Shown here piece by piece: positions 1 through 64,000 of a stretch of DNA of 64,000 nt. The notes beneath the pieces were generated by a model. The model searched no databases, was not told where the DNA came from, and was given only the letters and a program-made list of their open reading frames with translations. Source of the DNA: an uncultured Thiotrichaceae bacterium. GTDB taxonomy: Bacteria; Pseudomonadota; Gammaproteobacteria; SZUA-229. The first letter of the stretch is position 1. Each line of letters opens with the position of its first letter. A program made the translations under genes and the position numbers. The stretch lies in contig CAZYYW010000001.1 of the NCBI GenBank assembly GCA_964651445.1, forward strand, positions 173 to 64,172. Reading direction: 5' to 3'.

Positions 1-13
1 AACCGGGACTATT

Positions 14-460
14 TTGCCTGTATCCGGTGAGATAGCCCGTTATGATGTATCACGATACCTTGACCTCACCTTATGCAATGAACACAACGCTGGCTTCGAT
101 GCTATTGGCAAGCAACAGCGTCAGGGACAAAAGGTACTGATAAAAAGTAGGATAATTACAGATTCAATAAAATCAGGTCATCGACTTGGACAGATAAATC
201 CAAATGCTAGCTGGGATATTGTCATCCTTGCATTAATGGACAACACTTTTGAGCCTTACGAAATGTATCAGTTAAGCCGTGATCAAGTGATTGACTGTGC
301 TTCAGGAAACAATAAAAAGAACATCACCATTTCCGTGGCAAAATTTAAAGCCATTGGCGACTTGGTTTGGACAAGTAATCAAGATATCATTTATTCAGAT
401 AATAAAGATATAAGTAACGAATATTATAATGAACCGGTAGTCCATTCAGAATATGTTTAA
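14..460 (+). CDS. hypothetical protein; TTG start at 14, and the frame stays open to position 2 so the gene may extend off the left edge
   Basis: Long ORF ending at a convergent hairpin; no recognisable motifs; convergent with fliT. Confidence 0.3.
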   Translation: MPVSGEIARYDVSRYLDLTLCNEHNAGFDAIGKQQRQGQKVLIKSRIITDSIKSGHRLGQINPNASWDIVILALMDNTFEPYEMYQLSRDQVIDCASGNNKKNITISVAKFKAIGDLVWTSNQDIIYSDNKDISNEYYNEPVVHSEYV

Positions 461-476
461 GCCGCCCTAAGGCGGC
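461..476. terminator. GC-rich hairpin (GCCGCC-ctaa-GGCGGC) between two convergent genes; candidate bidirectional terminator
   Basis: Perfect 6-bp GC stem with a 4-nt loop, immediately after the stop at 460 and before the fliT stop at 507. Confidence 0.45.
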
Positions 477-506
477 TCTGATGAATATCTTAAGGAAGGG
501 TTTTAA

Positions 507-827
507 CTAAGCACTGTTCATGGCATACATATTAACCGCATGCCGACCCTTGCTGATGGTTGAAATTTCGCTGCGAGAATTTTCGCGTGCTTTTAGGGTA
601 ATCTTTTCTAGTTGTTTGTTTATATCGATGATTTTCTGTATTTTGTTGTCTATATCAACGACATTATGATGCTGTATCGAACCGGAGAATAATTGCTCAA
701 GCAATTCACTGCGTTTCACTTCTATATCGATGACTTTGTTCCAGTTACCCGCTGCAGCATCTTTTAGCATGCTCTCACTGCACACAATAGCACTCTGTAT
801 TTGTTTATCTTTATTATTCATAGCCAA
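507..827 (-). CDS. fliT: FliT-like flagellar export chaperone (small helical protein)
   Basis: 106-aa helical ORF directly downstream of fliS in the fliD-fliS-fliT position. Confidence 0.45.
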   Translation of the reverse strand: MAMNNKDKQIQSAIVCSESMLKDAAAGNWNKVIDIEVKRSELLEQLFSGSIQHHNVVDIDNKIQKIIDINKQLEKITLKARENSRSEISTISKGRHAVNMYAMNSA

Positions 828-864
828 TGCTCACGTGGTTGTTGTTATCTGGTTAGTAGAAAAA

Positions 865-1296
865 TTATGATGCAACTGAAATATCAACGTCTGTCTGTTT
901 TCTCATATCTTGGGGTATCGATTCCCAGCCAGACTTTATTTCATGCAACAAACCAGAAACCTCATTTAGTATTGAAACATCATTTTTCATGTTTGCTTTT
1001 AATAAACGACCTTCAATATACTCGTAAATATTATCCAGGTTTCTCGCCAGCTCACCGCCAGCTTCGATGTTTAAACTGGATTTCAATCCGCCGATAATGG
1101 CTATCGCTTGTCCGATAACTTCACCTTTTTTAGCCGTTTCCTCACGCGCCATTAATCCTTTAACTATCGCTATTTTACCTAGAGCACCTTCTAGTAACAT
1201 CATCACCAGTCGATGCGGATCGGCATCTGTTACGCCGCTAATTCTGTTTATCTGGTTATAATGTGAGATATTTGTGCCCATTGTTGCAATGCTCAT
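865..1296 (-). CDS. fliS: flagellar export chaperone FliS
   Basis: 143 aa; the LLEGAL...IIGGL helical-bundle pattern typical of FliS; flagellar context. Confidence 0.85.
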   Translation of the reverse strand: MSIATMGTNISHYNQINRISGVTDADPHRLVMMLLEGALGKIAIVKGLMAREETAKKGEVIGQAIAIIGGLKSSLNIEAGGELARNLDNIYEYIEGRLLKANMKNDVSILNEVSGLLHEIKSGWESIPQDMRKQTDVDISVAS

Positions 1297-1439
1297 TCTG
1301 CGCCCTCTATTTTTTAGTTATTTCACTGTCCAATAAAAACCAAACAATTAACCACATGTTTGCTTTGCCTTTTAAATATTCTCATAACGGGTGGCAACTT
1401 AACTAGTCGCTATCTACACATCTGCAATTTAAATGCCAA

Positions 1440-1838
1440 TTACATGTATTCACTAAATAGCTTTATATTGCCACCATCACCCAAGTTTCGAGCAAAGCTT
1501 AAAGCCTCTTCATTTGGGATTTGTCGAATCACTTCATCTGTGGCTAAGTCAATGACTTTAATAACAGTCTTACCGCTATCTTTGTCGACACTAAAATGAA
1601 TTTCACGTTGCACAAGCTGCATAGTTTCATTAATTTTTTTCACTGCTTCGTCAAGTTGCGCTGCATCCACAGCTTCTACCACTGCGGCACTTTGTTCTGG
1701 CTTTGCCGCCTGTGCTGGCAATTCATTACCGAATTGCGGATGATTACGCGCTGAAGCTGTACCATTAACCGGCAATATTCTTTCTGCGGCTCTCTGACTA
1801 ACGTCAATCATCTTGTTATCATCATTGGATATTCTCAT
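1440..1838 (-). CDS. flaG: FlaG family flagellar protein
   Basis: 132 aa; C-terminal KTVIKVIDLATDEVIRQIP FlaG signature; next to fliD and flagellin. Confidence 0.75.
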   Translation of the reverse strand: MRISNDDNKMIDVSQRAAERILPVNGTASARNHPQFGNELPAQAAKPEQSAAVVEAVDAAQLDEAVKKINETMQLVQREIHFSVDKDSGKTVIKVIDLATDEVIRQIPNEEALSFARNLGDGGNIKLFSEYM

Positions 1839-2040
1839 CAGGGTGTCACCTGCTAATTATTTTAAAACATTCGTCCTTACGCTTTATCGACTCAATACCT
1901 GCCTGAAATTTTTTTCAGGATAACGTCTTAGACTTTCATTACTACTAGTAACTATATCGACAGGCTTAAAATTTCCTTTAATCTTGCGCCTATTTGCTCA
2001 ATATTTATCGCCGAAAAAGCGAAATAATCACCGCCATACG

Positions 2041-3408
2041 CTACCTTCGGGAGATTTGAGGTAAATTGGCGAGTTGTTGCGTTAAGAAACTACCTGTCGA
2101 CTGCAACTGCGCCACTAATATATCCATCGCGATGAACTGCGCACTCAGACGCGCTTCTAATGAAGCCATGCGTCTATCTAATACTTCTCGCCTATCGTCT
2201 ATTCCATCTAACCGACTTTGCAGACCATCTCGGCGAGAATCAATAATACCGTCGTCAGCAACATACCCTGTTATCGCGGCAGAAAACCCTTGTGCTATAC
2301 CACCAGAGGAAGAAAAGAAATTCCTTACATCGGATAAATTACTGGCGAGTTTTTCATCAAACACGGTTGCGTCCAGCTTTAAGCTGCCACCATCCCCTAG
2401 TGTGATGCCCAGCTCAGATAAGTTAGAAAATACACCGCCACTGGCACCAGAAGACAGCGCCTGACGCAAGCTATTTTGTATCCCTCTAACCACAGAATCA
2501 CCGTTTAGCGGCCCTGCTATTAAAGTCGATTGATCAAAACCTGATAAACCTTTCATCACACCGATGAGCGTGTTGTAATTCAAGACAAAACTATCGACAT
2601 CTTTTTTAATGGCGTCATTGTCCAGTACCACCGAAAGTGTTTCTGATGAACCTGGTTGCGCACTGTTGAGATTAAAGGTCACACCTGAAATAACATCGGA
2701 AAAATTATTGCTGCCACGTGTCACTGTCTGCGAATCGACTTGTATTACCGCGTCAGATGCCGATATCAGCGTTGTTAAATTGGATGAATCCAGTTGCGTT
2801 AAATCAAACCCAGGCACCGTACCATCATCTGTGGCAAGTACATTAATGGTATTACTTGCGCCCACCTGATCTGAACTTAGAATTAACTGCGTCCCCGAAT
2901 CTACAGTGATTAAAGATGCTCTTACTCCAGGATTATCCGATGCTATATTGATAGCATCGCGTATGCCTTCTAATGTATTGTTGCTACTATCGATGGTGAG
3001 CTGAAAGGTTTCTGCGCCAAGTGATATATCAAGTGTACCGGCACCCATAACCTCGCTACTATCAGTAAAATCCGCCGAACGCAGTTTTTCTGCCTGTGCT
3101 AGTTGTATTACTTCAATGTTATAACTACCTGCAACTGCGGTGTCATCTGTTGTGGCGCTAAACACCTCGTCATTACTGGAACTGGCTTTATAAACCTGGA
3201 ATGCTAATGGATCTTCCAGACGACTTATACTGGTTTGAAAAGCAGACAGTGCGCCTTTAAGTGTGCCGAAGGCCGATAGCTCCGAACCCAAACTGGTTTC
3301 TCGTGTGTTTAATCGTGCATTCACCGGTTCTGCCTCGGCAGCAACTAACTGTGAGACAATGCTATTTATGTCCAGACCTGAACCGATTCCACTTGCAATA
3401 ATTGGCAT
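2041..3408 (-). CDS. fliD: flagellar filament cap protein FliD (HAP2)
   Basis: 455 aa; N-terminal IASGIGSGLDINSIVSQLVAAE...RLNTRETSL is the classic FliD N-terminus; C-terminal heptads. Confidence 0.9.
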   Translation of the reverse strand: MPIIASGIGSGLDINSIVSQLVAAEAEPVNARLNTRETSLGSELSAFGTLKGALSAFQTSISRLEDPLAFQVYKASSSNDEVFSATTDDTAVAGSYNIEVIQLAQAEKLRSADFTDSSEVMGAGTLDISLGAETFQLTIDSSNNTLEGIRDAINIASDNPGVRASLITVDSGTQLILSSDQVGASNTINVLATDDGTVPGFDLTQLDSSNLTTLISASDAVIQVDSQTVTRGSNNFSDVISGVTFNLNSAQPGSSETLSVVLDNDAIKKDVDSFVLNYNTLIGVMKGLSGFDQSTLIAGPLNGDSVVRGIQNSLRQALSSGASGGVFSNLSELGITLGDGGSLKLDATVFDEKLASNLSDVRNFFSSSGGIAQGFSAAITGYVADDGIIDSRRDGLQSRLDGIDDRREVLDRRMASLEARLSAQFIAMDILVAQLQSTGSFLTQQLANLPQISRR

Positions 3409-3540
3409 TTCAAAATCCTCTAAACTTTATGACTGCATTTAAAATTATTTCGTATCACATAATTAGTATGACGCTTAAACAATAAAAACTCTGGCAGTGT
3501 ATCCCTGCCAAAGCTTATTAAAATACTACCGGTAACCGTG

Positions 3541-3566
3541 GTCAGGCAAAAAACCTTGCCTGACCA
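3541..3566 (-). terminator. perfect 10-bp stem-loop (GGTCAGGCAA / TTGCCTGACC) 12 bp downstream of the flagellin stop
   Basis: Inverted repeat read directly; location typical of the strong flagellin terminator/attenuator; no clear U-tract. Confidence 0.5.
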
Positions 3567-3578
3567 TTCATTAACCAA

Positions 3579-4775
3579 CTACCGAAGCAGGCTCAATACG
3601 TTTTGTGGTATTGAATTTGCTTGCGACAACATGGCAACACCGGCCTGTTGCAGAATCTGATTACGTGTCAAACTTGCTGTTTCTGCAGCAAAGTCAGCAT
3701 CACGAATACGACCACGTGCTGCGCTGGTGTTTTCTGAGTTAATGGCCAGATTATTTACCACACTTTCAAAACGTGTTTGAATTGCACCCAGATCAGCACG
3801 TGCAGTGTTAACCGCTGTTAGCGCTGCATCCATCTGTCCAATTGTTGCTACTGCACCTGTCGCTGTTGATATATCCATGCTGGCAAAGCCATTGGTTACC
3901 GAGGTTGCAGTTGTAGCTGCCGCTAGACCTGTGTTAACGGTTGCAGCGTCTTGATCACCACCGGCGCTGGCAACAAATGCAACAACAATAGCATCTGCCT
4001 TTGCAGCATCACCTGCGTAACTAAGAGTCACTAAATCACTATTCGTCCCGCCCACTGATGCAATAACACCGGTTGTGCCAGAAATTGCATTAATGGCTGA
4101 ACTTACACCGACCGCACGCTCTGCTGCACTAGTAGCCACACCGATAGCGCCGACATTTGTGCCGTTAATGGTAAGTGTGTCTGCTTCAATAGCACCCCAG
4201 TTAACATCAGCAGTGCCTGCTGCAACAGTAGCGCCTGTAGCTGAGGTAGCATTATGATTTTCGCCCAAACTAGAAGATTGTGCATTGACAATGCCGCTAA
4301 TAGCAATCGTTTCACCACGATTAGCACCTACCTGAAAGCTCTGATCAACAAAACTACCATCAAGCAACTTAACACCATTGAAATTTGTTTGTGTCGCCAC
4401 ACGATCAACTTCACTTTTAAGCTGTTGCGCTTCTGCATTCAGTGCTGCACGGTCAGATGCACTGTTTGTTGCATTGGCAGACTGTACCGCTAGTTCACGA
4501 ATACGTTGCAAGGCGCTACTGACACTATCAAGCGAGCCTTCCGCCGTTTGTGCTAAAGAAACACCATCATTGGCGTTACGCATGGCGATATTCATGCCAC
4601 GTATTTGTGTGGTCATTCTTTCTGAAATAGCCAGACCTGCCGCATCGTCTTTTGCACTGTTAATGCGCAAACCAGAGGATAAACGTTGTAGTGATGTCGC
4701 AAGATCCATTGATGATGAAGATAAATTACGCTGCGCGTTTAATGAGGCAACGTTAGTATTAATTGTTAAAGCCAT
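3579..4775 (-). CDS. fliC: flagellin
   Basis: 398 aa; conserved N-terminus (MALTINTNVASLNAQRNL...LSSGLRINSAKDDAAG) and C-terminus (QNVLSLLR); Ala/Thr/Ser/Gly-rich variable centre. Confidence 0.95.
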   Translation of the reverse strand: MALTINTNVASLNAQRNLSSSSMDLATSLQRLSSGLRINSAKDDAAGLAISERMTTQIRGMNIAMRNANDGVSLAQTAEGSLDSVSSALQRIRELAVQSANATNSASDRAALNAEAQQLKSEVDRVATQTNFNGVKLLDGSFVDQSFQVGANRGETIAISGIVNAQSSSLGENHNATSATGATVAAGTADVNWGAIEADTLTINGTNVGAIGVATSAAERAVGVSSAINAISGTTGVIASVGGTNSDLVTLSYAGDAAKADAIVVAFVASAGGDQDAATVNTGLAAATTATSVTNGFASMDISTATGAVATIGQMDAALTAVNTARADLGAIQTRFESVVNNLAINSENTSAARGRIRDADFAAETASLTRNQILQQAGVAMLSQANSIPQNVLSLLR

Positions 4776-4838
4776 GTCTGTTCTCCTAGAGCGAGCAGAT
4801 ATACGACCAACGTGGTGTATTTACTGCTTCTGCTATCC

Positions 4839-4865
4839 TTAACGACAGGACTTTAAAAAACTTTA
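4839..4865 (-). promoter_or_regulatory. candidate sigma28 (FliA) promoter for flagellin; minus strand reads TAAAGTTT-N11-GTCGTTAA
   Basis: Minus-strand match to TAAAGTTT-N11-GCCGATAA (8/8 at -35, 6/8 at -10) about 65 nt upstream of the flagellin ATG. Confidence 0.4.
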
Positions 4866-4909
4866 ATGGCTGTTTACATGTTTTCAATATATTTCTCATA
4901 ATGACTGAT

Positions 4910-6433
4910 TTACATATGTTGACAGCCATAAGGCACTGTCATGATGCCGGAGGGCGATAACTCGTTTACAAAAACATGTAGGTGTTTTTTGTAATGTCTA
5001 CTATTTTCAGACGAAACTTTATACTGCCGAGATTCAGGCAGTGAATACCTCGCTATATTGACCTTATTTTTACTCGTGGCAAAAGCCTGCCCTGATACTT
5101 GCCATTGTATGTTGATAAATTCAAATAACTGCTTACTGACATTCGCCGGGCATGCAATTAACTCTTCATAATTCACCTTATGTATTTTTATCGGCAGAAC
5201 ATCTTCCCAATGCGCCATTAAACGTTGATATTGCTGAAAATATAACGCTATATGTTCCTGATTATATGAATAATCATTTTCTGTCGTAAAGTTTCGAAAA
5301 TAACTGGAGAGACAAACATCAAACGGATTTCTAACACAGTGAATAATTTGCGCCTGTGGATATAACAGTGCAATCAAACCCAGATACAGATAATTTTCTG
5401 GCATTGTATTTATTATTTTTTCTGGTTTCTTGCTTTCGCTGCTAGCAGCAATGTTATTGACCTCATTAAGATAAAACCTTGAATAGTTATTGATAATTTC
5501 AATGTTAAAATCGTTTTTATAAAGCCTGTTAAACCGTTCTGAAATCAGCCTGATTTGATTGCCTTCGCCGATGCTATAGACATCCGCCTTTCTGTTGAGC
5601 ATGTTTTCCACCAGGCTGATGCCTGAACATGGCATACCCACAACAAATACTGGTTGCACGCTATTATTTAACGCATTCCTATCAAACTTATTAAATATGG
5701 CAGGCGTATAGGTGGCAATCCGTTGCGTCATCACGCTTACGTGTTTATCACCGTCAAACATTAAACCCTTGCTCATATTCGCCACCAGATAGTTGGCAAA
5801 GGCTTTATCATAACGACCACTGGCATCGTATATATTGCCTAATGAAAAATAAAAGCTACTACGATCTTCCAGTGACAATTCTGTGTTTTCAAGTAATTTT
5901 TCAATATTAATAACATCCTGATCGCTTAGAATACTGGCATCAATTTCAGCCACGCCTTGCAGATTCTTAGGGTCATCAGGATTTAATTCAAAGGCGTATT
6001 TGTAGTGATGCAGGGCAAGGTCAAGATTACCTTGCCTCAAGTTCAAACGTGCTAATTCTGCATGTGCCTCTGCATTATTTTCGTCTATATTCAACATACA
6101 TATATAATGCAATATGGCATCATTAAAGCGTGAAGCACGGGTATGAACCTGAGCAAGATTTTTATTTGTCTCGATGTTATCTGGGTTTAACTCCCATGCC
6201 ATGTTTAAAAACTCAACAGCCAGTTTTAACATGCCGGCTTGCATTGCAATCAAACCCAAACCATTTAGTACCAAAATATTTTTAGGTTCTAACTGTAACG
6301 CTTTCTGGTAAAGGTAATTTGCCTGCTTCAACTTATTTTCTTCAAAATAGTCATTCGCTTCGAAGATCAGCCTTGCCACATGATTATCATGACGTTTTGT
6401 CTTCTGTTGAATTTTTATTTCTATGCTTTTCAT
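4910..6433 (-). CDS. TPR-repeat protein with a C-terminal sulfotransferase-family domain; putative flagellin-glycan modifying enzyme
   Basis: N-terminal TPR repeats; C-terminal VVGMPCSGISLVENML resembles the 5'-PSB motif and HCVRNPFDV the 3'-PB motif of sulfotransferases; sits between flagellin and flgL. Confidence 0.6.
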   Translation of the reverse strand: MKSIEIKIQQKTKRHDNHVARLIFEANDYFEENKLKQANYLYQKALQLEPKNILVLNGLGLIAMQAGMLKLAVEFLNMAWELNPDNIETNKNLAQVHTRASRFNDAILHYICMLNIDENNAEAHAELARLNLRQGNLDLALHHYKYAFELNPDDPKNLQGVAEIDASILSDQDVINIEKLLENTELSLEDRSSFYFSLGNIYDASGRYDKAFANYLVANMSKGLMFDGDKHVSVMTQRIATYTPAIFNKFDRNALNNSVQPVFVVGMPCSGISLVENMLNRKADVYSIGEGNQIRLISERFNRLYKNDFNIEIINNYSRFYLNEVNNIAASSESKKPEKIINTMPENYLYLGLIALLYPQAQIIHCVRNPFDVCLSSYFRNFTTENDYSYNQEHIALYFQQYQRLMAHWEDVLPIKIHKVNYEELIACPANVSKQLFEFINIQWQVSGQAFATSKNKVNIARYSLPESRQYKVSSENSRHYKKHLHVFVNELSPSGIMTVPYGCQHM

Positions 6434-6461
6434 TTTTATATCCCATTTACACGTGCCATAG

Positions 6462-7364
6462 CTACAGATAGTTAAATAATGACAAACCCTGAATTTTTAC
6501 AAAACTTTGTTGCGATGCTTGTAACGACAGTAACTGCTGCTCAAACCTGCTGACGGCTTCTGCATAGTCCAAGTCTTGTAGACCTGAACGATTTTCCTGC
6601 AGTACCAGCGTAAAACTGCTATTCACATTTCTTTGCCCATCAATGGTATTTAAACGGCCACCAATACTTGCGCGAGCATCGTTCACTACGTTGAGCGCGG
6701 AATCTAGGCGACTAAGTGTCACGCCTGATGGTGTATTTGCCTCTAGATCTGTGACAAAATCTTGTATCACTGAAAACATACTGGCATTGCCTCCTGCACC
6801 GTCATCAATTTTCATGAATATGTCGTCACCAGAGTCTCCAACCGATACCTGACTTCTGCTGCCAATTTGTACATTTCGCTGACCCTGGTCACCGTTGTAA
6901 CTAAAATTACCGGAACCGTCATCGGTAAACGGTACGGTATCGGTTTTAAAACCGGCGAATAAATATTCACCACTGGCATCGGTACTGTTTGCTAATTGCA
7001 TCAGAGCATCAATACTGAGCTGCACTTCTGCCACCATCGACAAACGATCACTCGCACTCAAGCTGCCATTATTTGCGTGTACCGAAATTTCACGGATACG
7101 TTGTAAAACATCATTTACTTCGGTTAACACCGCCTCTCCCATAACCAGACGTGTTTCTGCAAAATCGGCATTTCGTTGAAACTGGTTAGTGCTTTCAATC
7201 ACTTTATTTAGATCAAGAATTCGAGTGGCTGCGGTGGGGTCATCACTGGGCGTTAAAACACGCTTGCCGGTGGCAATCTGCTGCTGCGTTTTAGCCAGTT
7301 CAGCCTGAGTATTTAACATGGCATTCACTGCTTGTTGAAATATTTGTGCTGTCGAGATACGCAT
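6462..7364 (-). CDS. flgL: flagellar hook-associated protein 3 FlgL
   Basis: 300 aa; MRISTAQIFQQ... N-terminus and flagellin-like termini; follows flgK. Confidence 0.9.
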   Translation of the reverse strand: MRISTAQIFQQAVNAMLNTQAELAKTQQQIATGKRVLTPSDDPTAATRILDLNKVIESTNQFQRNADFAETRLVMGEAVLTEVNDVLQRIREISVHANNGSLSASDRLSMVAEVQLSIDALMQLANSTDASGEYLFAGFKTDTVPFTDDGSGNFSYNGDQGQRNVQIGSRSQVSVGDSGDDIFMKIDDGAGGNASMFSVIQDFVTDLEANTPSGVTLSRLDSALNVVNDARASIGGRLNTIDGQRNVNSSFTLVLQENRSGLQDLDYAEAVSRFEQQLLSLQASQQSFVKIQGLSLFNYL

Positions 7365-7366
7365 TT

Positions 7367-9337
7367 TTATCTCCTTATCGAATTAAGTAAGGTATCAAAC
7401 AATGAACTCGCCACTGCGATAACTTGTGCCGATGCCTGATAGGCTTGTTGAAAACGAATTAAGTTTGCAGCTTCATCATCCAAATTTACGCCTGAAACAG
7501 AATCACGCGATGCAATGGCATGTTCCAGCACTCGGTTTTGTGACAGACTGCTGAGTTCTGCCTGTTTGGTTGCGGTTCCAACATCGGCGACTAAGGTGCT
7601 GTAACTGTCATTAATACTGGCAGTGCCATTTGACATTGATTTGTTATTTAGCACCGCAGACAGCAACAACATATTGCGGTTATCACCAACACCGCCGGTG
7701 TTATATTCACTGCGAAACTCATCCCCTATGTCGGGCACACCGGTCAAGCGCATACTGTATCCGTGGTCAATCCCAGAAGGTGTCGGAAACACATCAGCAC
7801 CCGTCGCCGGGTTGTAGATAATTCCCGACTCCAGTAAAACTGGACTAGCAGGATTGGCGTTGTTATATATATCGTAACTAGTCGCACTGGTAAAACGCAG
7901 CATTACCGGCGGTGATAACTGACCGGCAGTGCTTTGAAAAACGCTATTATTAATGTCACTCACCACACCTGATGACATTTCGCCACTGCCAGTATTCGCC
8001 GCAGAAGCAATGGTTCTTAATGGTGCAGCAGCGGCAATTTGTCTATCGTTTGCCAATAACATCTGCATGTCGGCAGCACCATTACGTGTGGGTTGTATTA
8101 AATAAGTATCACCGGCGACTGGCGAAGAAGTTATTTCAAAACGTAATCCGTCTGCAATAAAAGGGTCTAGTGCGGTTCCCGCTCCGCTCATCGGTACCAC
8201 TTGATTGGTATCGTTTTGCGATAACTGCCAAGCACCGGAGGTATATCGCATGGTGTAGTCGTTGTTCGTCAGTTCACCAATATTATTGAATGCCACGCTG
8301 ACTTTCCCCGGCGTTCCCGCTAGCGTTAGTGCTTGTGGCTGTGAAATCGTGAACATTTCAGTGCCCAGTGCTCCATCCAAATCCATGCCCTGTGTTTGCT
8401 GCTCATTGATAAAGTGAGCCATGCTGATCGCGGTTAAACCCAAACTGTTACTTGCAGGGTTAAGCATATTGTCTCGAAAGTTTAATGTGCCACCTAAACG
8501 CCCGCCTGAAAGTTGTTCAGTAATCGGAACCAAGGTGCCACCGCTACCCCTTATCGCCACACCAAGCGTACCCGGATCACTGGCAACGATAAAGGCTTCC
8601 AGGGTTGTGGGTCGGTTACCAACAACCAACATTTGGCCACTGCCTGCCATTACATTAATAGCACCATCGTCTTGCTGTACTGTGGTAACTGAAACCAGTT
8701 CTGATAAATTTCGTATCAATAAATCCCGTTGGTCGAGCAAGTCATTGACTGGCTGACCTCCTAACCGGTTTTGGGTGACAACAATGGATTCATTTAATGT
8801 TGCGATGGAAGTGCTTAAGGTGTTAATTTCGCTAACGCTGCTGCGGATATCGCCATTAACCTGATTGCGCACACCATTCATCCAAGATGACAATTCGTTA
8901 AAGTGTGTCGCAAGATATTGTGACTCCGCCAGTAACACTTGACGAGACGCGGATGATGTTGGCGAGTGGGAAACATCTTGCATTGCATTAAAAAAACGTT
9001 GGATGGATGTTGCAACCCCTGTGTCAGGGTCTGCAATAACTTGATCAATCTGTGATGCCAATGTATGAAAAGCCTGAAACTCTGCTGCCGCTGAGGCACT
9101 GTTACGCACATTGGCTTCAATAAAACTACTAAAGGAACGTGTAATACTAGTAGCCTGTACACCCGTACCGATAGATCCAAAACCGCTAAGTTGCGGCACT
9201 CGAGTACTCAGCTCTACACTTTGTCTACTGTAACCTTCGGTGTTCACATTTGCGATATTATGTCCAATGGTAGTGAGCGAACGCTGAAATGCCTGTAAGC
9301 CTGAACTACCAATACCAAGTAAACTGCTGCCTGACAT
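7367..9337 (-). CDS. flgK: flagellar hook-associated protein 1 FlgK
   Basis: 656 aa; N-terminal SLLGIGSSGLQAFQRSLTTIGHNIANVNTEGYSRQ; C-terminal LIRFQQAYQASAQVI. Confidence 0.9.
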   Translation of the reverse strand: MSGSSLLGIGSSGLQAFQRSLTTIGHNIANVNTEGYSRQSVELSTRVPQLSGFGSIGTGVQATSITRSFSSFIEANVRNSASAAAEFQAFHTLASQIDQVIADPDTGVATSIQRFFNAMQDVSHSPTSSASRQVLLAESQYLATHFNELSSWMNGVRNQVNGDIRSSVSEINTLSTSIATLNESIVVTQNRLGGQPVNDLLDQRDLLIRNLSELVSVTTVQQDDGAINVMAGSGQMLVVGNRPTTLEAFIVASDPGTLGVAIRGSGGTLVPITEQLSGGRLGGTLNFRDNMLNPASNSLGLTAISMAHFINEQQTQGMDLDGALGTEMFTISQPQALTLAGTPGKVSVAFNNIGELTNNDYTMRYTSGAWQLSQNDTNQVVPMSGAGTALDPFIADGLRFEITSSPVAGDTYLIQPTRNGAADMQMLLANDRQIAAAAPLRTIASAANTGSGEMSSGVVSDINNSVFQSTAGQLSPPVMLRFTSATSYDIYNNANPASPVLLESGIIYNPATGADVFPTPSGIDHGYSMRLTGVPDIGDEFRSEYNTGGVGDNRNMLLLSAVLNNKSMSNGTASINDSYSTLVADVGTATKQAELSSLSQNRVLEHAIASRDSVSGVNLDDEAANLIRFQQAYQASAQVIAVASSLFDTLLNSIRR

Positions 9338-9342
9338 ATGCC

Positions 9343-9783
9343 CTACTCCTGATTACCAATGAAGGATGTTTGTATTGAGGAAGTCGAGCGGTTTATCTGT
9401 TTTTGTATTAATTCAAAATCACCCGCTAAAGGTTTTTCCTCAGGCTTTTGTTGTTTACCAACCATGTCACGTTCCAGCATGTCAGCGATTCCCAGACCAC
9501 CGCCACCACCACTATTAACCAGCTCCAATGCTATTTGTTTATCAAACATTCCTTGGTAAAAACGAGTTTGATCGGATTCTGTAGAGTCACCGCTTATTGT
9601 TGCTTCACGCATTGATTTAAGCATCATCTGTAAAAACAATGCTTCAAACTGTTGCGCGACTTCTTTCGTTGCCGCTTGCGACTGTACGCCATCGTTTTGA
9701 CCCGAGACTTTGGCGCGCAACTTCTGCAAACCACTAAAGTCGGTATAAACACCTGCATCGGCAATGTTATGCATACTATTCAT
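9343..9783 (-). CDS. flgJ: FlgJ rod-binding (rod-cap) protein, single-domain; no C-terminal glucosaminidase domain; likely start MNSMHN at 9783 (ORF track offers 9816)
   Basis: FQMMLKSMR rod-binding motif; N-terminus aligns with E. coli FlgJ from the 9783 start; only about 147 aa. Confidence 0.8.
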   Translation of the reverse strand: MNSMHNIADAGVYTDFSGLQKLRAKVSGQNDGVQSQAATKEVAQQFEALFLQMMLKSMREATISGDSTESDQTRFYQGMFDKQIALELVNSGGGGGLGIADMLERDMVGKQQKPEEKPLAGDFELIQKQINRSTSSIQTSFIGNQE

Positions 9784-9784
9784 T

Positions 9785-10933
9785 TTAGATAACCACCAAC
9801 TCTGCGTGCAGTGCACCCGCCATTTTTAATGCTTCTAATATGGCAACAAGATCACCGGGGGCGGCACCTACCTGATTGACCGCACGTACGATGTCATTCA
9901 AATCAACACCGGGGTCAAATAAGAACATGCGGTTATCATCGGTACTAACATTAAGCTGAGAATCTTGCGTCACTTCTGTATTGCCCACTCGGGCAAAAGC
10001 ATTCGGCTGACTGACAGCTTCACTCTCTTTAATGGTTACCACCAAATTGCCATGTGAAACAGCGGCAGCGGAAACACGTACCGCACTACTAATAACCACA
10101 GTACCGGTTCTTGAATTAATAATGACACGTGCGGCGGCTTCACCTGGTGAAACTTCTATATTTTCAACCATGGATAAAAACGCAATTTTATCCTTTTGCC
10201 TAGTTGGCGCTCTGACTTCAATAGAAATTGGGTCAATGGCTCTCGCCGTACCCTGACCAAAGATTTCATTGATCGCATTCGACATTCTGTTGGCAGTGGT
10301 AAAGTCTGCTGAAAAAAGATTCAACACTATTTGATTTTTACCGCCCAATGTATTCTTAATGGTACGCTCAACAATTGCGCCTTTAGGAATACGCCCGACA
10401 CTGGGTATGTTAATGGTAATTTTTGAACCGTCTGAACCTTCAACACCAAGCCCACCCACAATTAAATTACCCTGTGCAATGGCATAAACCTGACCATCAG
10501 CGCCTTTTAATGGTGACATTAATAAGGTGCCGCCTCGTAAACTCTTGGAGTTTCCAATTGACGATGCAGTAACGTCAATTCTTTGACCTTTTTTGATGAA
10601 AGGCGGCAAGGTAGCATGCAACATTACCGCTGCAACATTTTTTGGCTGCGGATTCACACCCGGTGGAATAACCACACCTAATTGCGATAACATATTTTTC
10701 AAGCTTTGCGCGGTGAAAGAAACCTGACCAACGGAATCGCCACTACCATCAAGACCTACAATCAAACCATAACCAATTAGCTGATTATCACGCATGCCCT
10801 GCACTGTTGAAAGATCTTTAATGCGCTCTGCACTAACCGTTGTTACCGGAACTAATAAGACAAAAATTAACGTTAGGGCTATAAATAGTATATTTCTATC
10901 AAATACCGATTTTGTTGTATGATAATTTTTCAT
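9785..10933 (-). CDS. flgI: flagellar P-ring protein FlgI (likely start MKNYH at 10933, TAATG-coupled to the flgH stop)
   Basis: Signal peptide plus the [12 protein letters not shown] motif. Confidence 0.9.
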
Positions 10934-11607
10934 TAGAATGGCATCCACGGACTATTAAAGAATTTTGCCAACCAACCCTGTTCATTGGAATTGGCAAGTG
11001 AGCCTTTGCCGCTATATTGTATTTCAGCATTAGCGATACGCTCTGATAAAATTGTATTATCGGGTGAAATATCACTTGGCCGTACGATGCCTCGCAAACG
11101 GATAAATTCTTCTCCCTGATTTATCTTGATCCATTTTTCCCCCTGTACAAGCAAGTTACCATTTGTTAACACTTCGACAACGGTGACTGTTACGCTGCCG
11201 GTGAGTGAATTGCTTTGCCCACTATCGGCTTCACCTTTAAAATCATAAATGGATGAAAGTTTTGTATCCAGTAAATTACGGTCATTGTATGTCACTGGCG
11301 TGCCTAAAAAATTCAACGCTGTAATTTCATTTTCTGTTGTTTTTTTGGTTGCTGTATCGGCATTTTTACTCGCGTCAGTTCTCTCCTGCAGATACACGGT
11401 TAACATGTCGCCGACACGTCGAGGCTTTATATCTTCCATTAACAACCATGCAGAGCTAACCTGATAAATGGAGTCTGAGTGTTGCAACGGGCCCATCTGT
11501 ACCACTGGTTTTGCTGGAGCATACTCGATGTCACCACGCTTAGGTGAGGCACAGGCAGTTAGCATTAATGCGACTATTAGCAGTGATAAAGATCGAGTAA
11601 TATTCAT
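10933..11607 (-). CDS. flgH: flagellar L-ring lipoprotein FlgH (likely start MNITRS at 11607)
   Basis: Lipobox LTACAS; FlgH family; between flgG and flgI. Confidence 0.9.
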
Positions 11608-11622
11608 GGTGTCATCTCTCAC

Positions 11623-12408
11623 TTACATATTATTGGTTGCATACTGCAACATCTGATCGGCTGTTGAAATGGCTTTTGAATTCATTTCATATGCACGTTG
11701 CGTTTCTATCATATTAACTAGTTCTTCAACGGTATTAACATTTGAACTTTCTAACGAAGACTGGATGAGTGTCCCCAAACCCGTTAATCCTGGTGATCCG
11801 GTTTGAGGTGAACCACTGGCTGCAGACTCAAGAAAAAGATTATTACCGACTGCCTGCAAACCACTAGGATTTATAAAATCTGCCAACTGAATGGTGCCTA
11901 TTTGAGAGGGTGCAGAAGACCCCTGCGTAACAACCGAGACCACACCGTCTGAACTAATGGATATACTTAATGCTTCGTCTGGTATCGTAATATTAGGTTC
12001 TAAGCGATAACCGGTAGAGGTCACCAATTCACCAGACGGGCCTTTTTGCAAAGAACCGTCACGGGTATAAGCCGTTGCGCCATCGGGCATTAATATTTGC
12101 AAAAAACCTCTGCCTTGAATCGCAACATCTAACTGGTTGCCTGTTTGCACAATATTGCCCTGGGTAAATAATTTTTCTGTGGCAACTGTGCGCACACCGG
12201 TACCGATGTTCAAACCCGATGGGTTAATGGTATCTTCTGAAGATTGCGCTCCTACCTGTACAACATTTTGATAAATCAAATCGGCAAATACCGCGCGATC
12301 ACGTTTAAACCCTGTGGTACTAGCATTAGCAAGGTTATTGGAAATTGTTGCCATCCGGGTTTGTTGTGCTTCAAGTCCGGTTTTAGCAATCCATAAAGCT
12401 GAACTCAT
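11623..12408 (-). CDS. flgG: flagellar distal rod protein FlgG
   Basis: 261 aa; [19 protein letters not shown]...; C-terminal [18 protein letters not shown]. Confidence 0.95.
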
Positions 12409-12448
12409 AATATTTCTCCACTCGATAAAACAGTAAATAATACTGCTA

Positions 12449-13192
12449 TTAACTCATTTTCATTATTGCTGCTGAGGCAGCATCATTCTCTTTAGCAGTT
12501 TTCATGATTTTTACATGTGATTCATACTGCCGCGCCATTTCAATCATAGTGACCAGTGCATGTACCGTACTGACATTGCTTGCCTCAAGTGAGCCAGAAA
12601 CAATGCGGACACTGCCATCCACCTCAGCGGCACGACCCGCTTGCAATTGCATTAAACCGTTACCGCCTTTTTGCATATGATCATTTGGCGGATTAATAAA
12701 TTTAATGCGATCTATAATCGCCATGGTATTAGCGGGTTGCCCCAACGGCTGAATCGAAATAGTACCGTCGCTGCCAATGTCAAGTTTGGCATATGCTGGA
12801 ATAGTAATCGGGCCACCATTTCCCATAATGACATGGCCTGCACCGTTGCTTAAACGACCAAGGTTATCAATCCTTAAATCACCGGCTCGGCTATAAGCTT
12901 CACCACTACCATCCGCTGCTTGCACGGCAATCCAACCTTTGCCATTAATCGCAATATCCATGTCGCGACCAGTGCTAATAACTTCTCCTGCTGAAAAATC
13001 AACACCCGAATCTCTTGCCGTGGCATACACTCGACTGGCATGACCTGGGCCGTATAACTGCTGGCTTAAACTCGCATGAAAGTCAGCCTTAAAGCCAATA
13101 GTGTTCGCATTTGCCAGATTGTTTGAATTTATCGCCTGCGCCGTCATCATTTCTCTGGCACCATTCATGGCTAAAAAAATCATACGATCCAT
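12449..13192 (-). CDS. flgF: flagellar proximal rod protein FlgF
   Basis: 247 aa with rod-protein N- and C-terminal motifs. Confidence 0.9.
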
Positions 13193-13250
13193 AATTATGT
13201 CCTGTTAATCATGCTCTATTAACGATGCGCTTTAACTATTTTTCTATAGT

Positions 13251-14471
13251 CTAACGAAGGTTAATAATTGTTTGAGTAATGGTATCCATCGCTGAAATAG
13301 TTTGTGCATTCGCCTGGAAATTTCGTTGCGCCACAATCATGCTGACCAACTGTTCCGTTAAATCCACATTGGAATCTTCCAACGCATTGGATTGCACTAA
13401 ACCAAGTCCGGCTGTGCCGGGTTCACTGCCGACGGGTGATCCAGATTCAAAAGTTTCCACCCATGAACTGTCACCAATGGGCCTTAAACCTTGTGCATTG
13501 GCAAAATTAGCCAACAACACCTGAGCTTCCACCTGTGTGCGTCCGTTGCTGTAACGTGTAAAAACCATACCCGAATCATTGACATCAATACCCAGCAACT
13601 GACCTGCGGTATAACCATCCTGGCTCAAACTGTTAACCGCAAAGCTACTGCCATATTGCGTGCTTTCGGACAAATCCATCACAATCGTCTGACCAGCGGT
13701 GGCGCCACCACCGGGATTCCAGGTAATATTGATTGCCGATGGTGCGTTAAAGGAGCCATCCGTATTAAAAGTAACGGGCGAAGTATCTTGTAAAACACCG
13801 CCAATCAAGGTTCTAACATTCCACTCATTAGGGTTAGTCGCTGGATCCAGCTTGCTGAAATAAAGAGACATTGTATGGTCATTTCCCAAGCTATCGTAAA
13901 CCGTCGTGGTGGTTGATGAGTTGTATCCTGCTGTATCAGGTACTCCGGACACCAATGCCCAACTAGAATCTGTTTCTACCCCACGTGCATCAAGATTTGC
14001 ACCCACCCCAACCGCAGTTGTTGGGCTAGCTTCTAAGTATGTATTGTTCAACTGCAAGGGAGCAACGGCACCTGTAATAGCACCACTACTATCAGCTTGC
14101 CTTGCCATTAAAGAAAAACCTTCATTGTTCACGACATTACCAGTGGCATCGAGTTTGAAACTTCCGGCGCGGCTATAGACCGCTGAACCGTTATTTTCTA
14201 AATGGAAAAATCCTTCACCACTAATAGCCAGGTCAAGTGGGTTTTCCGTAAACGATATAGTGCCTTGCGCAAACTGTTGCGCTGCTAACTGCATACGCAC
14301 ACCCTGACCAATAGATGTTTTTGATGCAGAGTTACTGGATGCATAAATATCTGAAAACTCTGCTCGCGACGATTTAAAACCTGTGGTTGCTGAGTTAGCA
14401 ATATTATTGCCAATGATTCCAAGGTCAGCGGATGCTGCTTGAATTCCACTTAATGCTGTATTGAATGACAT
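13251..14471 (-). CDS. flgE: flagellar hook protein FlgE
   Basis: 406 aa; MSFNTALSGIQAASADLGIIGNNIAN; C-terminal LTEQLVSMIVAQRNFQANA. Confidence 0.9.
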   Translation of the reverse strand: MSFNTALSGIQAASADLGIIGNNIANSATTGFKSSRAEFSDIYASSNSASKTSIGQGVRMQLAAQQFAQGTISFTENPLDLAISGEGFFHLENNGSAVYSRAGSFKLDATGNVVNNEGFSLMARQADSSGAITGAVAPLQLNNTYLEASPTTAVGVGANLDARGVETDSSWALVSGVPDTAGYNSSTTTTVYDSLGNDHTMSLYFSKLDPATNPNEWNVRTLIGGVLQDTSPVTFNTDGSFNAPSAINITWNPGGGATAGQTIVMDLSESTQYGSSFAVNSLSQDGYTAGQLLGIDVNDSGMVFTRYSNGRTQVEAQVLLANFANAQGLRPIGDSSWVETFESGSPVGSEPGTAGLGLVQSNALEDSNVDLTEQLVSMIVAQRNFQANAQTISAMDTITQTIINLR

Positions 14472-14493
14472 ATTATTCTCCGGTTATTTTGGC

Positions 14494-15186
14494 TTATTTA
14501 ATTTGTGTTACATCACTGAGTGTTACCGACTGGCCACTCGCAAGATTTAATAAAGTGCCCGATGGCGAACCATCAGCACCGCTGTTCAAAGAGATACTTT
14601 CTATTCGTTCTTCTAGTGAAATGTTAATCGCTTGCTGACTACCATTGGTTAAGGCGCTAGCCGTAACCAGATAGTGTCCAGCCGGTGCAACGCTGCCATC
14701 ATCGGCAAAGCCATCCCACTTAAATGACAACTTACCCGCATCATGACCGCCTAACGGCAAGGTTTTTATTTGTTCACCAAAACGATTGAATATGTTCAAC
14801 GTCACGTCACTTGCCTGTTGCTGCAGGTTTAACTGACCCGAAATATTACCGCCAACTGTTAACACACCCTGTCCACCATCAACCAATACTGATTTGCCTA
14901 CCAGAGCAGCGGCCTGTAGCGACTGATCAGACGATAGTTTTGTTGCCAGATCATCGAAGGAGTTTTGTAATTCATTTAGCCCATTTACCATAGAAGACTG
15001 TGTCAGTTGGTTCATAAATTGACTGGGATCCATCGGTTTGGTTGGGTCCTGATTTTTTACTTGTGCGACCAGCAGTTCAATAAAATCAGACTGATTTAAT
15101 TCATTCTTTGGTTCTTTGACTGCTGCCTGATTTACAAACGCTGGATTGACTGATGTAAATCTATTTTCAAATGCAATTTCTGCCAT
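14494..15186 (-). CDS. flgD: flagellar hook capping/scaffold protein FlgD
   Basis: 230 aa; N-terminal Q-rich region; FlgD fold; in flgC-flgD-flgE order. Confidence 0.85.
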   Translation of the reverse strand: MAEIAFENRFTSVNPAFVNQAAVKEPKNELNQSDFIELLVAQVKNQDPTKPMDPSQFMNQLTQSSMVNGLNELQNSFDDLATKLSSDQSLQAAALVGKSVLVDGGQGVLTVGGNISGQLNLQQQASDVTLNIFNRFGEQIKTLPLGGHDAGKLSFKWDGFADDGSVAPAGHYLVTASALTNGSQQAINISLEERIESISLNSGADGSPSGTLLNLASGQSVTLSDVTQIK

Positions 15187-15209
15187 TGTTCGCTCCCGAT
15201 AATTTTTTA

Positions 15210-15632
15210 CTATCGACCCATGGTCAATGTTTTAAGTAATAATTGTTTTGAGGTATTAAAAACTTCCACACTGTTTTGATATGAGCGTGACGCCGACATC
15301 ATATTTGCCATTTCTTCAATAGAATTGACGTTCGATTTAAAAACAAAACCTTCTGCATTTGCCATTGGGTGATCCGGTTTAAATTCTTGTTTTGCAGGTG
15401 CTGTGCTTTCAACAATAGCGGCTACCCGCACCGGGACAAAAGAACTACTGGTACTATTTCCATCCAGTGACTGCATTACCGCAGAAAAAACAGGGTGGCG
15501 CGCTCGATAAACATCAGAGGCCTTGTTGCTAACGGATTCTGCATTAGCCAGATTACTGGCTACGGTATTAAGTCGCACTGATTGTGCACTCATGGAAGAA
15601 CCGGCAATGTCGAATATATTATAAAGAGCCAT
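15210..15632 (-). CDS. flgC: flagellar rod protein FlgC
   Basis: 140 aa; FDIAGSSMSAQSVRLNTVASNLANA. Confidence 0.9.
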   Translation of the reverse strand: MALYNIFDIAGSSMSAQSVRLNTVASNLANAESVSNKASDVYRARHPVFSAVMQSLDGNSTSSSFVPVRVAAIVESTAPAKQEFKPDHPMANAEGFVFKSNVNSIEEMANMMSASRSYQNSVEVFNTSKQLLLKTLTMGR

Positions 15633-15641
15633 GTATTTCTC

Positions 15642-16043
15642 CTAGCTAGTCCCGCTTCTTAAAACAGTCATCATGCCTTTGAACTTGTTACTAAGAAACT
15701 GCAAGCTTGCTTGATAACGGAAGGCGTTTTCTGCGAAGGCACTTTTTTCACGATGAATGTCAACCGTATTACCATCCAGTGAAGGCTGATCCGGTGTGCG
15801 ATATAAAAGTTCTGCAGACGTTTCAGCAGAGGGTATTTGTATATGTTGTGGATGGGTACGGCGCAATGCCGTACTATTTTGAAAACCAACATTTCCCAAT
15901 ATTGATTTAAAATCTATGTCTCTCGCCTTATATCCAGGTGTGTCTGCATTCGCAATATTTGACGCGAGTATCTCTGCACGCTGTGCGCGTATGGCAAGTG
16001 CTTGTGGATGAATTCCTAAAGCGGAATCAAATGAAATCGGCAT
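15642..16043 (-). CDS. flgB: flagellar rod protein FlgB
   Basis: 133 aa; LASNIANADTPGYKARD. Confidence 0.9.
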   Translation of the reverse strand: MPISFDSALGIHPQALAIRAQRAEILASNIANADTPGYKARDIDFKSILGNVGFQNSTALRRTHPQHIQIPSAETSAELLYRTPDQPSLDGNTVDIHREKSAFAENAFRYQASLQFLSNKFKGMMTVLRSGTS

Positions 16044-16092
16044 GTTTTACTCCAACTTTAGCTTTTCTTGTTAAATACATGCTTAAACAAAA

Positions 16093-16109
16093 TGCAAACC
16101 GTATGCCAA
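16093..16109 (-). promoter_or_regulatory. sigma54 (RpoN) promoter for the flgBCDEFGHIJKL operon; minus strand reads TTGGCATacggtTTGCA
   Basis: Minus-strand TGGCAT-N5-TTGCA with canonical GG-N10-GC spacing, about 50 nt upstream of the flgB start. Confidence 0.55.
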
Positions 16110-16442
16110 CTATGCACGATTCGAATATTTTTTATTAAAACCCATGAAAAGTCGTAAGCGGCGGGGCTAACGGATGATTGTGTTGAACCGAAGAAAGGGT
16201 GACTGTAAAGAATAAAAGGAGAAAATAGAAAAAAGTCTGCACGTTGCCGGCAGTTTTTTTCCTCCCAGTGGCAATTGATGTCGTATGAATATCTTTATTG
16301 GTTGAGACATTTTCTTAAAACAAGCACAAAGGAAAATGAAAATACAAAAACCTTCAAGCAAGGTTTTTGTATTCTCAATTGAGGGATGCTACGGACTGGT
16401 TAAACTGGATAGACTAAACTACTCTGGTCAAACAAGCACAGA

Positions 16443-16946
16443 TCAGGCTTGTATCAACGAACGTTTATTTGCTGATCTTACGGATTGGCCGGTATTGTCA
16501 TACAGTTCAGAAGCGGCCGATGCCGCCGGAGAAATTCCTTGTAAAATGTCCAGCGCATGACGTGACTGTTTCGAAATGATTTCGACAATGCTGCCATTAA
16601 CACGATTTCTATCACGGCATTTTTCTGCAACATCTATAAGACTGCTCCATAATTCGGACAGCTGTTTGTTGTCACTGAAGACTTTCTTGTTTTCTTGTGG
16701 CGCTAACGTTTTTTCACCTGCCATGTTCATATTGCAGGATTCAAGCAAGCTCTCTCGCTGCCTGGAGATCACTTCGAGTTGCAGCATCCGTTCCTGTTTT
16801 TCACCAACCACGGCTTCTAATATTTCAACATCGTTTTCAGAAAGCACCTTATACTCATGTTCCAATGACTGCAAAAGCAACCGGGCACATTCCAATTCCT
16901 GCTCGAATACCTGCTTAATTGCATGCTGCTGATTTTTTAAGGGCAT
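16443..16946 (-). CDS. flgN: FlgN-like flagellar export chaperone
   Basis: 167-aa helical protein in the flgA-flgM-flgN position; pattern similar to FlgN. Confidence 0.65.
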   Translation of the reverse strand: MPLKNQQHAIKQVFEQELECARLLLQSLEHEYKVLSENDVEILEAVVGEKQERMLQLEVISRQRESLLESCNMNMAGEKTLAPQENKKVFSDNKQLSELWSSLIDVAEKCRDRNRVNGSIVEIISKQSRHALDILQGISPAASAASELYDNTGQSVRSANKRSLIQA

Positions 16947-17019
16947 GGGTATTTACTCAATGGCTAGCCACGATAGTTAACCACCGCCAACTTGGCTTTA
17001 TGGTCATCACAAATTAACG

Positions 17020-17331
17020 TCAGGATTTTAGAATACTTTCAAATTGCATTAGTTTGTCCGCAACTCTTTCTGCATCAAGCTTGTAGCTACCATCACTGAT
17101 TGCCTGTTTTACCTGTTCCACACGCTGCGTATCAACCACTGGCGCATTGACGACTGAATTATTAAGCTTGCCCAGTTGTACGGCGTTATCTGACAAACTT
17201 ATGGTATCAGCCGTGGAAGACCGACCGGTCTCAAGTTTTGCCGGCGTGCTTTCCACCGCCTGTTTCAGTTGGCTCTCATCTTTCAACCCATGTAACGCGG
17301 GCGGCGATATGCCATTAATATCTATCGACAT
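17020..17331 (-). CDS. flgM: anti-sigma-28 factor FlgM
   Basis: 103 aa; conserved C-terminal sigma28-binding helix ...[25 protein letters not shown]. Confidence 0.8.
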
Positions 17332-17425
17332 AATTTAACTCCTATTATTCTTTTTTTACTATCACACACATTAACGACCATTAATAATAAAACTTTAATA
17401 TTTAATATAAATAGACAAATATTGA

Positions 17426-18139
17426 TTAAATGTCAACTTTAACCTCACCGCTGCCGGTGACAATTCCTTCTAGTTTTTTCTTGGATTTAGTATTAATAAC
17501 GCTTATCCGTTCACCAATGGCACCACTGGCAAGTGCTTTTCCCATCATACGCACCTGCATGTTTCCTGACTGTGCCAGTATTGTGATTGATTGTCCACGC
17601 GAAATAACCTGTGGCTTTTTTAACATGCCCGGTGTCAATACAGTACCGGATGACATCCGTCTTTTTAATTTCATGCCAACACCTTGATTTAACGCTTCAA
17701 AATGCCCATGTGACAAACTAGCGAGATCATATCTTGCCAACTTAATGTCATTTTCCGAAATTATTGTACCTTTTTGTATCTGTCGCGCTGCCACCAAGAC
17801 TTGCTTATAAATACTGATACTGACCGGCACATTTAACGACCACGGTTTTGAGTCAGAACATTTGACACCGACTGTGGTTTTGCCAATGTCTCGGCCACCC
17901 CTGGGCAAAAATGCAGTCAATCTTTTTTCGCATTGTCTCAGCTTTAATCTTGAATCCAGCGAGCCCATTTTAATCTCAGGACGTTTTCCATGCTTGGATG
18001 TCGCATGCTTTGTAATAAATTCTTTTGCCGCCTGATAAATACTGTTATGACTCTGATGTGTCGCCGCATTTAAAACTGGCGTATGCAACATCAGGCATAG
18101 ACACAGAACGAATAACTGTCTGTTAAATATATTATTCAT
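17426..18139 (-). CDS. flgA: flagellar P-ring assembly chaperone FlgA
   Basis: 237 aa; signal peptide; SAF/FlgA C-terminal domain (GQSITILAQSGNMQV...GERISVIN). Confidence 0.8.
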   Translation of the reverse strand: MNNIFNRQLFVLCLCLMLHTPVLNAATHQSHNSIYQAAKEFITKHATSKHGKRPEIKMGSLDSRLKLRQCEKRLTAFLPRGGRDIGKTTVGVKCSDSKPWSLNVPVSISIYKQVLVAARQIQKGTIISENDIKLARYDLASLSHGHFEALNQGVGMKLKRRMSSGTVLTPGMLKKPQVISRGQSITILAQSGNMQVRMMGKALASGAIGERISVINTKSKKKLEGIVTGSGEVKVDI

Positions 18140-18157
18140 GACTCAATATGTGGCTCA

Positions 18158-19297
18158 CTAACCATGTTGTAGTGGATTTTTTCTAATCCATGCATCATTC
18201 AAGCCGTATTTATCTGCTACATCCAGCACAAAAGCATCGGCTTGCTGTCTATTTGTAAAACCATGCACGGTAAGACGATACACGGCTTGACCGTTAACCA
18301 TTGCCTGTTTTATTTTAGGTGATAAGTTTTCATCTGTTATTTGTGTGGCTAACATTTCTGCTTTATTTTTACGCTTGAATGAAGCGATAGCAACGCTGTA
18401 GCGGTTGTCTACAAGCAGTGACTGTGTTGTTGCCGCCGCCTGCTGACTAGCCGCCAACAAGTCCTTCTGAACATCTGCAATATTGCCAAGCGGCGGGTTC
18501 GTTTCTTTCAGTTTTATTTTTACAGATTGCAGTTGGGTTTTTAAGGACGCTATTTCATCCACCAATGTGGCGGCCGATGTGCTAACCAATTTGTCGGCAT
18601 GAGTCTCTGCTGCAAGCGCCGTTATTATTTCCGCAGAGGATTCTTTCGTTGCTAAAGACTGATTAGCCGTTTTTACCAACTGCAAATCAATTTGCATCGG
18701 TAGTAGTTTTTCAGTTATATCTATCTGGTTAGTCGATATTTCGGCATTTTCAGGTACGACTTTATTTTGCCATTTATCTTCATAAACAATCAATGATTTT
18801 TCCAACGCATTCGTGCGCACATTAAAGTGGAAGAAACTAATCACCAGCAAGCTAATGACAGTCAGTAACAACAGTAATTGAAACCAACTACCGATGCCTG
18901 TCTTTAACAGCGTTGTTTTTGATTGTGAAAAAAAATCCGGTTTTTTTTCTCGCTTCAGACTGGCTGTTGATAACGATACAATATCTTCTTGCTGTTTTTT
19001 GTCGGTGTTTGTATTAGCCGGTGATTGCTTTACCTTCTGTTTCACCATGAAATCACGCACACTCATTGGTTTACCAGCCTCAGCGGCATCCGCTGGTCCG
19101 TCATCCTGAATCCCCTGCAGTATACTGCTTAGATTCGGGTTTTCCGATGAGATATAATTTTCAGTTGCTGTTATCACTGTTTTATCCCCTACCTGCGTTT
19201 TATTTTTACGACTTTCTCTACGCAATATCGCTGTAAAATCAGAAATAGTCGGATCTGATTCATCTTGCGCTGGGTACATGTTGCTCATGGCAACCAT
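18158..19297 (-). CDS. single-pass membrane protein with a C-terminal SPOR (peptidoglycan-binding) domain
   Basis: One TM helix (SWFQLLLLLTVISLLVISFF); C-terminal AVYRLTVHGFTNRQQADAFV SPOR-like fold; 1-nt overlap with the upstream GGDEF gene. Confidence 0.5.
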   Translation of the reverse strand: MVAMSNMYPAQDESDPTISDFTAILRRESRKNKTQVGDKTVITATENYISSENPNLSSILQGIQDDGPADAAEAGKPMSVRDFMVKQKVKQSPANTNTDKKQQEDIVSLSTASLKREKKPDFFSQSKTTLLKTGIGSWFQLLLLLTVISLLVISFFHFNVRTNALEKSLIVYEDKWQNKVVPENAEISTNQIDITEKLLPMQIDLQLVKTANQSLATKESSAEIITALAAETHADKLVSTSAATLVDEIASLKTQLQSVKIKLKETNPPLGNIADVQKDLLAASQQAAATTQSLLVDNRYSVAIASFKRKNKAEMLATQITDENLSPKIKQAMVNGQAVYRLTVHGFTNRQQADAFVLDVADKYGLNDAWIRKNPLQHG

Positions 19298-20229
19298 TAC
19301 ACGTTACCTGATTCCCTGCTGCCATCAGGCAAATCACCGTAAATACGATTCTTCCCAAGTATTTTTGCATGATATAACGCGGTATTAACTCGATCGAATA
19401 ATTTTGTCGCGGTATCATCATAAGCAACGGTAACAACGCCGGCACTCAAAGTGAAGGCAATATCATTGCCTTGATATTGACAGCTATCAGACAAAACATA
19501 GTCTTTTATTCTTCTCGCCGCTTCTACCGATTCAGGCTTACTGGTATGTGGCAAGAAGACAAGAAACTCGTCGCCGCCATTACGATAAACAACATCACTG
19601 TAACGTGCTTTCTTTTCAATTCGTCGCGCCACTTCCACCAAAACTGCGTCACCCGCTGACTTACCGTGTTGCTTATTAATGCCTTTCAAGTCATCCAGAT
19701 CAAACATTAATAAAGAGAATGGTTTTTTATAGCGTTGCGCTCTTTTTATTTCCAGCTCAACGATGTCATGGTAATAACTGCCATTTCGTAAACCTGTAAG
19801 CTCATCACGTTGCGCAAAGCGAATGACCTGTTGAAAGCGTAAAGCGTTACGCAAAGGTAAAGCCAGACCCGCAATCATCACTTCGATGGTTTCCAGTTCT
19901 GCTTTTACAAACTCAGCATCACGGGTAATGGTTAAACTGCCCAGTGAACGCTGAGCATAAGTGAGCACATAATTGCACCGATGATCACCCGCTGTGCCAT
20001 TTATCAAGGAGGTTTTTGTTAACTCATCCTTATACTCAATACTGTCAAAGGGTATCTGTGCTTGCAGATCGCTGATAAAGGTGTCAAATAGTTGGTAGAA
20101 ATCCAATGCTTCATGCAAGCGATTAATGAAACTTGTTAGCCATGCGCTGCGGACGGTGTCCATGCACATATTGCTTTCATTAGCGATTTTTCTGTTATTT
20201 GCATGCAACTGTATAATACGTTCAGCCAT
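19297..20229 (-). CDS. GGDEF-domain diguanylate cyclase with an N-terminal sensory domain of unknown type
   Basis: GGDEF motif (NGGDEF), I-site RYSD five residues upstream, DELTGL linker. Confidence 0.85.
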   Translation of the reverse strand: MAERIIQLHANNRKIANESNMCMDTVRSAWLTSFINRLHEALDFYQLFDTFISDLQAQIPFDSIEYKDELTKTSLINGTAGDHRCNYVLTYAQRSLGSLTITRDAEFVKAELETIEVMIAGLALPLRNALRFQQVIRFAQRDELTGLRNGSYYHDIVELEIKRAQRYKKPFSLLMFDLDDLKGINKQHGKSAGDAVLVEVARRIEKKARYSDVVYRNGGDEFLVFLPHTSKPESVEAARRIKDYVLSDSCQYQGNDIAFTLSAGVVTVAYDDTATKLFDRVNTALYHAKILGKNRIYGDLPDGSRESGNV

Positions 20230-20266
20230 CTGTGTTTCCTCGAAGCATTAATCTTACGTTACAACA

Positions 20267-20283
20267 AAGCAACAACTGTGCCA
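20267..20283 (-). promoter_or_regulatory. sigma54 promoter driving the GGDEF-SPOR-flgA-flgM-flgN operon; minus strand reads TGGCACagttgTTGCT
   Basis: Minus-strand TGGCAC-N5-TTGCT with GG-N10-GC spacing, about 45 nt upstream of the GGDEF ATG. Confidence 0.55.
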
Positions 20284-20446
20284 GAACACCTCGTACAGTA
20301 ATAACAGTGGCTTAGCATAAAAAAATTTTATTAACGACAATTTTTTGACGCTAGACGGCAGGCTGTATTCTGCACAATGAAGCAATAGGCGGCAAAGTTT
20401 TGCCGCTATGTTAGAAACCCTTAGGATTGAGGGTGGATTAAATACA

Positions 20447-21850
20447 CTAAGAAAGGAGCCCTATAGAGGGTTTTGCATGTGCCATCCCTGGTTTATACGG
20501 CAAACTAAAAGTAAAAATCGCTCCCGCTTCACCGCTAACATTGCCGGCCGTTATCATGCCGCCGTGGTAGTGGATGATTTCCCGGCAAATTGCCAAACCT
20601 AGGCCGGTTCCACCAACGCCATTTACGGTTTTACTGGATTGTTCAAACTCATTAAAGATGCTTTCCAGTTCAGCTTCCGGTATACCGATGCCCTGATCGC
20701 GGATGATTAGCGATATCGCCGACACAGCACCCTTCATGGCATACTCCGTTTGCACATCAATTTCAGTTCTTTCAAAATTCACCTTGATGCTGGCGCCTGG
20801 CGGTGAAAACTTTATCGCATTCGACAACAAATTCTTGATGACCTGGTTTATCTTAATATTGTCAAACATTGCGAGGGTTTCTACTGTTGCCGGTACAACC
20901 TCTATTTCTAACGCTTTGCCGCTAAACAGTGGGCTTAATTCATCAATCGCTTTTGCCAATGTTGTTTGCAAGTCATTTTCTGTAACGATAAACTGCATAC
21001 GACCCGCTTCTAATTTAGAGAGATCAAGCAGGTCATCTAATAAGCCGAGTAAACGTTGTCCACTATCATTAATACGCATAAAATAATTACTGATTTTTGT
21101 ATTGATGTTAACGTCTACTTTTTCTGCGCCCAAACTGGAAAAGCCCAGTATTGCATGCATTGGTGTACGCAATTCATGCGACATTTTGGCTAAAAAATCT
21201 GATTTGGCACGGTTTGCTAATTCCGCCTTTTCACGCTGTAACAACAATTCATGTTCACGCTCATGGGAACGCACTTGCATCTTCAGCATTTCCGTCCAGT
21301 TTTGACAGTACGTTTTTGTGTTTTTCAATAAAAATAAAACCAGCAGAAATAACATGACCTCTAAAAAAACCAGATGATAACCCTGAATATACGTCTGTAG
21401 TTGCAAAGAAATCATCAGTGGCGTTATTACAATCAATATAAAAATCACCGAAAACTGCATCTGATACGATAAAGTCGTAGTAGCACCCGTCACTAATGTC
21501 GCGATGACCATGACTAATAACAACACGCTCTGACCATCAACCACCGGTATCAGAATAAGGCTTAAAGCGCCCCAGCAAGTCGCCGAAAAGAGGGTCCCAA
21601 ATAGTATAAACAGCCTCGCCCTTTTAAAATTTACCCTGCTCTCTCTTTTTGCTTTTTTATATGACAGTGCGGCAAGCAGGCGCAATAGGTCTACGCCAAG
21701 AATAGTGACAAACCAAAAATGGAATGCCATTGATTCGACTTTTGTGCTGAACATTAAATATAAAGCAATAACCGCACTAGCCATGATGGCAATCGAATAA
21801 AATCGGTTACTGTTAATAAGGTCAATTTGTGCTTCTTCAACTTCTGTCAT
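20447..21850 (-). CDS. membrane sensor histidine kinase (6-TM N-terminal sensor, HisKA, HATPase_c)
   Basis: H-box MSHELRTPMHAILGF; ATP-lid GTGLGLAI; about 200-aa polytopic N-terminal domain. Confidence 0.85.
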   Translation of the reverse strand: MTEVEEAQIDLINSNRFYSIAIMASAVIALYLMFSTKVESMAFHFWFVTILGVDLLRLLAALSYKKAKRESRVNFKRARLFILFGTLFSATCWGALSLILIPVVDGQSVLLLVMVIATLVTGATTTLSYQMQFSVIFILIVITPLMISLQLQTYIQGYHLVFLEVMLFLLVLFLLKNTKTYCQNWTEMLKMQVRSHEREHELLLQREKAELANRAKSDFLAKMSHELRTPMHAILGFSSLGAEKVDVNINTKISNYFMRINDSGQRLLGLLDDLLDLSKLEAGRMQFIVTENDLQTTLAKAIDELSPLFSGKALEIEVVPATVETLAMFDNIKINQVIKNLLSNAIKFSPPGASIKVNFERTEIDVQTEYAMKGAVSAISLIIRDQGIGIPEAELESIFNEFEQSSKTVNGVGGTGLGLAICREIIHYHGGMITAGNVSGEAGAIFTFSLPYKPGMAHAKPSIGLLS

Positions 21851-22178
21851 GGATATTATTTTTTTATTATTGTCATTACTTTACATTTTTTTACATAAAG
21901 CTTATTGCCAGTCTCTGGCGAATACTTATTATGTTAGGCAATCTTGGATTGATTCTGAATAAGCAGATTGCACGTCAGTTCCACGAATTAATCCGAGGTT
22001 CCTTAAAACACACTACAAAAACTTAACATATATTGAGAATAATATATTAAAGTTTAATGGCTTATATCCCGATATTGTTAACGATACTATAAATAACAAT
22101 ACTCTGGCTGTCATTATTAAATGATTCAAATGGACGTAACTATGAACACTAACTCAGTTTCAGAAATATTCATAAGCA

Positions 22179-25100
22179 GTGCAGGCTAACCATATGTCTG
22201 ATAAAAAACAAGCCGAGATGTCTGATAAAAAACAAGCCGAGCTAAAACGGCAGATTGCTCAACTAAAAAAAACCAATCGCACATTAAACGAGCGCATTGC
22301 TCGTACCATAAACAATGCCAATGAACCCGACAATCTACCCACAACTCTCTCTCAGACAGACGACAGTATAGGCAAAAAAACACACATAGTAACAACAAGT
22401 CGTCCCGAAATAAAAAAAGCTGCGGCTGTAAACAGTAATTTTCTGGCAACCATAAGCCACGAAATACGAACACCCATGAATGGCATTATGGGCATGCTGG
22501 AACTATTGCTTAAAACACCGGTGAATGAACGTCAACGCCATCTAGCCAGTACCGCACATAATTCTGCTGAATCCTTGTTGATGGTTATAAATGACATCCT
22601 CGATTTTTCCAGGATTGATTCTGGCAAATTACAGTTGTGCAAAGACAGCTTCAACCTGCTCCACTTGTTTAACGATGTTGTTGACCTGATTAGCGACAGT
22701 GCGCAGAAAAAAAATATCCGGTTAATTGTTCAACTCCCTGAAACAATAGAACATGATGTTATTGGCGACTCTGTTCGGCTACGTCAGGTAATGCTAAACA
22801 TACTGAACAATGCCATCAAGTTTACCGAACAGGGCGAGGTTGAACTATGCGCCACAATCGATACGCTAGACCGGTGTATGAAGGTCAACGTCGTGGTGCG
22901 CGATACGGGCATAGGCATAGAAACCGCCCGTCAACCCATTATTTTTGAACCATTCGAACAAGAAGGCAGCGCTCGTTCAACCAGAAATTTTGGTGGTACC
23001 GGTCTTGGCCTGGCGATTTCCCGCGATCTCATTGCACTTATGGGGGGTGAAATTACGCTGCAAAGTACGCTTGGTGAAGGCAGCGCCTTTCACTTTTCTA
23101 TCGAGCTAGGCATTGCAAGCCATACCACGAATGAAAAGGAAGTCAATAATGCTCGTATTTTACTGGCAGAAGACAACCATCTTAACCAGGAGGTCATGCG
23201 TGAGCAGTTAGATGTTTTAGGTTTCAACATTGAAGTCGTTGAAAACGGTCTACAGGCTCTTGATGCGATCAAACAAAATACCTATTCGCTGGTTTTTATG
23301 GACACTCATATGCCGTGCATGGACGGTTTTGCAGCCACCGAGGCCATTCGAACTTTTGAGCAGGAACAACGCCGCCCGCCTGTGCCTATTATCGCTCTAA
23401 CCACTGACACTTCTGCAAACATAGAAGCGCATTGTCAAAGAGTCGGCATGAATGCATCGATGGCAAAACCGTTTTCCATTGACGACATCGAAAATGTTTT
23501 AAGTGCATGGTTATGTAGCACAACGCAAACAAAACCTGCGATAAAAGATAAGGGAGAGCCTTCCATTGTAGACAGCGCAGAAGTGTTAAATATGGCGACC
23601 ATTGAACAGCTACGAAAACTGGGTAATAACAGTGGCAAGGATACTCTGGGCAATGTTATTAAACGCTTTCAGGAATCTTCTCTAGCTCAGCTACAAAGCA
23701 TGCAGCTTGCCGTAAAAAATAAAGATTACAGTGATTTTTCAGCCATCGCGCATGCTTTGAAATCTTCCAGCGCAACCCTTGGTGCCAGTCTGGTTTACAA
23801 CACCAGCGCCGAATTAGAACAACTCGCCAATGCCAATAAAACTGACGCCATCGCACAACACGTCATTCGACTGGAAAGACAATTACAGCTTTCTTTACAG
23901 ACCTTATATGATTTAAAAACAGCGCCCTACCCTGTCGGTACACCCACCGTTGGCAGCGGTCAGTATCTACTGCTGGTCGATGATGATATGGCTACACTGG
24001 AAATCATTCAAACGGCAATGCAACAATTCGGCTACAGAATAGACAGTGCCAGCAGCGGCCAGCAGGCACTGCAACTGATGCTCAATAATACGTATGATCT
24101 GGTCATTACCGATTTGCAAATGCCTGGCATGGACGGCTACGCACTATGCAGTGCTATTCGTGTGAACTACAGCCCAGAAACGCTGCCTATTTTGATTCTC
24201 ACCAGCACCGCTGATGATGTACAGGTACAACATGCTTACGAAACCGGCATTAGCAACTTTATTGTTAAACCGGTTAACTTGCTCAATCTTGCTTATACCG
24301 TGCTCTTTACTCTGCAAAATACGCGCAATGCTAAGGCGCTGTGGCATAACCAGCAATTACTGGAAGCGGCTGAGCATACCGCCCAAGTCAGCCACTGGTC
24401 ATGGGAAATAAACAAACAACAAATACAGTTCTCTCGCCATTTGCAACGCTACTTCAGTCAGCCTCTTGACGGCGTAACAAGTCTCGATGAATTAATTGCC
24501 GCCATTGGCAATAAAAGCATGCACAGCGCAGTAAAATCCTGCCTCAGCAATGGTCGTGAATCCAGTTGGGAGCAAGAAATTCATCAAACAGAAGCGACGC
24601 CTGCTCGCTATCTTCTACACCGCATTCGCATGGTTAACAGCAAGGATGAAAAACCCATGCTAATAGGCACGGTTCAGGAAATATCTTCCATTCGCCGCGC
24701 TGAACAACGCATTATGGAATTGGCCTATTATGATTCCCTTACTAAACTAAGCAGCCGTTCTAATTTTAACAATCAGCTAAAAAACTTAATTATCAGCTCA
24801 CGTCGGCGCTCTGAAAAATTTGCCTTGTTATACCTTGATTTGGATGAATTTAAAAACATCAACGACAGCTTTGGCCATGATGTAGGAGACCAACTGCTGA
24901 TAGAAGTTGCCAATCGTTTGCGCGAGCTACTTCGTGAATCCGACTTTGCCAGCCGTTTGGGTGGTGATGAGTTCTGCCTGTTAATAAACGATATTGAAGA
25001 CAATCTTTTTGCCGCCAACATTGCTCAACGGTGCCTAGAGTTACTGGCACTACCCTTCACTCTAGCCGGTACAACACTCACGCCTCATGCCAGCATCGGC

Positions 25101-26030
25101 ATCGCCATTTATCCTCATGATGGCAACAATAGCGGCACTTTGATCAAAGCCGCCGATACCGCCATGTACGAAGCCAAGAAAGCTGGCAAGCGACAATATG
25201 CATTTTACGAACCGGCGATGACAGATGCAGCGCAACACCGTTTAACCATTGAAAGCGATTTACGCAGCGCCCTCAAAGAACAACAGTTTGAACTATATTA
25301 CCAACCAAAAATTTCTCTTAGAAACGGAAAAATTCAAAGTGTCGAAGCCCTGATCCGTTGGAATCACCCTCACGGAAAACAACTAACACCGGATAAATTT
25401 ATTGCCGATGCAGAGCGCATAGGCCTAATCAAAGAACTCGGCGAGTGGGTGGTGCTGCAAGCCTGTAAGCAAATTAAAAAATGGCAGAATCAAGGTGTCA
25501 GCAAGCTGGCTGTTGCCGTCAATATTTCGCCTCAACATTTTGCTGAGACCAACTTTGCGCAAAATATTGCCAATATCGTGAACGCCAACGGCGTTTCATC
25601 TTCACTGATTGAAATAGAAATTACTGAAAGTACATCGCGTGACCAACAGGTATTTTTAAACACCTGCCGTCAATTACGTGAATTAGGTTTCACAACGGCG
25701 ATCGATGATTTTGGCACCGGCTACTCATCACTGTCAGTACTCAAAGGCGCATCTGTAGACGTATTAAAGATTGACCGTGAATTTATTCGCCACTTACCGA
25801 ATGATACACAATCATCAGTACTCGTTGGCACCATGCTAGGCATGAGCAAGGCACTGGGTTTGCAAGTAGTCGCCGAAGGCGTTGAAACCGAAGCCCAGCT
25901 AAAGGTACTTATCGCTATGGGCTGTCACATGGCACAGGGCTATTATTTCAGCAAACCGGTACCCGCTGCAGATATTCCAGCATTGACCAAATGCTGTTTT
26001 CGTCGACCCAATGCCGAACAGGTTGCATAA
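22179..26030 (+). CDS. multidomain signalling protein: HisKA-HATPase, REC, Hpt, REC, PAS, GGDEF, EAL. GTG start at 22179; ATG starts at 22194 and 22218
   Basis: H-box SHEIRTPMNG; two receiver domains (DTHMPCMDG, TDLQMPGMDG); Hpt HALKSSSATLGA; GGDEF with I-site RESD; EAL motifs EALIRW and DDFGTGYSSL. Confidence 0.9.
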   Translation: MQANHMSDKKQAEMSDKKQAELKRQIAQLKKTNRTLNERIARTINNANEPDNLPTTLSQTDDSIGKKTHIVTTSRPEIKKAAAVNSNFLATISHEIRTPMNGIMGMLELLLKTPVNERQRHLASTAHNSAESLLMVINDILDFSRIDSGKLQLCKDSFNLLHLFNDVVDLISDSAQKKNIRLIVQLPETIEHDVIGDSVRLRQVMLNILNNAIKFTEQGEVELCATIDTLDRCMKVNVVVRDTGIGIETARQPIIFEPFEQEGSARSTRNFGGTGLGLAISRDLIALMGGEITLQSTLGEGSAFHFSIELGIASHTTNEKEVNNARILLAEDNHLNQEVMREQLDVLGFNIEVVENGLQALDAIKQNTYSLVFMDTHMPCMDGFAATEAIRTFEQEQRRPPVPIIALTTDTSANIEAHCQRVGMNASMAKPFSIDDIENVLSAWLCSTTQTKPAIKDKGEPSIVDSAEVLNMATIEQLRKLGNNSGKDTLGNVIKRFQESSLAQLQSMQLAVKNKDYSDFSAIAHALKSSSATLGASLVYNTSAELEQLANANKTDAIAQHVIRLERQLQLSLQTLYDLKTAPYPVGTPTVGSGQYLLLVDDDMATLEIIQTAMQQFGYRIDSASSGQQALQLMLNNTYDLVITDLQMPGMDGYALCSAIRVNYSPETLPILILTSTADDVQVQHAYETGISNFIVKPVNLLNLAYTVLFTLQNTRNAKALWHNQQLLEAAEHTAQVSHWSWEINKQQIQFSRHLQRYFSQPLDGVTSLDELIAAIGNKSMHSAVKSCLSNGRESSWEQEIHQTEATPARYLLHRIRMVNSKDEKPMLIGTVQEISSIRRAEQRIMELAYYDSLTKLSSRSNFNNQLKNLIISSRRRSEKFALLYLDLDEFKNINDSFGHDVGDQLLIEVANRLRELLRESDFASRLGGDEFCLLINDIEDNLFAANIAQRCLELLALPFTLAGTTLTPHASIGIAIYPHDGNNSGTLIKAADTAMYEAKKAGKRQYAFYEPAMTDAAQHRLTIESDLRSALKEQQFELYYQPKISLRNGKIQSVEALIRWNHPHGKQLTPDKFIADAERIGLIKELGEWVVLQACKQIKKWQNQGVSKLAVAVNISPQHFAETNFAQNIANIVNANGVSSSLIEIEITESTSRDQQVFLNTCRQLRELGFTTAIDDFGTGYSSLSVLKGASVDVLKIDREFIRHLPNDTQSSVLVGTMLGMSKALGLQVVAEGVETEAQLKVLIAMGCHMAQGYYFSKPVPAADIPALTKCCFRRPNAEQVA
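22194..22241 (+). repeat. perfect 24-bp tandem duplication (ATGTCTGATAAAAAACAAGCCGAG x2) that includes the start codon
   Basis: Read directly; encodes MSDKKQAE-MSDKKQAE. Confidence 0.9.
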
Positions 26031-26033
26031 CCC

Positions 26034-26852
26034 ATGACGGTACACCATATTATCAAGCAGGAAATAGCACGTCAGCCTGACCTTCCGGTTTTACCCCCCG
26101 GCATATCTTCATTATTAAAAATGCTAAACGACGATGATATTGGCTACAGCGAGCTTGCCGACAAACTTGAAAATTTTCCATCCATTGCAATAAAAATAGT
26201 CTCAACGGCCAATTCTGCCTGGGCATCACCGGGTACGCCTATTACCACATTACGCAGTTGCTGCGCGCGCATTGGTGTCCCCGTGGTTCGCAGCATCGCC
26301 ATTGCAATCGCGGTGGCGCAAATATTTGACCCCAGTCGCTGCCCGGCATTTGATGCCAAAAAATATTGGTTAAGCGCCCTGTTAACTGCTGAAGCTGCAC
26401 AGCTATGTGCAAAAGACAATAATGACGTCTGTTCCGACACCGCCCGATTAGCCGGGCTGCTGCATAACATTGGTTTGTTATGGCTGGCCACACAAAAACC
26501 CAAAGCAACAAGCAAAGCCATCAACTTTAAAAAAAGCAATGAAGCACTTTCGCTCGCTCACTGTATGGCACAGTATGTAGAAGTGGATTATTTTACTGCC
26601 GGTGGTTATCTAGCCTCCTTTCTCGAACTGCCAGAACAATTGTCCGAGCTTATCGCCTGCCCCGCTTTAAATATAGTGCAGGATGACATCGCTATGCAGA
26701 ATCATCACCGTGCCTTACAGCTCGCCAGCAGCGCACTAACGGCTAACAATACTGCTGAGCATGACGAAATAATAGAGGATCCCTGCTTTGATCCTCTAAT
26801 GCATAAATTACCCGGTATCGAAACCATGGCGCGCAGCCTATTTTTTTCTTAA
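26034..26852 (+). CDS. HDOD-domain protein; start is 4 nt after the upstream stop, so translationally coupled to the HK-GGDEF-EAL gene
   Basis: HDOD signature LPVLPPGISSLLKMLNDDD...; HD-like HNIGLL. Confidence 0.8.
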   Translation: MTVHHIIKQEIARQPDLPVLPPGISSLLKMLNDDDIGYSELADKLENFPSIAIKIVSTANSAWASPGTPITTLRSCCARIGVPVVRSIAIAIAVAQIFDPSRCPAFDAKKYWLSALLTAEAAQLCAKDNNDVCSDTARLAGLLHNIGLLWLATQKPKATSKAINFKKSNEALSLAHCMAQYVEVDYFTAGGYLASFLELPEQLSELIACPALNIVQDDIAMQNHHRALQLASSALTANNTAEHDEIIEDPCFDPLMHKLPGIETMARSLFFS

Positions 26853-26888
26853 CAGCAACTCAGCTCTGCATAAGCCCATTGCTTATAT

Positions 26889-26913
26889 GAGACCTTTTCA
26901 CGATACAGGTCTC
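26889..26913. terminator. hairpin (GAGACCT-N11-AGGTCTC) between two convergent genes
   Basis: 7-bp inverted repeat read directly. Confidence 0.35.
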
Positions 26914-27722
26914 TATATATCCGGAAGTGCCATCTTATCCAAAACACCCTGCAGAATATCCAGATTGCGATGATAATTGATAATCAGCACACCTTGATCT
27001 TCATTGATATCAACATGTGCGCCAAAGTGTTCGGTTAACCGGGTTTCAAGTGCCAACACATCAGCTGATTTTTTAACGGATGCAGACGGTTGTAACACCG
27101 GCTTATGTGCACGCATAGTTCTTGCCACAGCTTCCGTTTGTTGAACCGTTAGATGCTCATCTTTGATTTGTTGTAATAAAAGTTGTTGTTGTTCCAATGG
27201 CAATCCAGCCATAATTTTTGCATGGCCAAAACCAATCATCGAACATTGTTTAATGTTGTCTAATAAGTGCTTTTCTATATTTAAAATTCGCATCAAATTA
27301 CACACTTCAGAACGGCTTTTCCCAATCAACGCGCCAGCCATTGTGAGGCTAATATTTTGTCTTTTAATACGCTGTTTTAATGCCAGCGCGCGGTCAATAA
27401 AATGCTCCTCAGTATTTATTAGATGTCCGTAATAGCCGTCAATTTCAGCAGAACTTAAATAATCCATATGTTTGACTGACACGGTTTGTTGTTGCAGCAT
27501 CTGAGCTAGTAGCCAGATTTTTGGTGAGCCAAGAATTTCAAAACGTGCCGGAGAATGCGCTAAAGCACGGACATGAACGTCCTCATGCAAACCGTATAAA
27601 CGCGCCCGCTCAAGTTCCTCCACGCTGATTTCTGCTTGCGTTAAACGCTGGGTCCACAATCCCGTTTGAAGTAAGTCGACATCAATTGGCATAACCGTGA
27701 GTATAGCGCAGATTGTTTTCAT
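26913..27722 (-). CDS. ParB-like protein with a degenerate N-terminal CTP/arginine motif (GSPKIWL instead of GERRWRA); canonical ParB HTH and C-terminal dimerisation region
   Basis: HTH GKSRSEVCNLMRILNIEKHLLDNIKQ...GHAKIMAGL matches the ParB HTH; C-terminus VLALETRLTEHFGAHVDINEDQGVLIINY is ParB-like. Confidence 0.6.
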   Translation of the reverse strand: MKTICAILTVMPIDVDLLQTGLWTQRLTQAEISVEELERARLYGLHEDVHVRALAHSPARFEILGSPKIWLLAQMLQQQTVSVKHMDYLSSAEIDGYYGHLINTEEHFIDRALALKQRIKRQNISLTMAGALIGKSRSEVCNLMRILNIEKHLLDNIKQCSMIGFGHAKIMAGLPLEQQQLLLQQIKDEHLTVQQTEAVARTMRAHKPVLQPSASVKKSADVLALETRLTEHFGAHVDINEDQGVLIINYHRNLDILQGVLDKMALPDI

Positions 27723-27890
27723 ATGAAAACAAATGGTATGAAAACTCTATCAAACGGCTGTTGTCACGTCTCATATAAAGCGTGCGAGGCTTCTTCACTG
27801 CCCTGTGTTTCTTCTATTAGAAACAACTGACCGGCGAAAAATACTCAACGAATCCCGCATAAACTTATATATATCAATTAGATACAAAAC

Positions 27891-27907
27891 AATTCAACCG
27901 TTGAATT
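27891..27907. repeat. 17-bp palindrome AATTCAAC-c-GTTGAATT just downstream of parB; candidate partition or operator site
   Basis: Perfect 8-bp arms read directly. Confidence 0.3.
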
Positions 27908-27911
27908 ATTT

Positions 27912-28871
27912 CTATTTAGCAAGAAAACGAGTTAACGCCTTAATTACTGCAGTTTTGTCCGCCACTGCTGCCTTGCTCACCTTAATAGAAATTGCTCCGC
28001 TAGCCGATTGCTTTATCAACACCCCTTTAACATCACCCGCAACCGTGTACGTTTTTTCTACAGGCCGGCTCGAACCACTTTGCACGGCACTCTTACCGAC
28101 AAAAACCAATGTTTTCATTACACTCAATGTGCTGTCTGTCTGCCCTTTAAACTCACGCGCCTTTTCCAAAATCAATTTTTTTGACTTCGCTGATTTGTTC
28201 ATCAAGGAACGCAACATGATCGCCTGTTTAACACTGATCTCAAATTTGTTTGGCAATACAGACGCAATCTCCGGCGCCATGTCTGCTATCGCCATCCAGT
28301 TGGACAATGTGCCCTCACCAATGTCATTTTCAAGACAATAATTTTTCTGGTTTCCAGCATAAATTTCAGAGATAACTTTTTTTGCATTCATCGCTTTTTC
28401 ATACGCCGTTGTATCGTCACGTTCCTGATTTTCACTGCGCATGATTTTATAGGCTTGTTTGTCATCGACGTCTATTAGCGCAATATGAATTTTCTTTGCG
28501 GGAAGATGAGAACAAGCCCAGAAACGTCGAGTGCCAATAATAATCTGATAGGCTTTTTTACCCGCGGGGTCACGCCGTGCAATGACAGCCTGTAATTGCG
28601 TATTTTTTTGTATATCATCAACAAGTGATTTACAATTTTCCATACTGAGACCGTCATAAATACGGTCATTATATTTCCACAAACAGCAATCATCGGTCGA
28701 AACCGTTAGTTCTCGCAGCCCTGCCTCTGCCGCTTCATCCAGTACTGGATTCGGGTTCTGTGAGAGAAACGCCCTACCACGGCTGTGCAAACCTGTTTTA
28801 TGACGCGGTTTGACATCGATGTTTTCCAGGTCAGCGCCTTCTGCAATATCGTTTATTCTTGTTCTAGCCAT
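27912..28871 (-). CDS. parB: ParB/Spo0J family partition protein (plasmid type)
   Basis: N-terminal ParB box IIGTRRFWAC (GxRR motif); follows parA. Confidence 0.8.
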   Translation of the reverse strand: MARTRINDIAEGADLENIDVKPRHKTGLHSRGRAFLSQNPNPVLDEAAEAGLRELTVSTDDCCLWKYNDRIYDGLSMENCKSLVDDIQKNTQLQAVIARRDPAGKKAYQIIIGTRRFWACSHLPAKKIHIALIDVDDKQAYKIMRSENQERDDTTAYEKAMNAKKVISEIYAGNQKNYCLENDIGEGTLSNWMAIADMAPEIASVLPNKFEISVKQAIMLRSLMNKSAKSKKLILEKAREFKGQTDSTLSVMKTLVFVGKSAVQSGSSRPVEKTYTVAGDVKGVLIKQSASGAISIKVSKAAVADKTAVIKALTRFLAK

Positions 28872-28890
28872 TGCTTTATCTCCGGTTTAT

Positions 28891-30072
28891 TTATGCTGTT
28901 TTTATTTTGTTTCTTATGCTCGGCCAGTTTTTCAGCAATTCATGCAACACTTCTTCGCACATCGCATCTACTGAAGCCATGGCGGATCTGAAGCTTTTAT
29001 AACTGGTTGTCTGACCATGAACTTCGAACAGCGTTTTAAATTCACTGGCAGCATTATCGATAGCGGTTGATTCATAGATAATACTCTCCAGCATGTATTC
29101 GTTACCAAAAATGCGACGGGCAAGTGCTAAAATATCATCTTCTGCGCGCGCATATTTCTCGTTGGTGTTGCGTTGTTTTTTCTTGGAAGTCACCAATTTA
29201 ACGAAATCATATTCAATTTGCGTATCATAATGGCCTTGAATTTCATCCAAAGTTTCATGCAACATATTAAAAAACTGTAACGAAGAGGTGAAATCCAACA
29301 TTCTTGGTGGCATCGGCACTAACAAGCTGGTGGCTGCAACCAGAGCATTAATACTGAGCATGCCCAGTGCCGGTGGTGGGTCAATAATAATGACTTCAAA
29401 ATCTTTTTTAATGCTTTCAATGCCTTCTGGCAAATACGAGTAAATCGGTCGTTGCGCATGGTTTGCTGCCACCATGTATTCCGCATTGTAAAGTTGCAAA
29501 TTAGCTGGAATTAAACTCAGATTTTCGATCATGGTGTCGCGTATAGCATAATGCATAGTCCGTTGCTCACCTTCAAAAAAGGGCAGCAAAGTATCATTGG
29601 CATCAATATCCATATCCGGGGTATAGCCAAATAAGGTCGTCGCTGAAGCCTGACTATCAAGATCAATTAGCAGTACACGAAAACCTCGAATCGCCAACCA
29701 CTGCGAAAGATGAACCGCAATGCTGGTTTTACCCACGCCACCCTTAAAATTTTGCACCGCAAGCACTGCAGGGTCTTCACCCGCTTCTAGCCTCGGCATG
29801 GTATTAAAATGACGACGCGCCCGGTTGATTTCTGATAATGAAAAACCACGCGCGTTGGAGGCGTCGCTACGGGTTGCTTCAATGGCACCCTGCTTCTCAG
29901 CATCTCGAATAGTGGTAGGATGTCGTCCAATAAGCCCCGACGCCTCACCTATTTTAAAAGATTTATTAAAACGTTTTTGACCATCCGGACTAAAAATATG
30001 CGTTTTAATATGTTTAATAATTTTGTCAGAACGCTGAACCAAATCAGCTAGCTCGTTTATGGAAACAGTCAT
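28891..30072 (-). CDS. parA: type Ia ParA/SopA-like partition ATPase with an N-terminal HTH extension
   Basis: Deviant Walker A NFKGGVGKTS; about 100-aa N-terminal extension with an HTH, as in P1 ParA / F SopA; 393 aa. Confidence 0.9.
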   Translation of the reverse strand: MTVSINELADLVQRSDKIIKHIKTHIFSPDGQKRFNKSFKIGEASGLIGRHPTTIRDAEKQGAIEATRSDASNARGFSLSEINRARRHFNTMPRLEAGEDPAVLAVQNFKGGVGKTSIAVHLSQWLAIRGFRVLLIDLDSQASATTLFGYTPDMDIDANDTLLPFFEGEQRTMHYAIRDTMIENLSLIPANLQLYNAEYMVAANHAQRPIYSYLPEGIESIKKDFEVIIIDPPPALGMLSINALVAATSLLVPMPPRMLDFTSSLQFFNMLHETLDEIQGHYDTQIEYDFVKLVTSKKKQRNTNEKYARAEDDILALARRIFGNEYMLESIIYESTAIDNAASEFKTLFEVHGQTTSYKSFRSAMASVDAMCEEVLHELLKNWPSIRNKIKTA

Positions 30073-30123
30073 GACCCCTCACTTTTACGATTTGAAAATG
30101 GTATTTTGTATCGTTATACCTGT

Positions 30124-30139
30124 AGATAACAAGTTATCT
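30124..30139. promoter_or_regulatory. perfect palindrome AGATAAC-AA-GTTATCT in the divergent parA/rep intergenic region; candidate ParA or Rep autoregulatory operator
   Basis: Read directly; type Ia ParA proteins autoregulate via their N-terminal HTH. Confidence 0.4.
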
Positions 30140-30266
30140 TTTGATTTTTATTATACATACTACTAAGATAATTCAAATACATTATTCGTTTTTCTTGACA
30201 ATATATGGCATTATTCGGTATAAATAGCGGATATAGAGCTGTTTTTCAGGATTAAAATAATAATAA

Positions 30267-31379
30267 TTGCATAATTTGATTGCGACACACAAAAATCAAA
30301 ACGTGCCGGAGGGTAGGATAGTGCCAAATAAAGCCATGCAACGTGTACTCAAACGAGGCAAAGAAGCAGAACAACGCATTCAGCAGAGCAGGGCGCAAGT
30401 TGCCGAATTGCAACCAGAGACCATACAACTAAAGCCTGAAACCAAGAAAGAAAGCCGCGCTCGTAATGGTATGACCAGCGAAAAAATAGTTGCGCTGGCA
30501 GAAAACGAAATCTACAAAAACGAACAGATTGGCTTATTCGACGCAATACCTGTTTCCGAGCGAAAAGTTTTTCCAACCTTACTCACACGCATTCCTATCT
30601 TCATGCCCATCACTAAGGCCAAACAAAAAAAATTATTGGATGAAGATAATGCACTGCCATTTGAAACACCATTCGGCAAGGGAAAACGTTATGGTGCTAA
30701 TTTAACCGTGTTTGATGAAGACGTACTTTACGCTTTGTCACGTTTATCCCATAAAAAACTAATCGGGCCGCACAATAACATGCCCATTAAAGTATCTAAG
30801 ATTTACAAAGCCAATAAGAAAGGCAGCGTAAATGTCGATACCGTTGTTTGCACTGTCACCAATATTCTGGATGCCCTCAGCATGTCTAAAGGCGGAAAAA
30901 TGCGTAAAGACGTTATCGATTCACTGGAACGTTTAACCTCAACCACCTTGATTTTGTCACTCAAAAAAGAAGACCGTTACCTGGGTAAATGTGAAATAGG
31001 AAAACCCATTAAACTCGTCGATATTGAATGGCAGTTGTATTCCACCGATGGCATTATTTATGCACAATTCTCACCGATAGTTACGTACTGGTTGGAAAGT
31101 GAATACACCTATATAGATTGGGAAAGCCGTCGTAAACTTAAAAATCGTCTGGCCAAAGCATTACATCGTTATCTAAGTTCTCAACCCAAAGATTTCTTTA
31201 AATTAAACAAACTTGACGACATTTCAGCCTCTATTGGTTACCACGCACGAAAATGTGACATGAAAAGTGCTTACAGCAAAGCCATTGATGAATTAATAAA
31301 AGTTGGATTTTTAATCGACGCCGAAATACTGGGAACGGGCAGGGCGGATCCTTTTAGATTGTACGCCACTAGAAAGTAA
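30267..31379 (+). CDS. putative iteron-binding plasmid replication initiator (Rep). The true start may be GTG near 30321 or ATG at 30336, which follow the RBS GGAGGG
   Basis: Position: divergent from parAB, immediately upstream of the iteron arrays and DnaA box. No unambiguous family motif recognised. Confidence 0.55.
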   Translation: MHNLIATHKNQNVPEGRIVPNKAMQRVLKRGKEAEQRIQQSRAQVAELQPETIQLKPETKKESRARNGMTSEKIVALAENEIYKNEQIGLFDAIPVSERKVFPTLLTRIPIFMPITKAKQKKLLDEDNALPFETPFGKGKRYGANLTVFDEDVLYALSRLSHKKLIGPHNNMPIKVSKIYKANKKGSVNVDTVVCTVTNILDALSMSKGGKMRKDVIDSLERLTSTTLILSLKKEDRYLGKCEIGKPIKLVDIEWQLYSTDGIIYAQFSPIVTYWLESEYTYIDWESRRKLKNRLAKALHRYLSSQPKDFFKLNKLDDISASIGYHARKCDMKSAYSKAIDELIKVGFLIDAEILGTGRADPFRLYATRK

Positions 31380-31395
31380 AGTCTGAAAAAAGCAA

Positions 31396-31521
31396 CGTAC
31401 TAAAATAGGTTTAAGGCTTCAGCAAAGCGGTATTATTACTCAAAAGCTGTGTACTAAAAACGGTTTTAGCGTTTTACAATACCGATATAAAACATAAAAA
31501 AACGTACTAATAACGGTTTTA
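31396..31521. repeat. iteron cluster A: three 19-bp direct repeats, consensus CGTACTAAnnnCGGTTTTA
   Basis: Copies begin at 31396, 31449 and 31503. Confidence 0.8.
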
Positions 31522-31622
31522 GTACTTAACAAAGAAATGAAATAACATCGTCTATAACAACATTTCTTTATTAAATCGTTGATTTTTTTAGCTATTTTCA
31601 ACATTGCTATAGTAAATAAAAT

Positions 31623-31631
31623 TTATCCACA
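31623..31631 (+). promoter_or_regulatory. consensus DnaA box TTATCCACA inside an AT-rich stretch between the two iteron clusters
   Basis: Exact 9/9 match to the DnaA box consensus, flanked by an AT-rich tract (31561-31620). Confidence 0.5.
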
Positions 31632-31638
31632 ATCGTGC

Positions 31639-31744
31639 GTACTAAATACGGTTGAACAGTGTACTAATGTCGGTTTTATAGCGTACTAACGATGGTTTTA
31701 TTGCGTACTAAAAAGGGTTTAACAACGTACTAAACACGGTTTAA
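31639..31744. repeat. iteron cluster B: five 19-bp direct repeats at 21-22 bp (two helical turn) phasing; candidate oriV
   Basis: Copies begin at 31639, 31661, 31683, 31704 and 31726, all of the form (C/T)GTACTAAnnnnGGTTnnA. Confidence 0.85.
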
Positions 31745-31907
31745 CAACAATAAGTAACAACTTAAGCTATTGATTTTATTGGTTTTATTGAACAGCTTTA
31801 AACCTTTAGTCTTGTATAGTCTTTATTAAGTCTTTCTTTAGTCAAACACAGTCAGTGTTTTATAAAAGACTTATACATAAAAAACAAACCAAGGGTGAAA
31901 GCACTTT

Positions 31908-32798
31908 TTATAAATAGTAATAAAGTTTTAATGACTCAGATAAAGGATGTGTTTTATCAATTTTGCCATCACGTGGTAAACGTATAATTTCATCCTGTTG
32001 CATTTTAAGTAAAGTTTGTTCTCCATTATGAATAACAGAACCAATACGGGATGATTGTTCAATATTATAAGGGTACAAAATAGGTAAGTAGGCGGATACT
32101 TGATCTGGACGATTTTGGCGGCGCTGTCGATCGACATAACTAATATTTGCTCGAGTATGGCAGGCTCGCTGCCGATATCGCGCAACAAAACTATTAATCG
32201 GTAATTGTTGTAATTTTTCAATGGCCGTATCGTTATTTCTTTTGGCTGCAAAAGCCAAAGCCTGCTTACGTGATAAGCGTTCAACTATATGACTACCTTT
32301 TGAAACAGTAAAACCTACCTTCAAGGGCATTTCTGCCAAGACAATAATTTTACGGGTAGACTGTTTGATGTGAAGTTGACTCAAACCAGCAGCACCCAGT
32401 GCTTCACGTATGATCGGTGAACGTTTAATTTCAGTAAAAGCACTGGCAACTAATTCATTACGGTCATTTTGTTTGAGATCTTTAATGGCTGTTTTTAAAG
32501 CAAACTTACAATGATTAACCTGTGTGACACATAATAGAGTATCGCGACTAGCCGCCATTAAACCAAAACGGGTAAATGATTCTTTTGGGTTGATACCTTT
32601 AACCAGCGTCAGTGCCTGGTAGATAGAAATAATGGCGTCACTGGCACAAAGGGATTTTTCTTCATGGTATTGAATCCATGCGGGAAGGCCATTTTTTGCG
32701 TCTAGGCGTATGTGGCTTCCCAGTGTTTCTAAAACAGTAACCAATGCTTTATAAGCATCAATTATGGCTATGCGTTTTGCTGAAAGTAGAGTATTCAT
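31908..32798 (-). CDS. hypothetical protein adjacent to oriV (replicon-associated; function unknown)
   Basis: 296-aa ORF, basic C-terminal half; no family recognised. Confidence 0.4.
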   Translation of the reverse strand: MNTLLSAKRIAIIDAYKALVTVLETLGSHIRLDAKNGLPAWIQYHEEKSLCASDAIISIYQALTLVKGINPKESFTRFGLMAASRDTLLCVTQVNHCKFALKTAIKDLKQNDRNELVASAFTEIKRSPIIREALGAAGLSQLHIKQSTRKIIVLAEMPLKVGFTVSKGSHIVERLSRKQALAFAAKRNNDTAIEKLQQLPINSFVARYRQRACHTRANISYVDRQRRQNRPDQVSAYLPILYPYNIEQSSRIGSVIHNGEQTLLKMQQDEIIRLPRDGKIDKTHPLSESLKLYYYL

Positions 32799-32822
32799 TA
32801 TTGCACCGAATATTTTATAGCG

Positions 32823-32941
32823 TATATTTATACATTCATAATATAGCGGAATAGTGAGTAAGTAAAGTCTTGTTATATCTTTAGTTTTTATGTTTTCAGA
32901 TTTATTAATTAAGTGAGTATGTTTATGAATGTATAAATATA
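32823..32941. repeat. perfect 18-bp inverted repeat pair (TATATTTATACATTCATA ... TATGAATGTATAAATATA) flanking 83 bp in a divergent promoter region
   Basis: Arms at 32823-32840 and 32924-32941 are exact reverse complements. Confidence 0.6.
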
Positions 32942-33055
32942 CATATTGTTACAATAGGGCATATCTCTTGCATGTTAGTATTAAGCTACACAACAAGAAC
33001 TTAAACTAGTTTGACTATTTGATAGTGAGAACAACACTAATCTGCGTAACCTTAT

Positions 33056-33547
33056 ATGTACCATATGATTAAAACTTTACTCGCTGGCTTGTTATTTATT
33101 GGATGTTCATCCTCGGTACTGGCAACAGAGAAAGAGGTTTGGCAGTGCAAGGATTTACATACTACAAATAACGAAATTATTGTTACCGCAACTGCGTTTA
33201 AAACCTCTAATCACGGTCTTATCTCGGTAGCAGGTACGGAACAAACGGCACACTATGAAGTCGCTGGTTTCAACCGGCAGTGGAAATTTGGTAGTAAATC
33301 TACGGATAATTCATTTAAGTATTTATTCAGAATAAACCCTAACGGTGTCGCACATTATTTTGATATCTCTGATACAAAGGAAGGGGAGAGTATTGAATCT
33401 GAGATGGTTTTAATTTGCAACCAAACAGGATCTGCCTGGTCAACTAATGTACGCAGTAAACCACGTGATTCACACCGAGATTCTGTGAACTCTATTAACG
33501 CTGTGCCCTGCTTACCAGGATTACTGGTAATAAACTATAGTGAATAA
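33056..33547 (+). CDS. hypothetical secreted protein (signal peptide)
   Basis: N-terminal hydrophobic signal LLAGLLFIGCSSSVLA. Confidence 0.4.
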   Translation: MYHMIKTLLAGLLFIGCSSSVLATEKEVWQCKDLHTTNNEIIVTATAFKTSNHGLISVAGTEQTAHYEVAGFNRQWKFGSKSTDNSFKYLFRINPNGVAHYFDISDTKEGESIESEMVLICNQTGSAWSTNVRSKPRDSHRDSVNSINAVPCLPGLLVINYSE

Positions 33548-33813
33548 TTAAAGGGCAACTTAAATATTTTTCTCTAGTTTTGAACCTACATGTTATAGTT
33601 TTTCCCTGCCATACAAATACTCTTTGTAGTGGAAGTCGTTACTAATTTAAAATAATTATGACACTAATTCGTACTTCTATAAATACGGACGATGATGTGA
33701 CTTACACAAATAATGACCGCTCTGTATTGCTGCATCACTCTACATTGCAGGTGTTGGCACAATCGTTATAGCGTTATATAATCGCGTTATGTAATTAGCA
33801 TAAAATCATATAA

Positions 33814-34107
33814 ATGAGAAATCAACCGCACAAGAAGATACGCATTGCATGGCTAATAAGCTTGTTCCTGCTTATTAGCCAATTTGGTGTAATCCTTCAC
33901 GCTACAGAACACCCGTTCCATGCTGATGATGCTTCGTGCCAACAATTTCTGTTTTGCGAAAAATCAGGCAACGCTCTTATTTCTCATGATTTACAGTCAT
34001 TTCCTCAGGCTAATCATGTATTGGTTATCAGCCAGACAGTTACCGCCTGCTTTTCCTCACCACAAACGGCATATTACGCCCGCGCCCCACCTTTTCGTAC
34101 TCACTAA
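33814..34107 (+). CDS. small secreted His/Cys-containing protein upstream of the metal-uptake genes
   Basis: Signal peptide; HATEHPFHADDASCQQFLFCE. Confidence 0.35.
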   Translation: MRNQPHKKIRIAWLISLFLLISQFGVILHATEHPFHADDASCQQFLFCEKSGNALISHDLQSFPQANHVLVISQTVTACFSSPQTAYYARAPPFRTH

Positions 34108-34169
34108 CATTAATCACTAAAAATTAGTTTTTATTAATTTATCGACAGCAACCATCTGGTGACTGTGGT

Positions 34170-35537
34170 GTGTCTTATCGTTTACGGAAAATTCTCATGC
34201 ATAAAACATTACTTATGACTGTAATATCAGTAGCATTATTTAATTCAAATCAGGCTTATGCCAACACTGAAGCAGCGGTATCCGAACAGAATTTCGATGC
34301 CCTTAAAAAGGCGTATGAAAAGCGCTTGGCAAATTTAGAAGAGCGACTATTAAAAACCGAACAAAATCAGCTTGTAGGCAGCGCTGTAACCGCACCAAAT
34401 AACTTTAACCCATCCATTAGTTTGATTCTTGATGGCCGTTTTTCCAGTTTTGACCAAGACCCATCACATTATGAATTACCCGGTTTTTCTTTAGGTGGTG
34501 AAGCAGGTTTAGACGAAAAGGGTTTTGCTGTTGGCCACACTGAACTCATAATGAGTGCCAATATAGATGATAAATTCTATGGCAAAATGACACTCGCGCT
34601 GGCAGAACATGATGGCGCAACCGAAGTAGAGCTGGAAGAAGCATTCATTCAAACATTGGGGTTGGGTAGTGGCTTGACATTAAAAGCAGGGCGCTTCTTT
34701 TCGGCAATCGGCTATTTAAATCAGCAGCATGCGCATTTCTGGGATTTTGCAGATGCGCCTTTGATATATCGAGGCCTGTTTGGAAATCAACTGATCGATG
34801 ACGGCCTGCAAGTGACCTGGATTGCCCCCACAGATATTTATCTACAGCTGGGCGCAGAAGCGTTGAGTGGAAACCGCTTCCCTGCAGGTGGTAGTCAGGA
34901 TGATATTGGTGCCTGGACAACATTTGTCGATATCGGTGGTGATATTGGCATTGAGCATAGCTGGCAATTAGGTTTTAGTCATTGGCAGGCAAATAGTATC
35001 AAAGATCGGCAAAGTGGTGGTCATGCACATGGCGGTGGAGCCACCACGGAGACACCTTCATTTAGTGGTGATAGCAAAGTCAATGCGCTTGATCTGGTGT
35101 ATAAATGGGCGCCTGATGGCAACACTGTAAATCAGGGATTCAAATTTCAATTTGAATATTTTGATCGCAAGGAAAACGGTGTGGTCGATATGCTTAACAG
35201 CGGTCCACCTGTAGAAACGAGTACTTATGATGGCCATCAAAAAGGTTGGTATGCACAGGCGATTTACAAATTTAGACCCCAATGGCAGGTAGGTTTACGC
35301 TACGACCAGTTGGACAGCAATAATAGCGGTTCTGATGCGGGTGTATTAGCCGAAGCGGGACTGGACAATGAGGGTCACACACCAAAACGCAGCAGTGTTA
35401 TGGTGGAGTGGTTGCCCAGTGAGTTCAGTCGGATACGTCTGCAATATAATCAGGATAAGTCCAGTGAACATACCGACAATCAACTATTTCTGCAATACAC
35501 CATGAGCCTTGGCAGTCACGGCGCGCACCAGTTCTAG
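34170..35537 (+). CDS. outer-membrane beta-barrel protein with an N-terminal periplasmic coiled coil (DcaP-like architecture)
   Basis: Signal peptide; coiled-coil LKKAYEKRLANLEERLLKTEQNQ; alternating beta strands; C-terminal aromatic residue (...AHQF). Confidence 0.6.
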   Translation: MSYRLRKILMHKTLLMTVISVALFNSNQAYANTEAAVSEQNFDALKKAYEKRLANLEERLLKTEQNQLVGSAVTAPNNFNPSISLILDGRFSSFDQDPSHYELPGFSLGGEAGLDEKGFAVGHTELIMSANIDDKFYGKMTLALAEHDGATEVELEEAFIQTLGLGSGLTLKAGRFFSAIGYLNQQHAHFWDFADAPLIYRGLFGNQLIDDGLQVTWIAPTDIYLQLGAEALSGNRFPAGGSQDDIGAWTTFVDIGGDIGIEHSWQLGFSHWQANSIKDRQSGGHAHGGGATTETPSFSGDSKVNALDLVYKWAPDGNTVNQGFKFQFEYFDRKENGVVDMLNSGPPVETSTYDGHQKGWYAQAIYKFRPQWQVGLRYDQLDSNNSGSDAGVLAEAGLDNEGHTPKRSSVMVEWLPSEFSRIRLQYNQDKSSEHTDNQLFLQYTMSLGSHGAHQF

Positions 35538-35549
35538 GAGGCGGTATTT

Positions 35550-36449
35550 ATGATTTATCAAGCTATAAAACTACTGTTCGCAATCTTGCTTGTATTGGTT
35601 TTTTCAAACACAGCTTTTGCCAAAATTAATGTCTTTGCTTGTGTACCAGAGTGGGCGGCACTAACACAGGAACTGGGTGGCGATGCGGTGAAGGTATTCA
35701 GTGCGACCACCGCTCGGCAAGACCCTCATCGCATTCAGGCGCGTCCGAGTTTGATTGCTAGAGTACGCAATGCAGATTTACTGGTATGCACCGGTGCAGA
35801 GCTGGAAGTAGGCTGGTTACCCTTGTTGTTGCGTAAGTCAGGAAATGGCAATATTTTGCACGGGCAGGTAGGGTATTTTATGGCTGCCGAGCAGGTTTCC
35901 TTACTGGAAAAACCGCAGGTCCTTGACCGCAGTCTGGGGCATATCCATGCCGCCGGAAATCCGCACATTCACCTAGACCCTCATCGCATCTTGCTAATAG
36001 CCGCTGCGCTAAGCAAGCGGCTGACACAACTGGATGCAAAAAACAGCGTGCTGTATCAAAAGAATCTGCACGATTTCACGCAGCGTTGGCAGCAATCCAT
36101 CACTCAATGGGAGCAGCGTGCTCAAAGCTTGCGTGGTAAACGGATTGTGGTTAGTCATAATAGTTGGGTGTATCTGGAACAATGGTTGGGTTTGCAAAGG
36201 GTTGCCACCTTGGAGCCTAAACCGGGGGTTCCACCGAGCAGTGCACACCTAGGCCGGGTGCTCAACACGTTAAAGAAAGAACCCGCGGTTATGATTTTAT
36301 ATGCCAGTTCTCAGAGTAATAAATCTGCCCACTGGTTGTCAAAAAAGACTGGGATTACAGCCGTCAGTCTGGCTTTTAGTCCTTCTGAAAATGAAACTTT
36401 AACGCAGTGGTTTGAACAAATTGTCAATCAACTACTAGAGTCTAAATAA
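35550..36449 (+). CDS. ZnuA/TroA-family periplasmic metal-binding protein
   Basis: Signal peptide; His-rich metal motifs LGHIHAAGNPHIHLDPH; cluster 9 fold-like. Confidence 0.7.
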   Translation: MIYQAIKLLFAILLVLVFSNTAFAKINVFACVPEWAALTQELGGDAVKVFSATTARQDPHRIQARPSLIARVRNADLLVCTGAELEVGWLPLLLRKSGNGNILHGQVGYFMAAEQVSLLEKPQVLDRSLGHIHAAGNPHIHLDPHRILLIAAALSKRLTQLDAKNSVLYQKNLHDFTQRWQQSITQWEQRAQSLRGKRIVVSHNSWVYLEQWLGLQRVATLEPKPGVPPSSAHLGRVLNTLKKEPAVMILYASSQSNKSAHWLSKKTGITAVSLAFSPSENETLTQWFEQIVNQLLESK

Positions 36450-37210
36450 TGAGTTTTGAGGGGCTGGAATTTTCTATCCTCGGACCGGCGTTTATTGCGG
36501 GTCTACTGGTACTGGCAAGCCATGTTCCATTGGGGCAGGAAGTGCTTAGGCGTGGCATTATTTTTATTGATCTGGCAATTGCCCAAGTTGCGGGGCTGGG
36601 AATTATCGCCGCCTATCGCTTCGGCTGGCAAACACATGGCTGGGAAGTGCAATTGGTGGCGGTAAGCAGTGCTTTACTCGCAGCGCTGGTATTGAGCTGG
36701 TTGGAGAAACACTACCAACAATTTCAAGAAGCACTTATCGGGGTCACCTTTATTTTGGCTGCAAGCGCCAGTGTATTATTGTTGGCGGATAACCCGCACG
36801 GTGGTGAATCGCTAAAAGACTTACTGGTGGGACAAATTCTGTGGATTACCTGGGATCAGCTGCTACCAACAGCCCTGGTAACAGGCTTCATTCTTCTTAT
36901 TTACCTCAACTTTCGACAACGCTTAAAACATCTTGGATTTTACCTGTTGTTTGCATTGGCAGTGACCAGCTCCGTGCAGTTGGTTGGCATTTATCTGGTT
37001 TTTGCCAGCCTGATTATTCCTGCGCTAGGCAGTGCAGGGCACAAAAAAGCATTGCTGGCGGGTTATATCATAGGGGGTTCTGGTTATGGATTGGGTTTGA
37101 TCGCGTCGTCGCTTCTGGATCTACCCAGTGGCGTTGTTATTGTCTGGAGCATTGCCATCGTTGCCTTACTTTTTAAACTCCTTACAAAAAGTCAAAGTAC
37201 CCAAACCTGA
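36449..37210 (+). CDS. ZnuB-like ABC-3 family metal permease
   Basis: About 8 TM segments; resembles the ZnuB N-terminus (PLGQEVLRRGIIFIDLAIAQVAGLG); start overlaps the znuA-like stop. Confidence 0.7.
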   Translation: MSFEGLEFSILGPAFIAGLLVLASHVPLGQEVLRRGIIFIDLAIAQVAGLGIIAAYRFGWQTHGWEVQLVAVSSALLAALVLSWLEKHYQQFQEALIGVTFILAASASVLLLADNPHGGESLKDLLVGQILWITWDQLLPTALVTGFILLIYLNFRQRLKHLGFYLLFALAVTSSVQLVGIYLVFASLIIPALGSAGHKKALLAGYIIGGSGYGLGLIASSLLDLPSGVVIVWSIAIVALLFKLLTKSQSTQT

Positions 37211-37433
37211 CAGGGAACGTCATATTATTTAACACAAAATAAACATAAAAACATGCACATGTGAAAAACAATCAATATTGACAACGGCTTAGTGTTGTAC
37301 GGTAGTAACGCTATACTTACTGTGTAAGATGGACATTTCCTTCGTTTTAATCAAATCCTGTGATGCCCGTTAAATTAGCCATCTATAGAGTTAGGTGTCA
37401 ATTATATGCCCTCATCATTAACGCGTGAACTGT

Positions 37434-38471
37434 TTACTCTGCATCATTATTAATTAGCGGAAAGTGCAAACTTCCAGCCGCTTTTCGCATTTCTTTTATT
37501 TCTCGACGATCATAATTGGCGGTTGTTTTAGGGTCACTATGGCCCGCTAAAGCCTGCGCCATTCTAAGATCACCGGTTTCTTCTAAAATGGTAGAGATAA
37601 ATGTCTTCCTGAAATCATGTGGTGAAATCTCAGCTATACCTGCCTCAGATTGGCGTTTTTTAACGACATTGTAGATTGCCTGATCGGATAGTCGACCGGC
37701 TTGAATTTTTCCATTTTTAAGAACGCGGTAGAAGAGGGCACCATCATGATCACCGCGAAGTTCTAACCACTGTTTAACCGCTATCACTGTGCCATCATCT
37801 AAAAACAACATGCGCTCTTTATTGCCTTTACCGATCACGCTGGCTTCCTTTAATTCAAGATCAATGTCCTCTACATTTAGATCTGCCACTTCAGAACGAC
37901 GCAAACCACCGATGTACATCAAGCCAAAAATAGCCAGGTCTCTATAGGCAGCTGGTGACCGTTTTTCTGGGCTGTCATCCTTTTTGTTTTTAACTTTTAA
38001 GAAATCGTTTAAGCACGCATCGACCAATGCCTTAATCTCTCCTTGACTCATCATCCGTCCTGTTGGCAAGCGAACACCTGCAACCATTTTCACCAACATA
38101 AGACGTTGGTAATCATCCGCTGACATTAATTTCATCGCCATCGCAGCCCTCACGGTGCCACGAACGGCTGAAATAATAGCGTTAATAGTGGTATGAGCGT
38201 ATTTTTGTTGCTGTAACACGCCAATAAGCGTTTGCAGGTGTTCATACTGAATCGAAGCCCAGGGTGTATGTTGATAACCTTCATAATCAAACAAGATGGC
38301 TATTTTATTCATATGACTTTTTACCATACGCTTGGTCGCTTCAGATTTTCCTGACAGATAAGTATCGACCGGGTTGGCGTATATAGAAACTTCACCGTGT
38401 AAAGTCGGTAATGCAGGAATCTCTTTTGAGCTGCTTTTTATTGAGGTGAATCTAGAATCACGACGCGCCAT
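37434..38471 (-). CDS. tyrosine site-specific recombinase / integrase
   Basis: C-terminal catalytic region HDFRKTF...LAGHSDPKTTANYD (R, H-x-x-R, Y). Confidence 0.85.
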   Translation of the reverse strand: MARRDSRFTSIKSSSKEIPALPTLHGEVSIYANPVDTYLSGKSEATKRMVKSHMNKIAILFDYEGYQHTPWASIQYEHLQTLIGVLQQQKYAHTTINAIISAVRGTVRAAMAMKLMSADDYQRLMLVKMVAGVRLPTGRMMSQGEIKALVDACLNDFLKVKNKKDDSPEKRSPAAYRDLAIFGLMYIGGLRRSEVADLNVEDIDLELKEASVIGKGNKERMLFLDDGTVIAVKQWLELRGDHDGALFYRVLKNGKIQAGRLSDQAIYNVVKKRQSEAGIAEISPHDFRKTFISTILEETGDLRMAQALAGHSDPKTTANYDRREIKEMRKAAGSLHFPLINNDAE

Positions 38472-38497
38472 TTAATCACTCTTTGTTATTATTCAGG

Positions 38498-39598
38498 TTA
38501 GTCGATGAGCAACGAATAACGGGTGCTGCGACCACCACCTGGTTCTTTTTGTAATACACCGCGCTGCATTAGATCGAGGATATCGCGATAAGCGGTATCT
38601 TGAGAACACTTTGTCATCTTTGCCCATTTTGAGGTACTTAGCTTGCCTTCAAAATCATCCAGTAATCGATTTAAAACTTTTATCTGTCGCTGGTTAAAAG
38701 GTACTTTAGCAAAGCGCTCCCAGAAACGAGCCTTTGCCAGAACATCGCTTAAGGTGTCTTGTGTACCCTCGATTGCGCGTAATAGGCAATTTAAAAACCA
38801 CTGTTGCCAGCGACTGACATCAAGCTCACCTTTTTGTGTCCATTCCAACACATTGTAATAATCTTTTTGTTGAAGACGGATTTGTGCTGACATACTATAA
38901 AAACGTTGGCCTGTTTTTTCTGAGCGAGCGAGAGCCATATCTGCTATCGCGCGAGCAATACGACCATTGCCATCGTCAAACGGGTGAATAGTAACAAACC
39001 ATAGATGAGCCAGACCCGCTATGAGCAGTGGGTCGATGTCTCCAGGATGCTCAAACCAGTGCAGAAATTCTTCTATCTCATTAGAGACACTTTTGGCTGC
39101 TGGCGCTTCGTAATGCACTTTTTCATGCCCAATTGCACCTGAAACCACCTGCATTGGACCTGTAGTGTCATCTCGCCATTGCCCTACACGGATTTTATTC
39201 ATGCCACTTCTGCCCGTTGGAAATAGTGCAGCATGCCAGCCGAATAACCGCTCTTCAGTCAGTGCATCACAATATCTCCCTGTTGCATCAAGCATCATCT
39301 CAACCACACCCTCAACATTCCGCTCAGCAGAGACAAGTCCCTCTATATTCATACCGAGTCTGCGCGCGATTGATGAGCGTACTTGCTCTGGTTGAAGGTT
39401 TTCGCCTTCAATTTCACTTGTCTTAACAACATCTTCCGTCAGGATGCGGAGATGCGCTTCGTTCGATAATTCAAATCCGAGTGCCTCCATTCTGCCCAGC
39501 AGCCGACCTTGTTCACGTGACACTTGTGTCAATAGTTTTGTTATACGGCTGTCATCCCAGGTAAAAGTCGGCCAATCAGATTTCTGCCATAAATACAT
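38498..39598 (-). CDS. Fic/DOC family protein (adenylyltransferase-type FIC motif) with a C-terminal winged-helix
   Basis: FIC motif HPFDDGNGRIARA. Confidence 0.85.
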   Translation of the reverse strand: MYLWQKSDWPTFTWDDSRITKLLTQVSREQGRLLGRMEALGFELSNEAHLRILTEDVVKTSEIEGENLQPEQVRSSIARRLGMNIEGLVSAERNVEGVVEMMLDATGRYCDALTEERLFGWHAALFPTGRSGMNKIRVGQWRDDTTGPMQVVSGAIGHEKVHYEAPAAKSVSNEIEEFLHWFEHPGDIDPLLIAGLAHLWFVTIHPFDDGNGRIARAIADMALARSEKTGQRFYSMSAQIRLQQKDYYNVLEWTQKGELDVSRWQQWFLNCLLRAIEGTQDTLSDVLAKARFWERFAKVPFNQRQIKVLNRLLDDFEGKLSTSKWAKMTKCSQDTAYRDILDLMQRGVLQKEPGGGRSTRYSLLID

Positions 39599-39879
39599 TA
39601 TAATCTCCGCATGTTACGCGGATATAATGACTGATAATCACCGCATACGCAAGAGTATTCTCATTATTACTTGCGGAGAATAACTGCCGTAATCTCCGCA
39701 TAAGCCGTACAACATATATTAACATTACTTTTGATAATGTATATTATCATAAGTAATAATACAAGAACAATATCTTCGTCAGCAGGTTAATGAAGGCACG
39801 TAAGAAAAATATCTAACTTTTACAGAAGATACTAGCGTATTCATAGAACACTCTACAATATAGAGTAATACAAGCAAAC

Positions 39880-41586
39880 TTACGCGCTGATTTCGCCTTG
39901 AAACACAGTACAACGATTTCGCCCAGAATGTTTGCTCTGATAAAGTGCCTGATCCGCTCTTTTGAGAACAATTTGCTTGGTATCATCGGCCGTGAACTCA
40001 GCAAGGCCGACAGAAGCGGTCACGGTTATTTGCTCACCCTGATATTTGAAATTACAGCTTAGTAATGTTTCTCTAAGTTTGTTATTAAATGCTAATGCTT
40101 TATCGATAGGAGTATCCGGCATTAATAGGACAAATTCTTCACCGCCAATTCTGGCGAACATATCTGTATTGCGTATTCTTTCCTGGATGACATTGGCGAA
40201 AAGTTTTAAAACCCGGTCGCCCACATCATGCCCATAGGTATCATTAACATTTTTAAAGTGATCTATGTCCCACATCGCGAGTGTTAGTGGTGATTGTAAG
40301 CGTTTGTAGCGACTGGCTTCGACGGCAATTCTTTCCTCATAAGCCAGCCGGTTGTATACGCCTGTTAAAGAGTCGCGTAATAATTGGCTTTTACTTATTT
40401 CAAGCTCAGTTTTTAATCTTTCTGATTCATTTTGAGTGGAGCTAAGTTCTGCAATAATTTGCGTATACCCTTGCATGGATAGTTTTTCTTTTTCCTGTGC
40501 TGCATCTTTATTATCTTCAACCTGTTTCCTAATATCCTTTAAGTGTACAGATATGTCTTTTTTAAGATCAACGATATTACTTGAAGAAGATACTTTATCC
40601 TGTATATAACCAACACTGGCATTCACTGTTTCTTCTAAATTAGTAGAGCGATTGACTGATTCTTCCTGGTTTAAGAGTGTCAATTCCATGTAGTTTTTAA
40701 TCTCAGATAACTGCTTACTAATTTTAAGAATAAACTCTTGCAAGTCCATATTTTCCAATTGAACTGAATTAACGAAATTATTGACAAGGTCAAGTAATTC
40801 AGAAAATAGATTTTTACGATATTCATTACTATCTACAGGATTAACAAGTATTTTTAAAAGTGCTATCTGTTGCGATTTCATTTTTGTAGGCAGTGCAAGT
40901 TGATTAACCATATCAGTAAGATGTGAATAGAAAGATACATTGTGCGATTGTTTATTTTCGATATTAAGGTTGTTATCGCCAGCTTTAATTGTCGTTATGT
41001 ATTTTGACAATTCAATGACAATATCCTGCATAACCTGTGTTGCGCTTTGGCTATTCCGATTATATTGAAATCCCGTGCTAGTAGTAACGTCATTAATAAA
41101 ACCATTAATAGTTTTATTAATGACGTCTTCATCAGCATGAGTGCTTTTAGTTAATGAATTATTTATGATGGTAATTATTTCCGCACCGGTCTGCTTTTCA
41201 TCGCGATCGTTGTTTACCAGTGTATCGATTATGACCTTGCAATCGTCAGAACAATCGACTTCCTTCATGCCTTGCTTAAGTGCAGAACAGATGACGGAAT
41301 TTTCTGATAAACCTTTCTGAAAGTCAGAATGATTGGTTAAAACAAATAGTTTGTCTAATTGCGAATCCAAGATTTCTAAATTAATATTTTTCTGCGTCGA
41401 TGAGGTAATGCTTTTTAGTAATAAATTGACCTCGTTATCATGATTGTTAAAGCCTGCAGCAAGCCTGATAACCGATTTTTTCAATAATTTTCTGGTGGTA
41501 TTTAATTGCGCTTGTGAAGTACTCAACAACTTGACGGATTTCTCGTAAATATTCTTGATTTCATTTTCTGGTGAATAAAGACTCAT
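39880..41586 (-). CDS. GGDEF diguanylate cyclase with a long N-terminal coiled-coil/helical domain (HsbD-like position)
   Basis: RIGGEEF active site; I-site RNTD; about 380-aa helical N-terminal region without TM segments. Confidence 0.85.
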   Translation of the reverse strand: MSLYSPENEIKNIYEKSVKLLSTSQAQLNTTRKLLKKSVIRLAAGFNNHDNEVNLLLKSITSSTQKNINLEILDSQLDKLFVLTNHSDFQKGLSENSVICSALKQGMKEVDCSDDCKVIIDTLVNNDRDEKQTGAEIITIINNSLTKSTHADEDVINKTINGFINDVTTSTGFQYNRNSQSATQVMQDIVIELSKYITTIKAGDNNLNIENKQSHNVSFYSHLTDMVNQLALPTKMKSQQIALLKILVNPVDSNEYRKNLFSELLDLVNNFVNSVQLENMDLQEFILKISKQLSEIKNYMELTLLNQEESVNRSTNLEETVNASVGYIQDKVSSSSNIVDLKKDISVHLKDIRKQVEDNKDAAQEKEKLSMQGYTQIIAELSSTQNESERLKTELEISKSQLLRDSLTGVYNRLAYEERIAVEASRYKRLQSPLTLAMWDIDHFKNVNDTYGHDVGDRVLKLFANVIQERIRNTDMFARIGGEEFVLLMPDTPIDKALAFNNKLRETLLSCNFKYQGEQITVTASVGLAEFTADDTKQIVLKRADQALYQSKHSGRNRCTVFQGEISA

Positions 41587-41588
41587 AG

Positions 41589-42497
41589 TTACCTACCATT
41601 AGGGATGGTTACACACACTTTGTTTCCGCTGCCAATATATTTTACTTCTTTAAAACTGATCAAATTTGCCAGCGCAATACCTCTACCATGACTATCGAAT
41701 GCTCTACTTGGGCTAATTTCCATATACTGGTGCCAATCAAAGCCTTCTCCTTGATCTATTATCAAAATATTAATTTTTTTGTCACTACGACTAAATTCAA
41801 TAGTCACGTGCTTGTCTCTATTTATCGGCAAGTTTATTCTACGCTTAATCTCATTGTCCCATTCACCAGCGGCATTTAATTTTGATTTCTCAGCATATCC
41901 AATCGCTAGATTTCCATGTTCAACTGCATTAACAATTAATTCAGTTAATCCAAGAATAACATTGTCTGATTCAGGGCAAGCATTTGCTAGCAAAGCGGCA
42001 AGATTTCGACCTTCACTTAATGTCTTAAAGCAAAATATTCCGTGATCCATCATTTGTAATGTTTGAGCAGATTGTTTTAGACTTTCCTGCATATCCATGT
42101 ACTGCTGGTAGTCACGGATAGCTGTCGTTGTAATAGCAATTAGTGTTTGTTGGTCGTACGGCTTGGATATGTAGTAATGCGCACCGGCTGTTAGCCCTTC
42201 TAGCATCGGTTCTTTTCCTGCTTTCGCGGTTTGCATAATAACCGGAATCTTATTTGTTTTATCATCTGATTTTATTGCTAATAGTACGTCCATTCCATTT
42301 ACGCCTGGCATCATCCAGTCCAATAGAACAGTACAAAACTTATTAGGCGATTCCTGCAAAAGCAATAAGGCTTTCTCACCCGAGCCTACACAAACAGTTT
42401 CTATATCAATTTCACTAAGATATTCTTGAATGATTTCGAGATTAAATTCTTCGTCATCAACAACTAAAACAACCGGTTTTATATCATCAATAATCAT
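41589..42497 (-). CDS. receiver domain fused to a GHKL anti-sigma-factor-type serine kinase (RsbW/SpoIIAB-like)
   Basis: Canonical REC (VLVVDDEEFN, LLDWMMPGVNG, TAKAG, SKP); N-box ELIVNAVEHGN; G1 IIDQGEGFD; G2 GRGIALA. Confidence 0.75.
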   Translation of the reverse strand: MIIDDIKPVVLVVDDEEFNLEIIQEYLSEIDIETVCVGSGEKALLLLQESPNKFCTVLLDWMMPGVNGMDVLLAIKSDDKTNKIPVIMQTAKAGKEPMLEGLTAGAHYYISKPYDQQTLIAITTTAIRDYQQYMDMQESLKQSAQTLQMMDHGIFCFKTLSEGRNLAALLANACPESDNVILGLTELIVNAVEHGNLAIGYAEKSKLNAAGEWDNEIKRRINLPINRDKHVTIEFSRSDKKINILIIDQGEGFDWHQYMEISPSRAFDSHGRGIALANLISFKEVKYIGSGNKVCVTIPNGR

Positions 42498-44162
42498 CTA
42501 TATGCCTATCTGTTTGTGACTACAAACAATAGCCTCCAGACAATTCCCTGTGTTGTTTTCGAGAGTTAGTTCGTTAAGCTTGTAAGACAAGGAATATTCC
42601 TTGTCTTTTTTGTCATTGCTTTTCTCATCTAGTAGGCAATATGCCAAATCATTAAGATTTATTTCTTTGCCGCTATCCTCCATTTGAATGAGCAGAGAAG
42701 GAAAACCATTATGGCTAACCTTCTTTATTCCAATCTTTACGTAATGCATACTATTAGAGGTGTATTTTTCATGATTTTTTGTCCACGAACGTTCTACAAT
42801 AACGTTTTCATACAGCGCAGACATGATGTTAGCTAATGTCTTAGTTGTTAAATGCAAGCCTGAAATTTTTTGTATTTCATCAATAACGATAGGAACTGGA
42901 TTTAGTTCATGCAAGCTGCGCCCTCCTAGTTCCATGTACCAACACCAGTTACTGTTATACGATATTTTTTTATATTGATGGTTGTCAACTTCTTTACTGA
43001 GCATCAAACTATTTGTACAAGGTATACAAGCAAGCGTGACATCGTCAACTGGTTTTATATCACCACAAAAATCATTAAAACAAGCAACGATTTCCGTAAA
43101 AACAGACTTATCTTCAACAGTCTCATTCAAACAACTTTCTAATCTATTTTCACCAAACATATCATTATTTTTATTAAGGGCTTCAGTCAACCCATCTGTA
43201 AACAAAATTAATTGGTCACCAGGCGTAATATTGAATGATTCCATTCTATAGTTGTTTGACAATGTATCGATAATGCCAAGTGGTAAGTGTGAGGATTTTA
43301 TTTTATGTTTAATATTTCCATTACCAATACCTCTTAAGTAAATATCAGGCATGCCACCATTCCATATAGTCACTTGCTTAACATCACTTGAAATTCTTAA
43401 TACGCTGCATGCCAGAAACATACTGGTAGGTAAAAGAGACAGGAGTTTGCTGTTTATGCTCTCAAGAATGCAGGCCAGATCAAAGCCTTTTTCGGTCATT
43501 GCGCTAAATACATCGGCTACGGGTAACGCACCAATTGCTGCTGATAATCCATGGCCAGTAAAATCGGCTAGTAAGATATTCAGGCTACCGTCAGGATGGC
43601 GGGCTATTAAAAATAGATCACCACTAAAAATTTCTTTCGAGCTACTTAAAAAATGTATTTCATCGAAGTGGATGCATCTTTGACTTATCGCGTCTGATAA
43701 TATTCTCTTTGCGAGAATCTGCTCGTTTATTGAATTATTGTAGAGAACTGTTAATTCACCGATTTTGTCTAGCGATGATATTCTTGCGTTTATGGCAGCA
43801 GAAGTAACGGGTTTAAATAAAATATCATCTGAACCAGCGGTGGCACAAATGGCTAAGCGCTTACTGTCATCTGCTGAAGCAATGATAATGATAGGAATAT
43901 ATGATTCACCAATTTTGATTCGCAAGGAGCGGACAAGATCTTCACATTTAGCGTCATCAAAATCTACATCAATCAGTATATATGATATCTCCCACTCCTG
44001 TAGATAGCGAAAAACATGCTCTGCAGTACTTGCCCGCAAAGAGATGATACCTGAATGCTCTAGTGTGGTTTTAATACAAGCATTTATTTGTTGTGAACAG
44101 CTAACCACAAGCGCATATCTACATTCTTTTGTATCTTGATCATAGATAGGTAGAACATTCAA
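42498..44162 (-). CDS. HsbR-like protein: atypical receiver, PP2C (SpoIIE/RsbU) phosphatase, C-terminal GHKL kinase-like domain
   Basis: PP2C motifs GDLFLIARHPDG...LADFTGHGLSAA and FTDGLTEA; C-terminal N-box-like ALYENVIVERS and G1-like IQMEDSGKEI; N-terminal REC lacks the acidic pair (VVSCSQQ). Confidence 0.75.
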   Translation of the reverse strand: MNVLPIYDQDTKECRYALVVSCSQQINACIKTTLEHSGIISLRASTAEHVFRYLQEWEISYILIDVDFDDAKCEDLVRSLRIKIGESYIPIIIIASADDSKRLAICATAGSDDILFKPVTSAAINARISSLDKIGELTVLYNNSINEQILAKRILSDAISQRCIHFDEIHFLSSSKEIFSGDLFLIARHPDGSLNILLADFTGHGLSAAIGALPVADVFSAMTEKGFDLACILESINSKLLSLLPTSMFLACSVLRISSDVKQVTIWNGGMPDIYLRGIGNGNIKHKIKSSHLPLGIIDTLSNNYRMESFNITPGDQLILFTDGLTEALNKNNDMFGENRLESCLNETVEDKSVFTEIVACFNDFCGDIKPVDDVTLACIPCTNSLMLSKEVDNHQYKKISYNSNWCWYMELGGRSLHELNPVPIVIDEIQKISGLHLTTKTLANIMSALYENVIVERSWTKNHEKYTSNSMHYVKIGIKKVSHNGFPSLLIQMEDSGKEINLNDLAYCLLDEKSNDKKDKEYSLSYKLNELTLENNTGNCLEAIVCSHKQIGI

Positions 44163-44518
44163 TGCCCAACCCCGACTTTATCCCTCGTTTCAGTATTGAT
44201 TCCACAAGTATAATTGATGGTAAATAACTGCTCAAAATTAGCTACTTTCAAAATGGTATCAACTTGTTTGCTGGGGCGTTCTATAAATACTGCGCCACCA
44301 TGACACTTTGCATGCTCACGCAGCAACAGCAACATGCCCAATGCAGAACTGTCCATATAATTAGTATCGCTTAAATCAACGTAGTAGGACATGCTGTCTT
44401 GGCCTGTAATTCGACGATAGCTATCCCTGAATGCTTGGGACACTTTATAATCAAATCGTCCACTTATATTGATGTGTACTTTTTTTCCGTCGCTAGACAC
44501 TTCTTGACTTACAGACAT
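44159..44518 (-). CDS. STAS-domain anti-sigma-factor antagonist (HsbA/RsbV-like)
   Basis: 119 aa; STAS fold with conserved phospho-serine region DSSALGMLLLL; 4-nt overlap with the downstream gene. Confidence 0.8.
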   Translation of the reverse strand: MSVSQEVSSDGKKVHINISGRFDYKVSQAFRDSYRRITGQDSMSYYVDLSDTNYMDSSALGMLLLLREHAKCHGGAVFIERPSKQVDTILKVANFEQLFTINYTCGINTETRDKVGVGH

Positions 44519-44751
44519 AATACAGGCTCCCAGTTTCTTTTAGAAATAACACTACTACTGAAACTATCGACCATCTGTGGATAATGTTTAGTGGTTTTTA
44601 TAAAATCCAGGTTTTTAAATCATACTGCCGGACAATGTTGCTTTCGCAATATCAACAAAGCAGCTTCATTGCGACATCCGTTAGACGACAGTGAGATAGA
44701 TAAAGCCGTGCCATACTCGGCGTATCGAACTAACTCAAAGTAAGTAGGTAG

Positions 44752-46662
44752 TCAGGAGACCAATTTCAAAGCATCCGGCTGTTGATCAATTTTATTCATT
44801 TTCATTAATAAATCAAAAAAAGCTTCAGATGGAACAGGCTTACTAAAGAAATACCCCTGTATATATTCACATTGCTCTTTTATTAGAAAATCAAGCTGGC
44901 CTTTACTCTCAACGCCTTCAGACACAACCGACATTCCAAGGCTTTTTGCCAGTGCTAAAATGGCTTTAACAAGTCTCTCATCCTGTTTTGATACCAGTAC
45001 ATTATTAATGTAGCTGCGGTCGATTTTTATTGAATCAAAGTTATAACGTTGCAAATAAGAAAGTGATGCATAACCCGTACCAAAATCATCTATTAATAAT
45101 TTAATACCCATTATTTCAAGTAAGGCCATTGTCTCAAGACTGCTTTTTGTTTCTTTCATTAAAACGCCTTCTGTCAGTTCAAGCTGTATCGCATCAGAGT
45201 TTAGATCATTTGCCTTTAACGCCCGCTTCAGGGTCTTCACCAATGACGATTCCGCCTGAAACTGGCGCGCTGAAACATTGACGGTAATACATAGGTCATG
45301 CCAACCATAATCATGCCACTGCTTTATTTGCTCACAGGCTGTCTCAATTACCCATTCACCAATGGGGACAATTAAACCCGTTTCTTCTGCAATCGGTATA
45401 AAGTAATCGGGCGTTATCATGCCAAGATTTTCGCAGTTCCACCTTAATAGTGCCTCTGCTTTTACGATAACACCCGTTTTTGAGTCTATGATTGGTTGGT
45501 AATTCACAGTAAATTCATTCTTTTTCAGCGCATGTCGTAACTGTGTTTCAACATCCATGCGCATTTTTGCTTTCACTGTCATTTCTGGTGAGTAAAAACA
45601 GTAGGTATTTTTACCATCGTGCTTTGAGCGATACATGGCAATATCAGCGTGCCGCATTAGCTTGTTAATATCATCACCATCTTTTGGGTAAATAGCAAAA
45701 CCTATACTGGGTGAGATATTCAATTCCTGACCTTCAATAACGATAGGTTTTGAAAATATATCCAGTATACGCTCGCCAATTTGTCTAATGACATTTTCAC
45801 GCAACTGTCCATTGTCTGGTTTCTTATCATCCTCCAGTATCAGTAAAAACTCATCACCGCCTAAACGTGCAACGGTATCACTTTCACGCGCACATTCAGT
45901 TAATCTGCGTGCAGCTTCCCGAAGTAATTCATCTCCCACTGCATGACCAAAGGTATCATTGACATATTTAAAATTATCCAAATCCAAAAAAGCCAAACAG
46001 GGCTGTAAATTATTTCTTTTCGCCTTTGATAATGTCTGGTTTAATCGATCTGTTGCCAAACTTCGATTAGGAAGTTCGGTCAATTCATCGTAGTTCGCCT
46101 GTTTCTGTAATTGACCTTCAGCGAGCAATCTAATTTCGATTTCTTCCTTTAGCTTTCTATTGGTTACGTTTAACTCAGCAGTGCGCTGTTTAATTTGTTT
46201 TTCAAGACTATTTTGAGCCAAGCGAAGATACTCCGCCGCTTGTTTTTGCATTAGTTGATTACTTAACCGCGCCCATAGAACGTCAAAATCAACCGGTCGG
46301 GTAATGTAATCATTGGCACCAAAATCTAGCGCTTGAACAATTTCTGTTGAGGAACCACGAGATGTAATCAGTACAATCGGTAACTGCAATTTTGAGTATG
46401 TTTTACGAAGTGTTTTTAAAACAGCAATACCATCGAGACCTGGCATAGCGACATCCAGCAATACCAAATCTGGAGGACTATTGTAAACAATATCAATCGC
46501 CTCTTCACCATCTCTAGCTTCAGTCACCTGTATATTTCCCAGCTCAAGTATTTCTCTTATGGCCGAGCGGACGTCATTGCTGTCGTCAACAATGAGTACA
46601 TTTAATATTTTCCCCGATGAGATAACTTCCTGTATTTCAGGAACATAATCTATATCACTCAT
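44752..46662 (-). CDS. response regulator with REC-GGDEF-EAL domains (c-di-GMP phosphodiesterase/cyclase)
   Basis: REC (LVLLDVAMPGLDG); GGDEF with I-site RESD; EAL motifs EALLRW and DDFGTGYASL. Confidence 0.9.
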   Translation of the reverse strand: MSDIDYVPEIQEVISSGKILNVLIVDDSNDVRSAIREILELGNIQVTEARDGEEAIDIVYNSPPDLVLLDVAMPGLDGIAVLKTLRKTYSKLQLPIVLITSRGSSTEIVQALDFGANDYITRPVDFDVLWARLSNQLMQKQAAEYLRLAQNSLEKQIKQRTAELNVTNRKLKEEIEIRLLAEGQLQKQANYDELTELPNRSLATDRLNQTLSKAKRNNLQPCLAFLDLDNFKYVNDTFGHAVGDELLREAARRLTECARESDTVARLGGDEFLLILEDDKKPDNGQLRENVIRQIGERILDIFSKPIVIEGQELNISPSIGFAIYPKDGDDINKLMRHADIAMYRSKHDGKNTYCFYSPEMTVKAKMRMDVETQLRHALKKNEFTVNYQPIIDSKTGVIVKAEALLRWNCENLGMITPDYFIPIAEETGLIVPIGEWVIETACEQIKQWHDYGWHDLCITVNVSARQFQAESSLVKTLKRALKANDLNSDAIQLELTEGVLMKETKSSLETMALLEIMGIKLLIDDFGTGYASLSYLQRYNFDSIKIDRSYINNVLVSKQDERLVKAILALAKSLGMSVVSEGVESKGQLDFLIKEQCEYIQGYFFSKPVPSEAFFDLLMKMNKIDQQPDALKLVS

Positions 46663-47118
46663 TAGCCTATCCTCTTGAGGGTCAATCTTGCAAGTTGATC
46701 AATAATCATTAATGACACGTCTTTGACACTGGTCATCCCCTCGTTTTCTGCGTAGGTGAAATCTACGAATACCATTACTATAGTTTGATACATCACTGTG
46801 GTAAGCCAGTTAAAATGCTTTTAATGCCATTTTCGACAGTGCTTTTTCAGTGATTAACACCCTATTTTAAATCGCCATGTCGTATCTATCGGCTGATATA
46901 ACAATAACTTTACCCGTACTGCTGTGGTGACAAATTACCGACTATAAAAATAAAAAATGCAAACTTCATGCCAATTTTTAAATTTAAAAAAGAAAAATAA
47001 ATGTGACACTCAATAAGGCCTAGTTGAGAGCTAAAGAACAACCTTGTAGACAAAATTTATAGAAATGTATGACTTCAGATAAATGCTTGAATAGGCATTT
47101 CAAGGCTGTGCCAGCATT

Positions 47119-49335
47119 TTAGTTCGTTTTACTGATACTGTTAATTAGTGTGTTTAATGTGTCTTCTACCGTTGAGTAATACTGTATTACCTGCGCCACT
47201 TCAGCAGCATTCATTTCATTGTGTTCACAACCACGTTCAACGCTACGGCACATATCTGCCAACTTAAACGCCCCCATATTTTCACTTGATGACTTTAAGG
47301 TGTGTGATAGCTTTCGAATCTGCTCAATATCGGATCGGCTTAACGCATCACCCAGGTCGTTCATTAAGTTTGATGTTTGCTCGATATAAATACTAATCAT
47401 GTTATAGAGCAAGTTTGAATGGTTTTTTTTCTGTCTTTGGTAATAACCAGAAATAACATCATAATCCAGCACCGACCAGTCGCATGTAATATCGTCCAGT
47501 GTTACTTCAGGCTGAACAATACTGACATTACGCTGCGGCACTAAATCCGGTGATTGCCTTGTAGCCAGCCATTTTATCAAAATCCTATTCAAATCAAGTA
47601 TGCTAAATGGCTTACTGAGAAAATCATTCATGCCACTCGCGATACATTTTTCGCGCGCACCGGAAATCGCATGTGCGGTAAGTGCGATGATCGGTACAGC
47701 GACATGCTTGGTTTCTTGCTCGTGCAAGCGAATTTGTTGTGTGGCTGTAAAACCATCCATTTGAGGCATCTCGCAATCCATAAAAATTAATATATGTTTT
47801 TCAATATTAAAAATCTCAACGGCCTGTAGTCCGTTATGAGCAATTTCCACATCCAGACCCATGGAGTTGAGCATATCAACAGCTACTTCACAATTGACTA
47901 GATTGTCCTCTACTAGCAAAATTTTCTTTCCATCTGTAATTTTGAATTGTATTGCTTCTACGTCTACGATCTCATCACTCGGTACAATAAGGTCTTGATT
48001 TTTGGCTGCGGGTATCGATATCCAAAAACAGCAACCCTCACCTTTGCGACATTCTGCCCCTATATTTCCATTCATTAGCTCGATAAGCTGCTTGCACAAA
48101 CTTAAACCGATGCCGACACCATCAATACCAAGCTCCGCAGCACTTAATCTTGAGAAAGGTTTGAAAAGCTCATCGATAGCATCACTGTTAACTCCATACC
48201 CAGTATCAATTATAGATAAACGAATGCGGTCATTTTCAACTGATTCAACTGCTATAGTAACTCGACCGCCTTTCTTGTTATATTTGACAGCATTATCCAA
48301 AAGATTAACGATAATTTGTTTTAGTCGCGTTCTATCTGCCAGCACATAAACTTCGTTATGTACAGTATCTCCCGAGAAAGTAATATTACGAGCAACCGCC
48401 AGTTCTTCGACCATGCTTATAGAATCATGAATAATTTCGTATAAGCTAGTCACCTCTAGCACTATATCCATCTCACCGGTCTCTATTCGCGATAAATCCA
48501 ACACATCATTTACAATTAACAACAAATGTTTTCCAGCATCACCTACTTTTACAGCCCGTGAACGTTGTTTGTCTGTAAGCGGCGTATGCTTATCCAAAAG
48601 TTGTAACTCTGTCAGCCCAGAAATAACATTTAATGGTGTTCGTAGCTCGTGACTCATGCGTGACAGAAACTGTGATTTAGTCATATTGGCTGCATTAGCT
48701 TTTTCTCGTTGCAGCAACAACTCATTTTCACGGTCGATGGCAACTTCCTGCAATCGCAATGTGTCATAGGTGTAATTGTAAAAAACGGTTGCCGATCGCA
48801 GTATATAGATTAGGTAAATAGTAAAGGCTATCGAAATAGCAAACGCATTTGGAAAATAGGAGAAATTGACGGCGGCTATTAGCGGTGCCAACACAAGAAT
48901 AGTAAAACTATAAGTCGGTAATTTACGATAACCCATAGTTGTGTGTGCCACGCCAGTAGTACCAAGACAGGCAATAATAAATAATAATTGGCCTTCAAAA
49001 TCCAATATGGGAAACAGCCAGAGTCCCATGCTAGCCCATAACAGACCGGTTAAAACAATACCAGCGTAGTAGATATATTCAAATTTTTTATAATCAATCG
49101 AATGGTTTTTCTTATGAGAAAAAAACAACTTACCAAAATAAAGACGAATAAGCAGCACTAGCGAAAATATATATACCCAGCCTTCAAGCGACGACCAACT
49201 CAGGGAGTAAGATAAGAAACCAAACGTTAGAAACACAACAAGGGCGGTAGCAACAACTGCAAATGCCTGATTACTGTACAGCAGATCAATCTGTTTTCTG
49301 AAAACTCGTAGCGCAACCGTAGTATCAGGTTCCAT
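47119..49335 (-). CDS. hybrid sensor histidine kinase: 6-TM sensor, HisKA, HATPase, REC, Hpt (RpfC-like architecture)
   Basis: H-box MSHELRTPLNVISG; REC (IFMDCEMPQMDG); C-terminal Hpt (KLSHTLKSSSENMGA). Confidence 0.9.
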   Translation of the reverse strand: MEPDTTVALRVFRKQIDLLYSNQAFAVVATALVVFLTFGFLSYSLSWSSLEGWVYIFSLVLLIRLYFGKLFFSHKKNHSIDYKKFEYIYYAGIVLTGLLWASMGLWLFPILDFEGQLLFIIACLGTTGVAHTTMGYRKLPTYSFTILVLAPLIAAVNFSYFPNAFAISIAFTIYLIYILRSATVFYNYTYDTLRLQEVAIDRENELLLQREKANAANMTKSQFLSRMSHELRTPLNVISGLTELQLLDKHTPLTDKQRSRAVKVGDAGKHLLLIVNDVLDLSRIETGEMDIVLEVTSLYEIIHDSISMVEELAVARNITFSGDTVHNEVYVLADRTRLKQIIVNLLDNAVKYNKKGGRVTIAVESVENDRIRLSIIDTGYGVNSDAIDELFKPFSRLSAAELGIDGVGIGLSLCKQLIELMNGNIGAECRKGEGCCFWISIPAAKNQDLIVPSDEIVDVEAIQFKITDGKKILLVEDNLVNCEVAVDMLNSMGLDVEIAHNGLQAVEIFNIEKHILIFMDCEMPQMDGFTATQQIRLHEQETKHVAVPIIALTAHAISGAREKCIASGMNDFLSKPFSILDLNRILIKWLATRQSPDLVPQRNVSIVQPEVTLDDITCDWSVLDYDVISGYYQRQKKNHSNLLYNMISIYIEQTSNLMNDLGDALSRSDIEQIRKLSHTLKSSSENMGAFKLADMCRSVERGCEHNEMNAAEVAQVIQYYSTVEDTLNTLINSISKTN

Positions 49336-49522
49336 TTTTTATCCCACACCCATATTATATTTCTGAAAATGAAACGAGCAATGTATTATATACTCAAGTA
49401 AATCATACTATAGCTGTCATCGCCACATGATTATGTTTCTTTAGTCGAAAATGCTCATTCGTAAAATAATGACAATGCTAGCCATAATGCATTGCCCATT
49501 CTAAACCTCACAGGCTTTTATT

Positions 49523-51967
49523 ATGCAAAACATCAACAATCGACCACATAAGAACAATATATTAATCGTCGATGACGATGCCACTATCCGCCTACTGATG
49601 AATGACGCATTAACAGATGACGCTTACAATATCACTGAGTCTGTCAATGGTTTTGATGCGTTAGCCTATATCGATAAAAATCACGTCGATCTTGTTCTTC
49701 TCGATGTCAATATGCCCGGTATGAATGGTTTTGAGGTGTGCACTCGTATCCGCCAATTACCCAATGGCGCTGACATTTCAATCGTAATGGTTACTGCACT
49801 TGAAGATGCCAGTTCCATTGCAAAATCTTATGATCTTGGTGCAACAGATTTTATTAGCAAGCCCATCAACTGGGATACCTTTCCTTATCGTATTCAATAC
49901 TTAATCAAAGCCAGAAACGCTATTGTAGAAGTAAAAAATCATAAGTCACACTTGGAATACATGGAGTTCATTTCCAGAATTATCACTCAAAATACAACCA
50001 AAGACAGCATTATGCAAGAGACCATGTTAGCAATGCTTGATATATTTTCAGCTGATCGCGCCGTGTTACTGCAGCCGAATAAAAATAAGACGGGGTCATA
50101 TACTGTCGATTTTGCAACCACTCGAAACTCCGTCAGTGGCAGCATGTTAACCACACTGGTAGCAGAACCTCTGGAAGATAACATCTTATATCGAGCTGAC
50201 CGTTCTGAATATCCGATATTTTCCAAATATAATATCGATAATCCTGCTCCAGATCAAAACAAAGCACTAAAGCAACAAATGATAACCAGCTTGAATTTAA
50301 AACAGGCGCAAAACTGGTACCTGATCATCCAGCAATACACAACCCAAGAAGACTGGACACCTCCGGAACATGAAACATTCTATAAGATTGGCTTGCGCAT
50401 AACCAACATGCTATCCCAACACTTATTGACTGAGGAACTTCGTCAAAGTGAAGAGCTACTTAAACAGTCACAAAAACTAGGTCACCTTGGAAACTGGCAT
50501 TGGAACCCGGTAACAAATAAACTGACATGGTCTGACGAAGTTTATAGAATATATAAATTAAAACGTGATAACCATGAGCCTGACTTTCAACAGTACTTCA
50601 AAATTAGCTTTGAAGAAGACACGACTCGTTTGGACCTAGTTAAGGAAATTCAAAACAAAACAAGCCATTCTTATCAAATAACCCATCGCATTCGAACAGC
50701 TGATAATGACATAAAATGGCTACACGAGCAGTGTCTAGGGGTTTACGAAAAATCAGGAGAACTAGTTGAAATTAGCGGCATTGTGCAAGATATAACCGAG
50801 TCTCACAATAAAAAAGAGCAGGAAGTACACGACAATAAAATGGATGCTATTGGACAATTGACCAGTGGCTTAGCCCATGATTTTGGTAATTTCATGACGG
50901 TTGCGCGAGGCAATCTCGAATTGCTGGAAGATATAATGCTCAATGAATACAAAGCTAAAAGCGATGATATGGAATTACTTGAGGATGCCTATTCAGCAGT
51001 AAATGACAGCGTGGAACTGATTAAACAACTGCTCGCCTTTTCACGTAAAAAGTCTATTTCTCCCGTTTACGTCAATGTTAAAGCGACCGTTGAAAAGTTT
51101 ACTAAATTATTTCAAAACACACTTGGCGACAGCATCAAGCTTTCAAGCAACATCGATAAAGATCTGTTTGATATTCTTGTTGATCCAACGCAATTTGAAA
51201 GTACACTGTTAAACATCATCATCAATGCACGCAACGCAATGCCTACTGGTGGCGAAGTTTCTATCAATGCTGAGATCCGAAAAACCGCACAATCACGTGA
51301 ACTTATCCGTAACGAAGATCACGATCTTGGTGACGAATGCATCTGTATATACATCAAGGATAATGGCAGTGGTATGAGTGAAGACGTTTTAAAACGCGCT
51401 ATAGAACCATTTTATACGACACAAACAAACCAGGGCACAGGTCTTGGGCTAAGCATGGTATATGGCTTTATAAAACAGTCTAAAGGCGAATTGATAATAC
51501 ATAGCCTACCGGATAAGGGTGCCACTATTTATATGCAATTCCCCATTTACCACGGCAAGGCTATTACAAACAAAGAAGAAATTGCAATCAACAAACTGCA
51601 ACATGCTAAAGCGATTATTCTTATCGTGGAGGATCGCCCTACCGTGAGGCAATTTGCCGTACGCTGTCTAAAGTACCCGGGCATTACCCTTTTAGAAGCA
51701 GACAATGCGCAGGCTGCACAGAAACTATTAAAATCCAAGAAGGTTGATTTGTTATTTACAGATATTTTAATGCCTGGAGAAATGGATGGACATGAGCTCG
51801 CCAACTGGGCAAATCAGAAATACCCGCAATTAAATATACTCTTAACCACCGCCATGGAAAATAAAACCAGTAACAAGATAGTTAGAAATCATCATTTTCA
51901 ACTACTGCCAAAACCTTATAGCAAAAGTGAACTGACAAATAGCATCTCTGGTTTTCTCGTCTCTTAA
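49523..51967 (+). CDS. hybrid histidine kinase: REC, GAF-like region, PAS, HisKA, HATPase, REC
   Basis: N-terminal REC (LVLLDVNMPGMNG); PAS (WHWNPVTNKLTWSDEVYRIY); H-box LTSGLAHDFGNFMTV; C-terminal REC (LLFTDILMPGEMDG). Confidence 0.85.
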   Translation: MQNINNRPHKNNILIVDDDATIRLLMNDALTDDAYNITESVNGFDALAYIDKNHVDLVLLDVNMPGMNGFEVCTRIRQLPNGADISIVMVTALEDASSIAKSYDLGATDFISKPINWDTFPYRIQYLIKARNAIVEVKNHKSHLEYMEFISRIITQNTTKDSIMQETMLAMLDIFSADRAVLLQPNKNKTGSYTVDFATTRNSVSGSMLTTLVAEPLEDNILYRADRSEYPIFSKYNIDNPAPDQNKALKQQMITSLNLKQAQNWYLIIQQYTTQEDWTPPEHETFYKIGLRITNMLSQHLLTEELRQSEELLKQSQKLGHLGNWHWNPVTNKLTWSDEVYRIYKLKRDNHEPDFQQYFKISFEEDTTRLDLVKEIQNKTSHSYQITHRIRTADNDIKWLHEQCLGVYEKSGELVEISGIVQDITESHNKKEQEVHDNKMDAIGQLTSGLAHDFGNFMTVARGNLELLEDIMLNEYKAKSDDMELLEDAYSAVNDSVELIKQLLAFSRKKSISPVYVNVKATVEKFTKLFQNTLGDSIKLSSNIDKDLFDILVDPTQFESTLLNIIINARNAMPTGGEVSINAEIRKTAQSRELIRNEDHDLGDECICIYIKDNGSGMSEDVLKRAIEPFYTTQTNQGTGLGLSMVYGFIKQSKGELIIHSLPDKGATIYMQFPIYHGKAITNKEEIAINKLQHAKAIILIVEDRPTVRQFAVRCLKYPGITLLEADNAQAAQKLLKSKKVDLLFTDILMPGEMDGHELANWANQKYPQLNILLTTAMENKTSNKIVRNHHFQLLPKPYSKSELTNSISGFLVS

Positions 51968-52211
51968 AAATGACCATTAGTAATGATCTCTTTTACAGCA
52001 GACTCACAACCACTTTATGTATATTACTTAAGTTGACAATTACATTACTTTACACAATAGACTTAATATAAAAGCCAAATTTTTGTCAGTTACACTATTA
52101 TAAACAATGTGAAATTGACACTAAATAGTAGGTAGCTGTAATGATGTTATTCAAAGTAGTAATTAATACCCTTCTGGATTCCCCTGTATCTCTACGAGTG
52201 GAGGTGAAATC

Positions 52212-53327
52212 ATGAACAACGCTGTACTACAAGACAACAGTATGCTGAATAATAAGCGACCTAAAGAATTGTTCCGAAGCTTGATCGGAAAAAGCCCGAC
52301 AATGCAGCGGGTACATAAAGACATACGGCAGGTGGCTAATAGCTCTGCCAATGTTTTAATTCTTGGCGAGTCAGGAACCGGAAAAGAAGTTGTCGCACGC
52401 AATATCCATTACTTTTCTGACCGTTGCAAAAATGCATTTGTGCCGGTTAACTGTGGCGCAATTCCTCACGAGTTATTGGAATCAGAGTTATTTGGTCACG
52501 AAAAAGGGGCTTTTACTGGTGCAATCACATCTCGTCCGGGGCGCTTTTCAATGGCGGAAGGTGGCACTCTATTTCTTGATGAAATAGGCGAGATGACTAT
52601 GGCAATGCAAGTGAAGCTGTTAAGAGTACTAGAAGAACGTGTGTTTGAACGTGTTGGCGGTACAAAAACTATTCATTCTAATGTCAGGATAATCGCTGCC
52701 ACTAATCGTAACCTTGAAGAAATGGTTAAACAGGGAAGCTTTCGTGAAGACCTCTATTTCAGATTAGATGTTTTCCCCATTCACTTACCGGTATTACGCG
52801 AGCGTATCGAAGACTTGCCATTGTTAATTAAAGAATTGGTTACTCGTCTTGAAACAACCAGTAATAACAGCGTTCGGTTCACTCAAAATGCGGTTGTAGG
52901 CATGTCCAAATATGATTGGCCTGGCAACGTGCGCGAACTAGCAAACCAGATCGAAAGAATGTCAATACAACACCCCAATGGCCTGGTTCATGAAAGTGAT
53001 TTACCCAACAGAATAAGAGCCAGTGCATCATCGACAAATAAAGGTTTACAGCCAGAGCAAATAGATGACTGCAACAGCCAACCACAATACAATCGACCTG
53101 TAGTTGTAGATGACGGACACTTTAATTTTCCAGTTGAAGGTTTTGATCTTAAGTCATACATTTCAAGCATCGAAGTGAAAATCATTCAAGATGCTCTTGA
53201 TGAGACGGGTGGTGTAGTCGCACATGCCGCAAAAACACTTGGCTTGCAGCGTACCACGCTTGCCGAAAAAATGCGAAAACATCATATCGACAAAAAGCCG
53301 GAAGCTTCTAGTCATAGTGTTTGTTAG
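52212..53327 (+). CDS. sigma54-dependent transcriptional activator of FleQ/FlrA type that lacks the N-terminal receiver-like domain (AAA+ plus Fis-type HTH only)
   Basis: Walker A GESGTGKE followed by VVARNIHY (FleQ-type post-Walker-A R-N); GAFTGA sigma54-contact motif; LFRS motif at the N-terminus; C-terminal HTH. Confidence 0.85.
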
Positions 53328-53398
53328 TTATAAAAGTCAGTGCCCCTGTTTTATTTGAATACTTCAGCTAGCTGCTGTTGCTTTCACATTAACCATAA

Positions 53399-54352
53399 CT
53401 ACAGCGTGGCATCATCTACACCGACGCTATCTTGCTGAACAGTTACAGCCACTTCGCCTTGTTCTCCATCAATTTGTTTTTCCTCTGGATCATCAACGAT
53501 AATTTTGTTTGAATAATCCATCATAATTTCAACGCGGCGATTTTTAGCACGGCCGCTAAACGTTTCATTTGAAGCGATTGGCTGCGTATCGGCAAACGCG
53601 GATATTTCAAGTGTTTTATACCTTAACACCTCATCCTTCACTAGCTCATGTATGACACTGGCTGCTCGCGAAGATGATAATTCCCAGTTGGATCGAAAAC
53701 GATAAGTATTAATGGGAACATTATCCGTGTGACCGGCAACGATAACGACACCATCAAATTCACTAAAAACCTCACTAATTTTTGACACAACGACCTTGAA
53801 CGGCTCAATGACGTCAGCACTGCCTGAAGGAAACGAACCTTTCTCTCTGACTAAAAGGATAATTCTTTTTTCAGTAATTTTCATCTCGATCAAACCATGA
53901 CTAATTTCTTCCTCCAATGAAGCTTTCAATAGTTTACTGTCCCTGCGAATTCGTTCGATTATTTTTTTATCCTGCTCACTTAGTGTTGGTTTTGTCTCTT
54001 TACTCTCCTGCCCTTTTTCTGATGGGTCTGTAAACACAGGATGCCGCTTAGTTTCATCCGTTGTCATTTGTCGCACTTCATTAATCGGTGTTGGTTGTGG
54101 CCGCCCTGGACTAAACTCACGAGCAATAATATTAATGCCACGAGGTGATTCTTGTGCTTTGATTTCTCGCTGAACACCAAAGGCGTCTTTTAATGAACCA
54201 GCTAGTTCTTTATATATCGCAATATCCATTGAAGAAAAGGAAAACAGTAAGACAAAAAAAGCCAGTAACAATGACATCAAATCTGCAAATGTCATTACCC
54301 ATGCAGGTATACCGTCGGGACATTTATGCTCTTCTTCCAAAGCTTCACTCAT
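53399..54352 (-). CDS. motB: flagellar motor stator protein MotB/PomB family (OmpA-like C-terminus)
   Basis: N-terminal TM with conserved Asp (FADLMSLLLAFFVLL); OmpA-like peptidoglycan-binding C-terminal domain. Confidence 0.85.
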   Translation of the reverse strand: MSEALEEEHKCPDGIPAWVMTFADLMSLLLAFFVLLFSFSSMDIAIYKELAGSLKDAFGVQREIKAQESPRGINIIAREFSPGRPQPTPINEVRQMTTDETKRHPVFTDPSEKGQESKETKPTLSEQDKKIIERIRRDSKLLKASLEEEISHGLIEMKITEKRIILLVREKGSFPSGSADVIEPFKVVVSKISEVFSEFDGVVIVAGHTDNVPINTYRFRSNWELSSSRAASVIHELVKDEVLRYKTLEISAFADTQPIASNETFSGRAKNRRVEIMMDYSNKIIVDDPEEKQIDGEQGEVAVTVQQDSVGVDDATL

Positions 54353-54363
54353 AACACAAACCT

Positions 54364-55146
54364 TTAGGCGGCCGCTTTCTTGGCTTTAGCTTTTCCATTT
54401 TTTTCTGGCGGTAAATAAACACTCAGCAAACCTTCTATCATACGAGGATTCAAACCTTCCTGAATCGCGCTAATACTCTCCAAAATCATTGATTTGCTGG
54501 TACGTTCTTGTTTACTTCGCAATGCCAGTTTATCGGCAATAGGCAACGCAAAAACGGTCGCAATGACTGCACCATATAGAGTAGTCAGTAATGCAATCGC
54601 CATTGCAGGGCCAATAGATTTAGGATCGCTCATATTGGACATCATTTGCACCAGACCGATCAAGGTACCTATCATGCCCATTGCCGGCGCCACATCACCC
54701 ATTGCCTTAAAGATGTTCAAGCCAGCTTCATTACGTTCAATAGACATGGTGATTTCTTTAGAAAGGATTTTATTGACCAACTCAGGTGGGTTGCCATCAA
54801 CCACCATCGTTATGCCCTTGGCAAGAAACTCATTTTTGACTTCAACATTTTCCAGGCCGAGCAAGCCTTCCTTCCGGGCAACATTTGCTAGTTCCAAGCT
54901 CTGCTCAATAATTTCACTCGGAAGCTGAGCCTTATGAACAAAGGCTTTAAGAGCCACGCCAAAAGCACCGAGCATATCAGGCAGTGAAAACTTCATGGTA
55001 ACAATTGCAAACGTGCCGGCTATAACAATCAAGATACTCGGCCCATTGACAAACATGCCCATTTCACCGCCCATCATAATGGCTGCAATAATACAGCCTA
55101 TGGCAGTCAAAATACCGATAAGTGTTGCTAAATCCATACCTTTCAC
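54364..55146 (-). CDS. motA: flagellar motor stator protein MotA/PomA family
   Basis: 260 aa, 4 TM, MotA/TolQ/ExbB channel family; upstream of motB. Confidence 0.85.
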   Translation of the reverse strand: MKGMDLATLIGILTAIGCIIAAIMMGGEMGMFVNGPSILIVIAGTFAIVTMKFSLPDMLGAFGVALKAFVHKAQLPSEIIEQSLELANVARKEGLLGLENVEVKNEFLAKGITMVVDGNPPELVNKILSKEITMSIERNEAGLNIFKAMGDVAPAMGMIGTLIGLVQMMSNMSDPKSIGPAMAIALLTTLYGAVIATVFALPIADKLALRSKQERTSKSMILESISAIQEGLNPRMIEGLLSVYLPPEKNGKAKAKKAAA

Positions 55147-55445
55147 CTTGCTTATTGCACAATTTCGAATTTAAAATACACGCATGTTTTGCTTGCGCTG
55201 TCACATCCGGTTTCTTCTACTCTATTTAATCGGTCGCCACCGCAGAAGCTTTAGTAGAAATTTGATATGAATCCGCTTGAAACAAAGGATTTTAGTAATC
55301 GGTATCTCTACGGATGACAAGTCATTTGTAAACTTTTGTAAACATACAATAAACAAAGACTTATTTACTATACAGTCGATAAAATATTTGATATAAAGAA
55401 GCCGCTATATCTGCATTACAGCAAGTTAATTGCGCCATTTTTGAT

Positions 55446-56177
55446 TTGACTTTATTAAAGGAAATTATGAATAGTACTAAAATTTTGTTTATTGATGACG
55501 ACCAACGAATATGTCGCCTGGTTAAAAGATACCTGCAAAACAATCATATCGAGATGATTGCTGCCCACAATGCCAGAGATGCACTCAATCTCCTGCACGA
55601 CGACAGTATCACCTTAATACTGCTCGATATTATGCTACCGGATATGGACGGTCTTACGCTTGCACAAAAAATCCGTTTATCATCTGAAATACCCATAATT
55701 TTCCTCACCGCCAAAGCCGAGATCGAAAACAAAGTCATCGGGCTAGAAATTGGAGCCGACGATTACATTACCAAACCGTTTGAAGAAAAAGAACTGATTG
55801 CCCGAATACAAGCAGTGTTGCGCCGCACCCAAAATACAACAACTCATGACAACGACAAAACCAAGGCAAATTTTGCCGGTTGGTGCCTCAATTTACTTAG
55901 TCATACACTGCATTCGCCCGATGGCACAGTTGTAGACATCACCAGCACTGAGTATCGTCTGCTGACCAAGCTGGTCAACCGCTCAAATCGAATCATCAAA
56001 CGCGAAGAAATTTTACACATACTTTCTAACCGTGAATGGTCACCGCTGGATCGATCCGCAGATATGGCGATATCCAAATTACGCAAAAAAATCGAAAAAA
56101 ATCCACGCAGACCGGAAATCATCAAAACCATTCGCAACCACGGCTACCAGCTCACCGCTGCTGTGAACTTCAACTAG
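55446..56177 (+). CDS. OmpR/PhoB-family response regulator (REC plus winged-helix); orphan, divergent from motA
   Basis: REC (ILLDIMLPDMDG); C-terminal winged helix (IIKTIRNHGYQL). Confidence 0.85.
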   Translation: MTLLKEIMNSTKILFIDDDQRICRLVKRYLQNNHIEMIAAHNARDALNLLHDDSITLILLDIMLPDMDGLTLAQKIRLSSEIPIIFLTAKAEIENKVIGLEIGADDYITKPFEEKELIARIQAVLRRTQNTTTHDNDKTKANFAGWCLNLLSHTLHSPDGTVVDITSTEYRLLTKLVNRSNRIIKREEILHILSNREWSPLDRSADMAISKLRKKIEKNPRRPEIIKTIRNHGYQLTAAVNFN

Positions 56178-56246
56178 CAAGTCATTTTTTAACGGGGCTT
56201 TGCTTCTTGTTATCACGCCCAACTCAATACTTGCCCTATGCCTCTC

Positions 56247-57059
56247 TTATGTGTGACATATTTCTAGATGATTAGCACTGCGTTTCGCTGAAAAACGATG
56301 TGTTAACTGCTTTTCTCGCCAAATAAAACCAGATGCTTTTGGCACTGTATAACGCACCTCAAAGACATCAATATCATCGCAGCTATTTGCGCTGTAATTC
56401 ATCTGTAGCCTTGCCTGTTTCATAATGTGGATGTACTCATTGTCCGTTTCGATGGTATAAGACTGCAATACAGCGTTTTTATAATTATTACTCTGGGTAA
56501 ACATCCACAAATATTCAATAATCATTTTAACCTTATCGGCCGTTAATTCTGTCATGGTTATTCTGCCACGGTAATGCCCATCTTCATCATTGCGATCGAC
56601 ACCTGTTCGATCCAATACACTGGCTTTAAAAACGCGATGCATATTTATAAATTCAGGTAATGAGGGGTCGAATCGTGAGAACTGGAAATACAACAATGTC
56701 TCTTTATTAGCAGACAATTGCTGATACGAAACCTGGTGCTCTGCCGCTTTTTCAGACCAAGACATGGCTTCAATAAAATCATCACTGGCAAGATCATATG
56801 CTGTCATACCTGCTCTGGCAGAGACGGGTAACAGGCTAGTGTTTTTTACATGGCTAATCGAATAGAAAATATCTTGGTAATTGTTTTCTTTATAAAAATC
56901 ATCAGGAACTCGTTTATCAAAATACAACGCTCTGGCAGTGGCAAGATCTCCAGTCAAAGGCGCACTATTTTTATTGGTCACCGCAGTATCTTCTGAGCTG
57001 CTACAACCCGATAACAACTGTACGGCTATGACAAGCAATATTAGCCCGCTATATTGCAT
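56247..57059 (-). CDS. hypothetical lipoprotein (likely start MQYSG at 57059)
   Basis: Lipobox LLSGCSSS after a hydrophobic h-region. Confidence 0.5.
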   Translation of the reverse strand: MQYSGLILLVIAVQLLSGCSSSEDTAVTNKNSAPLTGDLATARALYFDKRVPDDFYKENNYQDIFYSISHVKNTSLLPVSARAGMTAYDLASDDFIEAMSWSEKAAEHQVSYQQLSANKETLLYFQFSRFDPSLPEFINMHRVFKASVLDRTGVDRNDEDGHYRGRITMTELTADKVKMIIEYLWMFTQSNNYKNAVLQSYTIETDNEYIHIMKQARLQMNYSANSCDDIDVFEVRYTVPKASGFIWREKQLTHRFSAKRSANHLEICHT

Positions 57060-57290
57060 GAACTGGAAGCGACCATTGGCCTCATCGTTACACATCAACA
57101 GGGGTTTACACATCGAGAGGGCTTTAATTATCATGCCGTATTTTTAATCTATTGAGTTTCATCACCCAATATATCGACGCGACACTATTTATCTTTAACC
57201 GCAGCACGACCATTCGTCGGAATGATAAATGGTCGTGCTGCGTTAATTAATTAACGCCAAGAGTATTTCTATTAGAGCTGCCTACAGCAA

Positions 57291-58130
57291 TTAGACAAGA
57301 AGGGATTGTCGCGCTTTTTCATACAATTGTTGATTTTCTTTAATTTGCAAAAGATTAACATCTGAATCCATGCCTAATCTAGAAAATGCGGGGACTAGGC
57401 ACCAATCATCAGGCGAATGCTCCTCAGCAACATAACCACCTTGTAATAATGCGACCTGTACTAAGTTAACCAGATTTGTGCCATCTTTCTGTTCATAGTC
57501 AAAGTTATGGCTTTCCTCGACCACTTCAATTAAATCATTGGAAAAGTTCCAACTGCGTAACATCAAAGCACCTATGCGACCTTGCAATGCATGGACAACG
57601 GATTTTAATTCTTTGGCGTCATTAAATAGCGCTTTATCATTGCCGGCAATAGCCAGCAAAGGCAAGGCACCAATGTTATGGATAAGACCAGCCAACAAGG
57701 CTTGTTCTCTGCGGATGCCACACATTGATGCCGTCATCATTTGGCAAATGGCTGCCACATTGACCGAAACACTCCATGTTTTCCTGAACTGTTTATCCAT
57801 AACCGGGGATGTTGGCTTAAAGATTTGTTTCATCGCAAGATTGGTAATTAAGTCCCTTACCATTTTCCCGCCGAGCCGAGTAACGGCTCTTTGCAAATCC
57901 TCAATAGGCACTTCACCGCGGTATAATGGGCTATTAACCACCTTCAGTAACCTTACCGATAAAGCTGCATCTTGGCTCAGGATATCAGCAATCTGTTCAG
58001 TTGTTGTCTCTTCGTGATCAACAGCTTCTCTTATTTTCAACGCGACTTCTGGCAGTGACGGTAGTATTATCCGATCTTCATTAATGGCTAGCTCTAGCTT
58101 ATTATAAAAGTCTTCATGTTCGACGCTCAT
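57291..58130 (-). CDS. HDOD-domain protein (paralog 1)
   Basis: LPSLPEVALKIREAV...LLKVVNSPLY; HNIGALPLL. Confidence 0.8.
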   Translation of the reverse strand: MSVEHEDFYNKLELAINEDRIILPSLPEVALKIREAVDHEETTTEQIADILSQDAALSVRLLKVVNSPLYRGEVPIEDLQRAVTRLGGKMVRDLITNLAMKQIFKPTSPVMDKQFRKTWSVSVNVAAICQMMTASMCGIRREQALLAGLIHNIGALPLLAIAGNDKALFNDAKELKSVVHALQGRIGALMLRSWNFSNDLIEVVEESHNFDYEQKDGTNLVNLVQVALLQGGYVAEEHSPDDWCLVPAFSRLGMDSDVNLLQIKENQQLYEKARQSLLV

Positions 58131-58258
58131 TTTAACTACTTATCCATCACATATTTTATGTTAAATAATACTGCTATTGATTGTATCGGCAGGTAAAAGC
58201 TATTATTTATTATAGCTTTATTATTTCAGGGTGAAGAAATTGGACGTTTCTTCTTTTA

Positions 58259-59101
58259 TCAAATCATCAACGATTGCCTGGCATCATTGAGCAGTTCCTC
58301 ATTTTCTTCTATATGAATAACATCTACTTCTGCATTCATGCCCAATTTTTCAAATGCTGGAATTGTAGACCAATCCTCCGGACACAGATCATTGGAGATA
58401 AAGCCACCCTGTAGCAAGGTAAACTGAACCAGATCAACCATATTCGCGCTGCCTTCATGCTCATATTTAAAGTTATGGCATTGGCTTACAACTTCAATCA
58501 ACTCGTCTGAAAAGTGCCAGTTTTCTAATATAATAGCGCCAACACGACCTTGTAATTCCTGAATAAGCTGATCCATCGCTTGCTGATCATGAAACAAATA
58601 ATCATCTTCCTCAGCCATCAATAGTATGGGTAATAAACCAATGTTATGCAGTAAACCTGCCAGTAAGGCCTGTTCTTTTTTAACGCCGACTTCCATCGTT
58701 GCCGCCATCATTTGACAGATGGCCGCTATGTCGACAGACGTTTTCCATGCCGATCTGAACTGTTTTTCCATCATCACGGATGTCGGTTGATACATTTGTT
58801 TCATGGAAAGATTGGTTACCAAGTCGCGCACCAAACTGCTGCCCATACGGGTAACAGCCATGTGTAAATCCTCAATCGGCATTCGGGTTCTATACAGAGG
58901 GCTGTTCACTATCTTCAATAAACGTGCAGACAGTGCACCATCCTGACTAAGAATGTCAGCAATTTGCCCACTTGTGGTGTCTTCTCTTTCAGCGACATCG
59001 CGTATTTTTAACGCCACATCAGGTAAAGAGGGTAATTCAATTCTATCTTCTTCGACGGCTTCTTGTAGCTTACTAAAAAACTGCTCAACGTCTGTACTCA
59101 T
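58259..59101 (-). CDS. HDOD-domain protein (paralog 2; likely start MSTDVEQFF at 59101, 9 nt after an AGGA RBS)
   Basis: LPSLPDVALKIRDVA...LLKIVNSPLY; HNIGLLPIL; collinear with paralog 1. Confidence 0.8.
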   Translation of the reverse strand: MSTDVEQFFSKLQEAVEEDRIELPSLPDVALKIRDVAEREDTTSGQIADILSQDGALSARLLKIVNSPLYRTRMPIEDLHMAVTRMGSSLVRDLVTNLSMKQMYQPTSVMMEKQFRSAWKTSVDIAAICQMMAATMEVGVKKEQALLAGLLHNIGLLPILLMAEEDDYLFHDQQAMDQLIQELQGRVGAIILENWHFSDELIEVVSQCHNFKYEHEGSANMVDLVQFTLLQGGFISNDLCPEDWSTIPAFEKLGMNAEVDVIHIEENEELLNDARQSLMI

Positions 59102-59217
59102 AACGGTTCTATCCTGTTTTGTTTTCTCATAAACTTGCCAAGCTATTGAAAGATACAAGTCGTTAATTAATCGACAGCATTTATATTTTCTTTAACAATA
59201 TTATTTTCTCGGTTTAA

Positions 59218-59973
59218 TCACGCAGTGATCTCTTGTTCAGTCCACTCGGTCATTCGTGCGCGAAGACGTAATAGAGCCTGGCCGTGTATCTGACAAACCC
59301 TCCCTTCGGTAATCCCCAGAATCTCACCTATTTCACGCAAGTTGAACTCCTCGTCGTAATACAGTGCCATTACCATTTTCTCTCGTTCAGGCAAATGCTC
59401 TATTTTATTAACCAGTCCTTGTTTAAAATCTGCTTCCTGTAATTCCTTTAGAGGGTTATTAAAGTCACAGCTTTTATATTCATCCGCACAGCCTCCAGCA
59501 GAGGCTATATCTTCGTAGCTTAATAATTGGCAGCCGGCGGCATCCTTTACCATACGATAATATTCTTCGATGCCAAGTTGCATATGTTCGGCAATTTCAC
59601 TGTCTGTAGCATGGCGGCCATGTTCACTTTCAATTTGTCGAATGGCTTCTGATAGCTCTCTTGATTTTTTATAAACAGAGCGTGGCGTCCAATCGCAACG
59701 CCGTACTTCATCAATCATTGAACCTTGAATTCGAATCCGAGCATAGGTTTCAAAACTTGCACCTTTACTCATATCATAGCCTTTTAAGGCTTCAAATAAC
59801 CCAATCATGCCAGTTTGCACGATGTCTTCCAATTGTATGCTAGAAGGTAATCGCGTAATCATATGGTAGGCAATACGTTTAACAAATGGTGCATATTCCG
59901 TCATCAATTCATCATAATTCGGTGCATCACCTGAGATAGAACCAACTTCAGCGTAACTGGACATCGATGCCAT
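59218..59973 (-). CDS. fliA: flagellar sigma factor FliA (sigma28)
   Basis: Sigma70 regions 2-4; stop overlaps the flhG start. Confidence 0.9.
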   Translation of the reverse strand: MASMSSYAEVGSISGDAPNYDELMTEYAPFVKRIAYHMITRLPSSIQLEDIVQTGMIGLFEALKGYDMSKGASFETYARIRIQGSMIDEVRRCDWTPRSVYKKSRELSEAIRQIESEHGRHATDSEIAEHMQLGIEEYYRMVKDAAGCQLLSYEDIASAGGCADEYKSCDFNNPLKELQEADFKQGLVNKIEHLPEREKMVMALYYDEEFNLREIGEILGITEGRVCQIHGQALLRLRARMTEWTEQEITA

Positions 59974-60884
59974 TAGCTGACCTCCTGAGACACCATTGAA
60001 AATTGAGATTTGTCAGCTTGAATCATACGTTCCATAAAAAATTTCATTTGTCCATCAGATCGTGTGCGTTCAGGCCAGCTATCAATTTGCCGAGTAATTC
60101 GTTTAAACGCCAATGCTGAGGGCGAGTGAGGAAAGGCATCAACCACCGCTCTTTGGTGTTGAATGGCTTTACGCAACTTTCCATCAAACGGTACTGCGCC
60201 AACAAATTCCAACACCACATCTAAAAAACGGTCGGTCGCTTTTGACAACTTATTGAATAGTTCACGGCCTTCACGCGCATCATGTGTCATGTTCGCCAAA
60301 ATATGAAATTTACCAACGTTCAGTTTTCGACTCATGACTTTTATGAAAGCGTAAGCATCTGTAATAGAAGCAGGTTCATCATGCACCACAACAATGATTT
60401 CCTGCGATGCGCCACAAATATTGATAACAGTGTCAGCAATGCCAGCACCGGTATCGATAATCATGACGTCAACGGCAAAACTTAAATCACTAAAAGCATT
60501 AATTAACCCCATCTGTTGTGCAGGGTCTAAATTAGCCATATCACTTATTCCGGTTGATGCTGGAATAACTTTTATATTTGATGGTCCGTTAACAATGATT
60601 TCTTCCAGAGTACGTTCGCCACGCATTACGTGAGACAAGTCGTATTCTGTATTTAAACCGAGCAAAACATCAACGTTCGCTAATCCCATATCAGCATCCA
60701 TTAACAAAACTTCTTTGCCTTGTTTCGCCATCGACAGCGCAAGATTAACCGATACATTGGTTTTACCTACACCCCCTTTACCGCTACTTATAGCGATTAT
60801 TTTTACCGGGCGAGGTGCAACAACACGGCGTAAACTTTCTGCCTGATCCAGATTGCGTCGCATTGACACTTTAGATGTTTCCAT
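59973..60884 (-). CDS. flhG: MinD-like ATPase FlhG/FleN (flagellar number regulator)
   Basis: Deviant Walker A SGKGGVGKTN; between flhF and fliA. Confidence 0.9.
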   Translation of the reverse strand: METSKVSMRRNLDQAESLRRVVAPRPVKIIAISSGKGGVGKTNVSVNLALSMAKQGKEVLLMDADMGLANVDVLLGLNTEYDLSHVMRGERTLEEIIVNGPSNIKVIPASTGISDMANLDPAQQMGLINAFSDLSFAVDVMIIDTGAGIADTVINICGASQEIIVVVHDEPASITDAYAFIKVMSRKLNVGKFHILANMTHDAREGRELFNKLSKATDRFLDVVLEFVGAVPFDGKLRKAIQHQRAVVDAFPHSPSALAFKRITRQIDSWPERTRSDGQMKFFMERMIQADKSQFSMVSQEVS

Positions 60885-62154
60885 TATTATTTACCCCACC
60901 AAAGCTATAGGCCAACTCTTCGTCTGACACTGAATTTTTTAAACATCGCATTAACTTTACAGCCTCTTTTACCAGCAACTTACCGCGTGCACGATGCAAA
61001 TCATCCGGTACTTTCTGACCGTCACAAACAAAGGCTACCGGAAGATCATGCTGAATAAGAACTGAAATTATTTCACCGAGGCTGGCTGTTTCATCTATTT
61101 TTGTAATGACACAACCCTCAAGGTTTTCTTTGCCAAAGCTGTTAACCACATCATCCAGTAAATTCATTTGCCCTGTTGCTGATAATACCAGGTAATTTTT
61201 TATATCCATATCTGGGTAATGTTTAGTGGTTATCAAATCATTTAAGTTAAGACCTTTCTGACTGAGTCCAGCGGTATCTATCAGTGTTAGGTTATGCTCT
61301 CCAGATTTTTTTTGAACTTCGTTTAACAAGTTTTCAAGTTCTTCTGCATCGCTTGCAACGTGAACAGGTATACCCAGAATACGACCATAACTACGCAGTT
61401 GTTCATGCGCACCAATACGGTAGTTATCAGTGGTGATTAATGTCACACCGCGACGACCGTGTTTTAATGCAAACCGGGCAGCAAGTTTAGCGATGGTTGT
61501 CGTTTTACCAACACCTGTCGGACCTATCAGGGAAACTATGCCACCATTGGATATAATATCCTGATCACTAATCGGCACCAAATAAGAAAGATAGTTTAAA
61601 GATTCCAACCAACTATTTTTACTCAAACCCTTTTTTTCAAGCTTACTGGCAATGCCTCGGCTTAACCCGGGACTAATACCCAACGTTATCAACTGTTTTA
61701 ATAAGTTGGCATACAAGGGTTGCACACGGCTTGTTTCGCTCCAGGAAAATTGCATCAGCGGTGCTTCCATGATGTTTCTTAAACTGGCCAATTCATCTTG
61801 AATTTTATCCAGCGTTGTTGTACTAGAATTTGTTGACGACTCGAAGTTTGTATTCTCTACTAGACTATCGAATGAAGATTTTTGATTTGTTGATGTGTCC
61901 ACTTTCATATTGTCAGGGCTGGCAACCGCGTTACTCTGCTGTACACTATTTCGATACGGATCTATTTCGCTAAGGGTATCGGGATTGCCAAGAGATGTCT
62001 GTACCATTGCATCTTCATAATCCATCGCAGCAATAATTTCTACACCACCATTAACTTGCCGGTTAGATAAAATTACCGCATCTGAGCCCTGCTCCTCGCG
62101 CAGTGCACGCATTGCCTGACGTGAATCCGGTGCAAAATAACGTTTCATTTTCAT
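60871..62154 (-). CDS. flhF: SRP-type GTPase FlhF (flagellar placement); likely start MKMKRYF at 62154
   Basis: G-domain GPTGVGKTTT, DTAG, TKID. Confidence 0.85.
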   Translation of the reverse strand: MKMKRYFAPDSRQAMRALREEQGSDAVILSNRQVNGGVEIIAAMDYEDAMVQTSLGNPDTLSEIDPYRNSVQQSNAVASPDNMKVDTSTNQKSSFDSLVENTNFESSTNSSTTTLDKIQDELASLRNIMEAPLMQFSWSETSRVQPLYANLLKQLITLGISPGLSRGIASKLEKKGLSKNSWLESLNYLSYLVPISDQDIISNGGIVSLIGPTGVGKTTTIAKLAARFALKHGRRGVTLITTDNYRIGAHEQLRSYGRILGIPVHVASDAEELENLLNEVQKKSGEHNLTLIDTAGLSQKGLNLNDLITTKHYPDMDIKNYLVLSATGQMNLLDDVVNSFGKENLEGCVITKIDETASLGEIISVLIQHDLPVAFVCDGQKVPDDLHRARGKLLVKEAVKLMRCLKNSVSDEELAYSFGGVNNNGNI

Positions 62155-62270
62155 ACCGCGCTCCATTGAACAATTGCAGTTATGTAGCCCACTGCCCAAA
62201 AGGCACACACCAAAAACAGCAAACTATTTTTTTTGATATTGTTATACATGTCATTCATTATTATCTCCTG

Positions 62271-64000
62271 TTACGCAGCTTTTACTTTTTGACCACCGAC
62301 TGCTGCGACAACTTTAATGTTTTTACTGTCAGGAACCTCGTTATAAGCTAATACATGCAGATTTGGTGCCAAGCTTCTTAATAACCTTGCCAATGATGTC
62401 CGAATCACTGGAGAAACTAATAAAACGGCTGCGTTATTTTCAACTTCTTGCTGTTTGATACAGAGATTCAGCTCCTGAATCATCTGTTCTGCTAACCCTG
62501 GCTCCAGCCCTAAACCCGCATTTGACGCGCTTTGTACGGACTGCTGCAATATTTGTTCCAATTCGGGGCTTAAAGTGATGACGGCCATTTCTTCCGCCAT
62601 ACCATTTATATTTTGATAAATCTGACGTGACATCGCGGTGCGTACTGCGGTGGTTAAAACGTCAGAGTTTTGGCTTTCGCTCGCATGTTCCGCCAAAGTT
62701 TCGGCGATGGTACGCATATCACGAATCGGCACACCTTCAGCAAGCAAGTTCTGTAGCACCTTCACGACTATGCCCAGCGGTAACACTTTAGGTACCAAAT
62801 CTTCCACCAGTTTAGGCGACTGTTTCGCCAACATTTCCAACAGATGCTGTACTTCTTCATGACCAATCAACTCATGTGCATGCTGGCCTAATAGGTGGCT
62901 TAAATGCGTTGCCACCACTGTGCTGCTATCCACCACGGTATAACCCAACGTTTGCGCTTCATCACGCATGTTCGGCTCTATCCAGACCGCTTCCAGGCCA
63001 AAGGTGGGGTCTTTGGTTTTTATGCCTTTAACATTGCCAAAAACCTGACCAGGATTAATCGCCAGTTCTTTTTCTGGATAAGCCTCACCCTCACCAACCG
63101 GCACACCCATTAATATAATGCGATATGCATTGGGTGAAAGATCAAGGTTGTCCCTTATGTGCACCGCTTGTATAAGAAAACCAAGGTCCTGCGAAAGCTT
63201 TCGACGTACACCTTTAATGCGTGACATCATTTGCCCGCCCTGATTTTTATCAACCATTGGAATCAAGCGATAGCCAACCTCTAGGCCAACAACATCCACT
63301 ATAGGCACATCATCCCAGCTTAAATCTTTAAGCTGTGGCTCGATCTCCTCGCCTTCCAGATCGACAACCTCTTGCTGCTCACTGAGCTGTTGCTGTTGAT
63401 ATAAATAGTATGCAACCGCACCAAAAACGGCACTAAGTGATAAAAATACTAAATTAGGCATGCCTGGAATCAGGCCGAGACTACCAACGATGCCAGCAGT
63501 AATTGCGATTGGTCGAGGTTTGTTCAACAACTGACCGATTACTTGCTCACCCACATCTTGCGAAGATGAGTCACGGGTCACTGCAATGGCTGCTGCCGTA
63601 GACAAGATTAAAGAAGGAATCTGTGCCACCAGACCATCACCAATGGTCAACAGTGTGTAGTTATGCGCGGCTTCTGAAAAGGCCATATCATGCTGTATGA
63701 CTCCGATACCCAAGCCAAAAATAATATTAATAAATAAAATCAATATTGCCGCAATCGCGTCGCCCCGAATAAACTTACTGGCACCGTCCATAGCGCCATA
63801 AAAATCCGCTTCACCGGTAATTTCTTGCCGCCTTGCCTTTGCCTCATCCTGTGTAATAAGACCGGAATTTAAATCTGCATCGACTGCCATTTGTTTTCCT
63901 GGCATCGCATCTAATGTAAAACGCGCATTGACTTCTGAAATACGCCCAGCACCCTTGGTCACCACCACAAAGTTGATAATGGTTAGCACCGCAAAGACCA
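62271..64000 (-). CDS. flhA: flagellar export apparatus protein FlhA (C-terminal part; N-terminus lies beyond the window edge)
   Basis: TM region plus FlhA cytoplasmic domain; ORF runs off the right edge. Confidence 0.9.
   Translation of the reverse strand, partial: VFAVLTIINFVVVTKGAGRISEVNARFTLDAMPGKQMAVDADLNSGLITQDEAKARRQEITGEADFYGAMDGASKFIRGDAIAAILILFINIIFGLGIGVIQHDMAFSEAAHNYTLLTIGDGLVAQIPSLILSTAAAIAVTRDSSSQDVGEQVIGQLLNKPRPIAITAGIVGSLGLIPGMPNLVFLSLSAVFGAVAYYLYQQQQLSEQQEVVDLEGEEIEPQLKDLSWDDVPIVDVVGLEVGYRLIPMVDKNQGGQMMSRIKGVRRKLSQDLGFLIQAVHIRDNLDLSPNAYRIILMGVPVGEGEAYPEKELAINPGQVFGNVKGIKTKDPTFGLEAVWIEPNMRDEAQTLGYTVVDSSTVVATHLSHLLGQHAHELIGHEEVQHLLEMLAKQSPKLVEDLVPKVLPLGIVVKVLQNLLAEGVPIRDMRTIAETLAEHASESQNSDVLTTAVRTAMSRQIYQNINGMAEEMAVITLSPELEQILQQSVQSASNAGLGLEPGLAEQMIQELNLCIKQQEVENNAAVLLVSPVIRTSLARLLRSLAPNLHVLAYNEVPDSKNIKVVAAVGGQKVKAA

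Follow-up and report, generated by a model that had tools for sequence, protein, structure and literature searches.

The 64-kb window (the whole stretch of DNA analyzed here, from an uncultured Thiotrichaceae bacterium) contains, between 26.9 and 31.9 kb, a module composed of parB′, parB and parA, a divergent rep gene, eight iterons and a DnaA box, which is most likely a plasmid-derived iteron replicon of the theta type that is complete and that selection has maintained in working order. Each part listed in the initial annotation (parB′-parB-parA, rep, iterons and DnaA box) lies where it had been placed, and gene, iteron and DnaA-box searches support the description of these parts as a complete replicon of the iteron type, equipped with type Ia partition. 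The module adjoins flagellar genes, and domain annotation of the window returned only flagellar, signaling and zinc-uptake genes as its gene content. We further propose that the module is the active origin of a secondary replicon, namely, a large low-copy megaplasmid or chromid with a flagellar and c-di-GMP signaling cluster, a reading that, taken together with the first, has in our view an even chance of being correct. The anatomy of the module, its conservation across the family, the purifying selection acting on it and a skew flip at its origin were all observed directly.

Partition genes and the Rep family

The three partition genes are encoded on the minus strand. The product of parA (28891 to 30072) is a type Ia partition ATPase of 393 amino acids with an N-terminal helix-turn-helix (HTH) extension, as is typical of the large (about 390 to 400 amino acids) type Ia ParA proteins, and its residues 38 to 86 match a MerR-type HTH. 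ParA matches TIGR03453 RepA (E value, 2.9e-77) and SopA (6.8e-62) over its full length, both below the equivalog cutoffs, and a plasmid search with it returned more than 5,000 plasmid records at E values of <1e-40. The parB product (27912 to 28871) matches Pfam ParB_N and TIGR00180 (6e-23), showing the N-terminal ParB/Srx domain and HTH expected of a type Ia ParABS system, and it keeps the arginine patch GTRR. The additional gene parB′ (26913 to 27722) encodes a ParB-like protein with Pfam matches to HTH_ParB (1.4e-16) and ParB_C (1.7e-9), whose arginine patch is degenerate in the alignment (YEILGSPK, with GSPK in place of GxRR). The alignment shows that parB′ is kept in L028, L043, L008, L006, L004 and the “Ca. 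Tenderia” plasmid; in L001 and L004 it is found on the opposite strand. At the 3′ end of parB we predict a candidate parS palindrome, AATTCAAC-C-GTTGAATT (27891 to 27907), which is conserved in the alignment of the parB′-parB spacer. Its core has one exact match in the whole window, and 9 other loci each have a single copy of the full palindrome, located at the same position.

On the opposite strand, rep (30321 to 31379) encodes a putative initiator of an uncharacterized family. Judging from the sequence, translation likely starts at the GTG at 30321 behind a GGAGG, rather than at the TTG at 30267. The divergent control region (30073 to 30320) includes a TTGACA...TATAAAT promoter-like element for rep, the palindrome GATAACAAGTTATC and the GGAGG ribosome-binding site; a block of ∼100 bp within it is nearly invariant among the window, L028, L043, L008 and L009, and no iteron was found in this region upstream of rep (30.07 to 30.32 kb).

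Rep belongs to no curated family, having no NCBIfam match and a Pfam RPA match below threshold. The window protein has no match to Rep3_N (Pfam PF01051) and does not pass Pfam TrfA (PF07042). Among 38 Rep homologues, 10 reach Rep3_N, at E values of 1.4e-4 or weaker and with no reported bit score at the cutoff, and one matches TrfA (0.0056), while the C-terminal quarter of Rep weakly matches annotated TrfA genes (tblastn E values, 7e-5 and 2e-4). Searching with a profile of the Rep family retrieved proteins above the Rep3_N and RPA thresholds. An AF2 model of Rep (pLDDT, 88) was compared with known structures using Foldseek, which returned domains 2 and 3 of RctB, the best structural match, and RepE54 (about 2e-5 to 3e-4); no similarity between Rep and RctB was found at the sequence level. 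The predicted twin fold is that of a tandem winged-helix (WH1-WH2) initiator and would place Rep in the winged-helix Rep superfamily.

Organization of the origin and comparison with known replicons

The iteron core GTACTAANNNNGGTT, with the pattern GTACTAA-N4-GGTT, occurs in eight exact copies between 31397 and 31741, all on the plus strand. When at most one mismatch was allowed, the whole window contained 10 sites versus 0.84 expected, and none of the shuffles reached 10. Three spaced iterons (31395 to 31520; cores at 31397 to 31411, 31451 to 31465 and 31504 to 31518) lie 54 and 53 bp apart, at positions conserved in the aligned relatives, and are followed by five tandem iterons with a spacing of 22 bp (31637 to 31744; cores starting at 31639, 31661, 31683, 31705 and 31727). 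Direct repeats in helical register adjoining rep, as found here, are characteristic of iteron replicons, as is the combination of a DnaA box with an AT-rich, repeat-bearing unwinding element. The DnaA box TTATCCACA (31623 to 31631, plus strand) has only one other perfect copy in the 64 kb, and in 19 of 20 relative loci with a Rep identity of at least 64%, a box is found 226 to 300 nucleotides after rep (449 in L004/L005). Two IHF-like sites are predicted: TAAATCGTTGATT (31572 to 31584), which lies in conserved alignment columns and fits the IHF consensus YAANNNNTTGATW, and TAAGCTATTGATT (31763 to 31775), with invariant TTG.TT alignment columns.

According to the initial annotation, the two iteron groups bracket an AT-rich tract. 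This describes the window well (79% AT between the groups) but not the relatives in general, where the same tract has only 48 to 79% AT. In contrast, the tract 3′ of the five iterons has 65 to 79% AT and three to five TAGT repeats in all 14 loci compared, high-GC hosts included. In the window, this second tract (31776 to 31843) carries four (T)AGTC repeats, at 31807, 31817, 31828 and 31839 (∼10 to 11 bp apart), and the TAGTCTT columns are invariant in an origin alignment of 10 loci, across which the layout is conserved. Based on this comparison of relatives and on the analogy to the 13-mers of RK2 (PMC4081077), the DNA unwinding element probably lies 3′ of the five iterons. It is followed by a covarying stem-loop, AAACAC-agtca-GTGTTT, and a T-run (31844 to 31860, plus strand). 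A hairpin of at least 5 bp is found near that position in 24 of 35 nonredundant loci, mostly directly 3′ of the last TAGTC repeat, with stems that vary and a loop of the AGTCA/AGTAA type.

The IncP plasmid RK2/RP4 has additional iterons upstream. Its oriV is composed of DnaA boxes, five tandem iterons of ∼22 bp and an AT-rich unwinding element with four short repeats (PMC4081077), and the window shares this order of DnaA box, five iterons and AT-rich four-repeat tract. Differences are that RK2 has four DnaA boxes versus one in the window, TAAACnTTnTTTT 13-mers versus TAGTC-type repeats at ∼11 bp, and an IncC/KorB partition system versus a type Ia system with a large, HTH-bearing ParA; moreover, unlike in RK2/TrfA, rep lies immediately upstream of its origin.

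The module had also been called P1/F-like, a label that we retain only at the level of the superfamily (a RepE/RctB fold and a profile that reaches Rep3_N and RPA proteins), given that Rep stays below the Rep_3 and TrfA Pfam thresholds and that the order of DnaA box, five iterons and repeat-bearing AT-rich tract is that of RK2 oriV and not that of P1 or F. The likeness to F includes the predicted Rep fold, which matches RepE54, and ParA, which aligns over its full length to SopA. P1 parS and F sopC are located downstream, on the parB/sopB side, as is the candidate centromere of the window, although the latter is one palindrome and not a repeat array and the module includes a third partition gene, which is ParB-like. 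In P1, the origin (oriR) lies upstream of rep and the control iterons (incA) lie downstream, whereas both iteron groups of the window are downstream of rep, departing from the canonical placement in P1 and F alike. Similarly, the unwinding element of F and P1 is found between the DnaA boxes and the iterons, while the likely element here lies beyond the iterons.

By analogy to RK2 and F, Rep would bind the five iterons spaced by 22 bp, with host DnaA occupying the adjacent box and the IHF-like sites bending the DNA; the TAGTC-repeat tract to the right of the iterons would melt and serve as the loading site for the host helicase. The three spaced iterons by rep probably limit copy number through titration or handcuffing. 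The type Ia ParA and ParB would segregate the replicon via the palindrome at the parB end, and ParB′, which lacks the arginine patch, may act as a conserved third DNA-binding component with a probably regulatory role. We infer all of these binding events, as well as autonomous replication and the replicon status discussed below, from the arrangement of the module. A conserved ParB-like protein without an arginine patch and a hairpin displaying the repeat motif extend the standard model of iteron origins in ways that can be tested.

Family distribution and selection on the module

The Rep family comprises about 100 clusters (50% identity) at E values of 1e-30 or better among 1.8 billion representatives, and the module with its origin layout recurs in about 100 metagenomic loci as well as on closed plasmids of “Ca. 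Tenderia” and Methylomonas, where a plasmid search with Rep retrieved homologues of 35 to 38% identity. The closed 106.9-kb plasmid of “Ca. Tenderia electrophaga” (CP013100) has the same four-gene module in the same order, and its iterons, DnaA box and TAGT-rich (AT-rich) tract are arranged similarly. The 278-kb plasmid of Methylomonas sp. DH-1 carries a rep homologue divergent from parAB but differs in its shorter ParA of 302 amino acids. The rep genes of these two plasmids and of M. koyamae plasmids, all of the same Rep family, are unannotated as such. Those of Tenderia and Methylomonas are labeled merely as hypothetical proteins, our literature search found no experimental work on them, and the stretches examined around these modules contain no flagellar genes. 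Metagenomic relatives are flanked by genes for relaxases, coupling proteins, toxin-antitoxin systems and restriction-modification. The anatomy of this Rep/origin family, whose members carry only the label “hypothetical protein” in databases, is described here for the first time, and since the family is found on large plasmids of methanotrophs, sulfur oxidizers and electroautotrophs, it could supply native-origin vectors for these organisms.

Some of the right-hand neighbors of the origin recur in this family. The gene orf296 (31908 to 32798, minus strand), which has no Pfam or NCBIfam match, has homologues (24 to 30% identity) adjoining rep in L069, L070, L082 and L086. A tyrosine recombinase (37434 to 38471, minus strand; Pfam Phage_integrase), either an integrase or a multimer-resolution enzyme, has a homologue 3′ of the orf296 homologue in L069 and L070. 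Next to it, a Fic/DUF4172 protein (38498 to 39598, minus strand; identified by Pfam) is possibly part of a plasmid-type block and has a homologue (38% identity) near rep in L074. The presence of these homologues near rep in distant loci fits the suggestion of the initial annotation that the integrase and Fic genes traveled with the module.

The relative L028 is a diverged locus from another sample and another species, in which the module occupies the same junction, HDOD followed by parB′, and which encodes a homologue of the 163-amino-acid protein of the window (33056 to 33547) to the right of the origin. The same block at the same site with decayed iterons in relatives had been named beforehand as the observation that would speak against a functional origin; instead, the origin of L028 is intact, iterons included. 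Between L028 and the window, ParA is 91%, Rep 84% and ParB 76% identical, while flanking proteins reach only 50 to 78%. At the DNA level, codon positions 1 and 2 of parB, parA and rep are 82 to 98% identical but third positions only 44 to 51% (36 to 44% in parB′). Saturated third positions combined with conserved proteins indicate strong, long-term purifying selection. In both loci, the GC3 of the module equals that of the host genes flanking it. The module tree does not resolve the window and L028 as sister lineages, and it groups the plasmid-like L043 with them.

Replicon status

The initial annotation had called for a check of the skew at 31.6 kb. At the origin, GC3 skew turns from negative to positive in the window, L028 and L043, and this flip, which is largely independent of gene orientation, is found at the origin in 20 of 22 family loci (P = 3e-6). 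In the window, positive skew extends only 5.5 kb rightward from the origin (31.9 to 37.2 kb). It returns to negative at 37.3 kb, by the tyrosine recombinase gene, and remains so from there to the end of the window, including a native-looking motAB-fliA-flhGFA block; the flagellar operons on both sides of the module all point leftward. Searches of the 64-kb window detected no dif site and no genes for conjugation or housekeeping functions. We counted the long-term purifying selection and the skew flip as evidence for an active origin, and the flip-back at 37.3 kb, three module-free relatives and flagellar genes on megabase contigs as evidence for a chromosomal insertion.

Such an insertion, a plasmid-derived block of ∼11 to 13 kb located in a chromosome between the flg and flh regions, is a serious if tentative alternative. 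It would extend from parB′ through ZnuB (26.9 to 37.3 kb) or include the integrase and Fic genes (to 39.6 kb), an extent made plausible by the orf296, integrase and Fic homologues that accompany rep in distant loci, and it could have entered by recombinase-mediated or cointegrate-type insertion. Either a recent insertion or continued use would account for its intact replicon genes; ori2, for example, remains in use in Vibrio chromosomes that have fused naturally. The outer flanks share negative skew and leftward operons, positive skew is confined to the right part of the block, which ends at the recombinase gene, and the 64 kb hold no other plasmid backbone genes. A comparison of syntenic loci showed the site free of the module in L029, L030 and L032, where HDOD is directly followed by efflux or other genes, and in the closest relative, L031, HDOD is followed by 167 noncoding bases without a parB′ end. 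Furthermore, related flagellar clusters, with FlgI relatives of 78 to 79% identity, are found on contigs of 1.0 to 1.55 Mb. However, neither a tRNA nor a flanking direct repeat that could mark an attachment site was found, and L028 has the same left junction even though synonymous sites are saturated between it and the window. Neither the internal skew flip nor intact iterons would be expected to survive in an insert that is ancestral and passively replicated, yet both persist. Recent independent insertions would require a site-specific target, and the junction spacers have no similarity evident by eye.

A chimeric contig in which a plasmid fragment was joined to chromosomal flagellar DNA is very improbable. 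The source is apparently a metagenome-derived contig of 80.6 kb, the skew changes abruptly at 37.3 kb and L031 breaks just after HDOD, but the HDOD-parB′ junction is also contiguous in L027, an independent Logan assembly, with 100% protein identity, and L028 shares that junction. The idea of a decaying, nonfunctional remnant of an old plasmid insertion, supported only by the chromosome-like appearance of the neighboring genes, is barely credible, given the junction shared with L028 and its intact origin, proteins conserved under strong purifying selection despite saturated third positions, the skew flips, four genes of full length relative to plasmid relatives, eight of eight iterons fitting the consensus and a perfect DnaA box.

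Regarding the secondary replicon that we favor, the window has a plasmid-type replication and partition system, as expected of a chromid. Vibrio chromosome 2 (RctB/ori2) and the Pseudoalteromonas chromid (RepA/ori2) likewise have plasmid-derived origins on large replicons with chromosomal-type genes. If the contig is from a chromid, the flagellar regulon would be inherited on a plasmid-derived replicon, which might be a new case of a terminus beside the origin. In its most specific form, which we consider unlikely, the contig is part of the chromid of an uncultured lineage of marine gammaproteobacteria that probably lives in hydrothermal or sediment habitats; this chromid would carry the polar flagellar regulon and replicate almost unidirectionally. 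Two forks would leave from 31.6 to 31.85 kb, the rightward one halting ∼5.5 kb on at a terminus or multimer-resolution site beside the tyrosine recombinase (37.3 kb) and the leftward one copying the rest, while the covarying AGTCA-loop hairpin might serve as a single-strand element for Rep or a primase. In Pseudoalteromonas chromids, ter2 and dif2 are close to ori2 (PMC7858055), an arrangement that the skew reversal 5.5 kb from the origin resembles, although no dif site was found in the window. If true, this would be a second, independent case after the Pseudoalteromonas chromids, with an unrelated initiator family.

Partition genes, rep and the origin

The initial annotation had described a ParA, a ParB, a second ParB-like protein (ParB') and a divergent Rep with iterons and a DnaA box, and our inspection of the open reading frames and motifs confirmed this description. 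Three genes lie on the minus strand: parB' (26913-27722; HTH_ParB and ParB_C domains), parB (27912-28871; ParB_N domain) and parA (28891-30072), whose 393-aa product matches the RepA and SopA partition models over its full length and has a MerR-like HTH match at residues 38 to 86. Searches for exact matches to the ParA and ParB sequences of the window found neither on record. ParB retains its GTRR patch; at the position of this patch, ParB', which is conserved family-wide, reads YEILGSPK. Since the parB' gene is on the opposite strand in the relative loci L001 and L004, it forms its own transcription unit. The 3' end of parB holds the palindrome AATTCAAC-N-GTTGAATT, found as a single copy per locus in the window and nine other loci; this AATTCAACCGTTGAATT palindrome is a candidate centromere. 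The system as a whole belongs to type Ia and has one additional ParB-like gene.

The rep gene is divergent from parA and probably starts at the GTG at 30321 rather than the TTG at 30267, as indicated by gene callers and a conserved GGAGG, giving a product of 352 aa. When the relative loci were aligned, the parA-rep spacer showed a nearly invariant block of 100 bp that includes a TTGACA...TATAAAT element. A consensus scan for promoters and terminators gave no more hits than in shuffled sequences, and this conserved rep promoter escaped it, owing to a final A in the second hexamer. An Rfam search of 26-40 kb returned no RNA families.

The iteron motif GTACTAANNNNGGTT is present in eight exact plus-strand copies within 31397-31741, at spacings of 54, 53 and then four times 22 bp; allowing one mismatch, we found 10 sites in the window versus 0.84 expected. 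The DnaA box TTATCCACA (31623-31631) was found in 19 of 20 close loci. From an origin alignment and motif surveys across the family loci, we derived a common layout. Downstream of the rep stop codon come two to three spaced iterons, then an IHF-like site and the DnaA box. Next are five iterons spaced 22 bp apart, and beyond them a second IHF-like site, an AT-rich tract bearing four TAGTC repeats and finally a short hairpin. The AT-rich tract that had been noted between the iteron groups does reach 79% AT in the window, but only 48-52% in GC-richer hosts. Given that the TAGTC tract, in contrast, is AT-rich (65-79%) in all 14 loci examined, the predicted unwinding element is placed on the right-hand side of the five iterons. 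This order differs from that of P1 and F and is the one described for RK2 oriV (PMC4081077), whose layout the window's origin resembles. Among 35 non-redundant loci, 24 have a hairpin of 5 bp or more close to the window's position (31844-31860). In most of these it comes directly after the last TAGTC repeat, with differing stems and a loop kept as AGTCA or AGTAA. The stems covary among family loci, and the conserved loop repeats the AGTC core. The hairpin may serve in single-strand recognition or priming.

The Rep family

Rep had no match in NCBIfam, its sole Pfam match (RPA) was below threshold, and a sequence-profile search of solved structures gave no match; its last quarter weakly matched annotated TrfA genes. 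Its homologues are nearly all unnamed metagenomic proteins, and some are also found on closed plasmids, namely those of Methylomonas, "Ca. Tenderia," Thiodictyon and Bermanella (29-38% identity). A scan of genome contigs with the single protein found nothing, whereas an alignment-based scan succeeded. The family profile retrieved only 103 clusters at an E value of 1e-30 or better from 1.84 billion representatives searched, and its distant matches pass the Pfam thresholds of Rep3_N and RPA. An AlphaFold model based on 38 homologues was confident (pLDDT of 88) and structurally matched domains 2-3 of RctB as well as RepE54, showing a fold that resembles those of RctB and RepE. Based on these fold matches and the reach of the profile to Rep3_N and RPA, Rep is predicted to be a twin winged-helix iteron initiator of a small uncharacterised family. 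The label "P1/F-like" given to the replicon at first holds at the level of the superfamily, but the relation is no closer than that. The family is new, and we found no account of it in the literature. Two of the homologues (P0045 and P0050) have the N-terminal domain of DnaA (PF11638; best E value, 4.5e-12), a hint that these proteins could directly recruit the host replication machinery.

Relatives of the module and selection

Every relative long enough to judge has the four genes together with the origin. The closed 106.9-kb plasmid of "Ca. Tenderia electrophaga" (CP013100) carries the four genes in the same order as the window, and on the 278-kb plasmid of Methylomonas DH-1 a rep homologue annotated as "hypothetical protein" is divergent from parAB. 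Other loci have plasmid-type neighbours, namely genes for a MOBH relaxase, a coupling protein, toxin-antitoxin and restriction-modification. A terminal-overlap test for circularity was negative for all 32 loci. L001 (JGI, 187,778 nt) and L014 (NCBI, 187,775 nt; Thiotrichaceae MAG NORP24), contigs of nearly equal length from two sources, both encode a Rep of the window's family with a MOBH-type relaxase and AcaB/DUF2857 genes and probably represent a complete conjugative megaplasmid of ∼188 kb.

Syntenic loci were reached via the 1283-aa kinase that neighbours the module. In one diverged relative, L028 on scaffold_79 of ERZ23491057, the genes run from flgE to flgA, through GGDEF, histidine kinase, large kinase and HDOD genes, directly into parB'-parB-parA-rep, followed by an intact origin and a homologue of the window's 163-aa protein. 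Flank proteins are 50-78% identical between the two loci, and those of the module 91% (ParA), 84% (Rep) and 76% (ParB). Third codon positions are nearly saturated in both gene sets, and the GC3 of the module follows its own host's flanks. Protein conservation in the face of such saturation shows that the module has long been under purifying selection. The reading as a dead remnant, for which the initial annotation had expected decayed iterons at the same site in relatives, is ruled out by this long-term selection and the intact origin of L028.

In three further loci (L029, L030 and L032) the left synteny is common with the window, but efflux or other genes follow HDOD; as these loci group together, one gain or one loss of the module would explain the pattern. 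The closest relative, L031, has 167 non-coding bases after HDOD before its contig ends. In a tree of the module, the window falls into a single clade with L028, L043 and L009, whose internal order is not resolved, and L043 has KorB-like and TraG-like genes nearby. Downstream of the origin, plasmid-context relatives share a gene of ∼215 aa without known domains (55-72% identity; L043, 13240-13887; L006, 12341-12985; also L010 and L034); neither the window nor L028 showed a counterpart.

We computed GC3 skew per gene on the plus strand. In the window, L028 and L043, it is negative to the left of the origin and inside the module, for both gene orientations, and positive to the right (31.9-37.2 kb in the window), so that the skew inversion sought at 31.6 kb is present at the origin. 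Cumulative GC skew of the whole Tenderia plasmid was too mosaic to show the replication mode, and we used a family-wide GC3 test in its place. The right-minus-left difference was positive in 20 of 22 non-redundant family loci (p=3e-6), so the origins of this family act as real, bidirectional ones.

Replicon type and gene context

The module is an intact, selected iteron replicon. We give an even chance to its serving a large secondary replicon as the working origin; a place within a chromosome is a serious but less probable alternative. In the window, GC3 skew turns negative again from the recombinase gene onward, through the motAB-flhA block. This return at 37.3 kb could reflect a recent rearrangement on a secondary replicon or, as in Pseudoalteromonas chromids (PMC7858055), a terminus that lies near the origin; it could also mark a plasmid block inserted in a leftward-replicating chromosome arm. 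Searches for a dif site and for attachment sites yielded no dif site above chance and neither a tRNA nor flanking repeats. Relatives of FlgI with 78-79% identity are on contigs of 1.0-1.55 Mb, which counts only mildly against a secondary replicon, since flagellar genes are common on large plasmids and chromids (229 matching plasmid records); we found no literature account of methanotroph megaplasmids bearing such genes. An assembly artefact or other explanations take the small remainder, and a chimeric left junction is ruled out by the recurrence of the HDOD-parB' junction in L028.

Flagellar genes (flgN/A, flgD-L, fliC and fliD) occupy 2-18 kb, and c-di-GMP and two-component signalling genes lie between them and the module. 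To its right follow orf296 (31908-32798, minus strand), the 163-aa protein, a porin, ZnuAB, a tyrosine recombinase and a Fic protein, then more signalling genes in a lower-GC stretch, with motAB, fliA, flhG, flhF and flhA at 53-64 kb. Most relatives share only the four module genes with the window. In some distant family loci, however, rep is adjoined by homologues of orf296 and the recombinase, and in L074 it has a Fic homologue nearby, so the plasmid-type block may extend to 39.6 kb. This fits the initial proposal that an integrated plasmid or ICE remnant brought in the integrase and Fic genes. The lower-GC stretch (39880-52000; GC of 0.35-0.40 versus 0.42-0.47 nearby), which starts beside the integrase and Fic genes and encodes response regulators, SpoIIE, GGDEF/EAL proteins and kinases, may be an island that was acquired separately.

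The 1283-aa hybrid kinase/GGDEF/EAL gene begins with a perfect 24-bp tandem duplication (22194-22241) that places MSDKKQAE twice at the N terminus. Three HDOD paralogues are found in the 64-kb window (26034-26852, 57291-58130 and 58259-59158); two lie immediately upstream of fliA. A gene with TPR and sulfotransferase domains (4910-6433), located between flgL and the flagellin gene, suggests modification of the flagellin or filament.

Follow-up and report, generated by a model that had tools for sequence, protein, structure and literature searches.

The window, i.e. the whole 64-kb stretch of DNA that was analysed, contains a locus in which the gene pair parB-parA is followed by a divergently oriented gene for a putative replication initiator (rep) and then by a candidate origin of replication. 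This is the layout of a whole replicon family, and its features are listed in Table 1.

Table 1. Genes and sequence features of the replication locus in the 64-kb window
Feature	Position	Strand	Remarks
parB, 319 aa	27912..28871	-	Pfam ParB_N and NCBIfam TIGR00180 above cut-off
parA, 393 aa, long SopA/RepA-like ATPase	28891..30072	-	AAA_31 and CbiA domains
rep, putative replication initiator, 352 aa	30321..31379	+	GTG start 30321, RBS GGAGGG 30308-30313
rep-proximal iteron S1, CGTACTAAAATAGGTTTA	31396..31414	+	CGTAC..GGTT core invariant in 9 aligned loci
rep-proximal iteron S2	31450..31468	+	54 bp past S1
rep-proximal iteron S3	31502..31520	+	53 bp past S2
left AT-rich tract between the arrays	31522..31622		21.8% GC, window 41.5%
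IHF-consensus match AATCAACGATTTA (WATCAANNNNTTR)	31572..31584	-	left of DnaA box
DnaA box TTATCCACA	31623..31631	+	exact; 6 nt before first tandem iteron
five tandem iterons	31638..31744	+	exactly 22 bp; starts 31638, 31660, 31682, 31704, 31726
IHF-consensus match AATCAATAGCTTA	31763..31775	-	within fixed 58-nt spacer
four T-rich units TAGTCTTG / TAGTCTTT / AAGTCTTT / TAGTC	31806..31843	+	candidate unwinding element
hairpin AAACAC-agtca-GTGTTT	31844..31860	+	fifth AGTC in loop
inverted unit AAAAGACTTA (reverse complement of TAAGTCTTTT)	31864..31873	-	right edge of conserved module

Initiator gene, partition genes and neighbourhood

The rep reading frame is unannotated, with neither a Pfam nor an NCBIfam assignment. 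Its start was placed at position 30321 because of the ribosome binding site and of a 352-aa homolog with 99% identity (P0001). The protein stayed below the gathering thresholds of the Pfam families RPA (PF10134; 20.3 bits at a cut-off of 27), Rep_3 (PF01051) and TrfA (PF07042), and no NCBIfam model was found for it. Across 25 family members only sub-threshold matches were obtained for RPA (14/25) and Rep3_N (10/25), and a TrfA match was seen in a single member (1/25, weak, E 0.0056). As a search of PDB sequences with the Rep profile gave nothing at E <= 1, a fold comparison was used. The AlphaFold model of Rep (pLDDT 82.8, pTM 0.78) was matched by Foldseek, each time with a probability of 1.00, to domains 2-3 of RctB (5tbf, E 3.7e-5), to RepE54 (E 1.2e-4) and to the Pi-iteron complex (2nra, E 4.8e-4), and the predicted structure has the two winged-helix domains (WH1-WH2) of this type of initiator. 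The gene is named rep here because its predicted fold matches those of the iteron-binding initiators RctB, RepE and Pi.

A profile search in 1.84 billion representative proteins delivered 99 clusters (50% identity) at E <= 1e-30 and 213 at E <= 1e-10. Ninety-three related loci were fetched from MAGs and metagenomes, and plasmid regions were taken from PLSDB. A scan of contigs with the single Rep protein found no relative, while an alignment-based scan did. The closest named source of a Rep homolog is an uncultured Methylomarinum MAG, with 86% Rep identity.

ParA matches TIGR03453 (E 3e-77) and the SopA model (E 7e-62), both below the equivalog cut-offs, and its gene lies divergently upstream of rep in 77 of the 93 loci. 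A parB gene is found in the same position in 48 related loci. Directly downstream of parB we detected a second ParB-like gene (26913-27722, - strand, 269 aa) with HTH_ParB and ParB_C domains, a homolog of which was found in 24 related loci, in many of them in the same position. To judge by the gene order, this looks like a partition operon of three genes.

To the right of the locus, the ORF 31908-32798 (- strand) was considered as a part of the replicon and rejected, as it is not conserved among related loci. Just upstream of this ORF there is a perfect 20-nt inverted repeat (32822-32841 / 32923-32942) with arms 81 nt apart, in a stretch of 20-26% GC. The flanks (20447-26852 and 37434-49335) are rich in genes of two-component and c-di-GMP signalling, among them genes for a 1283-aa hybrid kinase with GGDEF-EAL, an HDOD protein and further GGDEF/EAL proteins, and a tyrosine integrase is encoded at 37434-38471. 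Such signalling genes together with an integrase are typical accessory cargo of a large plasmid or chromid. The GC skew has no sign change at the origin locus.

Iterons, DnaA box and co-divergence of the iterons with Rep

In the 64-kb window we detected eight copies of CGTACTAAnnnnGGTTT on one strand, all within 31396-31744; written with its flanking variation, (C/T)GTACTAAnnnnGGTT(T), the repeat likewise has eight copies in 31380-31750. The first one begins 17 nt past the rep stop codon. The core GTACTAANNNNGGTT has eight exact matches in 64 kb, all on the + strand and all at the origin locus, with starts at 31397, 31451 and 31504 in the spaced set (spacing 54 and 53) and at 31639, 31661, 31683, 31705 and 31727 in the tandem set (spacing exactly 22). 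With at most one mismatch, 10 matches were counted against 0.84 expected, a number that was reached in 0 of 100 shuffles. An earlier description of this DNA, the sequence-only reading, had proposed five iterons at a phasing of 21-22 bp and three more widely spaced copies; both sets are present, the former with a period of exactly 22 and the latter on the same + strand. The iteron size of 19 bp given there is a fair description, since a conserved core of 17 nt lies within a 22-bp unit. The same source had named membership in a dispersed repeat family as a refutation of its reading; this is rejected because no exact match lies elsewhere in the 64 kb and none of the shuffles reached the observed count, the iterons being confined to one locus of the window. 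Iteron-containing theta replicons of the RK2, P1, F, R6K, pPS10 and pSC101 type have three or more such repeats, 17-22 bp long and set about two turns of the helix apart, beside an initiator gene, and with five repeats at exactly 22 bp plus three more the locus agrees with them.

The DnaA box predicted between the two arrays proved to be an exact TTATCCACA on the + strand. It is invariant in 9/9 aligned close loci. Of 28 distinct loci that bear the conserved block described below, 24 have it with at most one mismatch, always on this strand and at a constant offset. The only other perfect TTATCCACA of the window (44576-44584, - strand) has no iterons nearby and is probably due to chance. Two relatives (L051, P0045; L052, P0050) encode a Rep with an N-terminal DnaA domain I (PF11638, best E 4.5e-12) and have no perfect DnaA box downstream of rep. 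This fusion might take the place of recruitment via a DnaA box.

To the left of the DnaA box, an AT-rich tract of roughly 60 bp had been noted from the sequence. The tract is real; its length was underestimated and amounts to about 100 bp (31522-31622). It holds an inverted repeat (31526-31539 / 31561-31574) and an IHF-consensus match with the motif TAAnnnnTTGATT, which is kept in most close relatives. The second match lies to the right of the tandem array, where the family motif TAACTnATTG(A/T)TTTTAT stands in register across 30 loci and is a perfect IHF consensus in the window. As this low-information consensus occurs at chance rate window-wide (6 perfect matches in 64 kb against 6.25 expected, 2 of the 6 in the origin), we give weight to the two IHF-like sites only for their clustering within about 200 bp and for their conservation. 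No GATC was found in 31380-31910. The iterons are adjoined by a DnaA box and by AT-rich sequence, the latter on both sides.

The order of elements is retained in about 90 related loci, three complete plasmids among them: downstream of rep come spaced iterons, then a perfect DnaA box on the rep strand and then the best 22-bp-periodic stretch. Where nine close loci were aligned, neither the DnaA box nor any of the eight iteron cores (CGTAC...GGTT) shows a change, and the spacers between the iterons vary. The 22-bp register is kept also in relatives with unrelated iteron sequences, for which the variants GTACTAA, GTACCAA, CGTGTAATAGGTG, CCGTAGT..GTC and CGTTCTAAC..GACCGAA are examples among others. 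With growing Rep distance, the mismatch of iteron consensus sequences with one another rises from 0.22 to 0.71 (random sequence would give 0.75), and iteron distance correlates with Rep distance (Mantel rho 0.67; 0 of 2000 permutations reach the observed value).

The direct repeats could also be thought of as a partition centromere bound by ParB instead of as iterons bound by Rep. Some partition centromeres are arrays of direct repeats, and parA and parB adjoin the repeats of our locus and are co-inherited with them. However, the repeats follow the divergence of Rep at constant ParB identity: a locus with 71% Rep identity (L021) keeps the iteron of the window and one with 45% (L027) is without it, at a ParB identity of about 60% in both. 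Because these two loci differ at equal ParB identity, the repeats track Rep and not ParB. Moreover, loci whose ParA is of a different, short type and in which no ParB homolog was detected (L057, L064, L088) still show the architecture, and the array is locked at 6 nt from the DnaA box with 22-bp phasing. On these three grounds the ParB centromere was rejected and is regarded as highly improbable.

Assignment of the repeats to Rep leaves the three copies next to rep to be accounted for. Relatives carry 1-8 rep-proximal iterons, nearly always on the same strand, with spacings that cluster at 43-45, 53-56, 65-66, 77-78, 90-91, 100, 108, 121 and 133 bp; 37 of 49 real spacings are within +/-2 of a multiple of 11 bp. 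That the relatives keep same-strand copies near such multiples argues for a function of the spaced iterons. P1 incA and the upstream iteron cluster of RK2 act in copy control by titration or handcuffing. By analogy it is plausible that the three spaced iterons, which are located outside the fixed module from DnaA box to block, form an incA-like copy-control array, as the sequence-only reading had suggested, and that this array works through Rep titration or handcuffing. In one relative (L005) the iterons next to rep are organised in a higher-order repeat of about 120 bp (+8 to +580 past the rep stop). Every copy of this repeat also contains ATTGATTTTTTGTCCAC(G/A), in which a near-consensus DnaA box comes after an IHF-like motif. 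All five tandem iterons of this locus are near identical (65/66 matches at period 22), which suggests that they were recently homogenised.

Right-hand block and proposed site of opening

Besides the elements named so far, a conserved block (31806-31873) was detected to the right of the tandem array; only the DnaA box is better conserved. The block and both IHF-consensus matches were missing from the sequence-only reading. The block starts with four T-rich units whose AGTC lies at 31808, 31818, 31829 and 31840, i.e. at a spacing of 10-11 bp, and continues with a hairpin and an inverted unit. The hairpin is hence placed between oppositely oriented T-rich units, and in most loci 'AAAAG' follows directly after it. 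Downstream of rep, 37 of 69 loci have a + strand chain of four or more units, compared with 2 such chains elsewhere in about 0.97 Mb on both strands; in about a third of the loci with enough downstream sequence no chain was detected by the criterion used.

The position of the block is fixed. The geometry can be written as DnaA box + 6 nt + N x 22 + 58 nt + TAGTC block, and the distance from the DnaA box to the block is 173-175 nt in 20 and 194-196 nt in 4 of 28 distinct loci. The block of the window starts 174 nt from its DnaA box. On the three complete plasmids, pDH1, pTs485 and the plasmid of Ca. Tenderia electrophaga, the module has a spacing of 173-174 nt and is the sole recognisable replicon feature found near rep; it is still present on pTs485 of Ca. 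Thiodictyon syntrophicum, the Rep of which is only 29% identical. On pDH1 of Methylomonas sp. DH-1 (NZ_CP014361.1, L094, 277.9 kb) the module is inverted and lies 2.7 kb from rep, and no iteron array was found within the first 1.5 kb past rep. It occupies locus positions 6114-7895 on the - strand, in a 3.2-kb gap without annotation, with 9 or more widely spaced iterons ahead of it; for the rep homolog the annotation reads hypothetical protein. The replication protein of pDH1 has been given as 'DnaC' (PMC6373157). A megablast of 27900-32800 against PLSDB gave no match and no near-identical plasmid, and a blastn search of PLSDB with a consensus-like query of spacer and block likewise remained without a match, the query being short, AT-rich and little informative. 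In the searchable literature we found nothing that joins Methylomonas, plasmid and iterons, and no description of this replicon.

For the hairpin, conservation was assessed by a direct search for stems in comparison with control segments. This took the place of MAFFT and RNAalifold, which returned no structure for the region, with distant members misaligned. Stems of at least 6 bp stand at the hairpin position in 22 of 30 distinct loci, compared with 11.8% of the control segments. About ten distinct stem sequences occur, all of them still complementary (AACCAC/GTGGTT, CGTCA/TGACG, CCGCCAC/GTGGCGG and ACTGGTGCA/TGCACCAGT are examples), and to judge by these sequences the hairpin is maintained by compensatory changes. 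Its DNA fold z-score is -2.2. A comparison with Rfam gave only two miRNA matches at chance level and no family, a scan for intrinsic terminators found none, and the promoter scan did not rise above shuffles.

Over Rep distances at which the iteron mismatch goes from 0.22 to 0.63, that of the block goes only from 0.31 to 0.34. Conservation of the units extends to loci where the iterons have changed, so that the factor which reads the units would be conserved as well. Concerning their number, most loci with 5 iterons have 4 units plus hairpin, and two independent six-iteron lineages (L058/L059 and L012/L013) have 5 units plus hairpin. Exceptions are L063 with 7 iterons and 5 units and L072/L075 with 6-7 iterons and 4 units. 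As these loci break the rule, a strict one-to-one match of iterons and units was rejected and the agreement in number is given no weight.

On which side of the array would the duplex open? In the least stable 40-bp windows the left tract reaches -41.5 and the right block about -42.5 to -43.6, and with instability so similar on the two flanks, the answer has to come from the relatives. Opening in the tract 31522-31622 beside the DnaA box, as in P1 oriR, F oriS and pPS10, would leave the right-hand block to serve another purpose. It would be in keeping with a tract that has the lowest GC of the region (21.8%), is among the least stable 40-bp windows, holds a perfect IHF-consensus match and abuts the DnaA box. 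However, this tract has no conserved repeated units, its length is far from constant in relatives (89 to about 1700 nt between rep stop and DnaA box) and its GC content follows that of the genome (r = 0.79), reaching 49-61% in GC-rich relatives. The unit block stays at 15-40% GC, also in loci where the left tract is at 49-61%. With its length and GC unconserved and the right block fixed and AT-rich, the unwinding element was probably misplaced when the sequence-only reading put it between the arrays, and we consider opening on the left to be unlikely.

In RK2 oriV, DnaA boxes and iterons are followed by an unwinding element with four 13-mers, one strand of which is bound by TrfA, and in F the iteron-bound RepE binds 8-mers of the unwinding element, an arrangement called loop-back (PMC4980987; PMC10602881). 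By comparison, T-rich repeats at 10-11 nt are the form which unwinding elements take in oriC and RK2 oriV. Because the block is AT-rich, stands at a fixed distance and consists of T-rich repeats, because the left tract is variable and because RK2 offers a precedent, we favour, with some reserve, an unwinding element on the right of the array.

Alternatively, the TAGTCTTT units and the hairpin could act as a boundary or priming element and not as the opening site, be it an origin-shielding terminator, a hairpin for single-strand initiation or helicase loading, or the site of a conserved host protein. The preservation of the hairpin by compensatory changes, the inverted unit behind it and the conservation of the units where iterons diverge would fit such a role, as would hairpins that are GC-rich and followed by a T run in several relatives (L057, L038, L064). 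The stem in the window, however, consists of 6 A/T-rich pairs with no T run, no terminator was called there and no Rfam family was matched, and the fixed 58-nt spacing with T-rich repeats at 10-11 nt resembles an unwinding element loaded by Rep or DnaA (PMC4980987). This alternative appears rather unlikely as a replacement for the opening site, and boundary or priming and opening roles are not mutually exclusive.

Taken together, all features that define an iteron-type theta origin are present at the level of sequence. The proposal of an iteron-type origin made from the sequence alone is supported by the fold of Rep and the adjacency of its gene, by a layout that recurs in dozens of loci and on three plasmids, and by the co-divergence of iterons and Rep. 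We conclude that the locus is probably the vegetative iteron-type theta origin of a large plasmid or chromid, the uncultured host of which is a gammaproteobacterium related to Methylococcales, with opening at the right-hand units. According to this model, monomers of the 352-aa two-winged-helix Rep would bind the five 22-bp-phased iterons, and host DnaA would occupy the one DnaA box, which precedes them by 6 nt. Bending would occur at the IHF-like site in the fixed 58-nt spacer, and the duplex would open in the T-rich TAGTCTTT units that follow the array on its right after 58 nt. One strand could then be held by iteron-bound Rep or by a host factor, much like the loop-back complexes formed by RepE and TrfA, and DnaB could be loaded. 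The three rep-proximal iterons, near multiples of 11 bp and outside the minimal origin, may limit the copy number by titration or handcuffing. More tentatively, and with somewhat more doubt than trust, we suggest that the TAGTCTTT units and the co-varying hairpin represent an undescribed, family-wide element for origin opening and helicase loading, which a conserved surface of Rep might read as ssDNA in a loop-back complex of fixed geometry, made up of the iterons, the bent 58-nt spacer and the units, with about one unit per iteron.

The origin itself is unsurprising; new are the unannotated family and the conserved module of units plus hairpin at fixed spacing. An origin and an initiator can now be assigned to a replicon family that is labelled 'hypothetical protein' and has no Pfam or NCBIfam model. 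The family comprises megaplasmids of methanotrophs and sulfur oxidisers, including pDH1 of the biotechnology strain Methylomonas sp. DH-1, and a minimal replicon of about 1.7 kb (30200-31900) could underlie native shuttle vectors and incompatibility-based curing. As the spacing of iterons and block is fixed, the loop-back model of origin opening can be tested by comparing loci. If the units were indeed read as ssDNA, the specificity of an initiator for dsDNA could be told apart from that for ssDNA in a natural experiment, since the iterons of the family have drifted as far apart as random sequences and its units have not.

Comparison with known iteron-type origins

R6K gamma and its initiator Pi share with the locus 22-bp direct tandem iterons, flanking IHF sites (IHF-like at the locus) and a DnaA box, and the Pi-iteron complex is one of the structural matches of Rep. 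R6K has seven iterons whereas five are found here, the positions of the AT-rich segment and of the DnaA box differ, and there is no sequence homology.

The plasmids P1 (oriR-repA-incA) and F (oriS-repE-incC) possess an origin array at two helical turns and a looser copy-control array across or beyond rep. The locus resembles them in having a phased origin array with a looser second array, in its use of a DnaA box and in the long partition genes of ParA/SopA type beside the replicon. In contrast to P1 and F, the two arrays share one strand and are both located downstream of rep, the DnaA box is placed between the arrays and directly against the origin iterons, a GATC cluster is absent and Rep has no significant sequence similarity to the Rep_3 family.

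In ori2 of Vibrio cholerae chromosome 2, parAB lies beside the initiator gene and the origin combines an AT-rich tract that has short repeats with a DnaA box and a site for IHF. The locus agrees with this in its parAB genes, DnaA box, IHF-like site and AT-rich tract, and RctB is the best structural match of the predicted Rep. RctB was shown to bind AT-rich ssDNA (PMC10602881). However, Rep with its 352 aa aligns with domains 2-3 only, whereas RctB has about 658 aa and four domains. Neither a four-domain initiator of that size nor the methylation-dependent 11/12-mers with their GATC nor the 39-mers of ori2 were seen at our locus.

In the oriV of RK2/RP4 (IncP), DnaA boxes come first, then the five iterons of the minimal origin and last an AT-rich unwinding element of short repeats, which in RK2 are four 13-mers; the elements of the locus, with the right-hand block as candidate unwinding element, stand in this order as well. 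RK2 also has an additional three-iteron cluster outside the minimal origin, which influences the copy number. The differences concern the initiator, as Rep is not a member of the TrfA family and rep adjoins the origin, whereas trfA is remote in RK2, and they also concern the elements: one DnaA box compared with four, iteron units of 22 bp compared with 17-mers, and units of about 8 nt at a spacing of 10-11 nt that end in a conserved hairpin. By sequence criteria, Rep stands outside the Rep_3, RPA, TrfA and RctB families. Judged by analogy, the closest layout is that of RK2 oriV, and the closest folds are those of RctB domains 2-3 and RepE.

Follow-up and report, generated by a model that had tools for sequence, protein, structure and literature searches.

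The closest described relative of the locus discussed here is the HptB-HsbR-HsbA system, a motility-biofilm switch of Pseudomonas aeruginosa and Pseudomonas putida to which the CrsR-CrsA pair of Shewanella oneidensis is related. The receiver of HsbR is phosphorylated by the Hpt protein HptB, and HsbA binds FlgM when it is unphosphorylated and HsbD when it is phosphorylated; the gene for HsbD is presumably separated from hsbR by hptB and recQ. The literature provides precedents both for the HsbR/HsbA/HsbD pathway and for RpoS (PMC5085249, PMC6482189), with RpoS being a binding partner of the C-terminal domain in HsbR as well as in CrsR (PMC6482189) and HsbD (PA3343) being a GGDEF protein of 389 aa that has six transmembrane helices (PMC5085249). 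Further afield, PP2C dimers can be controlled via a coiled-coil linker (PMC12143880), and LvrC joins a receiver to an anti-sigma domain of the Bergerat type (PMC13269768).

The operon considered here belongs to a known kind of system, that of the Pseudomonas HsbA/HsbR switch, of which it is an uncharacterised variant, and lies in a stretch of 64,000 nt of contig CAZYYW010000001.1 (GCA_964651445.1) from an uncultured Thiotrichaceae bacterium, the whole of which I will call the window. The first-pass annotation had described four tightly coupled genes, and an ORF check of the window agrees: four overlapping or abutting ORFs on the minus strand encode a STAS protein of 119 aa (44518-44159), an HsbR-like protein of 554 aa (44162-42498, TTG start), a REC-kinase of 302 aa (42497-41589) and a cyclase of 568 aa (41586-39880), with junctions, in that order, of a 4-nt overlap (TTGA), 0 nt and 2 nt. 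At the first junction the stop codon of the STAS gene and the start of the 554-aa gene overlap, an arrangement shared with nearly all HsbR-type loci, and the TTG start is supported by homologues that share the N-terminus M-N-x-[LI]. Approximately 24 loci from uncultured Gammaproteobacteria have the window's arrangement, and since the gene order is identical in these independent loci, it is very unlikely to have come about by chance. This clade was sampled as 14 genome-derived loci whose contig reaches past the PP2C gene, every one of which (14/14) carries a separate REC-kinase, and 8 metagenome loci, which carry it too, although there the REC-kinase itself was the search query.

The same annotation had read the outer genes as a STAS antagonist, a separate REC-RsbW-like kinase and, in last position, a coiled-coil GGDEF cyclase, and these assignments stand. 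Judged by profile and alignment, the STAS protein is a single-domain HsbA homologue with the serine of the DSS motif: it matches Pfam STAS (PF01740, 8.7e-13) and TIGR00377 (56.5 bits), both over cutoff, is 42-50% identical to Pseudomonas HsbA, and conserves the phosphorylatable Ser57 within the invariant motif YxDSSALGMLLLL, including D56, S57 and S58. Its C-terminal tail of approximately 17 aa is specific to the clade, and a GGGAG ribosome-binding site precedes the gene. The 302-aa protein, by its motifs a canonical receiver joined to an RsbW-type serine kinase of the LvrC-like REC-RsbW class, or anti-sigma-type response regulator, is equally complete, with Pfam matches over cutoff to Response_reg (PF00072, 1.5e-21; residues 10-122, 42132-42470) and HATPase_c_2 (PF13581, 4.1e-08; residues ~170-300, 41598-41990). 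In its receiver D14, D15, D60 and K112 never vary and T90 hardly does; in its kinase domain E186, N190, H194, G195, D248, G250, G252, G271 and G273 are invariant, leaving the N, G1 and G2 boxes intact, and PDB 9QIH (LvrC) matches the protein over its whole length (E 1.2e-14).

The cyclase has a GGDEF domain at residues 404-558 (39913-40377; Pfam PF00990, 1.5e-42) with motifs of the active type, namely GGEEF at 481-485 and, five residues upstream, an RxxD I-site at 472-475 (R472, D475), and both motifs are nearly invariant in 10 orthologues. Its coiled-coil region (residues 1-395, 40402-41586) is of DGCcoil type, scoring 19.4 bits and thus under cutoff in the window protein, with orthologues carrying PF20975, and no transmembrane-like or hydrophobic segment was found in the 568 aa (maximum Kyte-Doolittle 19-residue score 0.84). 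The first-pass annotation had also proposed that the operon mirrors the HptB-HsbR-HsbA-HsbD pathway, which holds for HsbA and HsbR, the 554-aa protein showing a full-length identity of ~30% with HsbR, but not for HsbD: the soluble cyclase with its 395-aa coil cannot be taken as an orthologue of the shorter six-helix membrane protein, to which it is unrelated outside the GGDEF domain. The SiaD model NF038266 gives 177.7 bits and does not reach its equivalog cutoff of 290. Because of these two distances, the link between STAS protein and cyclase rests on operon position and analogy, from which I infer that the two bind each other; the STAS protein may bind FlgM as well.

A conserved sigma-28 motif upstream of the STAS gene is new here and was not part of the earlier annotation. 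Sites were defined as TAAA-N15-GCCGATAA at a suitable distance upstream of a gene and conserved in relatives; the site found reads TAAA-N15-GTCGATAG within the FliA-type motif CTAAA-N15-GTCGATA (44565..44591, minus strand), with 46 nt separating its 3' end from the STAS ATG downstream. It is the sole exact match to CTAA-N16-GNCGATA within the 64-kb window, where allowing up to one mismatch gives 13 matches against 2.7 expected (0/100 shuffles reach 13). The motif positions are invariant in 9/9 aligned STAS-upstream regions, and the motif occurs upstream of the STAS gene in 12/14 clade loci as opposed to 0/60 HsbR-type loci, a conserved consensus match from which a sigma-28 promoter for the operon is predicted. 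The operon is placed between fliA (59218-59973) and flgM (17020-17331), with motAB, flhAF and fleN also in the window. Together, the motif and this placement lend new but indirect support to the proposed switching between FlgM and the cyclase. Immediately upstream, in all clade loci long enough to show it, is a gene for a REC-GGDEF-EAL protein (44752..46662, minus strand; Pfam) of 58-89% identity, probably a separate transcription unit, with no conserved sigma-28 motif upstream of it (0/18). Beyond it lies a membrane hybrid histidine kinase (47119..49335, minus strand; Pfam HisKA, HATPase_c, REC and Hpt; about six transmembrane-like segments), syntenic with the cluster in relatives, replaced in some of them by a REC-Hpt protein, and the probable phosphorelay input. 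A divergently transcribed soluble REC-HK-REC hybrid kinase (49523..51967, plus strand; NCBIfam PRK13557/CckA-like matches) is also conserved beside the cluster, its relatives sharing 51-80% identity along all or nearly all of the protein.

The 554-aa protein departs in part from HsbR. The SpoIIE-type PP2C serine phosphatase domain (residues 176-385, 43008..43637; Pfam PF07228, 5.4e-36) is the best-conserved part and has an intact catalytic core, the metal-binding aspartates D182, D200, D323 and D373/D374 being invariant, and on its N-terminal side lies a conserved helical linker (residues 129-175, 43638-43778). The receiver (residues 17-128, 43779..44114) is weak in Pfam (Response_reg 8.4e-08, 32.8 bits against a cutoff of 30.2), yet profile-profile comparison with hhalign pairs it with the HsbR receiver at 99.9% probability. 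Of the assigned domains, PP2C was thus recovered by profile search; the C-terminal GHKL domain (RsbW-type, Bergerat fold; residues 405-554, 42501..42950) has no Pfam HATPase match, but is supported by hhalign against its HsbR counterpart (99.9% probability) and by a fold search that returned RsbW and SpoIIAB, using an AlphaFold2 model with a pLDDT of only 60 and a disordered lid. In this domain the N-box has lost its HG, G1 its second glycine (now E500) and the G2 box its GxG; having kept N453 (N-box), D496 (G1) and G498, the domain might still bind nucleotide.

My preferred reading, to which I would give a probability of roughly 0.55, is that the operon encodes a partner switch that arose from the HsbA/HsbR type, with the roles of HsbR divided between two proteins. 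FliA would transcribe the operon late in flagellar assembly, and the neighbouring hybrid kinases would pass phosphate via an Hpt domain to the receiver of the REC-kinase, whose phosphorylation would turn kinase activity, or the binding of its partner, on or off. The REC-kinase would phosphorylate the STAS protein on Ser57 and the PP2C protein would remove this phosphate, constitutively or under the control of a partner, with its pseudo-receiver and linker acting as a dimerisation module and its decayed GHKL domain as a docking site at most. The phosphorylation state of the STAS protein would then select its partner, the likeliest being the co-operonic cyclase, so as to set c-di-GMP in analogy to HsbA-HsbD and SiaC-SiaD, and FlgM or a sigma factor could be another. 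Compared with HsbR, the phosphorelay input may act here with the opposite sign, since it is the kinase, rather than the phosphatase, that carries the receiver.

Could the phosphatase still be under phosphorelay control as in HsbR, with its receiver an atypical metal-independent or low-affinity phosphoacceptor? D65 and K117 are kept in the window and an Hpt domain is encoded two genes upstream, but I consider this highly improbable. The signature of HsbR-type receivers (acidic pair, Asp, Thr/Ser, Lys) is incomplete in the window: as the first-pass annotation had pointed out for the motif VVSCSQQ, the Mg-coordinating acidic residues are missing, replaced by S21 and C22, and A95 now stands in for the conserved Thr in addition, so that this receiver is probably no longer phosphorylatable. 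Residue counts make the same case for a pseudo-receiver across the clade, where the HsbR-like receiver is degenerate in all ~24 loci and neither DD nor ED ever occurs as the acidic pair, as compared with [DE]D, D, T and K in 66/66 HsbR-type proteins. Since the phosphoacceptor position can be E, V, Y or K as well as D, this residue is not under selection, and E, found in 7/15 clade sequences, is a classical phosphomimetic that fits a locked state. The fate of the GHKL domain bears in a similar manner on the claim, made in the first-pass annotation, that the kinase has been duplicated, in which case both GHKL domains would be active STAS kinases serving two independently regulated inputs. The N-box Asn453, G1 Asp496 and Gly498 of the window protein would suit this, as would more basal members such as L088, which keep N-box and G1 and have GSG for G2; however, every motif that the window has lost is invariant in the 66/66 HsbR-type loci examined, none of which (0/66) has a separate kinase. 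Within the clade the domain runs from near-canonical (L088) through loss of G2 (L005-L007) and of G1 and G2 (the window, L004, L001) to clean deletion with the operon otherwise kept (L009-L014), and it evolves fastest, at 33% pairwise identity compared with 38% for the receiver and 62% for PP2C (42%, 51% and 44%, respectively, in HsbR-type proteins), values which suggest relaxed constraint on both the receiver and the C-terminal domain. True duplication is hence improbable: because the 302-aa kinase is fully intact and the RsbW-type domain of the 554-aa protein lacks the lid glycines, the kinase function has probably been relocated to a separate protein.

A possible, if somewhat unlikely, alternative is that the output is a sigma factor, with the REC-kinase or the decayed GHKL domain being a true anti-sigma factor that sequesters FliA or RpoS, the STAS protein acting as antagonist, and the cyclase merely co-expressed and regulated independently. 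In LvrC, the solved structure closest to the REC-kinase, its authors see an anti-sigma factor regulated by the receiver, HsbR and CrsR both bind RpoS through their C-terminal domains, and fliA belongs to the same flagellar supercluster. Moreover, one species cluster (L001, L002, L003 and L008) keeps the STAS, PP2C and REC-kinase genes where the cyclase is absent, which means that the cyclase cannot be the sole STAS target. Against this, no sigma factor gene lies in or beside the operon in any of the ~24 loci, and in most loci the cyclase is tightly coupled directly to the REC-kinase, following it in 10/14 genome-derived loci and seen at least as the coil region in 7/8 metagenome loci. A sigma-factor output is also compatible with the divided HsbR module that I prefer, as HsbA/HsbR does both. 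A bolder form of the preferred reading, which I regard as decidedly doubtful, is a late-gene switch driven by FliA in which HsbR has been split into a phosphorylation-blind phosphatase scaffold and a phosphorelay-gated kinase, while the STAS protein toggles between FlgM and the coil-type cyclase. If it were true, c-di-GMP would be set in a single feedback loop by two things jointly, completion of the flagellum (FlgM export, FliA activity) and an external signal, the phosphorelay-gated kinase would invert the input sign, and the graded domain decay seen in the clade would document in nature how a multidomain response regulator is dismantled once its functions have been replaced.

How does this locus compare with what has been described? 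The window REC-kinase belongs to the same wider family (40-50% identity) as those of uncharacterised metagenome modules of the type HK / REC-HATPase_c_2 / REC-PAS-PP2C, in which the REC-kinase is likewise paired with a receiver-containing PP2C phosphatase; in these, however, gene order is reversed, a PAS domain is present, an adjacent STAS gene or cyclase is usually lacking, and the phosphatase receiver is strong in Pfam (1.9e-23 to 3.9e-28). SypE of Vibrio fischeri unites kinase, receiver and phosphatase in one polypeptide. In the SypE/SypA system, too, a receiver controls an RsbW-like kinase and a PP2C phosphatase that act on a STAS protein in biofilm control (PMC10120452), but the output is the Syp polysaccharide, with no cyclase. 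LvrC of Leptospira (PDB 9QIH, deposited as 'SenB') has the same length as the 302-aa protein and the same canonical N-terminal receiver and RsbW-type Bergerat domain, although sequence kinship is distant (57 bits for the full-length alignment), and it is a proposed anti-sigma factor fed by LvrB, whereas the window protein is part of a complete operon with STAS and PP2C genes; the searched portions of the LvrC paper make no mention of a STAS protein (PMC13269768). SiaABCD of P. aeruginosa differs in having a membrane HAMP-PP2C protein, SiaA, and no receivers, and the window cyclase scores below the SiaD cutoff. SiaC is also not known to be a Pfam STAS protein. With HsbD the cyclase shares an active-type GGDEF domain with an RxxD I-site and genetic linkage to an Hsb-type switch, but it is soluble, longer, of DGCcoil type in its N-terminus and in the same operon as the switch. 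The HptB-HsbR-HsbA loci likewise place the STAS gene immediately 5' of a REC-PP2C-RsbW-like gene, and both have a nearby Hpt-containing phosphorelay and a flagellar neighbourhood near flgM. The window differs from them in its degenerate receiver, in a C-terminal kinase domain that is degenerate or absent across the clade, in the C-terminal tail added to the STAS protein, in the sigma-28-type motif upstream of the STAS gene where P. putida hsbA has a sigma-70-type motif, and in the separate REC-kinase gene that follows the PP2C gene together with a co-operonic cyclase.

The four minus-strand genes proposed by the first-pass annotation are borne out by the ORF listing, which places a STAS gene at 44518-44159 (119 aa), a PP2C-protein gene at 44162-42498 (554 aa, TTG start), a gene for a receiver-kinase fusion (REC-kinase) at 42497-41589 (302 aa) and a cyclase gene at 41586-39880 (568 aa), joined in that order by a 4-nt overlap, 0 nt and 2 nt; homologues share a conserved M-N-x-[LI] N-terminus, which backs the TTG start. 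Pfam searches recovered STAS in the 119-aa protein (8.7e-13), SpoIIE/PP2C together with a weak Response_reg in the 554-aa protein (5.4e-36 and 8.4e-08), Response_reg and HATPase_c_2 in the 302-aa protein (1.5e-21 and 4.1e-08) and GGDEF in the 568-aa protein (1.5e-42, with DGCcoil sub-threshold), so that profiles found every proposed domain but one, the GHKL domain of the 554-aa protein, where Pfam gave no match to residues 386-554. The GC content of 40001-44000, within the operon, is 0.353-0.366, below most of the window (about 0.39-0.46). The earlier observation is confirmed and its interpretation partly supported: this is an uncharacterised version of a known kind of system, seen so far only in uncultured Gammaproteobacteria, and no new mechanism is indicated.

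The 554-aa protein is a decayed form of HsbR, the phosphatase-kinase of the Pseudomonas HsbR/HsbA/HsbD partner switch. A database search returned both ~570-aa proteins that are 42-59% identical over their full length and ~400-aa forms lacking the C-terminal domain, while relatives at 29-38% identity carry PF13581 and include one that JGI names 'HptB-dependent secretion and biofilm response regulator'. It aligns with its homologues uninterrupted from end to end, and the metal-binding aspartates of the PP2C domain (D182, D200, D323 and D373/D374) are invariant in that alignment. The C-terminal domain matches the kinase/anti-sigma domain of HsbR in profile-profile comparison (99.9% probability, E 1.3e-33) as well as the kinase domain of its 302-aa neighbour (90.9%), and 4-5 of 13 close relatives still match HATPase_c_2 or HATPase_c; because of these matches, the domain is of GHKL fold and ancestry, of the RsbW type. 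The window's copy retains N453, D496 and G498, lacks the N-box HG, carries E500 where the second G1 glycine would be, and reads KEYSLSY where HsbR-type proteins have GRGxxL.

The call of a pseudo-receiver at the other end of this protein was correct, and residue counts extend it to the whole clade, meaning the window-like loci that encode a separate REC-kinase. At the active-site positions the window has S21, C22, D65, A95 and K117, and all 66 classical (HsbR-type) receivers compared have [DE]D, D, T and K. In the 15 sequences counted for the clade, S, E or G stands at the first acidic position and S, D, N, C, R, H or A at the second; the phosphoacceptor is E in 7, D in 6 and otherwise V or Y, and the place of Thr is mostly taken by A. 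A further subclade (L088) keeps the acidic residues but has K as its phosphoacceptor. Glu, common as it is in place of the phosphoacceptor, would be in keeping with a locked, phosphomimetic state.

The distribution of the operon explains why I take the separate kinase to be a replacement rather than the duplication first proposed. A scan of species-representative genomes yielded 79 distinct loci, 13 of them window-like (L005-L016 and L031) and all from MAGs of uncultured Gammaproteobacteria or Thiotrichaceae, to which contig look-up added four more (L001-L004), and an independent scan that started from the REC-kinase gave 8 further loci with the same operon and with REC-kinases 51-65% identical to the window's. 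The clade's gene order runs from a divergent hybrid histidine kinase (HK) through HK-REC-Hpt or REC-Hpt, REC-GGDEF-EAL, STAS, PP2C protein and REC-kinase to the coiled-coil GGDEF cyclase. In the window the Hpt domain comprises residues 640-738 of the protein encoded at 47119-49335. The remaining 66 of the 79 loci, mostly from Pseudomonas, are classical pairs of STAS and REC-PP2C-kinase genes, and no separate REC-kinase or similar cyclase was found within 10 kb of any of them. Among the loci compared, presence of a separate REC-kinase correlates completely with a degenerate receiver on the PP2C protein, and in every such locus the GHKL domain of that protein has reached some stage of decay: near-canonical in L088, without G2 in L005-L007, without G1 and G2 in the window, L004 and L001, and cleanly deleted in L009-L014, where a stop directly precedes the domain. 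(An apparent 743-aa fusion of PP2C protein and REC-kinase in L012 was rejected, as a stop codon at 11170 parts the two genes.) Domain-wise identities agree: between pairs of clade proteins the receiver is 38% identical, the linker 58%, PP2C 62% and the C-terminal domain 33%, against 51%, 34%, 44% and 42%, respectively, in HsbR-type proteins. It is this co-occurrence of decay with the REC-kinase, together with the domain-wise identities, that argues for replacement.

The putative replacement has everything its partner has lost. Across 14 orthologues of the 302-aa protein (55-81% identity), D14, D15, D60 and K112 of the receiver never vary and T90 hardly does, and E186, N190, H194, G195, D248, G250, G252, G271 and G273 of the kinase domain are all invariant; by these motifs the protein is a canonical receiver joined to a motif-complete RsbW-type kinase. 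Its more distant relatives, at 40-50% identity, sit in recurrent three-gene modules of sensor HK, REC-HATPase_c_2 and REC-PAS-PP2C from soil, freshwater and sediment metagenomes (L119, L129, L130, L136, L137, L143 at 4185-9601, L144 and L164), in which the phosphatase receiver matches Pfam strongly and beside which usually no STAS gene was detected. The recruited kinase may have come from such a module, of which the literature searches run here found no description.

The STAS protein is the best-conserved component of the operon, at 67-94% identity among genome-derived clade loci, and Pseudomonas HsbA is 42-50% identical to it. Its invariant motif YxDSSALGMLLLL includes Ser57, and it ends in a tail of ~17 aa (NYTxGINTE...GxGH; STAS residues 102-119, window 44162-44215) that Pseudomonas HsbA and the other aligned HsbR-type STAS sequences lack. 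A second STAS gene lies on the opposite strand upstream of REC-GGDEF-EAL in four loci (L014 5863-6168, L015 277-582, L031 6661-6963 and L088 1966-2358), and in the three measured (L014, L015 and L031) its product is 51-75% identical to the window STAS.

In the cyclase, GGEEF (481-485) and the RxxD I-site (472-475) are nearly invariant and canonically spaced, the N-terminal 395 aa evolve fast around conserved islands, cyclase orthologues carry Pfam DGCcoil, and a word-indexed search with the coil returned 4 proteins only. Since HsbD is a 389-aa protein with six transmembrane helices, whereas no hydrophobic segment was found in the soluble, coil-type 568-aa cyclase, the two are analogous, not orthologous; the best named family is SiaD, with a score under the cutoff. 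The cyclase gene lies directly 3' of the REC-kinase gene in most clade loci, but one species cluster (L001, L002, L003 and L008) keeps the other three genes without it, so the cyclase cannot be the only target of the switch.

The promoter region suggests a link to flagella. In nine aligned STAS-upstream regions the invariant positions spell CTAA-N16-GnCGATA, matching the FliA consensus TAAA-N15-GCCGATAA, and the predicted sigma-28 promoter motif lies at 44591-44565 on the minus strand, 46 nt before the STAS ATG. This is the one exact match in 64 kb; allowing up to one mismatch gives 13 matches against 2.7 expected, a number reached in 0 of 100 shuffles. The motif precedes STAS in 12 of 14 clade loci versus 0 of 60 HsbR-type loci, with zero occurrences in 2.5 Mb of HsbR-type locus sequence, and P. 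putida hsbA has a sigma-70-type motif instead. Five sigma-28-like motifs with one mismatch, all on the minus strand, are intergenic and precede minus-strand genes: the motif at 46887-46913 precedes REC-GGDEF-EAL, that at 49418-49444 HK-Hpt, that at 57172-57198 a 295-aa ORF, that at 58184-58210 an HDOD gene and that at 1955-1981 the gene after fliD. REC-GGDEF-EAL and HK-Hpt were rejected as members of the regulon, their motifs being conserved in 0/18 and 0/6 relatives, and the four operon genes are therefore predicted to form a FliA-dependent unit of their own. Across 39400-47200 a generic sigma-70 promoter scan did no better than shuffles (30 versus 27.5), nor did a terminator scan (6 versus 5.4), and no terminator is claimed.

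The surrounding gene map is that of a flagellar supercluster, beginning with a group of flhA, flhF, fleN, fliA (59218-59973), two HDOD genes, the unassigned 295-aa ORF and an OmpR-type regulator, followed, ahead of the signalling cluster, by motAB and a 371-aa sigma-54 activator (52212-53327, between the hybrid kinase and motB) that has an AAA+ domain and Fis-type HTH and neither a receiver nor a FleQ domain at its N-terminus. Beyond the cyclase, an insertion of ~12.7 kb (26913-39598) precedes HDOD and HK-GGDEF-EAL genes that in L001 and L008 directly follow the REC-kinase without this block. It holds one ParA-like and two ParB-like genes, a weak RepA-like ORF, hypothetical ORFs, a porin-like ORF, ZnuA, a ZnuB-like (ABC-3 family) permease, a tyrosine integrase (37434-38471) and a Fic/DUF4172 gene (38498-39598), its GC drops to 0.355-0.37 around 30-34 kb, and the block has the look of an integrated mobile element or of what is left of a plasmid. 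Past it come a SPOR-domain gene and further c-di-GMP and kinase genes; a dense additional c-di-GMP/two-component cluster (19297-26852), encoding a 310-aa GGDEF protein, a 467-aa HK, a 1283-aa HisKA-HATPase-Hpt-REC-REC-GGDEF-EAL protein and an HDOD protein, adjoins flgA; its genes, minus the 310-aa GGDEF, flank the REC-kinase in L001 and L008. The last group includes flgA, flgM (17020-17331), flgN, flgK and fliD among further flagellar genes.

Sequence comparison establishes the gene architecture, the state of each motif, the synteny and the presence of the promoter motif, and from these a mechanism can be inferred. FliA would drive the four-gene operon, and an Hpt phosphorelay would target the receiver of the REC-kinase, by analogy with HptB acting on HsbR and LvrB on LvrC, a Leptospira receiver-Bergerat protein. 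The REC-kinase would phosphorylate Ser57 of STAS and the PP2C protein would remove the phosphate, its pseudo-receiver and conserved linker perhaps serving as a dimerising, activating module as in RsbU and RssB-type phosphatases, and STAS would choose its partner according to its phosphorylation state, the cyclase being one partner and FlgM or a sigma factor possible others. With the receiver now on the kinase, the input may act with a sign opposite to the one it has in HsbR. By the conserved motif, a partner switch and its c-di-GMP cyclase would belong to the late flagellar regulon, where an assembly-coupled brake on motility is plausible.

In model Gammaproteobacteria, partner switches of the HsbR/CrsR type govern RpoS and the choice between motility and biofilm, and the coordination of their three activities remains under debate. 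Beyond its sigma-28 coupling, the value of this clade is that it seems to be a natural separation of function, with phosphatase and kinase on separate proteins, a working receiver only on the kinase, and the redundant domains caught at successive stages of decay, so that the contributions of kinase, phosphatase and receiver become testable without engineering; the hosts are uncultured marine and sediment bacteria, and the immediate impact is conceptual, not practical. The closest solved structure to the 302-aa protein is PDB 9QIH (whole-length match, E 1.2e-14), for which 'SenB' was rejected as a guide name after it led to unrelated selenoneine and Shigella proteins, and a search with the PDB code led to LvrC. 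Published in 2026, LvrC joins a receiver to a Bergerat anti-sigma domain, the same type of fusion as in the 302-aa protein, and the operon adds to this first structure of a REC-RsbW protein that such proteins can occur within a full STAS/PP2C/cyclase operon.

Follow-up and report, generated by a model that had tools for sequence, protein, structure and literature searches.

A Putative Late Flagellar Gene Module Kept With or Without an Adjoining che Block in Uncultured Gammaproteobacteria

Introduction

The flagellar locus described here raises the question of whether its chemotaxis genes have been replaced by other regulators. We analyzed a stretch of 64,000 nucleotides, referred to below as the window, in which the genes that follow fliA are not che genes. 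A preliminary description had proposed that the che block had been replaced by HDOD proteins, an OmpR-type regulator and a truncated FleQ, and that the output of the flagellum was therefore governed by HDOD and c-di-GMP signaling rather than by chemotaxis. We considered this proposal by domain analysis, promoter searches and comparison with related loci.

Results

Pfam and NCBIfam domain content confirmed the described gene order, flhA–flhF–flhG–fliA followed by two HDOD paralogs, a lipoprotein, an OmpR-type regulator and motA–motB (Table 1). The fliA, HDOD, lipoprotein and pomAB genes are encoded on the minus strand, while the OmpR-type regulator and the FleQ-like activator are on the plus strand. 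The assignment to a polar-type system also held, given the presence of FlhF and FlhG and a PomA match above the equivalog cutoff, as did the dense clustering of c-di-GMP signaling genes around the locus; five GGDEF/EAL proteins are encoded in the window, as is a third HDOD gene. Database protein P0181, which is 100% identical to the flhA product, has 643 aa, compared to 698–701 aa for FlhA in relatives, so that the source contig probably ends ≈213 nt past the window.

Table 1. Features of the region between the FleQ-like gene and flhA (window coordinates).
Feature	Position	Strand	Basis
FleQ/FlrA-family sigma-54 activator (FleQ-like)	52212..53327	+	Sigma54_activat, AAA_lid_14, HTH_8
pomB / motB-family stator B subunit	53399..54352	−	MotB_plug, OmpA; NCBIfam MotB family PRK08944, 320 bits (cutoff 259)
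pomA, stator A subunit	54364..55146	−	NCBIfam PomA equivalog NF006527, 348 bits (cutoff 341)
Predicted sigma-28-type promoter, pomA	55227..55253	−	TAAAG-N14-ACCGATTA
OmpR/PhoB-family response regulator	55446..56177	+	Response_reg, Trans_reg_C; divergent from pomA
Lineage-restricted predicted lipoprotein, 295 aa	56247..57134	−	Lipobox LLSGC; alternative start M26 at 57059
Predicted sigma-28-type promoter, lipoprotein gene	57171..57197	−	TAAAG-N14-GTCGATAT
HDOD2, paralogue, 279 aa	57291..58130	−	PF08668, E 6e-43
Predicted sigma-28-type promoter, HDOD2	58183..58209	−	TAAAT-N14-GCCGATAC
HDOD1, standalone, 280 aa	58259..59101 (ORF to 59158)	−	PF08668, E 2e-43
Predicted sigma-28-type promoter, HDOD1	59168..59194	−	TAAAG-N14-GTCGATTA; one mismatch; 67 nt from ATG at 59101
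fliA (sigma-28)	59218..59973	−	NCBIfam PRK06986 FliA, 288.9 bits (cutoff 201)
flhG / fleN, MinD-like ATPase	59973..60884	−	Pfam ParA, AAA_31; MinD-type NCBIfam matches; between flhF and fliA
flhF	60871..62208	−	NCBIfam TIGR03499 FlhF, 249.6 bits (cutoff 174); Pfam SRP54
flhA	62271..64000	−	FHIPEP family; 5′ end beyond window

The reported lack of che genes within the 64 kb was borne out by both search methods. A tblastn search of the window with CheY, CheZ, CheA, CheW and MCP from the che-containing relative L002 returned only REC, HATPase and ParA cross-hits, and Pfam and NCBIfam scans of nearly all larger window ORFs revealed no che domains. The second usual che site, at which cheV–cheR lie beside flgB, was likewise empty in the window.

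Nine related lineages were compared, four with a che block and five without. The block comprises ≈20 kb and contains cheY–cheZ–cheA, a parC-like gene, cheW, MCPs and cheV–cheR–cheB–cheD. fliA and HDOD flank the block in L002 and in the single 206 kb contig of L094+L009, where it fits exactly into the gap from fliA stop codon to HDOD promoter; in L002, the HDOD gene comes straight after it, and the full order in L094+L009 is fliA–cheYZA–…–cheVRBD–HDOD–lipoprotein–OmpR–pomAB–FleQ-like. In L095 and L097, the block follows fliA immediately, and both loci end within it. It is missing from the window, L092, L096, L093 (a 1.55 Mb contig) and L017. The lineages with and without the block are intermixed on a neighbor-joining (NJ) tree of FlhA, which carries no support values.

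The HDOD–lipoprotein–OmpR–pomAB–FleQ-like module is syntenic in L003, L009, L011 and L096, and is partly seen in L005–L008, whose contigs stop at pomB. In L093, the module lacks HDOD, which is therefore not indispensable to it. Since the genes said to have replaced che are conserved residents that also occur directly 3′ of a full che block in L094+L009, a replacement in the window is not supported; a variable cassette is simply absent. Across the group, the late module is conserved, and only the neighboring che block comes and goes.

The window was searched for sigma-28-like boxes with the local consensus TAAAG-N14-G[TC]CGAT[AT]A, which yielded 35 matches, compared to 11.4 ± 2.9 in shuffled sequences. 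Perfect consensus matches were found upstream of flagellin and flgM, and sigma-28-like boxes also precede HDOD1, HDOD2, the lipoprotein gene and pomA, at distances of 37–90 nt. Equivalent sites precede HDOD in L003, L005, L009, L011 and L096, the lipoprotein box is kept in L003, L005, L009, L093 and L096, and the pomA box is identical in L003, L005 and L009. The counterpart of the HDOD2 promoter in L005 is a perfect TAAAG-N14-GCCGATAA. FliA, encoded just upstream, probably drives four separate transcription units, those of HDOD1, HDOD2, the outer-membrane-type lipoprotein and PomAB.

HDOD1 probably starts with the ATG at 59101; the resulting 280 aa are identical to database protein P0001. The two paralogs share 56% identity, and HDOD1 is the copy nearest the single HDOD of L002, L003, L009 and L096 (62–69% identity). 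An HDOD2 paralog, which groups with L015 on an NJ tree, is also present in the L005/L092 lineage, and the duplication is limited to the che-less window/L092 lineage. The HD motif of HDOD1 is H152-N153, with HN in place of the catalytic HD. This pair is invariant across 25 HDOD homologs, in which H152 is the sole invariant His and R85 is invariant as well. Conservation thus suggests loss of the metal site, and we infer that the HDODs are non-catalytic HD-fold adaptors. Published work assigns no consistent c-di-GMP role to the domain, and the P. aeruginosa HDOD protein SadB is a proteolysis adaptor that does not bind c-di-GMP (PMC12075610). [quoted passage not shown]

The lipoprotein gave no match in Pfam and NCBIfam scans and belongs to no known family; its lipobox Cys (C44) is invariant in 27 homologs. 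The top NCBIfam match of the OmpR-type regulator is OmpR, at 199 bits and under the cutoff of 331, and the protein is 70–88% identical and syntenic in L003, L005, L009, L093 and L096. It had been called an orphan, which is not clearly the case, as two syntenic histidine kinases are encoded at 47119–51967. Nor is the FleQ-like protein truncated, as previously stated: in L009, L093 and L096 it has 370–371 aa and the same synteny. Only ≈23 residues precede the AAA+ domain, and the N-terminal FleQ/REC-like domain is absent. Among PDB entries, P. aeruginosa FleQ (8p53, E 4e-124) matches best, aligned over chain positions 139–486, corresponding to native FleQ residues ≈137–484. The equivalents of R144, R185, N186, E330 and R334, all five c-di-GMP contacts of FleQ (PMC8335546), are kept, and the FleQ-like protein is a likelier c-di-GMP sensor than the HDODs.

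The window organism's fliM lies outside the contig, and evidence on FliM therefore comes from relatives, the closest at an FlhA identity of 92%. In L092, L093 and L096, the three che-less relatives with a readable fliM, the FliM N-terminus carries the CheY-P docking motif LSQDEIDTLL, and the same N-terminus is found in the che-containing L094, L095 and L097. The intact motif in the che-less relatives suggests that CheY control persists via genes elsewhere in the genome and that CheY-P switching probably still operates.

Discussion

We consider it rather probable that the region from 52212 to 64000 is the late-gene end of a polar flagellar locus kept across a clade of uncultured Gammaproteobacteria, with a conserved late module, an absent che cassette and CheY control supplied by genes elsewhere. 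In the window's lineage, the cassette would have been lost, or relocated elsewhere, and the HDOD gene would have been tandemly duplicated. Parsimony with Vibrio/Pseudomonas-type loci is the sole argument on the direction of change, loss or insertion of the che block. In line with the role suggested for the standalone HDOD PSPTO_4229, the HDODs might be co-produced with flagellin and stator and tune the motor or late flagellar expression by protein–protein contacts. The c-di-GMP input would more likely come via the FleQ-like activator and the many neighboring GGDEF/EAL proteins. The module further includes two plus-strand regulators in fixed synteny, the OmpR-family response regulator and a FleQ paralog that naturally lacks the N-terminal domain.

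One alternative is that the che-less junction is an assembly or binning artifact, such as a collapsed or mis-joined contig. The source contig is indeed metagenome-derived and ends inside flhA, but fliA–HDOD–HDOD–lipoprotein–OmpR–pomAB was independently assembled in Logan contig L001, which derives from the same organism, the same order recurs in five contigs (L005–L008 and L092) that come from four samples and belong to an 85%-identical relative, and L096 shows a single-HDOD version of it. Furthermore, a conserved HDOD promoter sits within the fliA–HDOD1 spacer. An artifact is thus hardly credible. It is less far-fetched, but still improbable, that the flagellum is truly non-chemotactic, with HDOD and c-di-GMP signaling controlling rotation or expression in CheY's stead. 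Such control would fit the two empty che sites, the duplication of HDOD solely in the che-less window/L092 lineage, the five GGDEF/EAL proteins and third HDOD gene, and the likeness of PSPTO_4229 phenotypes to those of che mutants (PMC11813219). However, HDOD sits 3′ of the full che block in che-containing relatives and therefore coexists with chemotaxis, and L093, which is che-less, lacks HDOD altogether. Che-less relatives retain an intact FliM docking motif, the HD dyad has degenerated to HN and SadB does not bind c-di-GMP (PMC12075610), all of which speak against the earlier claim that HDOD and c-di-GMP govern the output. Since the module is conserved and only the variable che block is missing, we see no evidence of a non-chemotactic flagellum here.

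A plasmid-type replicon (rep, iterons and parAB) is placed between the window's two flagellar clusters, and a plasmid-borne flagellar set is therefore possible. The contig might then be a plasmid, megaplasmid or chromid with a transferable polar regulon, perhaps a second set, with che genes on the chromosome or none; we regard this as a possibility to be entertained, but a doubtful one. ORF 30267–31379 is homologous to plasmid genes of Methylomonas, Ca. Tenderia, Thiodictyon and Bermanella, one of them with the annotation "replication initiation protein", and the C-terminus of the ORF product weakly matches TrfA. It is directly followed by at least eight iteron-like repeats (core CGTACTAAnnnnGGTTT), five at an exact 22-bp spacing, and a SopA-like ParA and two ParB-like genes diverge from it, as on the Methylomonas DH-1 plasmid. 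The 64 kb contain no housekeeping gene or tRNA, and secondary replicons with flagellar genes exist in Ralstonia, Azospirillum, Sinorhizobium and Sulfitobacter. On the other hand, the module occurs on chromosome-like contigs, in L093 (1.55 Mb) and in L003, where secDF, tgt and cox genes are its neighbors, and FlhA is 85–92% identical to the relatives' copies, consistent with vertical descent. The rep/par genes adjoin an integrase gene and a Fic gene at 37434–39598, so that the two flagellar clusters may be separated by an integrated plasmid-like element of ≈13 kb. The contig is open, ending inside flhA, and the same che-less layout on the 1.55 Mb contig of a close relative argues against a second flagellar set. 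A conserved module that lacks the che cassette remains our preferred reading.

Comparison with Known Systems

In the polar loci of Vibrio, Pseudomonas and Shewanella, flhA–flhF–flhG–fliA is followed by cheYZAB and motCD or parC–parP–cheW. The window shares the flhA–flhF–flhG–fliA order, the downstream Pom/Mot stator pair and the sigma-54 (flgB) and sigma-28 (flagellin, flgM) promoter classes, and its che-containing relatives likewise have cheY–cheZ–cheA, a parC-like gene and cheW right after fliA. Unlike those loci, the window has no che block, the late module counts among its fixed members HDOD(s), an OmpR-type regulator, a lineage-specific lipoprotein and a FleQ paralog without the N-terminal domain, and cheB of the che-containing relatives is apart from cheA, grouped with cheV, cheR and cheD. 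The Legionella pneumophila locus flhA–flhF–fleN–fliA–motA–motB, a che-less polar locus, also has its stator genes after fliA. Legionella is not known to carry HDOD, lipoprotein, OmpR-type or FleQ-like genes at the fliA–stator site. A further difference from L. pneumophila is that FliM of the window's relatives retains the CheY docking motif.

The Ralstonia megaplasmid and Azospirillum, Sinorhizobium and Sulfitobacter/roseobacter plasmids combine rep/par with flagellar genes, as does the window contig. The top plasmid-database FlhA matches included no clear case of a polar set on a gammaproteobacterial plasmid; the best were a chromosome-size Aeromonas record and a Pseudomonas record of 847 kb, each ≈60% identical.

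Standalone HDODs that affect swimming include PSPTO_4229 of P. syringae DC3000 and PFL_0554 and PFL_5871 of P. protegens (PMC11813219, PMC11004494). They resemble the window HDODs in size (≈275 aa), HDOD position (residues ≈23–210) and link to flagellar motility, and the Arg at position 85, invariant in the window family, is required in PSPTO_4229 (PMC11813219). In the parts of these reports covered here, their genes are not described as FliA-dependent or beside fliA/pomAB (PMC11813219, PMC11004494), and the window genes differ from them in being tandemly duplicated. The best solved relative of HDOD1 is PDB 3i7a, a 281-aa "putative metal-dependent phosphohydrolase" from structural genomics (E 2e-41, residues 7–216), which shares the HNIG motif. 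Pseudomonas SadB (YbaK-HDOD), which serves as a protein adaptor when cells decide between motility and biofilm (PMC12075610), has the same HDOD fold and a depleted metal site, as predicted for the window HDODs, but differs in its extra N-terminal YbaK-like domain and in acting on AmrZ proteolysis.

Unlike the master sigma-54 activators P. aeruginosa FleQ and Vibrio FlrA, the FleQ-like protein lacks the whole N-terminal FleQ/REC-like domain (≈135 residues), and its gene adjoins pomAB and a REC-PAS-HK-REC kinase instead of lying upstream of fleSR. It matches them in the AAA+ and HTH domains (E 4e-124, 8p53), the GAFTGA loop and the five c-di-GMP contacts (PMC8335546), and its gene shares a locus with flhG/fleN.

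Gene Content of the Locus

Genes were called from the ORF listing combined with profile searches. The flhF and flhG genes lie between flhA and fliA, the order expected for the polar loci of Vibrio and Pseudomonas, and both PomA and the stator B subunit scored above the curated cutoffs for PomAB, consistent with a Na+-type polar stator. The polar character assigned to the system in the preliminary description was borne out by FlhF, FlhG and PomA, the last of these above its equivalog cutoff. MotX and MotY, the T-ring partners, were not recognized by profile searches among the scanned window ORFs and may be encoded in another part of the genome. The response regulator scored 199 bits against the equivalog cutoff of 331 for OmpR, the osmolarity regulator; orthology was therefore dropped, and the protein is treated only as a member of the OmpR/PhoB family.

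Positions of the principal features in the window
Feature	Position (nt)	Strand	Remarks
flhA	62271-64000	minus	5′ end beyond the window
flhF		minus	Between flhA and flhG; NCBIfam FlhF, 249.6 bits (cutoff 174)
flhG		minus	Between flhF and fliA; MinD-like
fliA	59218-59973	minus	288.9 bits (cutoff 201)
HDOD1	58259-59101 from ATG; ORF to 59158 from TTG	minus	PF08668, E = 2e-43
HDOD2	57291-58130	minus	PF08668, E = 6e-43
Lipoprotein ORF, 295 aa	56247-57134	minus	Lipobox; no Pfam or NCBIfam family match
OmpR/PhoB-family response regulator	55446-56177	plus	Divergent from pomA; REC and Trans_reg_C
pomA	54364-55146	minus	NF006527 PomA equivalog, 348 bits (cutoff 341)
MotB-family stator B gene (pomB)	53399-54352	minus	PRK08944, 320 bits (cutoff 259)
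FleQ-like sigma-54 activator, 371 aa	52212-53327	plus	Convergent with motB
Two ParB-like genes	26913-28871		Between the flg cluster (ending at 18139) and the region of signalling and fli/flh genes
SopA-like ParA, 393 aa	28891-30072
Rep-like ORF, 370 aa	30267-31379		Divergent from the par genes
Iteron-like repeats, at least 8, CGTACTAAnnnnGGTTT	31389-31742		Directly after the Rep-like ORF
Tyrosine integrase and DUF4172-Fic gene	37434-39598	minus

The cheY-cheZ-cheA(-cheB) genes that would be expected directly after fliA are missing. No che Pfam domains were present in the window ORFs scanned by profile, and the only matches in tblastn searches of the window with CheY, CheZ, CheA, CheW and MCP queries from a related locus were cross-hits to REC, HATPase and ParA genes. 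Polar loci usually have another che site, cheV-cheR beside flgB; this is empty as well, flgA-flgM-flgN-flgB being contiguous (15642-18139). The ORFs, profiles and tblastn searches thus confirmed both the gene order after fliA and the lack of che genes in the window that had been described from the sequence.

We considered the possibility of an assembly artifact. This was ruled out by an independent 9.4 kb Logan contig of the same organism (L001), which reads flhF-flhG-fliA-HDOD-HDOD-lipoprotein-OmpR-pomA-pomB-activator, and by five contigs of a close relative from four other sequencing runs (85% HDOD1 and 92% FlhA identity), which have the same layout in the order fliL/M/N-...-flhA-flhF-flhG-fliA-HDOD-HDOD-lipoprotein-OmpR-pomA-pomB.

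Two further genes lie within the flagellar cluster of the window, encoding a 507-aa TPR protein between flgL and flagellin (4910-6433, minus strand) and a 379-aa SPOR-domain protein directly upstream of flgA (18158-19297, minus strand). The related loci L093, L094, L095, L096 and L097 each carry a pair of adjacent FliJ-family (PF02050) genes that separates fliI from fliK (at ~700-2700).

The che Block in Related Loci

Related loci (L-numbers) were gathered from GTDB genomes, metagenome contigs and contigs encoding HDOD or FlhA homologues, and their genes were mapped by tblastn and Pfam. The arrangement HDOD-lipoprotein-(OmpR)-pomA-pomB-(FleQ-like)-(REC-PAS-HK-REC) recurs in L003, L009, L011 and L096 with 52-88% protein identity, is present in L005-L008 (close relative) as far as the contigs extend, and is found in L093 without HDOD. 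On the 206 kb contig that comprises L094 and L009, fliA is followed by cheY, cheZ, cheA, a parC-like gene, an unknown gene, cheW and MCPs, continuing with cheV, cheR, cheB and cheD and then with HDOD, lipoprotein, OmpR, pomAB and FleQ-like genes; this order was read except for ~4.3 kb of the MCP stretch, where L094 and L009 do not meet. In L002, too, the che block separates fliA from HDOD. In L095 and L097, fliA is directly followed by cheY-cheZ-cheA, the parC-like gene, cheW and an MCP, and the loci stop inside the block.

The che block is absent at the fliA junction in five lineages: the window, L092 (close relative), L096, L093 and L017. L096 reads fliA-HDOD-lipoprotein-OmpR-pomAB-FleQ-like with a single HDOD, and L093, on the 1.55 Mb contig ERZ25073254 ctg89706, reads fliA, 116-aa ORF, lipoprotein, OmpR, pomAB, PilZ, FleQ-like, with HDOD absent. 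In L017, fliA-HDOD is followed by yebC and other housekeeping genes. The 116-aa membrane-like ORF of L093 (15582-15932), with a sigma-28-like box, occupies the HDOD position. The PilZ-domain gene (20010-20609) between its pomB and FleQ-like genes has no counterpart in the window, in which just 71 nt separate motB from the activator gene.

Loci with the block (che+) and without it (che-less) are interspersed on a neighbor-joining tree of FlhA (no support values), so that the che state would have changed at least three times. Since the gene order is identical among the che+ lineages and resembles the Vibrio/Pseudomonas pattern, we infer repeated loss or relocation of the che block as the simpler direction of change. 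In either direction, the HDOD, lipoprotein, OmpR, pomAB and FleQ-like genes stay constant and the che block varies, behaving as a cassette of ~20 kb with precise boundaries within the polar flagellar locus. The proposal that che had been replaced by the HDOD, OmpR and FleQ genes does not fit these observations: the genes from HDOD to the FleQ-like activator are conserved, and in L094 and L009 they directly follow the che block. Che-less surroundings of fliA are common in this clade and are by themselves no sign of a non-chemotactic flagellum, a point of caution for genome scans.

FliM and Chemotactic Control

The preliminary description had also suggested that flagellar output is governed by HDOD and c-di-GMP signalling instead of chemotaxis. 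The fliM gene of the window organism lies beyond the contig, and the evidence from FliM comes from the relatives. In the three che-less loci in which fliM could be read (L092, L093 and L096), the FliM N-terminus is VNE(H/N)LSQDEIDTLL, and the core LSQDEIDTLL is identical in the che+ loci L094, L095 and L097. In enteric bacteria, the CheY-P docking peptide of FliM is LSQxEIDALL, which the relatives’ LSQDEIDTLL matches. Because this docking motif is strictly conserved in che-less lineages, a CheY encoded elsewhere probably still acts on the motor. We favor continued control by such a CheY, and the retained motif speaks against a substitution of chemotaxis by HDOD or c-di-GMP signalling.

HDOD Proteins and Lipoprotein

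HDOD1 and HDOD2 are 56% identical, and their PF08668 matches span profile positions 1-195 of 196. Nearly all of the ~1100 homologues at E ≤ 1e-20 are standalone and 276-281 aa long. An alignment of 25 sequences had a mean column identity of 70%, with AGLxHNIGxLP invariant in 25/25 sequences; the HD dyad therefore reads HN (H152-N153), and H152 is the sole invariant His. The PF01966 and PF13487 matches were below cutoff. Neither protein has the His-Asp dyad of an HD phosphohydrolase or HD-GYP protein, and both appear to lack the full metal ligands of these enzymes. A Geobacter HDOD protein (3HC1) holds two iron ions by five His and one Asp, and most of these ligands are lost in SadB (PMC12075610). 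Judged by conservation alone, the present family looks metal-poor and non-catalytic. The best solved relative of HDOD1, 3i7a from Shewanella (E = 2e-41), is a structural-genomics entry without known function that shares the HNIG motif.

The family of standalone HDOD proteins is large, and its members have been linked to motility in Pseudomonas. Deletion of PSPTO_4229, a 273-aa standalone HDOD protein, lowers swimming and its overexpression abolishes it; its fitness profile clusters with the che genes, and it needs R84/R85, predicted to lie in a protein-protein interface (PMC11813219). An Arg at position 85 is invariant in our 25-sequence alignment. In P. protegens, two HDOD genes affect swimming fitness (PMC11004494). 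SadB of P. aeruginosa is a proteolysis adaptor without c-di-GMP binding; reports on this binding conflict, since it was found in P. fluorescens and was absent in P. aeruginosa (PMC12075610).

A recent tandem duplication of the HDOD genes was ruled out by the divergence of the two copies and by a neighbor-joining tree, in which HDOD2 of the window and of L005 forms a group with the only HDOD of L015. The sister clade of this group contains HDOD1 together with the single-copy HDOD genes from L002, L003, L009 and L011. Tandem HDOD arrays are not special to the fliA-pomAB locus: many sediment contigs have three tandem standalone paralogues between sdh/gcvT-like and fadL/riboflavin (rib) genes. L018 (HDOD at ~8200-10830), L020, L022, L025, L027 and similar contigs are of this kind and have no flagellar genes nearby. 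Within the window, a third, distant HDOD gene (26034-26852) starts 3 nt after the gene for a 1283-aa HisKA-HATPase-Hpt-REC-REC-GGDEF-EAL protein (22179-26852 for the pair, plus strand) and is thus directly coupled to a c-di-GMP enzyme gene.

Homologues of the lipoprotein number only 58 and come without exception from uncultured Gammaproteobacteria of sources such as vents and sediments. In 27 homologues the Cys of the lipobox does not vary, and the AF2 model is confident (pLDDT 82). Because the gene has a sigma-28 promoter (see below) and a fixed position beside pomAB, a periplasmic, motor-associated role would be a plausible guess.

Promoters and Regulation

The window was scanned for sigma-28-type promoters, with block-shuffled sequence as the control. 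There were 35 matches, compared to 11.4 ± 2.9 in the shuffled sequence (~3-fold enrichment), and nearly all of those that precede genes are on the coding strand. Perfect TAAAG-N14-GTCGTTAA boxes were found 64 nt and 40 nt upstream of flagellin and flgM, respectively, which are classical FliA targets. HDOD1, HDOD2, pomA and the lipoprotein gene are each preceded, at a distance of 37-90 nt, by a site of the type TAAAG-N14/15-GCCGATAA with 1-2 mismatches. Similar sites precede flaG, fliS and flgN as well as the genes for a hybrid kinase (47119), a REC-GGDEF-EAL protein (44752) and a STAS protein (44159). The box is kept upstream of HDOD in L003, L005, L009, L011 and L096, upstream of the lipoprotein gene in L003, L005, L009, L093 and L096, and upstream of pomA in L003, L005 and L009. 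A sigma-54 promoter, TGGCATACGGTTTGCA, is located 49 nt upstream of flgB.

From these patterns and their conservation in relatives, each of HDOD1, HDOD2, pomAB and the lipoprotein gene seems to form a late (class IV) flagellar transcription unit of its own, four in all, and the standalone HDOD gene is apparently part of the late flagellar regulon of sigma-28. A simple scan found no intrinsic terminators in the spacers between the HDOD genes. Across many lineages, the HDOD gene keeps its position ahead of the stator genes and, where a che block exists, behind that block. Regulon and position together narrow the search for an HDOD partner to late flagellar, stator and switch proteins, making the locus a testable handle on this family.

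In the stretch that separates HDOD2 from the promoter of the lipoprotein gene (57199-57239, minus strand), a perfect 14-bp inverted repeat, GCAGCACGACCATT ... AATGGTCGTGCTGC, directly precedes the sigma-28-like box; it lacks a T-run and may be an atypical terminator or a protein-binding site. Elsewhere (39880-44518, minus strand), genes for GGDEF, REC-HATPase_c_2, REC-PP2C (SpoIIE) and STAS proteins are arranged in series, the STAS gene having a sigma-28-like box 46 nt upstream. This set presumably resembles the HsbR/HsbA/HsbD partner-switching system of P. aeruginosa, which acts on FlgM.

The FleQ-Like Activator

The best solved relatives of the FleQ-like activator are P. aeruginosa FleQ (8p53, E = 4e-124; 5exx) and FlrA. 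The protein matches PF00158 (249 bits) and HTH_8; its AAA+ domain, which contains GAFTGA, is complete, as is its HTH. Its alignment corresponds to 8p53 chain positions 139-486 (native FleQ residues ~137-484); the whole N-terminal FleQ/REC-like domain is missing, with only ~23 residues ahead of AAA+. That the gene, called “truncated” in the preliminary description, is a pseudogene or fragment was ruled out by the conserved length and synteny in relatives. A protein of 370-371 aa is also encoded in L009, L093 and L096, and that of L003 is 82% identical; the architecture is a natural one. The Fla1 FleQ of R. sphaeroides was not relied on as a precedent for the missing N-terminal domain, its domain structure being unstated in the available portion of PMC7277832.

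The c-di-GMP contact residues of FleQ, given as R144, R185, N186, E330 and R334 (PMC8335546, citing Matsuyama 2016), are kept in the FleQ-like protein, in LFRS, KEVVARN and kELvtR segments aligned gap-free. If c-di-GMP acts on the locus, this protein would be a better candidate sensor than the HDOD proteins. Five GGDEF/EAL proteins are encoded in the window, two of them behind sigma-28-type boxes. The FleQ-like protein represents a natural experiment that could reveal which functions of FleQ require the N-terminal domain.

A Plasmid-Type Replicon

Five of the iteron-like repeats have exact 22-bp spacing, and the array is followed by an AT-rich stretch. Homologues of the Rep-like ORF, one of them annotated as a replication initiation protein, are found on Methylomonas, Ca. 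Tenderia, Thiodictyon and Bermanella plasmids (29-38% identity, E to 1e-52), and its C-terminus gave weak TrfA matches. The divergent layout of rep and parA-parB is the same as in the Methylomonas DH-1 plasmid. With a plasmid Rep homologue, adjacent iterons and parAB, the region has the components of an iteron-type replicon. The integrase and Fic genes adjoin ZnuA/ABC-3 transporter genes and three family-less ORFs (31908-35537), and the GC content is low (0.355-0.37) at 30-34 kb. The surroundings of the integrase may be an integrated mobile element. Only weak 22-nt matches (77% identity) were found as att-like direct repeats around the rep/par/integrase region, and these were unconvincing.

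The presence of the Rep-like ORF, iterons and parAB, together with the absence of tRNA and housekeeping genes from the window, would be explained if the contig were a plasmid or chromid carrying the flagellar regulon. Megablast against plasmids gave no match to 52-62 kb. Relatives carry the flagellar module on chromosome-scale contigs, and we consider a plasmid or chromid rather unlikely; a chromosome with an integrated plasmid-like element is slightly favored on account of these relatives. The 80,573-bp source contig probably ends ~213 nt beyond the window, inside flhA, because the source FlhA entry has 643 aa compared to 698-701 aa in relatives. The remaining 16.4 kb probably lies to the left of the window, past fliT (507-827) and an ORF on the opposite strand; the source contig probably lacks fliE-fliR and flhB.

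Discussion

The interpretation given in the preliminary description was supported only in part. The locus is a che-less variant of the polar flagellar region, and its HDOD, OmpR, lipoprotein, stator and FleQ-like genes form a conserved late-flagellar module that does not substitute for chemotaxis. New features are the standalone HDOD genes and the family-less lipoprotein, apparently in the FliA regulon beside the stator; a FleQ paralogue that by nature has no N-terminal domain but keeps the c-di-GMP contact residues; the cassette-like behavior of the che block; and the plasmid replicon between flagellar clusters.

These features could be combined into a single reading, which as a whole we regard as distinctly improbable. 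The FliA-dependent HDOD protein or proteins and the lipoprotein would be unrecognized accessory components of a PomAB-driven polar motor, with HDOD in the cytoplasm at the stator or switch and the lipoprotein on the periplasmic side; once the che cassette had been lost locally, some of the motor control in the window lineage would have passed to the duplicated HDOD pair; and an iteron plasmid might carry the complete regulon from host to host. Compared to the fliA-che region of Vibrio and Pseudomonas, the window shares the order of flhF, flhG and fliA, but the che genes that follow fliA in those loci are missing.
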